Shown: piece by piece, positions 1 through 64,000 of the stretch
Numbering within the stretch: the stretch's first letter is position 1
Layout: each line of letters begins with the position of its first letter
DNA from: Eledone cirrhosa
Lineage: Eukaryota
NCBI GenBank assembly: GCA_964016885.1
Contig: OZ024745.1
Coordinates: 88,598,001 to 88,662,000 of the forward strand
DNA length: 64,000 nt
Direction of reading: 5' to 3'
Notes under the pieces: model-generated
The model's database searches: none
The model's input: only the letters and a program-made list of their open reading frames with translations
Told to the model about the DNA's origin: nothing
Translations under genes and position numbers: made by a program

Positions 1-66
1 TCCCTGAAATATATATAATGAAATAAATATGGTTTTATAAATATAGTTTCCATTTATTTAATACCG
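1..66 (+). mobile_element. 3' half of a PLE-type terminus (hammerhead family A, cut by window edge)
   Basis: tccctGAAAtatatata-atgaaataaatatggttttataaa matches the 3' half and tail of the HHR at 44611-44720; followed by (TA)n. Confidence 0.7.
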
Positions 67-97
<31 letters not shown>

Positions 98-140
98 TTG
101 TGTGTGTGTGTGTTTGTATATATATATGTATATATATATA

Positions 141-211
<71 letters not shown>

Positions 212-259
212 TACATACATACATATATACACACACACACAATATCGAAGTCAATGAAT

Positions 260-577
260 GGTTTTCATAATGCAGACTGCCAGACATACAGACATATTAT
301 AAGGCCGCGACGTTATAGCTATGTATCTATCTAAAAAGACAGACTAAGAAAGAGAGAGGAATGTCGTATAACCGGAAGTGTTGACATTTAAACTTTTTAA
401 AGAAGTGAATATTTAAATAATATATTTAATCTTTTAACAAAATTTAATAGACAAGAACACCCTCACTTTCTTACTTGGAAAAAGTTACATTTATGGTGCA
501 AACTTGGTGCCTTTTGGTTCAGCTGTTTGACGAAAAGTTTGTTACATACATACGGCCGTCAGCTTTATTAGTATAGA
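260..577 (-). mobile_element. Non-autonomous Helitron-like fragment (5' end)
   Basis: Minus strand begins A|TCTATACTAATAAAGCTG, a typical Helitron 5' TC terminus; 265-360 is the reverse complement of 19110-19215 inside the Helitron at 18949-19838. Confidence 0.65.
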
Positions 578-1271
578 TATATATATGAAGCTATCCAATA
601 GAAACGATAAATGTTCAGTCGTTTTTGCACTCACTCCATAATTTAGTTAAGTCTGAATCATTAAGACACCAAGCCAAGGAAATTAGTGTGGACACTTATA
701 CGTTTATTCGTGAGAAAAACGATCTCGTGTGGGTAGGAAAATTGATTATCCGGCCTCTAGTGTGTGTGTATGTGTGTGTGTGTTTGTGTGTGTGTGTGTA
801 TGTGTGCGTGTGTGTGTGTGCGTGTGCGTGTGTATGTATGCGTGTGTGAGTGTGTATGTGTGTGTGATTTAATAGATTCTTTACCGTAGTCGACATGCAG
901 ATTGGTTAATATGATTTGAATATTGTTTGGTAGAGCGTAATATTTATGGCAGGATATTATGTAACTATTACACGTATATTCTTTGTAAATCTTACATGTG
1001 AAACGACTCTCTCTCTCTCTATGCCACTATCCCCCTCTCCCCTCTCTCTCTATATATATATACTCACACGCATACACACAGATATGTATATATACATACA
1101 TATATATATATATATATTTACATACATATATATACATATATATTTACATACATATTTATACATATATATTTACATACATATATATACATATATATATTTT
1201 TTTATTATATATATATATAAATATACATAAATAAATTTTTATATATATGTGTGTGTGTGTGTTTATATGTG

Positions 1272-1389
<118 letters not shown>

Positions 1390-1820
1390 CACGCATGGAA
1401 ATATATATTTGCATATACACGAAAATATATCAATTTCTATTTTTAACACGAGTTTGTAACAAATAATTGCTTTCATTGCTGGCGAACTTCTCAAATGTGC
1501 TTCCTGTTCACGTTATGTTTAATGTAGTATAGTGTGGCATTGGTAATTGTAGGAACTTCTTTACTACACTTTGGTAAACTTCCAACCTTTCGAGGCGAAT
1601 GATATTTTTTCCCATTTAAAATCTCAGTATCCTACTATATGTTTGTATGTATGTGTATATATATATCTATATACACACACACACATTTATATGTATATAT
1701 ATATGTATGTCAAGGCAACAATTATTTTGTAAAGGACATTCGGACTTCTTTCTACAATTACATTTCTTCTCAATGTTATTTCCAGACCTTAAACTATTCA
1801 CATTATTATTTACAGTTGAA

Positions 1821-2013
1821 TTGGCAGTATCGGTAGAGGGTTGGGCGCCATGCTTTCCAGCATAGTTACGTCCCTTTACGATCTGAGTTCAAATCGCGCC
1901 GAGGTTGACTTTGCCTTTCATCCTTACGGGGTCGATGAAATAAGGTACCAGTAATGCACTGGAATAATTGCTGCCCTTGTGCCAAAAGTAGAAATAATTA
2001 TTATTGTTATTAT
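1821..2013 (+). mobile_element. tRNA-derived SINE (family S1)
   Basis: A-box-like tggcagtatcggtagag, B box gagttcaaatc, central gcctttcatccttacggggtcgat, tail ccttgtgcc..agtagaaa + (ATT)n; more than 15 copies in the window. Confidence 0.85.
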
Positions 2014-2371
2014 TGCTAATTAAATGTTGGTTCAAATTAAGATTTTTACAATTTATTTTTGCTATATTTTGAACAATATTCATAGTTATTGAATAAGAAA
2101 GTTTAACTGTCTGTCTATTGAAAATAGAGTAATATTTAGGTGACCTAGGGAAGCATTTATCAAGGGCTTTAAAAAATAAGTGTGCTACCGGTGTTTTAAT
2201 AGCTAAAGATGCTGGCGGAGCATACCAAATTATAGATCTAGCTCTTTTTTTCCCCCGATTTATTCTTCAATTTGTTGTTTTTATATTCATTTTTATTATG
2301 ATTAGTGAGATTATAACTAAAGTTATTTTCAGTATTTTCTTCTATATACTCAATATTATTGTTATATCCAG

Positions 2372-2559
2372 AGGGTGTTAGATTGGCAGTATCGGTAGAG
2401 AGTTGGACACCATGCTTTGCAGCATAGAGTTACAGTGCTTTATCGTCTGAGTTCAAATCCCACCGAGGTAAACTTCGCCTTTCATCCTTACGGGGTCGAT
2501 AAAATAAAGTACCAGTAACGCACTGGGTAATTACTGGCCTTGTGCCAAAAGTAGAAACA
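2372..2559 (+). mobile_element. SINE S1 with 17-bp target-site duplication
   Basis: TSD attattgttatatccag at 2355-2371 and 2560-2576. Confidence 0.9.
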
Positions 2560-3069
2560 ATTATTGTTATATCCAGCTTTATGTAACGCTTCATTATAAT
2601 ATACAGCCTTACTAATAAATATGGATCTATTAGCAGACAGCCTGGATATTCGTTGTTGTACACTGTTGACTATTGCATTCTTAACACTTTTAGGATGATT
2701 AGAATAATAACTAATATAATTTAAATTCTAATTGAATTTATGGAAAGGATAATAAAGGCCTTAGTTCAAATTAAGAGTCACGTCTAAAAAATTAACTATT
2801 TTGTTATTATTTTCTACTTCTAATTTCAGGTCGTAATTTAAAAAATGTCTATAATTAGTTTATTTACTCTATTTAATTCACTATTATTATGTTTTTCAAC
2901 AATAAATAGTATGTCGTCTCTATATAAACCTCCAGTAATCTCCGGCAGTTTTCTATTTATCATGTTAAGGATAACAATTCCCCACAAGATCCGTAACTTG
3001 TGCCGAATCAGACGAACCCATAGTAATGTGAAAATTCTTCTGTCTATCTGATCTAGTCCAACGATCATG

Positions 3070-3255
3070 TGGATTGGCAGTATCGGTAGAGGGTCGAACG
3101 CCATGCTTTCCAGCATAGTTACGTCCCTTTATGATCTGAGTTCAAATCCCGCCGAGGTTGACTTTGCCTTTCATCCTTACGGGGTCGATAAAATAAAGTA
3201 CCAGTAATGCACTGGGTAATTGCTGGCCTTGTGCCTAAAGTAGAAACAATTATTA
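3070..3255 (+). mobile_element. SINE S1
   Basis: Full head, central domain and tail as in 1821-2013. Confidence 0.9.
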
Positions 3256-3734
3256 AAATCAATCAAAGTTCGCCTTGCTGTTAATATAATATGTATCTCA
3301 TCACTAGATAAGTCCGTCTGTTTATATGCATATGATAGCGCCTTATTTAAAAGATTAGGAGTTATCGAGGAATAATAACTCGGTATGTCCATTTGAATGA
3401 ACATATAACTATTTTTATTTTTAATATTATTGAACCAATCTATGACTTCACAAGTGCCTTTCCATAGGTTTAGCCATGACCTCAATTTAAGAGTTGGTAA
3501 AATCCTATCTATTATATTTTTACTAATTATTCCAAGATCTGATTTTGAAGGTACTATAAGTCTAACTGGCAGGTCCTCATTGAAATTACTTTTATCGCCT
3601 TTAAAATTTATCCGCGGATGTTTAGGTATGAAGGGTTCGTTAAACTTGCTTATTCACCAACTATGAATATTGCTCAAAATATAGCAAAAATAAATAGTAA
3701 AAATCTTAATTTGAACCAACATATAATTAGCAAT

Positions 3735-3916
3735 AATAACAATAATAATTGTTTCTACTTTTGGCACAAGGTCAGCAATTACCCAGTGTATTACTGGTAC
3801 TTTATTTTATCGACTCCGTAAGGATGAAAGGCAAAGTTAACCTCGGCGGGATTTGAACTCAGAATGGCAAGGGCTGTAACTCTATGCGTCAAAGCATGGC
3901 GTCCGATCCTCTACCG
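3735..3916 (-). mobile_element. SINE S1 at the position equivalent to 1821-2013 in the other PLE arm
   Basis: Same flanking PLE sequence (aattagcaataataacaataataat) as the 1821-2013 copy. Confidence 0.85.
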
Positions 3917-5668
3917 AATAACAATACATTAGTTAACAAGAATAACAATAATAGTTTAAATATGAATAATAGTAGAACACCTGTAAATAATAATGTGAAT
4001 AGTTTAAGGTCTGGAAATAACATTGAGAAGAAATGTAATTGTAGAATGAAGTCCGAATGTCCTTTTCAAAATAATTGCCTTGACAGGAATATAGTATATA
4101 AATGTACCATTAAGACAAATAATAATCATCTAAATTTAAGGAACGCTGGTATAATCACAGACAGTGTTTTACTAAACCAGATAAGAAATTTTCAACTTCA
4201 CTTTCACATTTAATATGGTCTTTATAATATGGTCTAAATACTCCATCTTTTGGACCAAGGTAAAGAAAACCAATTCCTATCAGAACGCAACTATTTCACA
4301 AAATTGCAATCTTTGAGACTCTACAGATAATTACAAATTATGACAATTTAATCAACAAAAAAAAAGAAAAAAGATTTATTCAGTAGTTGTCACCATAAAA
4401 TTGGTAAAACTTTCGAAGCATTGTACAAGTTTCAAAAAAATATTGTCAATCAATAATTTAATATATATATGCTTTTGCCTTATTGCGGTAATAAGTTATT
4501 TATATGTATTAGAATTATTTCATTAAGAGTCTCGTTATCCTATGTTTTGATTATGATAGTTCAATATTTAACTACACATCTTTTATGATATTTGCAATAG
4601 ATGATTTATGGTTTTCAAAATATCGCGGAATGTGTCAGTAGAGATATGTTATAAATGTTTATATGGTGAATGAGTTATCTTCCTTTTGTTTACGTTGTCC
4701 GTAAAAATTTCCTTTCTTTTTGACTAGCTTGTTGAAATATATTAGTTTTGAAATATGTAGACTATTAATATACAGACTATCATTAAAATGGAACTATATA
4801 TCAAAATAAGTAAATGCAGAAGTAAATATAACCTTTCATTAAATTAATGAAATTAAACTTTTGAGAGTAAATGTAACTGCAGTTTAATCCTAGAAATTAA
4901 ATGAAAATTAAAGATTATTGAAGATTTTATAAAGAGAATATCATAATTACATAATTTGAGAAATATAGGATCTAAATATATTATATGTATTGATGCTGAT
5001 TTATGTATGGTATTAAATTTTAATGGATATGTAATAATTATTTAAATACGCTTTAAAAATTAATTCTTTTAAAGTTGTAACTAAATATTTATGGAATATC
5101 TTACCTTAAAATTAAAAATAATAATTTATAATGAGTTAAATTAAATTATATACATTTTTAATTAAACGATATATGTGATTGCTATAGAAAATAATCTATA
5201 CTGATTAATTTTGATATAATATATAAGTATAATTAGCTAATGCATAATCGAATACTAAAGATATTCAATTGTTTAGTTGAATTGATTGGATGTCCTATTT
5301 GATCTTGAATTTGAAAGCAACGTTTTTTTCTCTATCCCCCGCTGTTTGATGCTTCCTTTATTTTTCTTTATTTTCCTTACACTTTCCATCTTTAGTCGTT
5401 ATTCCTCTTTTCTTTTTTATATATTTCTTTTACTCATTCATTCTTTTATCTATTTATGTATGTATTTATATATGTATTTATTTATTTTTTCTTGCCTTTC
5501 CTCCTATGTACACCCTCTCTCATATCTCTAATTTGCTCTACGTCCTTTTCTTCTTTAAGTTTATCATATTATTTGTGGTATATAAACATTGAGATTTGAT
5601 GAAATAAATCACTGCCAATACTGGAATTGTATAATCAACACCGTAGCGGTATGTCATATATCAAATCA

Positions 5669-5739
5669 TATATTTTATCTGATGAATACGTACTAAAAAA
5701 AAACACACAGTACCTTTGAAATATATATAATAAAGTATA
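5669..5739 (+). ncRNA. Type I hammerhead ribozyme motif, family A
   Basis: tattttat-CTGATGA-..gtact..agtac..-GAAA-tatata-TA-ataaagta; short self-complementary stem III; base of stem II decayed. Confidence 0.65.
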
Positions 5740-5908
5740 TATTTTGATTATCTGAATATCTTCATTTGTTAATATTTTTAATAATATATATATACATATA
5801 TATACATATACATGTATATATCTGTGTATCTATATACATACACACATATATATGTATATATATATATATATGTATATATATATGTGTCTATATATATATA
5901 TACACACC

Positions 5909-5986
<78 letters not shown>

Positions 5987-7111
5987 TTAGAAATATCTAT
6001 CAACGAAATCATAAACATTACACAAAATTGTTTAAATGGTTTTCGTTTTTTTTTAACAATTTGATTTAAAGAAATGTCACAGACGTTTGCATAAAAGGGT
6101 ATGCCAAAAGTGCTCCCAAGTGTTTCTGTTACCACGTTCAATCGTGATACAACAACATCTGTTGATAGTCTGTTCGTTTAATAATTGAAATATGCAAATA
6201 ATATTGCAGGTAACAAACAAAATCGTTTAACTATGTTTTCTAAACAATTAAACATTATAAGTTACTTTCATATCGAATGAATAGAAGTAAACATACACAT
6301 ACACACACGTACACCAGGTACGAATACAGAGTAACCGAACTCCCAACTGTCATCGCCTCCATCTCTCTCGCCCTCCCCATCTCTCAATATTATGAACGAA
6401 TGGGGTCCCACACGCTGGGGGCTCCACGGCGGACAAAATGGAGGAGGCAAATTAAACTGTCCGTGCACTGTTTATTAATGTGCATATTGATACGGAATTC
6501 AGATCTTGTGTTCACTGAGAGAACGCAAATTTTATCGTCAGAAGTTTATTTAACAAATCTCCTCATTTCAATTGAGCGCCCACAAAATGGATAATCGATA
6601 ATCGAACAGACAATTACGAGACTTTCAAAATATTCACCTGCCATGTCGGTACTCAATTAGACTTCTGAAGTCAACACTTCAAAGCCGACAAACATACACT
6701 GACGTATACAAAGAAATAGCGTGAAATAGTTATATAGATATATCAGTAGATAGTTCAGATAAATATATAGGCAAACACATTTTGGCTGACTCTATCAAGT
6801 ATACTAGCTCACAGTTAATTATATGTTATTCAAGGAAATATCTGCTTAAAGTGGGTAGGACTGTACTTCAGCGAGAAGGCCCAATATGAATAAAACATGT
6901 ATAATGTTATCAATGTAATTGGCGTAAACTAGATACAACCTTTACTGAATGCTTTAGGGTGGATTTGTTACTTTTATAAGTTCTCTAATCCTCAATTTGC
7001 CACAACACAAACATTCTTCTGTTTATGTTTCAATAATCAACTGCAGCAGCAAAAGTGCTGACCGTAGAAAGTAAGAAGGATATATATACATATATATATA
7101 TACATATATAT

Positions 7112-8062
7112 ATAATGAAAAATTGAACAGGGACAGAACAGAGAGGCAGTACGATAAATGTTTATTAAATTCACGCTCAGGAGAGTGGGGGGTAGGTGGG
7201 GGACGACGTTTCGGGCATAAGCCCTTCTTCAGGTGAGAGTTCAAAAGGTGTGTAGGGGAGTGGTGGAGAGACATATAGCGAAAGGAAACGGTGCGAATGA
7301 AAAATTAACAAATAAAGACAAAAATATAATAAATAATAAATAAAAATAAAGCATGATCAAAATACAAGGAATGAGAAAATTTAAAATAAAGGCATGATCA
7401 AAATAAACTGAAATTAAAAGGGGGGTAAACATGTGGTGGAAGGGTGTGGGGTGAGTAGAGGTGGTGGCGGGTGGAGTGGGGAGAGGGAGACGGGGTGTCC
7501 GAGCGGGGAGGGCTGAAGGTGGTGTGTGTGGTTAGGTGTGCGTGTGTGTGTGTGAGTGTGTATGTGAAAGTGAGGGTTGGGGGAAGAACGGGGTTGCATG
7601 TTCAGGAAGGTGTGTGTGGGGGTGTTTTTGTGGGTCGGAGGGTCTGTGCGTGTGTGGATAGGGGGTGGGGGAGAGGAATCAGGGGCCTGAGGGTGTAAAT
7701 ATGTGGTGGGAAGCACGTGTGTGTGGTTTAAGCGTGATGTGGGTGTGGGTGGCGTGTGGATAAAAAAAATTGTTTTGGGGTGTGTGTGTGGGTGAGTTAT
7801 ATAGGTGATGGTGTAAGAGGATGGTTGAAAGTGGTAAGTTACACGGATGTATGGAGATTTTGGTTAGAAGTCAAAACGCGTGTGGGTAATCCAAGAAGCG
7901 GTGGTCGGAAGAGGAGAGATGTGGGTGCGCGCGCAACAGGAAGTGGTCAGCAGTGGAAGTGCTGTGGTCAGTTGGTGCTGAGACAGTGGTCGGAAGGGCA
8001 TAGCAGCAGTCGGCGGAATGGTAGGGAGGCGAGGATGGGTAGGTGTGAGAGTTGGAGTGAGG

Positions 8063-8093
<31 letters not shown>

Positions 8094-8972
8094 ATTAGTA
8101 GGGGTGTTAGTGGGATGAGTGAGTGTGAAGTGGGGAGAGAAGGGTGTGTGTGGTTCTATGGAGGGAGTGTGGTGTACTGGTGTGTGTGTAGTTTGGTGGA
8201 GAGGTGTTAGTGGGTGTTAGTATACGGGAGGTGTGGGGGGTGCATGTGTGAGTGGGGGTTAGTGGGGGTAGGGTGTGTAGAGTTGGTGGTGTACGAGGGT
8301 GTGTGGGTACGTGTGCGTGGGGTTGGAGGGTGTTAGTGATGTTAGTTGCGTGTGGGGTGGGTGGTGCAAGTGGGTGCGTGTGTGCGTGTGATAAGGAGGG
8401 GGGAGGAGGAGAAGAAGGGAGGGAAGGGATGTTAGTATGTTAGTTGGGGAAGGGTGGTCAGATGAGGGGTGGAGTGGAGGTGTTAGTATTGTTAGTGTGG
8501 GGTGGGCGGTGAAAAGGAGGGGTGTGTTAGTGGTGTTAGTGGGGGATGAGTGGGGGGAGGGGGCGGTCGAACGCTAAAGGAATAAGGGTGGGGAGTTCAG
8601 GCCGGGGGGAGTGTGGGTCTGTAAGATGAAGATAGTACGTTGTTCGACCGTAAGGCGATGGGCGGGTGTTCCGTGGCACTGGAGTAGGCCACAGACTGTG
8701 AGATGGCGTGCGGAGTGTCCAGGGCCACCAAAGTGGCGGGCGATGGGGGAACTGCCCCCGAGACGAATGTCCCGGAGGTGCTCCGTGACTCTGTCCGCCA
8801 GGCGGCGTCCCGTCTGTCCGACATAAGTCGCGCTGCACCTCGTGCAACGAAGTCCGTAGACTAGGTTGGAGGAGGTGCAGCGGAAGGCATGCCGGACCGA
8901 GAGAGGGTGGCCGTTGGGACCCTGGAAGGTGGTGGTGTTGGTGATGTGGGGACAGGTGTTGCAGCGAAGCCT
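7112..8972 (-). mobile_element. 5'-truncated Penelope-like element: Cys-rich GIY-YIG end, long C/A-rich 3' region, HHR
   Basis: RCNTCPHI...CTSSNLVYGLRCTRCSATYVGQTGRRLADRVTEH at 8577-8972; HHR at 7203-7234; aataaa downstream; both ends in (TA)n. Confidence 0.9.
7203..7234 (-). ncRNA. Minimal hammerhead motif of the classic PLE type
   Basis: ac-CTGAAGA-a-gggc-ttat-gccc-GAAAC-GTC-gt; palindromic ACGT stem III. Confidence 0.85.
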
Positions 8973-9023
8973 AGAATATATATATACATATATGTAAATA
9001 TATATACATACACACACACACAA

Positions 9024-9087
<64 letters not shown>

Positions 9088-9089
9088 AT

Positions 9090-9258
9090 GACTGCCAATA
9101 TTGGAATTGAACCATCAAGACCGTTGAGGTATGTCATACATCCATTCATGTATTTTATCTGACGAGGTCGTACTGAAAAACAGAACCTTACCTTCGAAAT
9201 ATATATAATAAAATATATATTTCGATTATGTGAAAGTTCTTCATTTATTAATATTTTG

Positions 9259-9263
<5 letters not shown>
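9090..9263 (+). mobile_element. Solo PLE 3' terminus with family A HHR (9151-9215)
   Basis: Homologous to 5610-5785; tattttat-CTGACGA...GAAA-tatata-TA-ataaaata. Confidence 0.75.
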
Positions 9264-9321
<58 letters not shown>

Positions 9322-9357
9322 CATATATATATATAAATCCTCCTCTCTATCTCTGTC

Positions 9358-9388
<31 letters not shown>

Positions 9389-9452
9389 TTAGCCCCATTT
9401 CTTGACCACTGTATCACATGATAGGGTCTCCCTCCGCCTTTATCCATGAGGT

Positions 9453-9544
9453 ATTCCCTTGAAAATCGGCAAACATCACAAAAATGTTACATCGCTATGT
9501 TATAGGATTTTTGCATAGTAGCCCGAAACTGTACAGTCGGGAAT
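9453..9544 (+). ncRNA. Candidate type I hammerhead with U3-A8 core variant and branched stem II
   Basis: attccc-TTGAAAA-tcggc...gccc-GAAA-ctg-ta-cag-TC-gggaat; 6-bp stem I, 4-bp stem III, GUC site. Confidence 0.65.
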
Positions 9545-9786
9545 TTGAAGACAAAATGGGTATTTATTTATGTCTAATATTTCTTCTTTCTTCATAATGT
9601 ATTACATAGCTATGATAAAGAGTCAATGTAATCATTCCGATTGTCTTGTCTCTCATAGTCATAGAGCAACGCTGGTTAAGGTTGACAACACACAATCTCA
9701 CATACTAGCGAAAAACGTATGTGTATATATGCAAGTTGCGACGGTAAACAGAAACAAACGTGGAAGCGAAGAGGCAGTACAAAAGT

Positions 9787-9848
<62 letters not shown>

Positions 9849-9853
<5 letters not shown>

Positions 9854-10068
9854 AAATTGAGGTTGGTAATGGCACATGGAATATATAAGAGACAGAATAC
9901 TTTTTTGTGAAAAAACATAATTTTATAAGGTAAGGAAATAATAAAGGGTATAATTTCCTTACCTTATTCCTTACCTTATTTCCTTACCTTATAAAATTAT
10001 GTTTTTTCACAAAAAAGTATTCTGTCTCTTATATATTCCATGTGCCATTACCAACCTCAATTTTCTCT
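9849..10068. repeat. Inverted repeat, 93-bp arms, stuttered spacer
   Basis: 9849-9941 is the reverse complement of 9976-10068; spacer holds extra ttccttacctta copies. Confidence 0.95.
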
Positions 10069-10120
10069 ATAACCTTCGTTTTGTGTAGAAAATTACACTT
10101 TTCATATATATATATATATA

Positions 10121-10854
10121 TTAAACAATTAAGTTAAAGTGTACATCTACATATGTATACGGAAGTATTAGTATGCATATAAATACACACATGTATACAT
10201 ATGTACATGTACTCAGCTTTTCACTAGACACTTTACAGTGAGTGTCAGCTAGTCTGTATGTAACCACACAGGCGGACCGGGTTTTAGAGTCATACGAGTT
10301 TTCAAGGAAACACATTTCCTCTATTCGCCAGAGGGCCAGACAGGAATATTGGACTAGTTTCGATGATATTACATCTCATCAGCAATATTTACCCATCTTC
10401 CGGCTTCTCTGGAGAATTGTAAAAGCACATATCGTTATATGCTTTTTCTATGAAAATTAGTAGTGGGTAGACTAATTTGCATAGAACGTTCTATGCAAAT
10501 TAGTCTACCCACTACTAATTTTCATAGAAAAAGCATATAACGATATGTGCTTTTACAATTCTCCAGAGAAGCCGGAAGATGGGTAAATATTGCTGATGAG
10601 ATGTAATAACATCGAAACTAGTCCAATATTCCTGTCTGGCCCTCTGGAGAATAGAGGAAATGTGTTTCCTTGAAAACTCGTATGACTCTAAAACCCGGTC
10701 CGCCTGTGTGGTTACATACAGACTAGCTGACACTCACTGTAAAGTGTCTAGTGAAAAGCTGAGTACATGTACATATGTATACATGTGTGTATTTATATGC
10801 ATACTAATACTTCCGTATACATATGTAGATGTACACTTTAACTTAATTGTTTAA
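10121..10854. repeat. Near-perfect 734-bp palindrome centred on AACGTT (10485-10490)
   Basis: 367-bp arms with only 2 mismatches seen; left arm carries an inverted HHR at 10345-10389. Confidence 0.95.
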
Positions 10855-11860
10855 GCGTCAGTCATACAAAAGTGAGTTAGAAGCGAAACAAAATTTAATT
10901 TCGTTTCGTTATTTGTTTTTATCGTTTCCGCTGAACCGGTGCGTACAATGACTCACGTTCTATGCAAATTAGTCTACCCACTACTAATTTTCATAGAAAA
11001 AGCATATAACGATATGTGCTTTTACAATTCTCCAGAGAAGCCGGAAGATGGGTAAATATTGCTGATGAGATGTAATAACATCGAAACTAGTCCAATATTC
11101 CTGTCTGGCCCTCTGGAGAATAGAGGAAATGTGTTTCCTTGAAAACTCGTATGACTCTAAAACCCGGTCCGCCTGTGTGGTTACATACAGACTAGCTGAC
11201 ACTCACTGTAAAGTGTCTAGTGAAAAGCTGAGTACATGTACATATGTATACATGTGTGTATTTATATGCATACTAATACTTCCGTATACATATGTAGATG
11301 TACACTTTAACTTAATTGTTTAAGCGTCAGTCATACAAAAGTGAGTTAGAAGCGAAACGAAATTTAATTTCGTTTCGTTATTTGTTTTTATCGTTTCCGC
11401 TGAACCGGTGCGTACAATGACTCACGTTCTATGAAAATTAGTCTACCCACTACTAATTTTCATAGAAAAAGCATATAACGATATGTGCTTTTACAATTCT
11501 CCAGAGAAGCCGGAAGATGGGTAAATATTGCTGATGAGATGTAATAACATCGAAACTAGTCCAATATTCCTGTCTGGCTCTCTGGAGAATAGAGGAAATG
11601 TGTTTCCTTGAAAACTCGTATGACTCTAAAACCCGGTCCGCCTGTGTGGTTACATACAGACTAGCTGACACTCACTGTAAAGTGTCTAGTGAAAAGCTGA
11701 CTACATGTACATATGTATACATGTGTGTATTTATATGCATACTAATACTTCCGTATACATATGTAGATGTACACTTTAACTTAATTGTTTAAGCGTCAGT
11801 CATACAAAAGTGAGTTAGAAGCGAAACGAAATTTAATTTCGTTTCGTTATTTGTTTTTAT
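10486..11860 (+). mobile_element. 469-bp tandem array (about 2.9 units), one hammerhead per unit; retrozyme-like
   Basis: Units start at 10486, 10955 and 11424; nearly identical; non-coding; flanked by (TA)n. Confidence 0.9.
10586..10630 (+). ncRNA. Type I hammerhead ribozyme (copies at 11055-11099, 11524-11568; inverted at 10345-10389)
   Basis: aatattg-CTGATGA-gatgt-aata-acatc-GAAA-ctag-TC-caatatt; perfect core, 7-bp stem I, palindromic ACTAGT stem III, GUC site at 10621-10623. Confidence 0.93.
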
Positions 11861-11869
11861 ATATATATT

Positions 11870-12358
11870 ATGTCTGTTTAATAACGCTGGTCGAGACATT
11901 TATTCGGTTTGTGGAAAGGAATGTATTCCTTTGTTCAAAATTTGAATGTTGACCGTCAAAAATCGGGGGTTACCTCTCTTTGGGAAAACCATATGACTGC
12001 TAAAACTCACACCCGGCATGGCAGAGAACGGATACCTTTTGAGAAAGGGAAACCTCTGTTCGATATTCCAAAACCAATAACTTGCATACCTCGCAAGTGG
12101 ATTTTGTTGATTTCGTATTCACAGAAACCTAGCAGAGATATTGCATAATATTGTCGCAATGGTCCAGGTTTGTCAAATTATCCTCAGTCGGTTTCCTCGT
12201 GGCTTTGGTCCCTGCGGCTTGCTTACCGGTCTTCAATTTGCAAAGCTGTCTAAAAATAACGTTATAACTCTAAGGTAAAATACCTTATTGAGTGCTTAGC
12301 TGCACATTCCGATTGCATTCGTTAGCTTTCCTGCAGCCAGAGCTTCGATTAGGCTGAA
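11870..12358. repeat. Unclassified interspersed repeat (also at 24036-24585 and 24745-24835)
   Basis: Shared blocks ggggttacctctctttgg, attttgttgatttcg..cagaaacct, atggtccaggtttgt and tacctt..gctgcac. Confidence 0.7.
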
Positions 12359-12461
12359 CTGTCGGGGTCATACATTTTCCTATTACCCACTCTACTACCC
12401 TAAGTATTGAGTACTCTGGTGCGTTATGGTCCATCTGGTTCCTTACCACAACGCCTTCGTT
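12359..12461 (+). mobile_element. Tail-only copy of fold-back family F
   Basis: ctgtcggggtcatac...ccttaccaca..ccttcgttata matches the long arm of 32746-32937 and 43030-43228. Confidence 0.85.
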
Positions 12462-12667
12462 ATATATATATTTGAAAAAAAGGAAAAGAATGATTTCACT
12501 TGAAGTTTTAAAATATTTTTGATTTAATTTTATAGTATTATAATATTTAAAAAAATTATCAAAATTTTGTTTAGACTACGGGTTAAGTTAATCTTTACTT
12601 ATTTTCAAATATACCTAACTATACCAATGGTCTCACACATTTTCCAATATATTTATATATATATATA

Positions 12668-15600
12668 TTGTTATACTTTGAGAGGGTCAAGTTGCCAAAA
12701 AGAAACACACGCACCAGTTGCTTTCATTCCAATTTATTATAAACTAAAAAAAAATTTTAAAAACAATCTTCCCCCAATTTTTTTTTTTAATTTATAAATT
12801 TCCGGTTGGTTGGTTGGTTCCACAACCGGACGCTGGTTCATATTTTGTCAAAGTTCTTTCGTCACACATTCTGTGACATCTTCAGTGGCTGGTATTCTTT
12901 TTTGTTTTGTTTTGTACCTCTCCTTTGTTCTGTCCTACGCCATCTTGTTTTTGTGTGTGTTGTCTGCTTAGTTTGCGCATGTCTTACATCCGGGTGGATG
13001 TCTGTGTTTTTATTTGTTTATTTAGATGTTACTGGTTGGTTGGTTGTTTGTTCTATGTGTGTGTGTTTTCATTTTGTCCATAATTGTAAGTTGGGATGTT
13101 ACTATTCCATTCATGGTTTCTATTTAATTTTGGCTGGAGTTCATTTATGTTTATTGCCTCTGTGATTTGTCTAAACATTGCGTCTTTTCTGTGTGTAGAT
13201 TTTATTTTTATTTCTATGTTCTCTAATTTGTCCTTATGTTCTCTTTTAGCATGTTGGTGGAGTATTGATGATTCTTTTCTAACTTGAAGCCCTCGCCAGT
13301 GTTCATTTAACCGTTCTCCTATACTACGAGCTGTCTCCCCTATGTACACTATATTCTTATTTTTACATTATCCTACAGTACATAATATGCTATATACTAT
13401 GTTTCTAGTTTTACAGTTAATATGGGGGCTTAGTTTACAGATTATGCACTTCTTATCTATACAGGGAGGTCTTTGAAAAGGGTATGTATTACTAATAAGT
13501 GTTTTTCTGGAGGTACCTGGTCTTTCTTCTATCTTATTAAGTTTAAGTTTATCTAGGGCCCTTCTACATTTGTAAGCTAATTCACCTCTATGGGTTGTAT
13601 TGATGAACATTACATTCTGGTATTTATTGCTATCATACCATGAGTTTATTCTATTAACCTTATTCCTAGTTCTTACTATTCTGTTCAAAAATTTGATCCT
13701 ATACAAGAGGCAGGTCCCCTTTGTATCATTTACCATGTTTTCCCATTTGGTTCTGGCTCCTCTATATACTCTGATATTATCTCTCTTATTGTAACCAGAG
13801 AACTGCATACGGTGGATGAAGTGTTGTATGTGTCTCTCTAGTTCTTTGGGGTTGCACATGCAGGGCACGTTTCCATCACCCGTACTAAATCCGCAATCAG
13901 TATGTTGATTTTGGTGTGATCCGAAACAACTGAGTTTCGGTGGATCAGATATTTGGAAGTATGGGTTTGGCATAATGGAAATGGGGGATTTGTTTTTTTG
14001 TTATTAATAGTTTCTAACCTGAGCTCTGTGTCTAGTACAGGTAATCGATGCTTGGGGTACTTGCTTGGGTAGTCTATAGTAACTCTAATACTCTGGTGGA
14101 TGGAGTTAGCTATTTGCTTGATGCTTTCCATGGTGTTTGTCCCTAATTCCTGACTGTTCTCTAGTTGGGGCGTTTTTACTACGATGTTTATATCATCAAC
14201 GTAGCGAGAGTACATTATCAGGGTTAAGAGGTTGCTGTCTTCTAATTGTTCTTTAAGTTTATTGTCCCACCATACCATGAATAGGTTAGCTATGTCACCT
14301 GCAATCCTAACACCAATGGCTACTCCCTCCTCTTGGGCATATGCTTTTCCATTAAACTTAAACATATGTTAGTTTTATACTGGCCCCCACCGTTATTTTC
14401 GGAGGTCCTTATGGCTCTGGTCCACCCGTTCCATCTTTCTGTGTGGGTTTTCTTGGCCATTGAGGTAATGGTAGGTGGTCTGCCTCTTGCTGGCCTTGTG
14501 GGGCAGAGGTTGCTAAGGTCATAACTATCTAGATAATCATTACTATAGGTAAGTTTAAGTAGGAGTCCCAGCTCACTGGTATCAATACCACGGAATTCAA
14601 CATTGATCCCATTGATCATTTCTACGCATTTCTCCACAGCAAAATCCACGTCAATGCATGGACATGGGGACACAACATACATACTACCTATTATACAGAC
14701 TGTTACGTCCCTAGATCGGTTATTTTCGCTGATTCTGTTGAGGAGCTCTTGCGTGCTGTCACATATATACGGGGCATTTCAGTGATGGGGCGTATGATCA
14801 GGGAGAGGAAGTAGGAAAGTCTGTAGTTACTAGCAATGTTAGCTCTACAGACTGGCCGTGTTGGTGGTCCTGCGACGGGGTCACTGCTCGTCTTATGGTC
14901 TTTTCAAAGCCCATACAAGGCTGGTACTTCATTGTTCCAGGCAATGGAAGTTGTTGGCAGTCCGTTTATTGGGCTGCATTATGTTTGTCCACATCATCAT
15001 ATGAGCGTTGAGGGTTTTCTCCCTATCCTCATGCTCTTGTGGTGTTACTTCTCTTGTGTTAGTGATGTGGGGTTGCATTGCCTGGATGTATTTTGACAGA
15101 CTGTCAACCGACATTCTCCCAGACTTGTCTGTTGGAAAGCATACAATCTCTTCATTACCTGAGCGCTGCCTGAGCTTACGCAAGCTGTTTGCAGATTTTT
15201 CTCCCAGTTGCTGGGCCTCCATTCTATTTTCCTTCTTGCTATATTGTTCTATAATATTTCTAAGTTTAGATCTAGCGATACTAAATTGTGCTTCTGTTTG
15301 TTCATCGACCTGCGACGGCATTTGCGTGCGTTTGTTAAAAGCAAAAATCGTGGGGTGGACTCGTCGTAGGTCGATGATATATCGGAAGGATTATAAAAAG
15401 TAGAATTCCAGGCTGCTGCTTTATGTGTACTATTGCTGTTGTTATTGTTAGTTGTGTTGTTTTTATTTCTATTTCCACCAGCAGCCTCATGGTTGTTTCT
15501 ATGTCTCTCATTATTACTCCTGTCGCTTTCCTCTGGCTCATTGTTATTATCTACTCTATTTTGTGTGTCTGTGTTATTTTCTCTGTCAGTATCGATAGTC

Positions 15601-15860
15601 TCCCTTCTTCTTTTAATCCCATTACCTTCCCTTACTTCTGTGTTACTGTCATTATCTGTTTTCTGTGTCTGTGTGTCTGTTAAGATTGTGGTGGTGGTGA
15701 GACGCATACGAGGTGTGTGTGTTATTGTTGTTGTTGTGTATTGTTGTTGATGTATGTTGTTGTTGTTGTTGTCGTATCCCTGTATGCTGTTATTATTGTT
15801 GTGTGCGTTGTTGTCGTTATTGTTGTTTGTGTCTGTGTGTCTGTTGTTGTCTCTGAGTCT
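12668..15860 (-). pseudogene. Near full-length decayed Penelope-like element (RT + C-terminal GIY-YIG)
   Basis: CFPTDKSGRMSV (DKG-like), QEEGVAIG..AGDIANLFM, YSRYVDD, LPVLD, CIICK...CKTRNIVYSILC, YIGETARSIGERLNEH...RQITEAINI...LNR; multiple frameshifts and stops; HHR at 12847-12889. Confidence 0.92.
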
Positions 15861-15869
15861 GTGATACAA

Positions 15870-16739
15870 TGTATAGATGTATAGATGTATAGATAAGAAA
15901 TGCATAATCTGTAAACTAAGGCCCCATATTACTGTAAAACTAGAAACATGGTATATAGCATAAGATTTACATAAGATGTACTGAGATAAGTATATAGTGT
16001 ACATAGGTGAGACAGCTAGTAGTATAGGAGAACGGTTAAATGAAAACTGGCGAGAGCTTTAAGATAGAAAAGCATCATCAATACTCCACCAACATGCTAA
16101 AATAGAACATAAGGGCAAATTAGAGAACATGGAAATAAAAATAGAATCTACACACAGAAAAGACGCAATGTTTAGACAAATCACAGAGGCTATAAACATA
16201 ATTGAACTCCAACCAAAATTAAATAGAAAATATGAATGGAATAGCAACATCACAACTTGCAATTAAGGACAAAATGAAAAGACACACGTAGAACAAACAA
16301 TCAACCAGTAACATGTAAATAAACAAATAAATAAACAAATAAAATCTCACACACACACCCGGATGTAACACATGCGCAAACTAAGCACACAACACACACA
16401 CACAAAAACAAGATGGCGTAGGACAGAACAAAGGAGAGGCAGAAAACAAAGAAAAGAATCCCCAGTCACTGAAGAGGTTACATAATGTGTGACGAAAGAA
16501 CTTTGACAAATATATGAACGACCGTCCGGTTGTGGACCCAACCAACCAAAAGGAAATTTTTAAATAAAAAAATAAAAACATTTTAAAAGATTTTTTTGAA
16601 TGTTTTTTATTTATTTATAATAAATTGGAGTGAAACCAAGTGGTGCATGTGTTTTTTCATTGGCAACATGACCCTCCCAAAGTATCGGTTTCAACACACG
16701 GTTTCAGATAAAGTATCTTGCTAAACAAATTCAAAACCG

Positions 16740-16742
<3 letters not shown>
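15870..16742 (+). mobile_element. Inverted copy of the same element's 3' end (GIY-YIG + pLTR + tail), HHR at 16465-16507
   Basis: Reverse-complement homology to 12668-13460; junction has a triplicated tgtataga; gtca-CTGAAGA-g-stem II-GAAAG-aa-CTT-tgac. Confidence 0.9.
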
Positions 16743-16779
<37 letters not shown>

Positions 16780-16789
16780 GTTTGTATAT

Positions 16790-17124
16790 GTATAATTAAG
16801 CCAAAACAATGCAGGTATGGACATAGAATAAAGAATGCAAATGCAAAAGATATTGTTAACAATTAGTCTTTTACCTTAGATTTATTTAAATGTCCTTAAT
16901 TTTCGAGATATTATCTCTTCTTCAGAGGGAAGTAAAGCTGTTAATCCAGTGTTCTAAATAGCTTTCCAAGAAATGCTGACAGGAAATGGTATAGAGTATC
17001 TGTTCTATCTCTAATGTCAAAGAGTTAAGATTAGGTGGATAAAGAGTAGTCTCCCTTTAAAAGGTTTTTTGGGGGGGTTTTGTGTACATGCCTGTTTAAG
17101 TGTGTGGGAGAATGCATGAAGGTG

Positions 17125-17126
<2 letters not shown>
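16790..17126 (-). mobile_element. PLE-type 3' terminus with minimal HHR (16894-16928)
   Basis: cct-CTGAAGA-a-gagat-aat-atctc-GAAAATTA-agg followed by aataaa; flanked by (TA)n. Confidence 0.75.
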
Positions 17127-17198
<72 letters not shown>

Positions 17199-17257
17199 CA
17201 GGAAAGAAGGTTTACATGGTTTGCTATACAAAAAAGTTTTTAATCACATAGCTTTTA

Positions 17258-17383
<126 letters not shown>

Positions 17384-18487
17384 GAGAGAAAGAGCAAGAG
17401 AAAGATCAAAAGAGTGTGTCCAAAAGACAGAGGTAGACAGATCGATATAAGGAAAGAGAAGGGTATCAAGATAGCGAATGAGAGGAATTGATACTACGTA
17501 CATACACACACAGACACACACACACTGACGCCCACACACATACACACACACACCTATACACACACGTGCACACACACACATACACACACAGTGTAGGAAG
17601 AAAAAGCGAGAGATAAAGAGAAAGAGTGTGCTAGAAAAAGAGATAAGTAGAGAGAGGGGGATAGACAAAGAGAGAAGAGAGAGTGAGACAAACTGTACCA
17701 GAGAAAGAGAGAAGGAGAGATATAGATAGAGAAAATCTGAGACGGAGAAACGGAGAAGGAGGAGAGAGAAAGAGTGTGCTAGAGAAAGAGAGAACGAGAG
17801 ATGGAGAAATAGTATGCTAGAGAAAGAGAGATGTAGAGAGAGAAAGTGCAATAGAGAAAGAGATAAGTAGAGAGAGAGAGAGAGAAAGAATGCGGTAGAG
17901 AAAGAGGTAACTAGAGAGGTAGCTGTAGGGATATGAAGATAGGTCAAATAAAAGGGATTAGATAAAATCTAGGTAGTGCCATAAACTAGATCCAATCCTT
18001 ACTGCATGCTAACGTTTTTGTTTTTAAGTTATTTGAATTTCAGAGTTGTTTCCCTTGCCTTTCTTGACAAGATTTACCATTAACACTAATATTTCTCTAG
18101 GAGGTTTCATGAATGTTTTTCTAAGAGAACGTTTTTTCCTTCAAGACCTTCGTATTACAGATGATAACAGCTTCAGCTTCAGTATACGTGCTAATACAGG
18201 CATATATATAAACTACATACACACTCAGTCACTCACGGACACATGCACATGCACATGCACATGCACAAACACACAACACATACATACATATACATATATA
18301 TATATATATACATATATATATACACAAAACTACATACACACTCGGGCCACTCACAGACACATGCACATACACAAACACACAACATATACATATATATATA
18401 TATATACAAAACTACATACACACCCACCTACTCACAGGCACATGCACGTACACAAACACACATCACATATATATATATATATACAAA

Positions 18488-18718
18488 AGGGCTAACTGAA
18501 TACGTGCGTGTGTTTTCGTTTCCTCATTTTTCTCCCACTTCTTTCCTCTTCTCACACTTTATCTTTCTATTTTATCTTCTATTTTTAACTCTATCTTCTA
18601 ATGAAAGACAATTGTCCGAAACGTTAAGGCATTTTTCCAGCTATTTCAAACGTGAAGCTAATAAATACATTTCTTCAATGTACTGTGTCGCTTGATTTGT
18701 TATTTCTGTTTACTTTTA
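18488..18718 (+). mobile_element. PLE-type 3' terminus with decayed HHR (18595-18628)
   Basis: ctt-CTAATGA-aagacaattgtcc-GAAACGTT-aag (G5 mutated), then aataaa. Confidence 0.65.
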
Positions 18719-18948
18719 CACACACACACACAGAGACTGACCCCTCCCGCCAACACACACATACATATTAAGTTAAAGATAATTCATTCAAAACAAAAAG
18801 GAACAAAATGAACCGGGCTTTGCATGAGCGCATCTATGTATATACTTTCGTGTGTATGCATGTATATGTCTACATGTGTATATACGTATACTTGCATGTA
18901 CATATGTATATATACATGTATATTTGTAATATCATTGATTTATATTAA

Positions 18949-19837
18949 CTATATATATAAAACTGAGGATGTCTGTCTGTGTGTGTGTGAGTTTGAATCC
19001 CTAAAACTCGAGAACCACCCAACCAACTGTTTTCAAACTTTACACATGTAATACTTATGTTTCAGGGAGTGTTCTGAATGTCCTAGGGACCGCATTAGGC
19101 GATTTAGCGCTCTCTCTGTATAATTCTTAGTCTTTCTCGTTTTAGATAGATACATACATATAACGTGGCGCCCTTATAATATCTGTCTGTATGTCTGACT
19201 GTCTGCATTACGTAACTTCCCTGAGGATGTCTGGCTGTGTGTGTGTGTCTGTGAGTTTGAATCCCTAAAACTCGAGAAATACGAAACCGACGTTTTTCAA
19301 ACTTTACATGTGTATTACTTATACTTCAGGGAGTGTTATGCACATAAACATATTCAACTTTTTGATCCCCTAGGACACGCGTTAGCTGAAAAACTGCGTT
19401 TTTTCAAGTATTTTGGGTTGTTTTTAGTTGTTAAGTCAGTCTGATATCCTTGAAATTGTAACTATTTATTAGTCAGTCTCTTGTTCATACCGCGAGCAAA
19501 GAAAATCAAACTTTTGAAAATCCAACGCATTAGGTGAAAAACTTCATTTTTTCAGCTTTTTTGAGCTTTTTTAAGGCGTTACGTTTAGCTGATTTTTCCG
19601 AAATTTCAAGGCATATTATGCACATTAAAAAAATTCCTTTTCTTGATCGCCTATTAGGTGAAAACCTGCATTTTCCCTGCTTCATCGAAGAAAATCTTAA
19701 AGATAAATCCAGCCATCAGAGTATTCGGTTTATTTTCTTTACATATTGTCCACGCATCCAGTTTTTCCACGATTAGGTCTGTTGGTCGCCCGCGTTGCAA
19801 AATACATTATCCAGTGCAACGCCGGATACCACTGCTA

Positions 19838-19838
<1 letters not shown>
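18949..19838 (+). mobile_element. Non-autonomous Helitron
   Basis: Starts ctatatatataaaactgag; ends in hairpin tatccagtgcaacgccggata followed by CTAG|T; 5' segment internally duplicated (18963-19075 / 19222-19338). Confidence 0.85.
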
Positions 19839-19908
<70 letters not shown>

Positions 19909-19959
19909 TGAATATTTCTACAAAGAACATACCCGTACCTAGCAGGAAGATATACCTAA

Positions 19960-22660
19960 AACTCCTGATACAGAAAACGGACTTGTTCATTAAAAGGTTG
20001 CGTTGGCGTGCCTTTTATTTCGATAATCAGGTAAAAGCGGAAAATAAATAGGATAAATTCTGGTTTAAAACTGATAATAACCCTGCGAGTAACCCAGCAT
20101 TGCTACCCTTCGAAAACGATGGCTTGGAACTCATATGGAGTATCACATTTCGGAACAGGAGCAATTCCTTCCAGCTGAAGAATAGAATTTGTTCTATTAA
20201 GTATTCTAATGCCATGCACGTCCACTCCGACAAAAATGGCAATCTATATCAAGTGGAGCGCAGTACTTACCATCAACTGCTATATAATGCTGCAACTAAG
20301 GATTACCGGGAAACTAATCGTTAATGACATCAACGATGCTGGGTTGAATATCACCTCTGAATTCAACATCCAGGACCGGACTGAACCTCTGGACCCTATT
20401 TCTCCCCACTTTTACCCTAAAGGATCACAAACACAATTTCGCCAACAACCTCTCTATTCGGCTTATTAACCTACGAAGTCCGATTTAGGTAGACTTAGTA
20501 AAGGATTTTAAATAGAATTATACCTGAAATTAGAAGCTTGGCCTCTCTTGCACTGTAGAAAAATTCTTTCGCGGTGATTGATTGGTTCAATGGCATATGC
20601 AACAAGGACATCAATAATTACTACTCTTTTCGACATCAATAATTACTACTCTTCCATTATTTTACCACTTCTTCTTAGAGCTATCAATTTGGCTAAAACG
20701 CTCACCGTGGTTAAGGATTTCGAAGTTGATGTCATCCCCAATGCCCGTAAGTCGGTGATTAATTTCGACGACTCTGTTTGGATAAAAAAATGTAATAGTA
20801 CCCTATTCGACGTAAATGTGGGCGCCAGCGATTCCGCGGAGATTACAGTTCTTATCGGCCTTTTCCTTCTTTTCTCTATCGAGGAAGAATTCTCCAATGT
20901 GGGCGGTAGTCTGTACCGTGATGACGGTCCTTTGACCATGACAAAGTGCGGTCCACGGGCTTGTGACAAGTTCAGAAAAGAACTCACAGCCTTCTTTAAA
21001 GGCTTCAACCTCTCGATACAGGTTGAGGCTAACCTTTCGGTCGTTAATTACCTCAACGTTACCCTCAATTTGTCGAAGGGCTTGCACTAGCCGTATAAAA
21101 AGCCGAATGACACGCTTAATTACATAAGTAAGCATTCTAACCATTCTGCCAGTATAACCAAGAACCTGGTAAGAAACGTTTGTTTGAGGCTTACTCATCT
21201 ATCTACAAATGAGCATATTTTCACCGACCATTCCACATATTACAATCAAGCCCTTGCTCGGAGTGGATTTGTCGATAAGCTAGCATATACTAAGTATGAG
21301 CATAGACCAAGGAAACATAGATGCCGACGCATTATATGGTATAACCCACCATATAATATGGAGGTGGCCACACCATTAGCTAAGATCTTTCTCTCCCTTA
21401 TTAAGAAGCATTTCCCCTCAGTACATAAATATAATAACATTTTTAGTAGAAATACCATTAAGATTTCTTACTCTACAACTCATAACTTTACACATAACAC
21501 CACTGCTTCAAATTTAGCTAAATTACCTAGCCGTAGGAACGCGTGCAACTCTGTAGCTAGTACTAACTTTAATTGTAGGAATCGGGTTGACTGCCCCCTA
21601 TCCGGGAAATGCCTCTCCAGTAACATTGTCTACAAATGTAAGGTCAAAACACCCACGTCTCGTAGGGCCTACATAGGGTTAACCGCCAATAGATTCAAGC
21701 AGCGTCTTTACATGCACACCCATTCTTTCTTAACTCTTTAAGAAGGATTATGACGTCACTTTCAGCTTATATCTGGAGTCTAAAAGACAACCACACGCAA
21801 TATAGGTTACACTGGGGGATCCTAGCTAAAGCTAGATCGTATAACGGAAATAACAGACCAGGCGATCTTTGCGCCGCTGAAGCCCTGGAAATACTCTACG
21901 CCAATGACCACATCTTAAACAAAAACCCTCAGGCAATTTCGGCTTGTAAACACAAATTGCATAAAACTTTCCTGTATTACAGCACCACATTATACCCTAA
22001 CGGATTGTACAAAGAATACGTGGATAATTTATGTCTTGATGTGGCAGCTAATTATATTTTATGTTTATACCATTACTTATTTGTATAGGTAAGTATATCT
22101 TACCCGTATGTTTTGTGAAGGTACGTATATTTTCTCATACTTACATATGCTTAGAAAGACCCATCATAGACGGAAAAATGTGGTCTGTTATATATATATA
22201 TATATTTTCCTTTTTTTCCCTTTTTTCTTCTTTTTATCCATTTTTCTTTTTTTTTTTTCGAGGTGTATATATTATATTATATTATATATACTGGTACATG
22301 TGTATATGGTTATGTGTATATGTGTATTTTGTGTTTGTGTGAGTAATTGTCTATGCGTGTTTGCACGTATGTAAGGTGTGTATATGTGTACATTGTGTTT
22401 TGATTGGCGTACGTTTGGTTAACATATGTGTATTTACCTGTTCTCCACGATCCACATAATGACGTATTATCTTCGCTTTTTTTCGTTCATTGCCAGGGAA
22501 CATCTCCACGAACCAAAGTATCGTCTTCCTGTTTTCCTTCGGTTGCAACGTTTTTCGAAATATTTACTTCTTCGTTCACAGATTGATTTTTTTTAGTTTC
22601 AGAAAATCCCGTTAAGGGTGAAAGCAGCGACTCTTAAACTTTAATCTGTTATTTTAATAT
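19960..22660 (+). pseudogene. Near full-length decayed Penelope-like element
   Basis: HSDKNGNLY, FDINNYYSSI, FDVNVGASDSAEIT, LYRDDG, IIWYNPPY, NCRNRVDCPLSGKCLSSNIVYKC..AYIGLTANRFKQR, DLCAAEALEI; microsatellite-like 3' region; decayed HHR at 22596-22639. Confidence 0.92.
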
Positions 22661-22683
22661 ATATATATATATACATATATATA

Positions 22684-22737
<54 letters not shown>

Positions 22738-22743
<6 letters not shown>

Positions 22744-22843
22744 GTCTTGCTCAAGGACATAACGCATCGCCTGGTCCAGGAATTGAACTCACAACCTCAA
22801 GACTGTGAATCCAATTCTCTAACCACTCAGTCACACGCCTTCA
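22738..22843 (-). mobile_element. tRNA-derived SINE head (family S2)
   Basis: gaaggcgtgtgactgagtggttagag (A box), gagttcaattcc (B box), tgtccttgagcaagacac. Confidence 0.8.
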
Positions 22844-22887
22844 CTATATATATATATACACACACACATACACACACATATATATAT

Positions 22888-22998
22888 GTTGCTCCTTCTA
22901 CCTGGAGTTGCGACCGATAGATAGTATTAGCAACTGGAAAGACCAATGGAAACATTGTTCCCTCGGTCCGATTTGACGAAAGTCGATCGATCCTTTAT
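22888..22998 (+). mobile_element. SINE S2 3' half, opposite orientation to the adjacent head
   Basis: Reverse complement of 42024-42135. Confidence 0.75.
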
Positions 22999-23230
22999 TA
23001 TATATATATGGGAAAAAGATGAAATCGAAAATGCAACTGGAGTCTTTTTAAGAATATTTATTTGGTTCCTATACCGGTTCCACAGTTCTTATGATTTTCA
23101 AAAGTAGCATTCAGATGGAGGTCTTCTGGTTTGTCGCGACAGATGCGAGAAAAACCACAAAACCTCCTTATACTTATACCCGTGTAGGACATCTCGTTTC
23201 CTTTTCATTTCGGAAAAAAAACTTCATTTT

Positions 23231-23425
<195 letters not shown>

Positions 23426-23498
23426 GGTGTTGGATGCTTAAAGCGTCCGTATGGCGTAGGCCGTTTGAGCACTCGATGCTGTCACAGAACAGAACATG

Positions 23499-23707
23499 AT
23501 ATAAAAAAAAAGAGAATCAGTGTTGCGACGAATGGAATTTATTGGACATATTACAATCGTTTCTCTGGCGACCAGCTCGAGGCACGATCGATTTCAGAGT
23601 CAGGTTCGATCATCACGTCGGTCGTGTGTCTCGAGCTGGTCACCAGAGAAACATATGTAATATGTCCTATAAATTCCATTCGTCGCAAAACTAATTCTCT
23701 TTTTTTT

Positions 23708-23710
<3 letters not shown>
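23499..23710. repeat. Fold-back element, about 90-bp arms, half-hammerhead arms (family G)
   Basis: 23499-23591 pairs with 23618-23710; right arm carries GAAACA-ta-TGTA; related to 43860-44050. Confidence 0.85.
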
Positions 23711-23800
<90 letters not shown>

Positions 23801-23802
<2 letters not shown>

Positions 23803-24018
23803 CGAAGGAAATGTGGTAAGGAACCAGGTGGACCATAACGCACCAAAGTACTCGATACTTGATGTAGTAGAGTGGGTAATAGGAACCAGTAAGACCCCGA
23901 CAGCTGAGCTCAAGCCGTTTCGACGGCTAATTCTGGACTAAAATTAGTCCAGACATTTAGTCCAGAATTAGCCGTCGAAACGGCTTGAGCTCAGCTGTCG
24001 GGGTCTTACTGGTTCCTA
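23801..24018. repeat. Fold-back element, family F
   Basis: Arms 23879-23942 / 23956-24019; long arm extends to 23801; (TA)n on both sides. Confidence 0.92.
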
Positions 24019-24584
24019 TATATATATATATATTCAGTTCTTTCGTTGCTACAGACCACGCGGCTGAATTACCGGTCGCTATCTTAAACTTGCAAACCCC
24101 TTTAAACTGTATGTTATTACTCTGAGTTCTATACCTTGTCGATTACTTCGCTGCACTGCTGAAGGCATTCTTCGGCTTAGCTGCGGCTCGAACTTCGAAT
24201 ATGCTGTACTTTCATTTGTATTACTATCTCCTAGACCTAATGATTAATTGATTAATTTAATTTGACAATTCCATTGAATGGTTAATTATTTATGTTTGTT
24301 TAATTACGGTCTGGTTGAGTGCTTAATTCAGTTTGTGTATGGAAATTTTTCCATTGCTCATAATTTGAACTTGAACGCCGTAACCCGGGGTTACCTCTCT
24401 TTGGCGTAACATGTGCTATCACAACCGGATTTGTGTCAGAACGAAAATCTGTTGGGAAAGTAAGTCCACTGATCGATCTTCCACCAACTTAACTTTTATA
24501 CACGACAAGCGAATTTTGTTGATTTCGGATTTTCAGAAACCTGACTGAGATATTGAATAATTTTGAAGTGATGGTCCAGGTTTG

Positions 24585-24655
<71 letters not shown>

Positions 24656-25073
24656 GTAAAATAAGCAAATTATAATAATTTAGACACTTACTTAAATTTC
24701 ACTCCAACTAATTAGTTTCTGAAAGGGGATATACATACTCTTAGATCTATACCTTGTCGAGTACTTGGCTGCACTGCTGAAGGCATTCGTCGGCTTAGGT
24801 GCGGCTCGAGCTTCGAATATGCTGTACTTTCATGTGTATATATATATATATAAAAACTATTTCTAGCCATGATCCAAAATAATTGGAGTCAGTAGATCGA
24901 ATAAGGGAAATTATTACGACTTGCAATTTAACTCGGTCTTATCCAGCTAACTATAAATTAGAATCTAGCATTCTTCAAATTTAACAATATTCGTTTCTGA
25001 ACTTTTTTTCAATCTTTAGAAAGAAATTCACTACTACTTTCAGTTTCGATTTGATTGGAACAAAACACACACA

Positions 25074-25229
<156 letters not shown>

Positions 25230-25419
25230 ATACACACACACACTCTCTCTCTCTCTTATACACACACTCGCACTCTCTCTCTCACATTAATATTCACACT
25301 GTCAATTTCACAAGCACTCTCACCCTCATTCTCTCTCTCTCACACACACTCACTCACTCTCTCACGTTCACACTCATGGGCAAACGTACATTTATCATTG
25401 AGATTATACAGCTGTTTCA

Positions 25420-25737
25420 AGACGCGTGGCTTTGTGGTTAGAGTATTCGATTCATAATCGTATGGTCGTGAGTTCGATTCTCGCCAGCTGTTGTGTTCTA
25501 GAGCAAGCAAATTTATTTCATCTTGCTCCAGTTCACTAAACAGACAAACATGAGATGTTCCTGTTTTTCGAAGGGATAACCTTGTTACATTCTGTGTCAC
25601 GCTGAATCTCCGTGAAACCTACGTTATGTGTACGCGTGTTTGTGGAATGCTCAACCATTCGTACATTAATTTCACGAGAGGTTGTTCAGTTGATCGCAAC
25701 AACTAGAACACTCGTCGTCGTAACCGACGGAGTGCCT
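25420..25737 (+). mobile_element. tRNA-derived SINE (third family)
   Basis: gcgtggctttgtggttagag (A box), gagttcgattc (B box), tgttctagagcaag; short (CTA)n tail. Confidence 0.75.
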
Positions 25738-26085
25738 CTACTACTACTAAACAATTTTTGCTCTACTTGACACATTGAATAGTACTGATTATTCTGTGAA
25801 TGCACGTGGTTTAGTGGCAAGGGTGTTGGATTCACTACAACTAAATTGTTCAAATTTGGACCCCAGCCATTTCGGAAACGCTTCCACTGACCCTGATATA
25901 TTTATATATATATATATATGCTTTATATATGTATACATATACATAGATATATGCTTTCAAATAGTATATATATATATATACGCGCACGCGCCTGTGTGTG
26001 TAGGTCTCGAGTAAATTCGAGGGTAACCACAGTTTATAAGATACTCATTACATTATTTGAATGTAAACATCATATTTATTATAGA

Positions 26086-26188
26086 AAGGGCCTCTACAGG
26101 AGTAGAGGTATTTAATTCGTAATAAAACATCAGGAATTCCTGATGATTTCATACGAATGAAACAGCTCTAGTGCTGTAAAGGCCTCTT
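26086..26188. repeat. Diverged fold-back centred on GAATTC (26134-26139) with HHR core in the right arm
   Basis: CTGATGA-tttc-atac-gaat-GAA-ACAGC-tctagt-GCTGT-A at 26140-26178; 5' strand of stem I lost at the apex. Confidence 0.75.
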
Positions 26189-26258
26189 ATATATATGTGT
26201 GCGTGTGCGTGTGTTTGTGTTGGTGTTTGTGTTTGTGTTTGTGTGTATATATATAATG

Positions 26259-29200
26259 GTTTCATTTATTGGCCGCAAGGGCCGACATATAGGGGAAAAT
26301 ACAAAAGACTGGGACAGTGGGGTTTTACAGAAAAATCGAGTAAACAGTATAAATAGCAATAACAAAGTAACGATAAAAATACAAGAAAAATTCCCCAATA
26401 GGGGGGATGACCGCCGAGGGTTGACTCAGGTACCCCACCAGTCCTGAATGACCCGACGCTTCGAGAGCACCTTGGAATGGCACCCCTCTCCTCCTCAAAT
26501 TTACCCACCTACAGGCGCATGACCAGAGTAGGCCCACTCACACAGGTCATTCTTGACACATTCATCCACCTGTCAGCAAATGTACTGGAGGACAGCACTT
26601 CTCTCTCCACCCTCACCTTCCTTTCCAAGTGAAACTTGACAAAGTTGATGAGGGATTGGCCGAAGAGAAAAGTGTCTATCTTTAGTCCTTTCAACCCCGT
26701 CCAACATACAACCTCTTTCGCTACTGCCACCAGACAGAGGAAAATGGCTTGCCCTTCTTGGCCAAAGGAAGGCGGCGGGTCGATCTTCACTATGGACTCG
26801 GCCGACAGCCGGATCCGTGCTACACGCGATAACAGCTGTTCGACATAACTCCACAAGTCAGTAATGCACGGACACTGGACGAGTGCGTGCAGAACGGTTT
26901 CATCGCTCTGCGCGGCTCTTGGGTAGGTCCGTCTGACAGCACTTCCGTGCCGGTAGAGTTTATCTCGAACCGGCAGTGCCCCCGGTAGCACTGCCATGCT
27001 AGGGCTTTTTGGAAATTATCCATTGTCCCCGGCTGGAAAGTCCTCCGGAACAGACTGGTTAGTTCGACTTCGTGGACGCCCAGAGTGTCTCCGAGTGCGT
27101 CGTCGCACTTGCCCACCACTAATCCTCTATAGAACTCGAGAGTGGAAGTTCCACTGACCGCATTGCCCGCCTGGTAGAGGGCAGTGAGTGCCTGGCAACA
27201 TTCCAGATGCCAGTCACCCAGTCTCGGTCTCTTCTTGACCCAGGAATGCAACTCAGTCAAAGAGACGAACTGCGGAACCGCCCGTCTGACAAACGGCGAC
27301 CACAACTGTTCACCGTTTAGGCAGAATACCTGGAGATTCCGCAGCCTCAGCGTGGGTCTGCGTATCAATAGCCACGGGATGCACAGCCCTCCACGCAGAG
27401 GGTGCTGGCAGCAGATGGACCGCCTCACCAGCGGAACCTGGCCCCCCCACTATAATTTGAAGAGGAGCCGCTCCAAGATGGCGAGGCGCGAACGGGGGCA
27501 AGGGACGACAGTCAGACGGTAGTAGATGACAGACGCGATGTACGCGTTCGCCACCTCCTCCCGACCTTTCAGTGATAGCTTCCTCCCAGCCCATTTGTGG
27601 GTGAGACTGGCTACCCTGCCCGTCACCTCGTCCCAATTCTTATCCACCTGGAGGTCTGACCCGAACCAAACCCCGAGCAACTTTACCCGTCCGTCCGTCC
27701 AGCGCCTAACGACGCTGTTAGACGGCATGGACTTGCCTCTCCAGGTGCCGAGTTTTCCTGGTTAAGTTTTGCTCCCGTCAACCTTTCATATTCCTCCAAT
27801 AAGTTGCCGACCACCTTGATTTGTGAGGTGTCCGACACCATCACGGTGATGTCGTCCGCATAAGCCGACACAGCCTTCCTGCGTGCCGGTTCGAGTGGGA
27901 TGCCCTGCAACAGCTCCAGCTTCCGCAGTAAAGGCTCGAGAGTCAAAACGTACAGAAGGGAGGAGATAGGACACCCTTGACAGACCGATCGAGAGACCTG
28001 AAACGGTTCCGAGAGGTGGCCATTAACTTTGACCACCGAGCGTGTGCCGCTGTGCATTGCAGCAATCCAGCTTCTGAAGACAGGGCCGAAGCCAGCTGCT
28101 TTGAGGACAAACTCCAGATACCGATTGTCGACCCTATCGAATGCTTTCGATAGATCTAAATTGAACAGTGCCCCACCGAAGCCAGGTTTAAACCCTACCC
28201 TGTCTATGATGTATCGCATCAGGTGGAGATGGTCGTGTATGGACCTGGCTGGGATTACACAAGTTTGCGTCTCACCAACCAAATCCTCGACGACAAGCGC
28301 CAATCTCTTTGCTAACACCTTGGCCTAAATCTTAAACTCTGTGTTGTGCAGAGTTATGGGCCTGAAGTTGTCTAAGGTATCCCTCTTGTTCTCGTTTTTC
28401 ATTATCAGCGTCACCACTCCCCCACACACAGAACTGGGAATACTCCCATTCTGCTGCCTGTTGCAGTAGAGTGCTTTGAGGACATCGGAGAACAAGTCTG
28501 GCATATTTACGTAAAACTCATAGGGCAGGCCATCCAAACCGGGTGACTTGCGCCTCATGCAGCTGACAAGGGCGTCCTGAATTTCAGCTGAAGTAATCGG
28601 CCTTTTGCAGCGCTCAGCGTCGCCCGTCGAGATGTGCGGCAATCCGTCAAGGTAGGGACTCAATTCCGCTACTCTCACTAACTCGCTACTCTCCCCGAAC
28701 AACCGCGCAATGTGCTGGCGAAAGGCCTCACACATCAGCTTGGAATCGCTTATCTCGTGTCCGTGTCTGTCCGTCAAAGACCGAATTGTGGTTTTATTAC
28801 CACGCTGCGCCTCTGCCACGCGGGCCCATCGAACAGCTTTGGTTCCTTCGTTTCTCAGCGCACGCGCATTAGCTCTGACAATGCAACCTTCGTATTTCGC
28901 ATTGAAGAAATGGTCTAATGCCATTGAAGAAATGGTCTAATGCACGTCAGTTACAATGCCACTACAAATAGCCTCGTCTAACTTAACTACCAGCTCCCCC
29001 TCCTTTCTATCTATTTTCCTAATGAAGATCCTGTCTATATACGATCTAGATGACTCTATGCGGTTGGTCCACGTCCACGCTGGCACATTGGTGAAATCTA
29101 GTCGATACCTGTCAGACAGTTGGAACTGGCTGATTGGGTGTTTGAGGCTTTTGCACCACCCGCTCCAATCAGCTACTCTCACATAATCCCAGAGTGTGTC

Positions 29201-31350
29201 TAAGATGGCGTTCCAGTCCCCCGCTAATAGTAGAGGGCGAGACGTACCCAGAAATGTTTCCAGGCGCCTAAAGAAGTCCGGTCATCCGGCCCCAGTAGGG
29301 GCGTAGACGGCCAGCAGTCTAAAGTCACCACCTTCGCTACTGCTCACATCCAAGACCACCAACTTACCATCCGGGTCCCGGAAGATCGACCTTACATCGA
29401 GATCCATCCTTTCCTAAACAGCACTGCCACTCCACTTCCAATCCCCGGCCTGATAATAGATGCGAAGATCTGATATCGTCGAAAGTGTGGGATAGTGCGT
29501 GCGTGTCGGAAATCCTGGTCTCGCTGACGGCAATCACATCCATTTCCGGAGACCTGAGGTCGTTTAGTAGGCGACTCTGCTTCCAGGGTGACCCCAGGCC
29601 GCAAACATTTAAACTTCCTACTCTTAATATGGCCATATTGGCAAGCTAAAAGAGAGAGGGAAGGTTTACTTAGGTCGGGTGGTTCGACCTCCATGGTTGG
29701 TGGGGTTTCTTTTGGGAACCCCTTTAAAAGTCTTGATGTGGGATTTACGTTCGGGGTACCCACGCCTTTAGAAAAGCTCTCTCGAATTTCTTTGTAGGGA
29801 TTGTGCGACATTCGCACCAGAAGCAAATCTTCTGGCACGCAAAATGTATTCAATTCAAAAATCTCCCCCTCTGTTTGGATGTCCTCGCTTCGTGCTAAGA
29901 GGGCCATCAATTTATCGTTGGCCCTTCTGACAAGCACGAAGTTTTAAATGTTTTGTTGGTGTGGTTTTATTTGTTTTCGTTTTGGTGACTGTGGTGGTGA
30001 TGGATTTTATGGTGTTGTTTCGGGTATGTCTGTGTTTGTTGTAGGTGTGCTGTCTGCATATTCAGGTGTCTGTGTGTTTATTTGTTCTTGTGTTTGTTTA
30101 GGTTGTTTGCGTTTCGGGGATTGTAGGGGTGGTGTTGATGTTGGTGTTATTGGGGAAGGGTTTGCGTTAGTGATGTCTGTATTTTTTGTTGTGTATGTTT
30201 TTGTGTTTTGTTGGGGCTTTTTTTTTGGTGAGTTTTCTCTTTTGTTTTTTTGGCAGTTTTGCGTTTTCTTTCATCTTCACTGCTGGAAGACAAAGGGTTC
30301 TGTGGCTGTGAGTGTATCTGTGTCTGTGTTTGCATTTATTGTTTGTCTATGTGTATAATTGGAGGGGTAGGGGTGGGATAGCTTTCCTCGTTTTCCCCTT
30401 GGATTGGTTTCGTTGCTGGTGGTGGTCCGACTGTTTTTGATGTTGGTGGGGTTACCCGTGCCATTGTTGGTGTTGTTTTTGGTGGTGGTGCAGCTTTCCG
30501 TACTGACACTGGTGTTTGCAACAAAGGAGGTTTGCGACCCTCTGCATTTCTGAGCTGAGGGCAGAAGGCTTGCAGATGCGTTGCTTCCTCGCAGACGAAA
30601 CAGTGCGGCCTTCCTCCCGGAGCAATACATTGGATTGTTGTCCCGTCCTGCAGGCTGGCAAAATCCGGTATGTTGTTGATGTCTTCTGGTTTCATTTGGA
30701 GAGAAATCTCCAAATCTATTCCGGAGCAGTCTTCTCTCTCTGTTCTTTTGATATCCAGGAGTGTAGTGACTGTCTCCTCCTCGATTACGCATCCCAGGAG
30801 CCACCATATGTTCATTCCTGTTGGGATCCTGGGAATGCGGTCCTTTACTGTCCTTTTTCCCATGTAGGACTGGTGCATGACAATGCGTTCCGTTCTGCAG
30901 GAGGTCACCGAGTGCTTAATAGCAAGGGCCTCGGTTTTGAAAAGTACCGAGATGGTACCGAACTGCTTGGCCCTTGCTTTATACACTATGTCACTTCCGA
31001 TGCACTTCAAAGCAGCCTCGACCTCTGCCTGGCTGGCTAGTTCCACTTTGCGTGTCTGCACTGAAATGCATCGAAAGTATACCGTCCTTATTTGCATGGC
31101 CGTTATTGCCCGTTCTGGGATTGTCAGGTTTGCCCAGGACTTCACCCTTTTAATTAACCTCTACACCTGGGCCAACTGTTCGTCTTTATCGCTATATCAA
31201 TATTCAATAAGCACTTTGTTTTCGCTGCTGCTGCAAAGGTGGTGCTTCTGTTGCTCATGTTGTTGGTGTTCTCGTTCTTGTTGTTGTTGTTGGTGTTGCT
31301 GTTGTTGTTTTGTTTGTTCTTTCTGTTGCCACCGCCATCCATGTTTATAT
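26259..31350 (-). mobile_element. L1/Tx1-type non-LTR retrotransposon, near full length, decayed
   Basis: ORF1 with CFVCEEATHLQAFC knuckle; ORF2 from 29636: GSLNVCGL/VSETR/GDWNA/SYIDRI (APE), KSPGLDGLP/NFRPITL/LDLSKAFDRV/QGCPIS/AYADD (RT), ETVLHALVQC; aataaa near 26270. Confidence 0.95.
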
Positions 31351-31456
31351 TGAGGCTGTCGGTGTTATTGTCGTTGATGTCATGGTGGTGGTGATGTCGT
31401 TTTGAGATGATGCTGTTACTATCACAGAAGGGAGTCAGACATGTCTGTAGTAGTAT

Positions 31457-31504
<48 letters not shown>

Positions 31505-31647
31505 ATGTGGTGAGATGTTTTTGAACTTTTGACCTGAACGTTGTTTACCGTTTCAAGGTCGAAAATTTCCATTTTTTTTTTAGGGGTGGGTGTGTGTGTG
31601 TATTTGGGGCGATTTTTTTTTTTTCGAAGCTTTTAAAAATAAATCTG

Positions 31648-31674
31648 AATATTCGGGCTTAAAGCCCGAATATT
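31648..31674. repeat. Short hairpin, 13-bp arms
   Basis: aatattcgggctt-a-aagcccgaatatt. Confidence 0.85.
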
Positions 31675-32011
31675 GAGAGGTCTCCCAAACTTGGAACCAA
31701 TGCTTCGTCAACGGCAAGAAAATACAAAAAAGGATACTTTAAAACAGCTTAAAGTTATGAACCTATTCCCCCGCAGACTTGTACGTCTTCATATTATATA
31801 TATATATACATACCTGCGTGTTTGTACCTGCCTGCACGACAGATGTGCGCGCCAATACGTGCACGTGACTGAAGGTGTTACTAATTATTTTCTCATGCCT
31901 CACATGTGAGACGCTCACCTTCTAATTAGATATAAAAAATGACAGTACATTTAATACAGGAAGATATTTGCAAGTTTATGTTAATGTTGTTGTTGTACAT
32001 GTTGTTGCTAC

Positions 32012-32044
<33 letters not shown>

Positions 32045-32092
32045 CGTTGCTGTTATTATTGTTGTAGTTTCTGCTGCTGTTGCTATTAATAT

Positions 32093-32127
<35 letters not shown>

Positions 32128-32460
32128 CTGTTATTGCTGTTGTCAATGGTGCTTCTGTTCCCGCTGATGCTGTTGCTGTTGTTGCCGTTGTTGTTGATTT
32201 TTGCTGTTGTTGCTGTTGTTGTTGCTGTTGTTGTTGCTGTTGTTGTTATTGTTGGTGCTATTGCTGCTGTTGTTGTTGCTGTTTTGTTGTTGCTGTTGTT
32301 GCTCTGCTGTTTCTGTTGTTTCTATTATTGTTGTCGTTGCCGTTGTTGTTGATGTTCTGGCTGCTGTCATTGTGATTGCTGTTGTTTTCTTAGAAAGGTA
32401 GGCAGGCTCTCGATATATTTCACACCCACGGCTGGACGAATACAAAAGTAATTTAAAACG

Positions 32461-32626
32461 AAGATAGAACTAAACATGTTAGTATTACTGGGCTATTAAC
32501 AGAGAAGATAGAACTAAACATGTTAGTATTGCTGGGCTATTAACAGAGAAGATAGAACTAAACATGTTAGTTTTGTTGAGTTATTAACAGAGAAGATAGA
32601 ACTAAACATGTTAGTTATTAACAGAG
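32461..32626 (+). repeat. 44-bp minisatellite, 4 units (last with deletion)
   Basis: aagatagaactaaacatgttag..tattaacagag at 32461, 32505, 32549 and 32593. Confidence 0.92.
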
Positions 32627-32745
32627 AATGTTTAACTTGTCATAGTTACGCTCTCTTTTTTTATTTTCTTATTCATTCCTGATTTCGCTTATGTGTGTAT
32701 GTATTTATGTATGTATGTAAGTATGTATGTATATATGTATGTACA

Positions 32746-32937
32746 TAGGAAAAAGTATGATCCCGACGGCAGAGCTCAAGCCGTTTCGACAGCTATTTCT
32801 GTCCAGAAATAGCTGTCGAAACGGTTTGAGCTCTGCCGTCGGGGTCATACTTTGTCCTATTTCCCACTCCACTACCCTAAGTATTGAGTACTCTGGTGCG
32901 TTATGGTCCATCTGGTTCCTTACCACAATTCCTTTAT
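32746..32937. repeat. Fold-back element, family F
   Basis: Apex at about 32801-32804; arms about 56 bp; long arm on the right. Confidence 0.92.
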
Positions 32938-33229
32938 TATGTATGTACATATGTATATATGTGTATATGTATGTATGAGTATATGTATGTATTTATGCAA
33001 GTATGTGTATGTATGTATGTACGAGTATGTATGTATGTATATATGTATATATGTGTATATGTATGTATGTATGGATATATATGTATGCATATATATGTTA
33101 GTATATGTAGTATGTATGAATATATGTATGTATGCATGTATGTATGCATGAATATATGTATGTATGTATGAATATAGGAGTATATGTATGTTTGTATGTA
33201 TGTATAAATCTGAGTATATGTATGTATGG

Positions 33230-35537
33230 ATGTTCTTCGGGTTTTATAATTTCACAAATTTTTTCCCAATAGAGAGAGAGTCGGTTTCTAACATAGACAC
33301 AAGACTCTCTCATTGGAATTTACACAACATCAACTAGGTAGATTATGTATGCATGCATGCATGTGTAGATATGAATGTTATTGTATGTGTGGATGTGTAT
33401 ATTTTGAGTTATATGTGTGCATGTGTATATGCTTCGTATCTGTACATGTGTATATGCAGTTATTAGATGCAACATTTTTGGAATGTTTTACATATTTTTT
33501 ACTGTTCTGAATTGTACTTGTAATTTCCTAACTAGTTGTGTGCTTTCTGTTCCTGTGAAGCCCAGCTTCTCAAGATTTGTATTGAGACAGTTACTAAAAT
33601 ACCCCAGTTCCCCAATAATCACAGGCAAAAATCTGAAGGTGTAATCAGGGTGGAATATCTGCAGATTTCTCATTAGTTCTGCATAAATATTCTCTTTTTC
33701 GCTAATCTTCGATATTATACTGGCATCTGATGGGCAGCTAATTTCCACTACTGTGCATGCTTTCTTCTCCCTGTCCCATATCATAATATCTGGTTTGTTA
33801 TGCCTGCATTTTATTGGGGTTTTTACTGGAACATTCCACCAGTACTCTTTCATATTATGTACGTGGATGTCTTCCCCATTGCTGTAGATTTTAATGTGTT
33901 TATTATCGGGGCTATCTTTTTTACAAACTGCATCTGTTTTATGCAGATAGACTTGCTCGAGAGATGGCCTCCAACGCTTCGAGGTTCGTAGATGTCGGAG
34001 GGATATGATGCGACATTCAAATGCTGTCTGGACTGATGTTAGACCTCTGCCTCCCTGGTTACGTTTCAAGTAAAGGCGGTCTATATTAATGTTGATGTGG
34101 AAGTTTCCGGTGTTGTTTAGTATTTTTCGAGTTCCAATATCAACTGCTCTGAGTTCGTCTATCTTTCAATTGAGTATTCCAAACGTTGGTGTTAGGACAG
34201 GCACAGCAAACACATCGTGAGCCACTGTTTTGTTTTGCACAGAGAGTTCCGATGACCAAATCGTTCTTAATCGGGTGTAGTATTGCCTGGTTACGCATTC
34301 CTTATTACAGATACCATTATAGGATATGTTCTCATCTATCCCCAGTATCTGTAGCAGTCCTCATCAGATATCGGTGAAACAGTTAGGCCATTGATGACAA
34401 TGTTGCTAGATTGGGTTGTTGTTTTTCCCCGCTTTACAGTCATATATAAGCATTTATCTTGGCCAAACTCCATTCCTATATCCTTTGAGAACGTTGTAAC
34501 CAGGTAAAGATTTTTCTTCATCCCATGCATGTTCTTGGCATAGTTTCAGATCATCCACAAAGAAATTATGGGTTAGGTTCGTATTTCTGTCCTCCTGTGA
34601 GCCAATGTATCCTTCACATTTCTTGAGCAGAAAGGACAAGGGGTTTAATGACAGGATGAATAATATCGCAGAGAGACTGTCTTCCTGAAATATACCCCTG
34701 CGATATTTTATTTAATCAGTGAAAATAGAGTCCTCCTTCTCTGTCTTTAACCTTAGGATAGTAGCCCAAGAAGAAGACAGCTTCTTTATGGCTCTGACAA
34801 TAATGTCTGGGACTTTAGCAAGTTGGAGGGTCTCTATCATCCTAGAGTGGGGAACAGAATTGAAAGCTTTCCTGTAGTCCAGCCAGACTGTAGCCACATT
34901 CCTCCTAAGTTGTCGCACCTCCGACGTCGAAGTTTTGTTGATTAGTCGTTCAGCACACCCCCAAACCCCTTTATTTCCAGCTGCTTGTTCATCTGTGATG
35001 GTGTTATTATTTTCAGTGATCTTGGAGGAATAGGTTCAGGCAGACTGTATACATTCTTATACATCATGTTCTGGCATGCAATGGGTCAGTAGTTTTTTGC
35101 CAAGTGGGTGTCTTTGTTCTTGGGGACCAGTAATGTTTGTGCTAATGTCGACCATTCTGGTATAAGTGTATCTCCCTTAAGAACTTGTTGGTAGAGGTCA
35201 GTAAGATACCTCCGATAGAATATCAGTTTTTTGTACCAGTAGCCGACAATCATGTCTCTTCCTGGTGATTTCTTATCTTGGAGTTTTCCTATCACAGTCT
35301 CAAGGGTACCCTCACTTATTTCGTATGTTTTTGTTGTAGTGTAGGAGCAATAGTTCTTTCGGATTTCTCTTAGCCACACTGCATATTGGTTGAAATTCTT
35401 CTTTTCACCCAATATTTTGCTCCAAAAGGAATCTATGTCTTTCTGGGATGGGGCCTCAATGACACTTATTATTTTGTTCTTCATATCTCTATAGACTGAT
35501 GTTTGGTTTCGTCTGAATCTTTTATTAAGCACTTTTC
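33230..35537 (-). pseudogene. R4/Dong-type RLE non-LTR retrotransposon, 5'-truncated and internally deleted
   Basis: KSPGRDMIVGYWYK, WLDYRKAFNSVPH, THNFFVDDLKL, DIGMEFGQDKC, KRNQGGRGL, NKPDIMIWD..CTVVEISCP (PD..D/E RLE); the CCHC region is missing. Confidence 0.88.
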
Positions 35538-37097
35538 TCTCATGTATATATGAGTATATGTACGTATATATAAGTATATGTATGAGTTTATGTATATGCG
35601 TAGGTGTGCATGTGAATTTTGTGTGTAATTGTGTGTCCCTGTATGTGTATATGTGTGTGCGTGTTGCGTTTCTGTATTTATGAGTATATGTATGTACATG
35701 TACATGTGTATGTATGTATGTATTTATTTTGTGTGTACTTGTGAGACTCAGTATGTGTATGTATGCGCGTGTGTATAAGTATATATATATGTATATGCGT
35801 ATGTTAGCGTGTATTTTGTATGTACTTGTCAGTCTTTCTGTGTGCGTGTGTCATGTGTGTGTGTGTGTCGTGTGTGTGTGTGTATGTGAGTGTGTGTATG
35901 TGTATGTGTATGTGTATTTGTATGAGTGCATGTGTGTGTGTGCACCTGTGCGCGCATTTGTGTCTGTCTGTTTGTGTGTGTCTGTGTTTGATGTGTGTGT
36001 GGGCATATGTGTATATATGTATGTGTGTGAGTTTGTGTGTATGTTTGATGTGTGTGCATGTGTGCGCGCATTTGTGTGTGTGTGTGTATGTGTTTGCGCG
36101 TGTTTGTATATGTGTGTATTTGTATGAGTGCATATGTGTGTGTGTGTGTGTGCATGTGTGTGTATATGTGCATGTGTGTGTAGGTGTGTGTGTATGTATG
36201 TGTGCGTGTGTGTGTGTGTGTGTGTGTATGTGCGTGTGTCTGTGTGTGTGTGTGTGTGAGTGTGTGTGTCTCTGTGTGTGTGTGTGTGTGCGGGTGTTTG
36301 CGAGCAGCATACTCCGTTATTCTCTAAATTTGGCCTGTTTAATTTCTTTAAATCTTCTGAACCCTAAAAGACCTGGTAACAGTTTCAGGGAGACATTTGT
36401 CTGAGGCCCCGGTGACCCAGCTCTCTCAACCTAACACTATCGTAATAACAACATCAATAATAACTATTATACTCACAACCACTATTACCACCACGACCAA
36501 CAACAACAACAACCACCACTACCACCACCACCAACAACAACAACAACAACAACACTACCAACACCACCACAATCACCACTACCAACATGACCAACATCAA
36601 CAACAAATTACACTGAACCAGCCCAACATCCACCTTTAATTGCTCACCCCCATTCACACACACATGCACACACTTACTGACAGAGACACGTACATCTACA
36701 CACACACACACACACACAGACACACACAGATGCAGATATATACATATACATACACACGTACACACATAGATGCACAGATACACACCTATACACACGCACA
36801 CACACTCACATGCGGAAACAGATAACACAGATACACACACATAAACACAGATATACGCACACAGAAAAACACTCACCCACCCATCCAACACACACACACA
36901 CACATTCACACAAATAATCAATCAATCGGGTATTATTGACGTTTATATGGATAATAAAACTGTTAAAGACCATCATGGAAGTGAAGCGATAAAACTAATG
37001 ATTCTAATGTTGATTTACTACTACTACTACTACTACTACTGCTGCTGCTCCTGCTACTGCTGCTGCTACTACTACTACTACTACTACTACTATTACA

Positions 37098-37128
<31 letters not shown>

Positions 37129-38539
37129 GTAGTAGTAGCATTAGTAGTGCTGCAGCTACTGCTGCTGCTGCTGGTATCTATTACAATGTTATCTAGAAAT
37201 AAACCAGTTTCTACATATTCGCTAGATCTGCTAGAAATAAGAGCGAAATCTCACCTTAAATCACGCCCTATCATTTTAAATATGGAAAAGATATATTGGA
37301 TACTTCAGCCCCCACATGTCCAAGAGCCTTGTTTCAGAGGGGTACCAGGGGACAAGTCCCCCCCCCCCCCACACCACTTTTTCAAACTTTTTATTTTTTG
37401 TTTATTTGATATAATAAATTCTTTTTAAGCTTATATTTTTATATCTGATCTTCATTTGAATATATAAAATTTGATTAGCGTAACATTTTACTTATGTGAA
37501 AGGGTCCGGGAAAGGCACCATAAGCAATTTATGTTCCTTTAAGAATCAAAAATGTTGGTTTGTCCCATTTTTAAGGCAGAAAAGGTAAAAATCATGGCTA
37601 GAATATTTTTGATTATAGTTCTACTTTATTAGAGCTGACTTTAAGATAAATATGAATAAAAACAACAACAGCAAAAACAAGAACAATAATGATAGTGAAG
37701 TTTGACCTTGCCATAACGGTGAATATTTCCAGTGAGATATTCAGTAGATTGTTTCACTAGTACTTGGTATTTTATTTTATTATTTTCATTAGATACTGGT
37801 GTTTTATTTCATTATGAATAAGAAAATATTGAAAAGAAACAACAACAAAATGAATACATAAATAAATCCGTTACACTCTGTCCCTGAATGTTAAGGGAAG
37901 AAATAGGTGTGTTTTTTCCGATATTTTGCCGTTTATACTATTTCCTGCAAGGGAGCGATTTGAGAGAATCCCTAGGGTATCGGATTAAGAATACTGTTCT
38001 GGTTTTCGAATTTTACCCTGGTCAACTTTGCCTTTTATTGTTTTGAGTTCCATAAAGAAAGCATCAGTCTTCAAGGTAGTGCCCCCCCCCCCCCTTCCAC
38101 ACCTCTATCTCTTTTCCTTCTCTTTCTCTCTCTTGAGTTCCGGCAAACCTACAATTCTATCAGTTGCTCAATGCCCTTTTATTTTTTTTTTTTCATGTTC
38201 TTTCGGGGTCTTATTTCACAACACCTGATGTATTGGCATACAGCGTTTCCTGGGCATCTTTTAAAGCTTGGCGGAGCCCAACAATCTCCAGGCCTAAATG
38301 CCCTTTATCTACCTACTATTCACTGCCACTAGCAGTAAATCACACCCTAGCAGTAAAACGACTGGTGTGTGGAGGGAACAGTCGAATATATAATATCTAG
38401 TACTTGACTGATTCGTAGTTTTATTGAAGTCGGAATAATAAAATGTAAAATCGACCGCCTCGGGATTCGAACTCAGAAAGTGAAGAACCCAAATAAATGC
38501 CGCAACGTATTTTATCAGACGCTCTGTCAACCCAATAAT

Positions 38540-39325
38540 AATTATTATTTCTATTTTAGGCACAAAGCCAGAAATTTGAAGGGGAGGGGAAAGTCGATTA
38601 AATCGACCCCATTGCATTACTTGTGCTTTATTTTATCGACCCTGTAATGATGAAAAGCAAATTAACCTCTGCGGAATTTAAAATAGTAATAAAAATAATG
38701 ATTTCTACTACATGCATAAGGCCAGAAATTTGGGGAAGGGTAATTCGATTAAATCGACCCCAGAACGTTACTGGCACTTTATTTTATCGATCCCGTAAGG
38801 ATAAAAGTCAAAGTTAAACTCTCCGGGATTTGAAATAATAATGTTTTCTGAATTAAGCACAAGCAAAACAATTTTGTTTTGAAGGGGGGGGGGGGGGGGG
38901 TCGACCAAATCGACATCAGTACGTTACTGGTACTTTATTTAATCGACCTTGTAAGGATGAAAGGCAAAGCTAACCCCGGCAGGATTTGAAATAATAATAA
39001 TGATGGTTTCTGATTTAGGCACAAGGCTAGCAATTTGAAGGGAAGAGGAGAGTTGATCAAATCGACCCCAGTTCTTACTGGTACTTTATTTTATCGACCT
39101 CGTAAAAATGAAATTTAAGGCTAACCTTGGCGGGATTTGAAATAATAATGATCATGTTTTATATTTTTGGCACAAGGCCAGCAATTATCCCAGTGCATTA
39201 CATGTATTTTATTTTATCGACCCCGTAAAAATGAAAGCAAAGTTAACCTCGGCTGAATTTGAACTCAGACCCTAAAAGGCCGTAACCCATGCTGCGAAGC
39301 ATGCCGTCAGGCCCTCTACCGATAC
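38540..39325 (-). repeat. Head-to-tail array of five SINE S1 units
   Basis: Tails at about 38545, 38700, 38843, 39005 and 39155; four units begin at the B box. Confidence 0.88.
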
Positions 39326-39604
39326 ATAACTAAGGGCAATTACATAGATTGCCATTGATACATTGATTGCCATTGATAATTGCATGAGACGTAAAATAAT
39401 CTGTTGGGTGTTACAGAAAGACATATACGCATAAACAAGCCCAGAGGATGTTACAAAAAGAAAGTAATTCGAAAAATATGTCCAAAAATAAAGATACATA
39501 ATAAATAGTTGATTATGTCCGTGGATCATCCACTACGTTTCCATGTAACAGTTCGACTTGTTAGAAGCAGTAGCTAAATCTTCAAGCCACACTCTTAAAT
39601 TATA

Positions 39605-39925
39605 TAATTGTTTCTACTTTTGGCACAAGGCCAGCAATTACCCAGTACATTACTGGTACTTTATTTTATCGGCGGGATTTGAACTCAGGTCTTAAATGGA
39701 CGTAACTATGCTGGAAAGCATGTCTTAAATAATATAATTGTTTCTACTTTAGGCACAAGGCCAGCAATTACCCAGTGCATTAGCGGTACTTTATTTTATC
39801 GACCTCGTAAGGATGAAAGGCAAAGTCAACCTCGGCGGGATTTGAACTCAGATCGTAAAGGGACGTAACTATGCTAGAAAGCATGGCGTCCGACCCTCTG
39901 CCGATACTGCCAATCCACCGCCTTG
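39605..39925 (-). mobile_element. Two tandem SINE S1 copies separated and flanked by the same target sequence
   Basis: tcttaaa(t/a)..tataat at about 39593, 39723 and 39930. Confidence 0.85.
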
Positions 39926-41893
39926 GATGTCTTAAATAATATAATGTTGTTTATATAAAGATAGAATGATCACAGCCATGGTGTACTTGACGGTAAACAA
40001 CATATTATTCAGAATAACTGTTTCTAACATAGGCATTAAGTAATTAATTTTTTAGTGTGGTTTGTTAAATTTAATCTAGCAAAATGCTTAATCAAAGCTG
40101 TTTGACCTGATGGAAGTAGCCGTCAAATCCTATTCAAGGCACATTTTAAATGATACATTACATAATGTAATTCTAAATATATGAAGCGTGACAAAATATT
40201 TGATTGACAATTTGGTCCATCAGAACTAAATTCGGATGAGAACTGGTTCTATAATCTAATGAGCCCTGTCGGATGTAAGAACAACATCAATAACATTAGT
40301 TAAAACGGAGAAATCTAACCTAAAAACACAGACAGGAATTATAGGCAAATGGATGAGACCCAATAGAAGTGACCTTAACATTGTATTGATGCTCGTTTTA
40401 TTGACGAATGAGTGAACAGGAAACAAGAAAGCCTCTACATATACTCTCAGGACCCAAATAATAGGGGTCGGGTGGAATAAACGTGGGGTTTGATAGAAAA
40501 TCGGTATTTTTTCTAGGTTGTCTCCGTTGAATTTTTTTTAAACCAGAAGTGATCGTTTAGTTTAGATATTGAGACCCCAACCGATCCGAATTATTTTATA
40601 ACGTAACGGGATTTCTAGCATTTTTTAAAATGTATATAGAAAATTAATTGTCGCAGGAATCCTAGGTCTCGATTATTCGAGAACCGAGAGTAGGTTTAAT
40701 CAATTAGAATTCCTTCATATATAACACACTGCATCTCATAAACAAAAAAAGTCATAATATAATCCTAGATACTCATAAAAAATGCCTTATAGTCTGCAAT
40801 TGGACGCTTTTGTTCATAAGTCTCAATGGGGTTTGACTTAGAGCTAAGCAACATCAACAATATTCAGATAGGAGGGGTAAGAAAATCAAAATCGACCGCA
40901 GTGGTTTTAAATCAATAATCTAGAAGAATAAAGCTGAGTAATGAAAACAACAACAAAAAAACAATTATTGAGAACAGCACACTCGTATTTCTGTCATTCT
41001 AAACGCTTATTAGTAATGTATATAAATATTATATATATTATCAGAATTATCAAGGGGATGCGTTGACAGAAACTGTACGGCAATTACCTACGTTCTTGGT
41101 TCGAATTTCAACGTGGTTCATTTTAACATTAACCCACTGAGTTTCCATAAATTAAGGTCCGAGTTACGATATATGAGGTCAATAATACTTTCAGATTATT
41201 TTTACTGAATTTCCTAGCAAAACCAAATCAAGAATGTAATCGATATTTTACTATAAACATTTCGGAGGGGAAGTAATAATTACCCTTTAGGAATTAGGAT
41301 TGATTCAATAAAACCTTTCCCCTGTTAAACATATATGATTTGGTGTCGATGCAAGGAACTATTATTTATATTTATTTACATGGTTAAAGGTGTGTTTGCA
41401 ATGTGTTAACTCAAATACATACAGGTTAGGAATGGTTACATCAATTACATTGTTGCAGGCTTTGCGTGTTTATGTACTATTTTATAACTGTTATTGGACA
41501 GAAATTGGACTCCTATTGAATTGACATTATGTAAATATTTTTCTGCATGTTTAGTAGTATGGACTGTAACATGCGTACAAGAAATCGATCTTGAAATATC
41601 TACCTATATATATATAAATATATATATATATATAAATGATAGAGGTTTACATATACATAAACTAGACAGAGCCATATATATATATATGTTTTTGGCAACC
41701 TGTGGTTGATTATGCTGATTGGGAGCAGAAATACTGTATATATTTTATCAAATGATTCTATGGACTTACTTTCTTATATATATATATACATACACACACA
41801 CATATATATATACATAAATGTATATGTATATATATATATAATATATATTTATATATAAATATATATATATATATAAATATATATACACACACG

Positions 41894-41959
<66 letters not shown>

Positions 41960-42023
41960 GTTTAGAACCCTCTAAGAAATGGAAAAAGATGAGTATTGAT
42001 GTACAACATGCATATATATATAT

Positions 42024-42249
42024 AAGGAAAGGATCGATCGACTTTCGTCAAATCGGACCGAGGAAACAATGTTTTCGTCGGTCTTTCGAGTTGCTAGTCC
42101 TATCTATCGGTCGCAAATCCTGGTAGAAGGTCCAACGTGAAATAAAGCGTCTTGCTCAAGGACATAACGTAACGACCGGTCTAGGAATCGAACTCACAAC
42201 CTCAAGATTGCGAATCAAATTCTCTAACCGGCCAGCCACACGCCTTCAG
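42024..42249 (-). mobile_element. Full-length SINE S2
   Basis: tRNA-like head, tgtccttgagcaagac core and 3' part; in (TA)n. Confidence 0.8.
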
Positions 42250-42251
42250 TG

Positions 42252-42493
<242 letters not shown>

Positions 42494-42555
42494 AATACAG
42501 TGAAGGCGTGTGGCTGAGCGGTTAGAGAATTGGATATATATATATATATATATAT

Positions 42556-42810
42556 AAATTTTATTATACATATTTCAGAAGTACAATAGTACGTCCTCAT
42601 CAGACAAAATATAATGATATATGACATACCCTGAGATGTTAAATGGTTAAGATTTAATCAAGGTACCTTGATTAAATCTTGACCATTTAACATCTCAGGG
42701 TATGTCAATTTTCATTATATTTTCTCTGATGAGGACGTACTGTTGTACCTCTGAAATATGTATAATAAATTTAATTGATCAAAAGAACATCTATTTTATT
42801 AATATTTGTA

Positions 42811-42815
<5 letters not shown>
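42556..42815. repeat. Fold-back centred on GGTACC (42662-42667) with two outward-facing family A HHRs
   Basis: HHR on minus at 42560-42612 and on plus at 42717-42771 (CTGATGA-ggacgtac-tgtt-gtacctct-GAAA). Confidence 0.92.
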
Positions 42816-42884
<69 letters not shown>

Positions 42885-42984
42885 GAATTGATACAATTGC
42901 GACCAAAAAGTACATATAAATGTTCGATATATATATATAAATGTATCAATTGTTTATATATATATATATATTAACTTTTGATAC

Positions 42985-43029
<45 letters not shown>

Positions 43030-43033
<4 letters not shown>

Positions 43034-43223
43034 AACAAGTAAGACCCCGCCGGCTGAGCTCAAGCCGTTTCGACAGCTAATTCTGGACGTCCAGAATTAG
43101 CCGTCGAAACGGCTTGAGCTCAGCCGTCGGGGTCTTACTTGTTCCTATTACCCAATCTACTACCCTAAGTATTGAGTACTTTGGTGCGTTATGGTCCACC
43201 TGGTTCCTTACCACATTTCCTTC

Positions 43224-43228
<5 letters not shown>
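43030..43228. repeat. Fold-back element, family F, apex GACGTC (43086-43091)
   Basis: Right arm GAA-ACGGCT-tgagctc-AGCCGT-C-ggggtc is the 3' half of a hammerhead. Confidence 0.92.
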
Positions 43229-43261
<33 letters not shown>

Positions 43262-43383
43262 ACATTTATACGTATATGCATTTTGTGGTCGCAATTGTAT
43301 CAATTGTTTATATATATATATATAAATATATATAAATATACATATAAATGTTCGATATATATATATATATAATTGTATCAATT

Positions 43384-43473
<90 letters not shown>

Positions 43474-43484
43474 ACTTTTGATAC

Positions 43485-43525
<41 letters not shown>

Positions 43526-43741
43526 ACATTTATGTGTATATGTATTTTGTGGTCGCAATGTTATTTGAGATCTGATGCGTTTGCTGCTAGTAAAACTATC
43601 TAGTCGAGTGTCTACAGTGTTACTATCGGATAGGGTTGAAATTGTGGCCGATAACCTTGGTGGTCTTGTTTGTGTTCCCCAATACGCTCTCTCACACATG
43701 TATATATATATATATACATATATACATATATATATATATAA

Positions 43742-43852
43742 TAATTGTTTCTACTTTAGGCACAAGGCCAGCAAATAACCAGTACATTACTGGTACTTTA
43801 TTTTATCGACCCCGAAAGGATGAAAGGCAAAGTTAACCACGGCGGGATTTGA
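43742..43852 (-). mobile_element. 5'-truncated SINE S1
   Basis: Central domain and tail. Confidence 0.85.
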
Positions 43853-43859
43853 GCTAATA

Positions 43860-44048
43860 AAGGGGACCAAAGAATCAGTATTGCGTCATCTACATATTTA
43901 ATTACATATTACATATGTTTCACTGCCGATCAGCTCGAGGAGCGATCAAGTACCGTTCGTTCCTGACTCTGGAATCGGAAGCTCCTCAGATAAGTGTTCT
44001 CACATGTAGACGCACGTCTAATTCGACCCTCATCAGAAGAGGTGTATG

Positions 44049-44050
<2 letters not shown>
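43860..44050 (-). ncRNA. Candidate hammerhead with about 108-nt branched stem II (family G)
   Basis: CTGATGA (44036-44030) ... GAAACA-ta-TGTA (43921-43910); internal hairpins; stem I non-canonical. Confidence 0.45.
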
Positions 44051-44097
<47 letters not shown>

Positions 44098-44169
44098 TGT
44101 TATATACATATATGTTATTAATTCTGGCAATATTATTACACAAATATGACCATCCCCAAGTATAACAAT

Positions 44170-44247
<78 letters not shown>

Positions 44248-44489
44248 ACAAATAAACATAGGGTTTACTTACATTATTACATATGTAGATGTATGTGTGC
44301 GTGTGTGGTTGTGTGTGTGTATATATATATATATATAGGTAAACGGAATAGAAAATGCTGACAAATTGTTCACAGTTGAAAAATAGTTTAATTAGTAATA
44401 AAAGAGTATTAGTAATTGTATGGGCTAGTATTCAGTTGTGGTTTTAAGTTTTTAAGTTTTTACCAGTTGCTTTTCAAAAATAATTTTGA

Positions 44490-44720
44490 GATAGAGTGGG
44501 CGTGTTGTTTGCTCTGATCAGAACAAACAACACGGACACTCTACCTCCTAATTTAATGGTTGCTTATATTATGGTACGTCAACATTATTTATAAAACTGC
44601 TTATATATTGTATTTTATCTGACGAAGGCATGCCATATTTTTAATATGGTATCCCTGAAATATGTATAATGAAATAAATATGGTTTTATAAATTTAGTTT
44701 CCATTTGTTTAATATCGTAT
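44490..44720 (+). mobile_element. PLE 3' terminus with 5' fold-back (apex TGATCA, about 44515-44520) and family A HHR (44611-44676)
   Basis: agagtg..cgtgttgtttg.tctgatcaga.caaacaacacg..cactct; tattttat-CTGACGA...GAAA-tatgta-TA-atgaaata. Confidence 0.85.
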
Positions 44721-44804
44721 ATCTACTCCAAAAACTTGTCGAGTGCTTTATATCAGTTATAAGATATTTACTTGTTGTAACCCAACAATTTTAAATAAAA
44801 CTTT

Positions 44805-44860
<56 letters not shown>

Positions 44861-45062
44861 CGTATTACAATGAAAGTTTAATCTTTCATTCACTTTTTGG
44901 AATACATGTACGTTCAATTTTGTATTCTATATTCATGAAATGCCTACCGCATATACGTTGATGATATATTGTGGCATGTGTATGTGATACCGAAGCGACA
45001 AAATGAATATCATTACGATTATTATTAATATTATTAATATTATCATCATCATCACCATCCAT

Positions 45063-45695
45063 TAGCAGTATTGGTATAGTGTCAGACACCATGCTTTGCA
45101 GCATAGAGTTATGGCCCTCTACGGTCTGAGTTCATATACCGCCGTGGTTAGCTTTGCTTTTCATCCTTACGGGGTCGATAAAATAAAGTACCTGTCACGC
45201 ACTGGGGTCGATTTAATCAACTTCTCTCTCCCCCAAAATTGCTGGCCTTGTGCCTAAATTAGAAACAATTATTATTATCATCATCATCATTATTAATTTT
45301 ATCATCATCATCATCACCATTGGCAGACACCATTCAGCCGAGGTTAACTTTGCCTATCATCTTTACTACAAGGTCGATAAAATAAAGTACCAGTAAGGCA
45401 CTGGGGTAATTTGCTGGCCTTGTGCAAAATGTAGAAACAATTATGATTATTATTATCATATATCATCGTCATTATCATCATCAACGTCATCATCATCATA
45501 ATCGTCAACGGTATCATCATCATCTTCATCAACACTATCATCATCAACATTATTATTATTATTGTTAGGCCCTTTATGGTCTGAGTTCAAATCCCGCCGA
45601 GGTTAATTTGCCTTTCATCCCTATAGAGTCGATAAAATAAAGTACCAGTAATGCACTGGGGAAATTGCTGGGCTTGTGCCTAAAGTAGAAACAGG
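45063..45695 (+). mobile_element. Cluster of three SINE S1 copies in (ATC/ATT)n
   Basis: Copies at about 45063-45275, 45335-45445 and 45568-45695. Confidence 0.85.
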
Positions 45696-45841
45696 TATTC
45701 TTAGATATTAAACAACAGTAATGATATAATTTGTGACACATGATTTATAATTCTGCTTCTATGTATATTACGGTGAATATATATTCATATACATTCACAG
45801 AAAGACACACACACATACATTCACACACACACACATTCACT

Positions 45842-45892
<51 letters not shown>

Positions 45893-45894
45893 TT

Positions 45895-45961
<67 letters not shown>

Positions 45962-45964
<3 letters not shown>

Positions 45965-46540
45965 ATTAAATAAATGGAAAACTATATTTATAAAACCATA
46001 TTTATTTCATTATATATATTTCGGGGATATCATATTAACAATATGCTATGCCTTCATCAGACAAAATACAATATAAACAGTTTTATAGATAAATATATTC
46101 GACATACCGTAATAAACATCAACTTCATTTGAAGAGGTTCACTCTAGCAGTCTTTTATAAATAAAAGTCTTTTTGTAAATATACTCCAAGTATTTGTCGA
46201 GTGCTTTTATATCAGTTATAAATATTTACTAGTTGTAACCCAACAATTTTAAATATAACTTTACATGTATATATATATATATATATATAAATATATATAT
46301 ATAAAATAAGTCCATAGAATCATTAGATAATATATATATATATATGCAAATATCCCGATGTCTTCCAAAAGTAACGGTTGCATTTTGTAACGGTATGTCA
46401 ATATTTATTTATAAAACTGGTATATATTGTATTTTGTCTGATGAAAGCATACCATAATTTAACATGGTATCTTTGAAATATGTATAATAAAATAGATATG
46501 GTTTTATAAATATAGTTTCCATTTGTTAATTTCGTGTATA
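45962..46540. mobile_element. Outward-facing pair of family A PLE termini (HHR minus 46003-46068; plus 46430-46494)
   Basis: Both have CTGATGA...GAAA cores and the shared tail atatggttttataaatatagtttccattt. Confidence 0.82.
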
Positions 46541-46562
46541 TATATATATATGTATATATGTA

Positions 46563-46605
<43 letters not shown>

Positions 46606-46609
<4 letters not shown>

Positions 46610-47683
46610 ATACTTTGGGAGGGTCATGTTGCCAATAAGAAACACACGCACCAGATACTTTCACTTCAATTTATTATAATAAATTTATAAACTTATATTT
46701 ATAAATTTCTGGTTGGTTGGTTGGTTCCACAACCAGATAGTTGTTTATATATTGTCATAGTTCTTTCGTCACACACTCTGTGACCTCTTCAGTGACTGGG
46801 GATTCTTTTCTTTGTTTTTGTGCCTCTCCTTTGTTCTGTCCTACGCCATTTTGTTTCTGTTTGTGTGTTGTGTGCTCAGTCTGCGCATGCGCCACATCCG
46901 GGCGTCTGTGTGTGTTTATGTTCATTTATTTATTTGTTTATTTACATGTTACTAGTTGGTTGTTTGTTCTATGTGTGTGTGTGTTTTCATTTTGTCCTTA
47001 ATTGTAAGTTGTGATGTTGCTGTTTCATTCATGTTTTCTATTTAATTTTGGTTGTAATTTTTTTATGTTTATTGCCTCTGTGATTTGTCTAAACATAGAA
47101 ATAAAAATAGAATCTACACACAGAAAAGACGCAAGGTTTAGACAAATCACAGAGGAAATAAACATAAAAGAATTACAACCAAAATTAAATAGAAAACATG
47201 AATGAAACAGCAACATCACAACTTACAATTAAGGACAAAATGAAAACACACACACACATAGAACAAACAACCAACCAGTAACATGTAAATAAACAAATAA
47301 ATAAATGAACATAAACACACACAGACAACCGGATGTGGCACATGCGCAGACTGAGCACACAACACACACACAGAAACAAAATGGCGTAGGACAGAACAAA
47401 GGAGAGGCACAAAAAACAAAGAAAAGAATCCCCAGTCACTGAAGAGGTCACAGAGTGTGTGACGAAAGAACTATGACAATATATAAACAACTATCTGGTT
47501 GTGGAACCAACCAACCAACCAGAAATTTATAAATATAAATTTATAAATTTATTATAATAAATTGAAGTGAAATCAACTGACGCGTGTGTTTCTTATTGGC
47601 AACATGACCCTCCCAAATTATAACAATATCGGTTTCAGCACACGATTTCAGATAAAGAATCTTGCTAAACAAATTCAGAAAGG

Positions 47684-47686
<3 letters not shown>
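46606..47686. mobile_element. 1.1-kb fold-back of two pLTRs of the 12668-16742 PLE family; HHRs at 46754-46796 (-) and 47435-47477 (+)
   Basis: About 490-bp arms, about 40-nt loop near 47095-47135; gtca-CTGAAGA-g-gtcaca..tgtgac-GAAAG-aa-CTA-tgac. Confidence 0.93.
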
Positions 47687-47726
<40 letters not shown>

Positions 47727-47765
47727 TGTGTGTGTGTCTCTATGTATATAAATACAAATAAATAA

Positions 47766-47798
<33 letters not shown>

Positions 47799-47924
47799 CA
47801 AGTATTTATATATGTTTATATATAAGCAAAAGGGATACTTAATTTGTTGGTAATTCAACAAATATATATGTTTATAACTGTTTCCAAACACTCGACTGGT
47901 TTTCTGGAGTATACTATCAATGAT

Positions 47925-48085
47925 ATTAATTAAATGGAAACTATATTTATGAAACCATATTTACTCTATTATATATATTTCAAGGGTACCAAAACTTTGC
48001 TACGCCCTCATCAGATAAAATACAAACTTTGTTTTATAAATATTGACATATCCTTGAAGAAGATCTTAACGGTTCAAGGTTTTCC
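47925..48085 (-). mobile_element. Family A PLE terminus, HHR at 47962-48022
   Basis: tattttat-CTGATGA-gggcgtagcaaagttttggtaccctt-GAAA-tatata-TA. Confidence 0.8.
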
Positions 48086-48115
48086 TGGATATATTTATAT
48101 ATACATATATATATT

Positions 48116-48203
<88 letters not shown>

Positions 48204-48519
48204 CGTGTGTGTGTAAATACGCATAATATATAAATATATACATATATGCATACATATATATATGTATATGTATATGTATATGTATATATATATGCATATG
48301 TACATCTATATATATAGATATATATATATACAAATATATCAATTAGCGAGAATCGTATTTCGGCTATTGGAAATTAGCGAAAAACAACTTCCGAGATGTG
48401 TGGCAAGCGCTCCATAGAGCTGTATGTATATATATATATACAATATATATATGGTGTTTGAGGGTGCGTGTGTGTGTTTTGTAGATATGTTTGTTTCTAT
48501 ATATATATATTTATACACA

Positions 48520-48623
48520 TGGTTGTGTTGTTAAGGAGTTCGCTTTCCGACCACGTGGTTTCAGGCTCCCTCCCACTGTGTGGCACCTTGGCTAAATGTC
48601 TTCTATTACAGCCTCGGGTTGAC
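48520..48623 (+). mobile_element. tRNA-derived SINE head fragment (fourth family)
   Basis: ggttgtgttgttaaggagttcgct...cccactgtgtggcaccttggctaaatgtcttcta. Confidence 0.6.
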
Positions 48624-48745
48624 AGATGCCATATGTGTGTACGGGTATGTTTCTATGTATATACTTCTTTGTGTATCCTTTAATCTGCGATTACGTCTTA
48701 TTTCGAGAGCTTTGTCGAATAGAAAACCTTCTAAGGCACATATGC

Positions 48746-50043
<1,298 letters not shown>

Positions 50044-51061
50044 GCGAGCGTGTTTATTTATAAGTGTGTGCATGTATGTATATATATATATTTGGTTGTA
50101 TGTGTTTGTGTATATATAATTATGTGTGTGCGTTCATTTATGTTTATTTTATATTTTTAGATGGATATATGTGTATGTGTTTACGTATATTTTTGTGTGT
50201 ATGCGGCTGTATATATGCTTTAGTATATATGTTTTTTTTTGTGTGTATGGATTTACTTATGTTTTTTTGTATGCGTGTGGTTAGTTCTTATTACGTGCGT
50301 GTGCGCGCACGCATTTGTATACGTATGTACGTAGGTTATGAACCAATGCTCTTTATTGTAGGGTTTTATGTGTATGTATGTGGATGTGTGTGTATATTTG
50401 GTTGTATACATGTTTAATTATACGTGTGTATGTGTAGATGTATTTTTGCACGCATATGTATGTGGATGTGTACGTATGTTTATTTTATATTTTTGTGTAT
50501 ATGTGTATGTATATATATATGTATATGTGTGTATATATATATATATATAGACATACTTTTGTGTATGTGTTTTTATACGTGCGTATGAGTATTTATGCAT
50601 GTTTATGTGTGTGTGTGCGTGTGTATGTATGTGTATATATTTATGTGTATGTACATCTGGTGTATTTGTTTATTTTTAAGTTGTTCTTATCCCTCCCCCC
50701 TCTTACTTATCGTTGTCAACACGTATCCTTTCGTCTTTATTTCGTATTTGACTTTGTATTTTTGTTTTTATTCATTTATTTTTTTATTATTATTACTTCA
50801 TGTATATGTATGTGTATGTACCTATGTCCCTGTCTGTAGACGCATATATGCTTATGTGAAAAAGTATACGTCTAAGTACTTTTCAAGTATATGCGCGTGG
50901 TTGAGTGTGTGTATGTTTATGTTGTGGATATTTATTGTTTAATATATCTTTTTTTTCTCTTCCCCTCTAATTCTTCGCCCGTTTTTTTCACAGCCTCACT
51001 TTCATATTTCTTAAATTTTGTTTTCAAATCCATATTTAATAAAAAACCCACGTTTTTTTAT

Positions 51062-51120
51062 TCATTCTGACGACTGAAAACAGATCTAACATATGCTTTC
51101 AAGAAACCACTGGTAAATGA
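51062..51120 (+). ncRNA. Type I hammerhead motif (family H) at the end of a long microsatellite-like PLE-type 3' region
   Basis: tcatt-CTGACGA-c-tgaaa..tttca-a-GAAACC-act-GGTA-aatga. Confidence 0.82.
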
Positions 51121-51149
51121 TATAATTATCTTATTGTTTATTACATAAC

Positions 51150-51195
<46 letters not shown>

Positions 51196-51312
51196 ATGTA
51201 ATAAACGACATAAGATAATTATATATATATAATTGAAGTATTTCCGTATTGAAGTATTTCAGTAGGAAAGGTAAAGGAAAAGAGAGTGTTCTATGTAGGC
51301 TACAGAGCTTTT

Positions 51313-51446
51313 TAGTTATGTAATAAACAACATAATATAATTATTTCATTTACCAAAGGTTTCACGAAGGCAGACGTCTGTGCCAAGCTTGTCTGCCTTC
51401 CTGAAACTTTGGTAAATGAAATAATTATCTTATGTTGTTTATTACA

Positions 51447-51452
<6 letters not shown>
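51313..51452. repeat. Fold-back of two family H half-hammerheads joined at stem II
   Basis: Arms 51313-51375 / 51391-51452; each has GAAAC..GGTA-aatga and the tail, with no CTGANGA. Confidence 0.9.
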
Positions 51453-51483
<31 letters not shown>

Positions 51484-51624
51484 GTGTGTGTGTGTGTGTA
51501 TTAGCGCCTTAGGAAAAGTCACTTCTTTGATGCCTCTTGTTTACTAGAGATATGGTCAAATTTAGGTACTTCTTTTGTATCAACATAATTATATATATAT
51601 ATGTGTGGGGGGGGGGGGTGAGTG

Positions 51625-51955
51625 TGCTGGCAATGTACAAAAACATAGAAACACGTGCACATAAACAGAAACCCCAAAATATGAGATCAAGGAAACTAAC
51701 CACATGCACACCCCCGAGACAACAGAACCAATGATGGTGCTGGACATTTAGCACCCATCACCGAACATCGGACCATTTCACACGCCACCACACACATCCT
51801 AATAAAACTTTATTCCTCAAACTTCTAATATCCTCTTTCGTCTAACGTTGCTCTTTTCCGAAGAAGGACTAGTGTCTGATACATTGAAACGTTTTTCCAA
51901 CAAACCTTGTGCAACAGTTTCCATGGCCTTGTGTTTTATCATCTTCAGTTATCTG
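51625..51955 (+). mobile_element. Decayed PLE 3' end (GIY-YIG C-terminus remnant, decayed HHR 51854-51889)
   Basis: KYEIKETNHMH..NDGAGHLAPI across a frameshift; ccgaagaaggactagtgtctgatacattgaaa. Confidence 0.5.
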
Positions 51956-52012
51956 TATCTCTTTCTACTCCCACCCTCTCTCTCTAGCTCCCTCTCTCTC
52001 TCTCTATCTATC

Positions 52013-52078
<66 letters not shown>

Positions 52079-52174
52079 TACATGTGCTGTTGATATTAGT
52101 GTCACTTCCAGTAATCCACAATATTGCTGAATAACTTAAACTATATATATATATATATATTATATATATATATA

Positions 52175-52234
<60 letters not shown>

Positions 52235-52741
52235 GAGAGAGAGAGAGAGAGAATGAGAGATGCACGTGCCTCAAGGCTTTTTCAAATATTTGTCTATCTG
52301 GCGGAGACAGGCTGGAATCACTGTCAAACTCTCTTTCATTAATACGTACATTGGGTTTTATTGAGTAACCTATAACACGCAGGAGAACACCCCCTCCAGA
52401 CCCCACCCAACAGCCAGAACTGAGAACAATACCATCATTGATATATATATATACATATATGAGTGCGTAAAACCTAAAATGTACACACATACCGCACACA
52501 CACGCACTTACACATACGTACACGCACATACGTATACACTCATGCATATATGTATATATATATATATGGTAGATTGCATGAGTTGATAATATAATCATAC
52601 AGGGAAAAGAATAATCCCAAGCTCAAATGTGATTTTAAAGTCCATTGTAACAAACATTGGTAAAAGACAGTTCAGAGTTTAATCCAGTTATTAAATTTCC
52701 AGTCAAAGTAGTTTTACATCACAAATTACACTCACACACAC

Positions 52742-52805
<64 letters not shown>

Positions 52806-52949
52806 CTCCTAGCTTAAGACAGACTTTAGACTTTATATATATATATATATATATATTGTAATAATAATAAATGTGACGACTAAAATCCGAAGAGGGCTCC
52901 ATAAGGATAATATATATATAAATATATATAAAACCGTATAGCAAATATT

Positions 52950-53015
52950 GTTTCAGAAGATCCCGTTAAGGGTGAAAGCAGCGATTCTTTGCTTAAACTT
53001 TAATCTTTATTTTAA
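52950..53015 (+). ncRNA. HHR-like terminus of the 19960-22660 PLE family with U4A
   Basis: gttt-CAGAAGA-tccc-gttaa-gggt-GAAAGCA..TGCTT-aaac. Confidence 0.6.
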
Positions 53016-53147
53016 TATATATATATATATGTGTGTGTAGAGAGAGAGAGCGGGTGTGTGGAGGTGGGTATATCGCGGTTAAGTCATTAAGTAACCAATA
53101 CTATATATATACATTTCATAATATAGAAAGTTTGATTGAAATAACCT

Positions 53148-55181
53148 ACTTACCTTCAAATATCCCTTAGTACACTTTAGTTGTTATTGTAGTACAATAA
53201 TAGTAGTAGCAGTAGTAATCGTCGTAGTTATTGTTGTTGTGATAGCAGTGGTTATGGTTACTGTATATAATGGTGCTGTTATTGTTGTTGTTGTTGTTGT
53301 TGTTGTAACAGTTGGGATTGCTCTTATTGTTTTTACTATAGCTTTTGCGATCTAAGTTGATGTTGTTGTTATGGTTGTTGCTATTACAGTTGTTGTTATT
53401 GTTGATGTTGATGATATCGATTTTGTTGTTGTTTTGGTTGTTGATATTGTTGTTGTTATTGATATTGCTGATGTTGTTGTTGTTATTGATGATGTTGTTG
53501 TTATTGATGTTGCTGTTAGTTATGTTGTTGTGGTGTTGGTGGTTTTTGTGTTGGAGATGCTGGTTGTGTTGTTGATGGAGGTGGCGGTGGTGGTGTTGGG
53601 GGTTGTGATGATAGTGGCGGCGGTGGTGTTGGTAGTTGTGGTAGTGGTGGTAGTGGTGGTGGTGGTTCAAGTTGGTACAACAGTTTAAAGTGATACAGTT
53701 GCTGTCAATAAGATGGTTGTTGTGGACGTTTTTACTGATGGCGATTTGTTCGTTTATGTTAAGATCGATGTCGCTTTGATTACTTTTATTGTTGTATATG
53801 TTATTGTTGTTGTTGTTGTTGTTGTTGTCGATACTGTTGATGAAACGAATGATATTTTTCTTGATGTTTCTACTCTTGTTGGTGGGGGTGTTGGCGGTGG
53901 TCGTACTGTGCCTGATTTTGTTTTTGTAATTTTTATTATTATTATTGTTGTTGTTGTTGTTGTATTTGATGTGACAGTCTCTGCTGTCGTTACCTCTATG
54001 TGTTCTGTCTTTGTTGATGTTGGTGTTGTTGTTGTTATTGTTATTTCGACTGTTGGTGTCCTCGCTTATGTACTCAACCCTATTAAATACGAAGTTTTTG
54101 TAGATGTTATTGTTATGGTAGTTGTATTCTTTGTTAAGTTTATTATCGTTGTCGTGGAAATAGCAATGGATGTTAATATTAATATGATTATTGATATTGT
54201 TATTATCGTTCTTGTATTTGAAGCAATTAAAATCGTTTATCTTGATGTGTTTGATGGTGTCGTATTTGTCCTCGTCGTCGTCGCAGTCGTCGTTGTCGTG
54301 AATGTTATTATACAAGTTACTTGTGTACCTGGGTGCCCTGTTGTCGTCGGTCTTATTTAGATTGCTTTCATCTACTTTATTTTTGTCACTATTGTTTTCC
54401 TCGTTCTTTTGGGGGCTTTTGATGATGTTAGTTTGACTGGTAGCAGGTTTGTTGCTATTTTCAATATTTTCCCTACTGAGTTTGACGCTGCAATTTTTCT
54501 TACTGTTCAGCTTGTTGTCGTTATAGTTGTAGTAACAGTAATAATTATTGTTGTTATTACTGTTGAAGTTAAGCGTATAATAGTAAGGATTGAAGGTGAA
54601 AGAAAGAGGGTTTATATTATATTTGTAATGATAGATAATGATGTAAGTTGCGGTGCTATTTCTAATATGACTTCTGGTTTTATAATTATAATTGATTCTA
54701 AAGTTAGAGTTAAAAATCTGTGTGATGTTTGTGTTAATATTGTTATTGTCACCGTTGTTGTTAATAACGATAATAGTGCAATTTGTAGAGACGGGGCTGG
54801 GGGTAGTGATATTATTATTACCGGTATTCGTGCTGTTGGTGATGATGCTGGTGATGTAGGGATCTCCTCTAGATAAGCTGTCCAATGCCACTTCGGCCAT
54901 AGCTGTTTACATTTCAGCATCAACTTTCTAGTATCCCTCTCTAAAAGATATTTTTTTTATGTATATCTACCTTTCTCCTTTGGTGTAGTAAGACTACTTT
55001 CCCAGCACTTCACGATCTTGTTTCTGCTGCTATAAATAACAGTCGTTATATTTTTTCTTGTGTTTCTTTGCCGACACGCTACATTTGATAGTGTAGTTAT
55101 TAGAGTTTCTGTTACAATGTTATTTTGTAAGATTCCGTGAATTCTGAAAGATTTATTACAGCTGTCCGTTGTTAATTTCAT
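53148..55181 (-). pseudogene. Possible decayed LINE ORF1/gag-like gene with long Asn/Thr low-complexity tail
   Basis: Complex N-terminus FRIHGILQNNIVTETLITTLS..; frameshifted CX2CX4HX4C-like stretch near 54870-54915; then 1.7 kb of (AAC/AAT)-rich open frame. Confidence 0.4.
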
Positions 55182-55285
55182 TTTAAATTAATTCATGAAT
55201 TTATAATTTTTGACAAAATTATCTATTTTATTATTTCATTATTTATCTAAGTATTTCTCTGTCAATGATATTATTTCTGTTCCTT

Positions 55286-55287
<2 letters not shown>

Positions 55288-55369
<82 letters not shown>

Positions 55370-55379
55370 ATATCTATCC

Positions 55380-55448
<69 letters not shown>

Positions 55449-55459
55449 CCTATCCATCC

Positions 55460-55491
<32 letters not shown>

Positions 55492-55515
55492 GTCTGTCTG
55501 TCTGTCTATCTATCT
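55288..55515. repeat. (TATC)n
   Basis: Tetranucleotide run. Confidence 0.98.
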
Positions 55516-55957
55516 ATATATTTATCTCTATATATATGTATATATATATATACATATGTATATATATATATATGAATGAATATATATATATATATATATA
55601 GATGTCTGTGAGTCTATATATGTGTCTATTACCTGACTATCTTCTATCCATCCATTTATCTATCTATATTTTATCAACCCCTCTCTCTCTCTCTCACTCT
55701 CACACACACACACACACACTCTCTCTTTATATTTATATATATATATATGAATGTATATAGACATATTACGTACTAGGAAGCCTACGTGTGCATGTATACA
55801 GGCAGGTGTATGCGTCTGTGCGTGTGTGAACACAGAGAGGTTTTAATGTATATGTATATATTTGCGCGTGTTTGTGAATGTGTAAGCTGATGCATACAGA
55901 TATATATATATATATATATAAAAATTAGAAAAAGCGAGCAAGTTTTGTGTTACCCTA

Positions 55958-55992
<35 letters not shown>

Positions 55993-56458
55993 AAAACAAT
56001 CAAGATTTAAATAGAATATATGCGAAAACGAAAAACAAAAATAAAGAAAACGAAGGCAATGATAGCCACTACATCAATAAATACTACAAACCCTATTAAT
56101 GATGACTATAACATTTCAACTTAAACTTTCTTACACTGTGTTGGTATGTGAATGTGAGTGTACGCATGTGTGTGTAAATAATTCAGATCAGATGTAGTTA
56201 TTTTTGTTGTTGTTGTTGTTGGCGGTGCTGTTAGTGTTGTTGGTGTTAATAATGTTGTTATTATTGTTGCTGAAGTTATCCTTTTTTTTTCCGTTTATAT
56301 TTTTTTTGTTATATATATATATATTTTTTTGTTATATATATATATTTTTTTAGTTTGTGTTATATATTGTTGTAATGTCGGTCCTTGGTAAAATCATTCC
56401 CTCCGACAGGTGAACAATAACAACAGCAACAACAACAATAACGATGGTAACAAGATAA

Positions 56459-56517
<59 letters not shown>

Positions 56518-56756
56518 TCAGTTCATAGTAGTAAGAAGAACAATAACAACTGCTACAACAACAATGTGAACACTACTTACTGTCAAAATAGAAAAACAGA
56601 ATGCGTGAGAGAAGAGAAAGAAGAAAATTGGTAAACATTAAGAATGATAGCGAGAGGTAGGAAAGAAAGAGAGTGAGAGAGAGAGAGACAGAGAGAAAGA
56701 GAGATTAAGAGAAAGAGGGAGACAGAATAAGAGAAAGAAAGAGAGAGAGGGGGTGG

Positions 56757-56787
<31 letters not shown>

Positions 56788-56875
56788 TAAATTATGAAAG
56801 CGAAAGCAGTCGGAAGGGCAAAGCGCGAGAAAAGGAAAAAGAAAGAACGCGGAAAAGGAGAGTGAGAGAGAGAGA

Positions 56876-56962
<87 letters not shown>

Positions 56963-57324
56963 GGAGAGAGGGGGAGAGAGAGAAAAGAAAGATAGAAAGA
57001 TAGATAGGTGTGTGTGTGTAATATTTTTAAATGACTTTCGTTTTCGATCTTGTCTTTGAGGGAAATTTGTTGTTGTTTTTGTTAGTTGTAAATTTTTGTA
57101 AATGTGTTTTCAAACGGTAAATATCCTTGTTTTGCTGGCTTGCCAACCTGCAAGAGCGGCTGAGTTTAAAGTGATAGTATGCAGCAATAGGCGCTGGTGT
57201 TAGAGGGCTGCACAACTGGAGATGTGGTGCTACCTACCCATGCATTTCAGATCGATATCCAGACGGGCGAATCATTTCATTCGGCTGCTGTTTTACTGGC
57301 TCACACACACACTTATTATGCTGT

Positions 57325-58920
57325 GGCTGGTGGTGGTGGTGGTGGTAGTAGTACTAGTAGTAGTGATGGATGTGGTGGTATTGGTGATGGTTGTGGTAGT
57401 AGTAGTAGTAGTAGGAGTAGTACTAGTAGTAGTGATGGATGTGGTGGTATTGGTGGTGGTTGTGGTAGTAGTAGTAGTAGTAGTAGTAGTAGGATTAGTA
57501 CTAGTAGTAGTGATGGATGTGGTGGTATTGGTGGTGGTGGTAGTAGTAGTGATGGGTGTGGTGGTGATGGTGGTGGTGGTGGTGGTAGTAGTGGTAGTGA
57601 TGCTGGAGTTGGTGGTGGAGGTAATGATGGTGGTTGTGGTGGACGTGGTGATGGTGGTGGTGAAGGTGGTAGTGGTGGTGATGGTGGTGGAGGAGCTGAT
57701 CGTCTTCGTCGTTGTAGTCGCCATCAAAGTAGTATTTTTCCTACTGTTGATGATACTGCTGCTGATGATGGTGCTGTTATTATTGTTAGCTACTACTGCT
57801 GCTGCTGTTACATGCAGAAGGTTGTTGTTGTTGTTGCTATTACTGTTACTGTTCATATTTTCTCATAACGTTGTATGAGAGGCAATGATGATGATGATGG
57901 TGGTGGTGGTGGGTATGGTGGTGATGGTGGTGGTGGTGATGGTGGTCGTGATGGTGGTGGTGGTGGTGGTGGTGGTGATGATGATGCTATTGTTATTATT
58001 GCTTTTTATTGTGGTGATATTGTTGTTGTTGTTGATTGACCCCCCCCCCCCCCCCCTCCTCGCAGTTGACCTTAAGATTTCAATAGAGCTATGATCAAAG
58101 ACATTCCGGTCATGACCATCCCGTCTTTTTACAACTATATTTTCCAATGTGACCTTTCTTTACTTAATACAGACGGATGTGATTGCGAGAATTTGGCTGC
58201 TGTTTCTGCAAGGTCGATACCACGTTGTTGTTGTTGGTGATGGTAGTGTTGGTGATGGTGGTGGTAGTTGGGGTGAGGGTGGTACTATTGGTGGTGGTGA
58301 TGGTGGGAGTGGTGGTGCTGGTGGTGTTGTTGTTGGTGATGGTGGTGGTAGTGTTGGTGATAGTGGTGCTGGTGGTGGTAGTGTTGGTGATGGTGGTGGT
58401 GGTGGTAGTTGTGGTGGTGGTGGTGGTGGTGGTGGTGGTGGCACTATTGGTGGTGGTGATGGTGGTAGTGTTGGTGCTGGTGGTGTTGTTGTTGTTGGGC
58501 GTGGTAGTGGTGGTGGCGGTAATGGTGGCAGTGTTGTTGATGGCGATGGTAGTGGTGTTGGTGACGGGGGTAGGATTGTTGGAGTTGTTGGTGTTGATGG
58601 TAGTGTTGGTGGTGGTGTTGTTGTCGCTGTTGGTGGTGGTGGTGGTAGCGGTGTTGGTGAGGGTGGTAGGGTTGATGGTGGTGGTGTTTGTGGTGTTGTT
58701 GTTGTTTGTGGTGGTGTAGATGGCGGTGTCGTGATGGTGGTGGGGGCGGTGGTAGTGGTTATAGAGATGGTGGTAGTGTTGTTAATGTTGTTGTGATGAG
58801 TGGTAGTGGTGATGGTGGTAGTGTTGATGTTGTTGGTGGTAGTGTTGATGTTGTTGGTGGTGATGATGATGTTGATGGTGGTGGCGGTGATGATGATGAT
58901 GATGATGGTGGTGGCGGTGG
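57325..58920. repeat. (GGT/GTA/GAT)n low-complexity tracts
   Basis: Trinucleotide mosaics giving open frames on both strands. Confidence 0.9.
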
Positions 58921-59189
58921 TATAGATAATACACTTCTTCAAGCCACTGCTGATTTTTGCTGTTCCTGCTGATGTTGCTGCACAGTTCTTGTTGCTGCTA
59001 CTGTTGCTACAGGTGCATTTTTTTTCTTTTCTACCTTTTACTGCTTGTGACATTATTGTTGTTGCTGTTGTTATTGTGATTAATTTCTTGTTTTTGTTGA
59101 TGTTGTTGTTGTTGTTATTGTCATTAATTTCTTGTTTTTGTTGATGTTGTTGTTGTTATTTTCTTGCTTTTTTGTAGTAGTTGTTCTTT

Positions 59190-62100
59190 TCTTCAATGTA
59201 GATATTAGGGATAAGGAACAACAGTTGGCACAGGCATGGAGGTTAATTAATCGAGAGAAGTCATGGGCAAACCTGACCATCCCGAACGGGACAATAGCGG
59301 CCATGCAAAGGATGACGGTGTACTTTCGATGCATTTCAGTACAGACACGCAAAGTGAAATTCGCCAGCCAAGCAGAGGTCGAGGCTGCTTTAAAGTGCAT
59401 CGGAAGTGACATCGAGTATAAAGCAAGGGCCAAGCAGTTCGGTACCATCTCAGTACTGTTCAAAACCGAGGCCTTTACTATTAAGCACTCGGTGACCCCC
59501 TACAGAGCGGAACGCATTATTATGCACCCATCCTACATGGGAAAAAGGACAGTAAAGGTCCGCATTCCCATGATCGCACCAGGAATGAACATATGGTGGC
59601 TCCTGGGATGCGTAATCGAGGAGGGGACAAGAAGTACCCTCCTAGATATCAAAATGATATAGAGAAAAGACTGGTCCGGAATGGATTTGGAGATTCTTCT
59701 CCAAATGAAACCAGAGGACATCACAACATACCGAATTTTGCCCGCCTGCAGGACGGGGCAACAATCCAATTAATCACTGAGGGAAGAAGGCCGCACTGTT
59801 TCGTCTGCGGGGAAGCAACGCATCTGCAAGATTTCTGCCCTGAGCTCAAAAATGCAGAGGGTCGCAAACCTCCTTTGTTGCCAACGCCAGTGTCAGCACG
59901 GAAAGCTGCACCACCAGCACCAAAAACAACACCAACAATGACCCGGGTAACCCCACCAACATCAAAATCAGCCGGACCACCGCCCGCACCGAAACCAATC
60001 CAAGGGGAAAATGAGGAAAGTTCTCCCACTCCCCTACCCCTCCAATTATACACATAGCCAAAACAAGAAACGCACACACGGACACAGATCCTTTGTCTTC
60101 CGGCAGTGAAGATGAAGGAAAATCCAAAAGTGCCAAAAAACAAAAGAGAAAACTCACAAAAAAAAAAAAAGCACCAACAAAACACAAAAACGTACACAAC
60201 AAAAAATACAGACACCACTAACGCAAACCCTTCCCCAATAACATCAACACCTCTCCCACAATCCCCGAAACGCAAACAACCTAAACAAACACAATAACAA
60301 AAAAAACACACAGAAAACCTGAAATTGCAGACAGCACACCTACAACACACGCAGCAGAAGCAACACCAGCAGAACCATCACCATCACAGTAACCAAAACG
60401 AAAACAAATAAAACCACACCAACATAACATTAAAAACTTCGTGCTTGTCAGAAGGGCCAACGATAAATTGATTGCCCTCTTAGCACGAAGCGAGGACATC
60501 CAAACAGAGGGGGAGAGCTTTGAATTGAGCACATATTGCGTGCCAGAAAATTTGCTTCTGGTGCGAATGTCGCTCGATTCCTACAAATAATTCGAAAGAG
60601 ATTTCCTCAAGACGTGGGAACCCCGAACGTGAAACCCACACCGTGACATTTAAAGTGGTTCTCAAAAGAAACCACACCAACCATGAAGGTCGAACAACCT
60701 GACCTTCATAAGACCCCGGGAGGTAAGTAAACCTTCCTTCTCTCTTTTATCTTGCCAATATGGCCATATTAAGAGTAGGAAGTTTAAATGTTCGCGGCCT
60801 GGGGTCACCCTGGAATCAGGGTCTCCTTCTGAACGACCTAAGGTCTCTGGAAATGGATGTGATTGCGGCCAGCGAGACCAGGATTTCCCAACTCGCGCGC
60901 ACTAACCCCCAGTTTCGACGACTATCAGATCTTCGCATCTGTTATCAGGCTGGGAATGGGGGGTGGGCTGTTAGTGCTGTTTAGGAAAGGTCTGGATCTT
61001 GATGTAAGTTCGATCTTATGGGACCCGTACGGTAAGTTGGTGGTCCTGGATATGAGCAGTAGCGAAGGTGGTGCCTTTTGACTGCTGGCCGTCTACGCCC
61101 CTACTGGGGCCGGAGGACTGGACTTCTTTAGGCGCCTGGAAACCTTTCTGGGTACGTATTGCCCTCTATTGTTAGCGGGGTGCTGGAACGGCATCTTAGA
61201 CGCACGCTGGGATTGTGTAGGAGTAGCTGATAGAAGCGGGTGGTGCAAAAGCCTCAAACACCTGATCAGCCAGTTTCAACTGTCTGACGGGTATCGACTA
61301 GCTTTACCCAATGCGCCAGTTTGGAGGTGGACCAATCGCATAGGGTCATCTAGATCGTATATAGACAGGATCTTCATTAGGAAAATATATAGAAATAATG
61401 TAGGCTGCCCAATTATTAAAACGGTCGCCTATTCAGATCACAAATTAATATGTATAGTCGACCTAGATAAAACACGTAGTTTGGGACTGGGTTACTGGAA
61501 GCTGAACATGTCATTTCCGGCACGTAAGGCTTACAGGGATCGAGTCAACAATTTAGTTAAGCAAAAGTTTGCAGGGGCGATCATCAACAACAGTTGTTGT
61601 GGGGGGGGGGGGGGTACTCTCAAATGAGAGATTAGAGTAACTTCGATTGAGTTCAGCAAAGATCTAGGGTTAGAGAAAAATAGAAGGAGGGGGAACTGGT
61701 ATAGAAGTTCTAGCGGCGAGAATGGCATTAGACTATTTCTTCAATGCGAAACACGAACGTTGCAATTTCAGAGCTAAGAAACGTGGGAACGATGAGAAAC
61801 GATGTGCCCGCATGGCGGTCCGCAGCGTGGTAATAAACCACAATTCGGTCTTTGGCGGACCGAGACGGACACGAGAAAAGCGATTCCAAGCTTATGTGTG
61901 AGGCCTTTCGCTCGATTGTTCTTTGAGAGTAGCGAGTCAGAGTGAGTAGCCAATTTCAGTCCCTACCTTGACGGCTTGCCACGCATCTCGACGGTTGAGG
62001 CTGAGCGCTGCGAAAGACCGATAACTTCAGCCGAAATTCAGGACGCCCTTGTCGGCTGCATGAGGCGCAAGTCACTCGGTTTGGATGGCCTGACCTACGA

Positions 62101-64000
62101 GCTTTACGTAAATATGCCAGACTTGTTTTCCGATCTCCTCGAAGCACTCTACTACAACTGGCAGCAGAATGGGAGTATTGCCAGTTCTGTAAGCGGGAGA
62201 GTGGTGACGCTGATAAAGAAAGACGAGAACAAGAGGGATACATTAGACAACTTCAGACCCATAACTCTGCACAACACAGAGTTTAAGATTTTGGCCAAGG
62301 TGTTAGCAAAGAGATTGGCGCTTGTCATCGATGATTTGGTTGGGGGGCGCAAACCTGTGCATTCCCAGCCAGGTCCATAAACGACAATCTCCATCATAGA
62401 GAGGGTAAGGGTGTAAAACTGGCTTCGGTGGGGGCACTGATCAATTTAGATCATTCGAAAGCATTCGATAGGATCGACGATCGGTATCTGGAGTTTGTCC
62501 TCAAAGCAGCTAGCTTCGGCCCTGTCTTCAGAAGGTGGATCGCTGCAATGCACAGCGGCACATGCTAGGTGGTCAAGGTTAATGGCCACCTCTCGGAACT
62601 ATTTCGGCTCTCCCTTCTGTACATATTGACTCTCAAGCCTGTACTGCGGAAGCAGGAACTGTTGCAGGGCATCCCGCTCGACCCGGGACGTGGAAAGGCT
62701 GTGTCGGCTTATGCGGACGACATCACCGTGATAGTGTGAAATCGAGGTGGTCGGCACCTTATTGAAGGAATATGAAAGGTTGACAGGAGCAAAACTTAAC
62801 CCGGAAAAGTCGGTGTGCTTGCAGCTCGATACCTGGAGAAGCAACCCCATGCCGTCCAACAGCGTCATGGGGGGGGGGGCGACGGACGGACCAGTAAAAT
62901 TGCCTGGGGTTTGGTTCCGACCAGACCTCCAGGTGGAAAAGAATTGGGACGAGGTAACGAGCAAGGTAGCCAGTCTCACCAAAAAATGGGCTGCGAGGAA
63001 GCTATCAATGAAATGTCGGGCAGAGGTGGTGAATGTGTACATCGCGTCCGTCATCTACTATCGCCTGACCGTCGTGCCTTGCACCCGTCCGCGCCTCGTC
63101 AAGTTGGAACGGCTCCTACAAATTTTTGTGGAGAGGACAAGTTATGTTGGTGAGGCGGTCCATCTGCTGCCAGCACCCTCTACACGGAAGACCGGACATG
63201 CCGTGGCTAATGATGCAGAGGCATGCGCTGAGGCCGCGACATCTCCAGATATTTTGTCTAAACCGAGAACAGGTCTGATTGCCGTTTATCAGACAGGTCT
63301 TTCCGCAGCTCGTTTCTTTGACTGAGCTGCAGTCCTTGGTCAAGAAGAGACCGAGACTGGGTGACTGGCACCTGGAATGTTGCCAGCCACTCACTGCCCT
63401 CTACCAAGCGGACAATGAGTTCAGTGGAACTTCCACTCTCGAGTTCTATAGATGATTAATGGTGGGCCAGTGCGATGACGCACTGGGAGAAGCTTTGGGC
63501 CTCGTAAAATGGAATTGACCAGTCTGTTCCGGAGGACTTTCGAGTCGGGGACGATGGACAATTTCCAGAAATCCCTCGCTTGGCAGTGGTTGCGGAGGGC
63601 ACTTCCGGTTCGGGATAAACTCTACAGGCACGGAGGTGCTGTCTGACGGACCTGCGCAAGATGCGCACAGAGCGACGAAACCGTTCTGCACGCGCTTGTC
63701 CAATGTCCGTGCATTACTGACTTGTGGAGTTATGTCGAACAGCTACTGTCGCGTGTAGACGGATCCGGCTTTCGGCCGAGTCCATAGTGAAGATCGACCC
63801 GCCGCCTTCCTTTGGTAAGGAGGACCAGGCAATTTTCCTCTGCCTGGTGGCCGTTGCGAAAGAGGTTATATCGTGGACCAGATTAAAAGGACTGAAGACA
63901 GACACTTTTCTCTTCGGCCAATCCCTCATCAACTTCTTCAAGTTTCACCTGGAAAGGAAGGTGAGGGTGGAGAGAGAAGTGCTTTCCCCCAGTATATTTG
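59190..64000 (+). mobile_element. Second copy of the L1/Tx1-type LINE, decayed, runs off the window
   Basis: Colinear with the reverse complement of 26590-31205; ORF1 CFVCGEATHLQDFC; ORF2 from 60760 with APE (YSDHK), RT and C-terminal C..C..ETVLH..C. Confidence 0.95.

Follow-up and report, generated by a model that had tools for sequence, protein, structure and literature searches.

The window analyzed here is a 64-kb stretch of the Eledone cirrhosa genome (contig OZ024745.1), and all positions refer to it. It contains a long hairpin at 51313-51452, the two arms of which (Table 1) are separated by a 15-nt spacer and are complementary in 60 of 63 aligned columns (62-nt arms), differing at three positions, one indel included. 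When folded as RNA, the hairpin reached a minimum free energy of -84 kcal/mol (z = -15.2), a stability matched by none of 200 shuffled sequences; the hairpin of the original prediction was thus real, and its coordinates held. In each arm, a type I hammerhead ribozyme (HHR) is represented by its 3' half, which is followed by an end segment of 32 nt. From the center outwards, the order is a 10-nt stem strand, two bases, GAAAC, helix III, GUA, the 5-nt 3' strand of helix I, and the end segment. The turn had been placed directly upstream of GAAA; the inner 10-bp stem (51366-51375 with 51391-51400) is indeed there, and as a DNA duplex it is stable (-12.1 kcal/mol), but two bases lie between it and GAAAC. 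Since a motif scan detected no CUGANGA core 5' of helix II in either arm, the hairpin is not a ribozyme.

The inverted insertion as a whole spans 51234-51452, with (TA)n at both outer ends. A 79-nt extension is found on the left side only, and the left arm itself is not bordered by TA. Neither this extension, nor the spacer, nor the sequence upstream of the intact HHR described below has a second copy in the 64-kb window; as the extension is single copy, we consider it a probable tail of a Penelope-like element (PLE) by analogy. The inverted repeats of 62 bp adjoining TA could also recall a MITE with terminal inverted repeats, and the best Rfam match was a plant microRNA hairpin (MIR4227, 55.6 bits), but the gathering score of that model is 100 and the microRNA matches are those of generic hairpins. 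Besides, the repeats are not termini, given that the left arm continues for 79 nt, the spacer is single copy, the left arm lacks flanking TA, and one arm occurs alone, fused to an HHR 5' half. An assembly fold-back artifact is at odds with the three differences between the arms, an indel among them, and with ends located at family-specific sites. We find it scarcely credible that the element is a MITE, a microRNA precursor, or such an artifact.

Table 1. Features of the hairpin, its relatives, and other elements of the 64-kb window
Feature	Positions	Strand	Remarks
Hairpin, left extension	51234-51312	-	79 nt between the left arm and the following (TA)n; by analogy only, a probable PLE tail on one side
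Hairpin, left arm	51313-51375	-	Helix II 3' strand, GAAAC, 3-bp helix III, GUA cleavage triplet, helix I 3' strand, 32-nt end segment
Hairpin, 9-nt insert	51376-51384	+	Similar to nt 1-7 of the right arm, plus a 2-nt stutter; probably a templated insertion
Hairpin, spacer remainder	51385-51390		6 nt, self-complementary; probable natural loop II
Hairpin, right arm	51391-51452	+	Same HHR 3' half, helix III one base shorter; flush with (TA)n at the intact copy's end position
Microsatellite	51453-51500		(TA)n, then (GT)n; probable insertion target
Intact relative, same family as the hairpin	51062-51120	+	Complete but decayed type I HHR; descriptor match
Intact relative, helix I 5' strand	51062-51066	+	
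Intact relative, core	51067-51073	+	
Intact relative, helix II domain	51074-51102	+	
Intact relative, GAAAC	51103-51107	+	
Intact relative, GUA	51113-51115	+	
Intact relative, helix I 3' strand	51116-51120	+	
Intact relative, end segment	51121-51151	+	Stops at the family's short 3' end, then (TA)n
Further family piece	about 51182-51224	-	5' truncated, end segment only; faces the intact copy across (TA)n
Family F fold-backs	23801-24019; 32745-32934; 43032-43227		Spacers of 13, 2, and 0 nt; common 80-nt one-sided tail
Family F, also	12353-12460		
Decayed PLE	12668-16741	-	Reverse transcriptase (RT) and C-terminal GIY-YIG; reading frame broken by several frameshifts and stops
Second decayed PLE-like ORF	about 20000-21980	+	RT-like and GIY-YIG-like motifs by eye
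AT-rich minimal HHR group	5673-5735; 9159-9230; 42560-42815; 44613-44807; 46432-46535; 47826-48045		Related; palindromic helix III, variable helix II; all beside (TA)n
tRNA-like head and other dispersed SINE-like repeats	25426-25485; 3117-3255 and 3743-3881; 42130-42250		tRNA-like head at Rfam 38 bits; some inverted pairs
Decayed LINE-type RT element	26500-31200	-	RVT_1 E 9e-18, zf-RVT; apparent second copy at about 60000-62100
Direct repeat	48740-48960 and 49830-50040		About 200 bp, about 1.1 kb apart, by eye

The relative at 51062-51120 shows CUGANGA, GAAA, and NUH in type I order, together with helices I (5 bp), II, and III. From GAAAC to the short end it matched each hairpin arm at 45 of 51 columns, which confirms the relationship between this HHR and both arms that had been proposed, apart from one substitution in the left arm within the tail quoted as common. 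A 23-nt family pattern (up to three mismatches allowed) occurred in only three places in the 64 kb, namely, the two arms and this copy, with none expected from 100 shuffles, and the right arm and the intact copy have their short end at one and the same base. Three matches to the same pattern in bacterial and archaeal genomes were discarded as chance, none of them having a core or GAAAC upstream. The fourth piece of the family (about 51182-51224) had been omitted from the original prediction.

The relative had been described as complete, and all its core nucleotides are present, but its 10.1-11.1 pair is a C-A mismatch (so there is no G10.1-C11.1 closing pair) and its helix II has two further internal mismatches and a stability of only -2.3 kcal/mol. 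The whole motif gave a z score of +0.68, with a free-energy fold different from that of the ribozyme, and we therefore consider this copy decayed. A descriptor of type I HHRs found at least 14 motifs in the 64-kb window versus none in each of 30 shuffles, a lower bound, as several HHR-like motifs detected by a plain motif scan escaped it. No hammerhead model was among the 18 Rfam matches within 51030-51470 (E up to 10), and in the whole window only a tRNA-like repeat reached the gathering score, which none of the HHR motifs did. The hairpin's family has a single complete HHR and no tandem unit in the window, unlike a retrozyme, in which complete HHRs would be repeated in two or more tandem units. 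Upstream of the intact HHR, at 51003-51110, there is a weak trace of a decayed inverted copy centered on an A/T hairpin near 51047-51052 (P = 0.001 with its A-run, 0.057 without it); if real, this partner would be another apex outside helix II, centered upstream of the core.

The central question was whether the apex of the hairpin corresponds to helix II. Pairing within the hairpin is no evidence for this, because any fold-back yields a perfect stem from whatever sequence precedes GAAA. The comparison was therefore made with the intact HHR, gap-free and anchored on GAAAC. Among the ten inner pairs, six were identical, two were compensatory (both sides changed, still paired), and the remaining two were mismatches in the intact copy, each having one base in common with the G-C pair of the hairpin. 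In total, 14 of 20 bases matched (7 of 10 per strand), a value reached by 0.32% of 108,234 background 10-mers (P about 0.003). The hairpin's helix II domain is 39 nt long, or 30 nt after subtracting a 9-nt insert, as against 29 nt for the intact copy. In view of this in-register homology, the apex stem is a homologue of helix II and not an identical copy of it. The expected intact HHR carrying the identical stem did not materialize: the hairpin's inner 10-mer occurs nowhere else exactly in the window, and in the sole intact member the stem has diverged and the loop, of 5 nt, is different. The 5' strand of the apex stem matches the natural strand and a copy of the 3' strand equally well (7 of 10 each).

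As for the spacer, the first 5 nt of the 9-nt insert are the same as the arm start. A plain local-alignment test for an arm copy was not significant here (P = 0.13); the 5-nt prefix gave P = 0.003, and the prefix plus the terminal palindrome gave P = 0.0001, but these statistics were picked post hoc and are to be discounted. The spacers of two other fold-backs carry additional arm-start copies of 15 and 10 nt (P = 0.0004 each), so that the plain test was significant in two of five spacers, with the hairpin and two others negative. An 8-nt unit is also repeated at the 5' junction of a long element in the window. We infer that the 9-nt piece is a templated insert at the junction.

The genome seems to hold many such fold-backs. 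A scan of the 64 kb gave 25 rows, of which 15 were dropped (microsatellite-built structures, short internal hairpins, and pairs facing across (TA)n) and 10 were tabulated. All 10 had one arm within 11 nt of a microsatellite, while the other was extended by 28 to 109 nt or, once, into a tandem unit. The extension is family sequence, as further copies attest, in the family F elements 23879, 32745, and 43029 and in 46605-47685, the last of which is a short palindromic derivative of the PLE at 12668-16741. The short end is also fixed in other families, with non-inverted copies using the same position. Four of the ten junctions have no spacer at all.

That fold-backs turn at stem II as a rule was not supported by this count. 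Five of them, from three families (23511, 23879, 32745, 43032, and 51313), have lost the core, kept GAAA, and turn within the helix II region; four keep the core, with the apex 3, 61, 105, or 303 nt upstream of it; and one has no HHR. Arms were 48 to 105 nt long in eight cases, and in the hairpin's family the distance between the short end and the helix II window is 49 to 85 nt; length alone would thus place many junctions at helix II. Enrichment of fold-backs at helix II is therefore not supported by these 10 cases. A junction at helix II could even be incidental: PLE junctions would simply fall at truncation points, with arms mostly of 50 to 100 nt, and the inversion itself would have made the apex stem. 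The variety of junction positions fits this, as does the clustering of arms at 48 to 105 nt even in the family without an HHR (88 nt) and the possible inverted copy centered upstream of the core at 51062. However, the hairpin keeps the whole 3' strand of helix II, its domain without the insert is within 1 nt of the intact length, and those junctions that could be tested lie on natural inverted matches. All considered, we regard an incidental position as unlikely.

Such inverted matches were found at several junctions. The fold-back at 23511-23699 turns on a 7-bp perfect match, the longest in the unit of its intact relative, which joins the core to the interior of the helix II domain and not to helix II proper. 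Junctions at 46605-47626 and 10122-10853 lie on natural matches of 5 and 4 nt, respectively. In the intact relative of 23511-23699, at about 43870-44010 on the minus strand, the helix II domain measures about 61 nt, and the fold predicted for this copy has the inner part of the domain base-paired with the core, a pairing that would inactivate the ribozyme.

Family F, characterized by a palindromic loop in helix III, has no intact HHR in the window, and its "stem II" is accordingly putative, a point in favor of an incidental position. Its three fold-back junctions lie within about 7 nt of each other, and at least two are independent, which speaks against it. Out of 52 arm positions, 0, 3, and 2 were mismatched within elements and 2 to 9 between elements. 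The arms of this family cluster according to the element they belong to, irrespective of side, so the palindromes did not arise by copying of a single palindromic master, which also speaks against a MITE. Such a master was ruled out for 32745 (six to nine mismatches to the others); for 23879 versus 43029 the sequence test was a tie, and the different apex alone separates them.

The window holds further inverted structures. At 45960-46262, a short-form HHR copy (minus strand) and a piece consisting of tail only meet head to head and have hardly any sequence in common; a small hairpin and a direct repeat mark this junction, which is twin-priming-like. The fold-back at 9854-10103 has perfect arms of 88 nt without an HHR, two extra arm-start copies in its spacer, and a one-sided extension of 39 nt. 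At 10122-11857, a head-to-tail repeat of 469 bp forms about three units, which are 99% identical and all contain a complete HHR. An inverted 5' copy is attached to them at a natural palindrome of 4 nt, and the whole is retrozyme-like and recent.

A connection with PLEs comes from the element at 12668-16741, in which the RT and GIY-YIG domains matched Pfam models with scores below the curated cutoffs. In this PLE, the repeat carries an HHR, the inverted 5' copy contains one as well (16463-16509), and the tail is one-sided; HHR, inverted copy, one-sided tail, and (TA)n target therefore accompany a PLE ORF in the genome of the window. The ORF at 20000-21980 had seven full-length relatives at 38 to 43% identity in a protein search and no Pfam match for the piece in the window. 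For the hairpin's family, no RT or GIY-YIG ORF adjoins any copy within the 64-kb window, such ORFs occurring with another HHR family, and its PLE origin is consequently deduced from anatomy. The hairpin has the 5'-truncated head-to-head copy expected of inverted PLE insertions, and the HHR in a terminal repeat is represented in its family by the intact relative. On these anatomical grounds, the family is probably of PLE origin.

Several published features of PLEs bear on how the hairpin may have formed. Inversion of 5'-truncated copies, a tail on one side only, and insertion into (TA)n are regular features of these elements (PMC8557442), and very short insertions, with a median of 128 bp, have been reported (PMC9977147). 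In vitro, HHR cleavage is dispensable, both target strands are extended, and uncleaved RNA is the dominant template, with two RT start sites delimiting the tail (PMC11167929). Recently active Penelope families are listed in Octopus vulgaris (PMC13282606). The formation of tandem and inverted PLE structures has been named an open question (PMC8557442).

From the anatomy of the element, its family link, the helix II homology, and the pattern of one long and one short side, we propose that 51234-51452 is a doubly 5'-truncated PLE insertion in which two cDNA ends annealed via helix II, with a templated insert of 9 nt; we give this reading an even chance. The target would have been cut in a (TA)n tract, and an uncleaved HHR-bearing RNA (both arms span the cleavage triplet, hence uncleaved) would have been reverse transcribed from both cut ends. 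One cDNA, from a distal start site, would have produced arm plus tail, and the other, from a proximal start site, the arm only, both stopping in the helix II region. Since helix II is formed by complementary strands, the cDNA ends could then have annealed across it (10 to 12 bp), followed by fill-in with a templated slip of 9 nt. The outcome would be a head-to-head palindrome centered on helix II that lost the CUGANGA half, a dead product of retrotransposition.

The main rival is snap-back self-priming, in which a single cDNA primed at the distal site would run past the start of helix II, fold back there, and copy itself, after which the element's endonuclease or repair would cut the second arm back to the short end. 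Arms of unequal length, one long and one short, are expected under this scheme as well, and the extra short arm-start copies in spacers resemble aborted fold-back synthesis. Palindromes at PLE inverted junctions have been reported and interpreted as self-priming (PMC3846280), and the tail has been attributed to endonuclease-mediated resolution (PMC8557442). Both arms of one element share private variants, in the hairpin as well as in family F, a sharing that snap-back accounts for directly and for which two-ended priming needs either repeated use of one RNA or a pair of RNAs with a common source. Nevertheless, snap-back cannot produce 45960-46262, the two parts of which have almost no sequence in common, and this favors two-ended priming. 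In addition, second-strand synthesis would have to stop at the same base as the end of non-inverted copies, whereas a short end fixed in those copies too is what an RT start site would give, and the four junctions without spacer leave no space for a loop. The 64-kb window does not separate the two routes, and we judge snap-back possible, on the improbable side.

A DNA-level inverted duplication after insertion, by template switch or break repair at the fragile (TA)n with helix II serving as the short inverted repeat, is in our opinion very improbable. Short inverted repeats do seed such events (PMC10766183, PMC4689423, PMC11724301), and templated inserts are compatible with break repair, but the duplicated arm stops exactly at the family's short end instead of randomly in the flank, and the one-long-one-short pattern is found in all 10 elements, which belong to several families. 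We conclude that the hairpin exemplifies a general type of inverted junction in PLEs, in which any inverted match present in the template is used, helix II being a good one. It is decidedly doubtful that helix II has a second, non-catalytic role as a built-in annealing or self-priming site that joins cDNA ends at integration. If true, such a role would explain the unusual length of helix II in PLE hammerheads and the frequency of palindromic inverted junctions, as well as the retention of HHRs despite their poor cleavage and the fact that target-primed reverse transcription in vitro does not need them.

Short palindromes of this type record the joining step of PLEs base by base. They also matter for annotation, since such stubs have the appearance of MITEs or microRNA hairpins and escape HHR descriptors. 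Any transcripts of them are predicted to form double-stranded RNA of 60 bp.

In order to put these structures into perspective, they can be compared with several known systems. Twin priming of L1, an element of a different class from PLEs, resembles our proposal in a second reverse transcription from the other target end, joining by microhomology, and occasional templated inserts (PMC11702581). In L1 inversions the overlap is 1 to 10 bp, whereas the cDNAs of the hairpin would overlap over the whole 62-nt arm, which requires strand displacement or two RNAs. Non-LTR retrozymes (PMC7229834; bioRxiv 10.64898/2026.07.22.740005) are, like the hairpin's family, non-coding, carry type I HHRs, and are thought to derive from PLE pseudo-LTRs. 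They differ in their head-to-tail repeats with complete HHRs; in the window the hairpin's family has no tandem unit, while the family at 10488-11857 does. The type I hammerheads of metazoan PLE pseudo-LTRs (PMC4209133) are minimal motifs with a long helix II, some forming opposite-strand pairs 100 to 700 bp apart, and the hairpin's family shares with them a short helix I (5 bp), a long helix II, a short helix III, and dispersed single copies. In contrast to those hammerheads, the hairpin has the 3' half twice, and the intact copy lacks G10.1-C11.1 and has a loop III that is not palindromic.

The closest resemblance in architecture, already known for PLEs, is with the inverted copies of endonuclease PLEs (PMC8557442; PMC3846280), which are likewise head to head, with a junction palindrome, a one-sided extension, and a (TA)n target. 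Like the hairpin, they have no discernible target-site duplication, although here any would be hidden in the microsatellite. The halves of the hairpin are only 62 nt long, without an ORF, and its probable tail of 79 nt exceeds the 30 to 40 bp quoted for these elements. A junction palindrome identified as HHR helix II was not found in searches of the open-access literature. Compared with the junctions described in the available text of those two sources, that of the hairpin is mapped to a defined element of the ribozyme, helix II.
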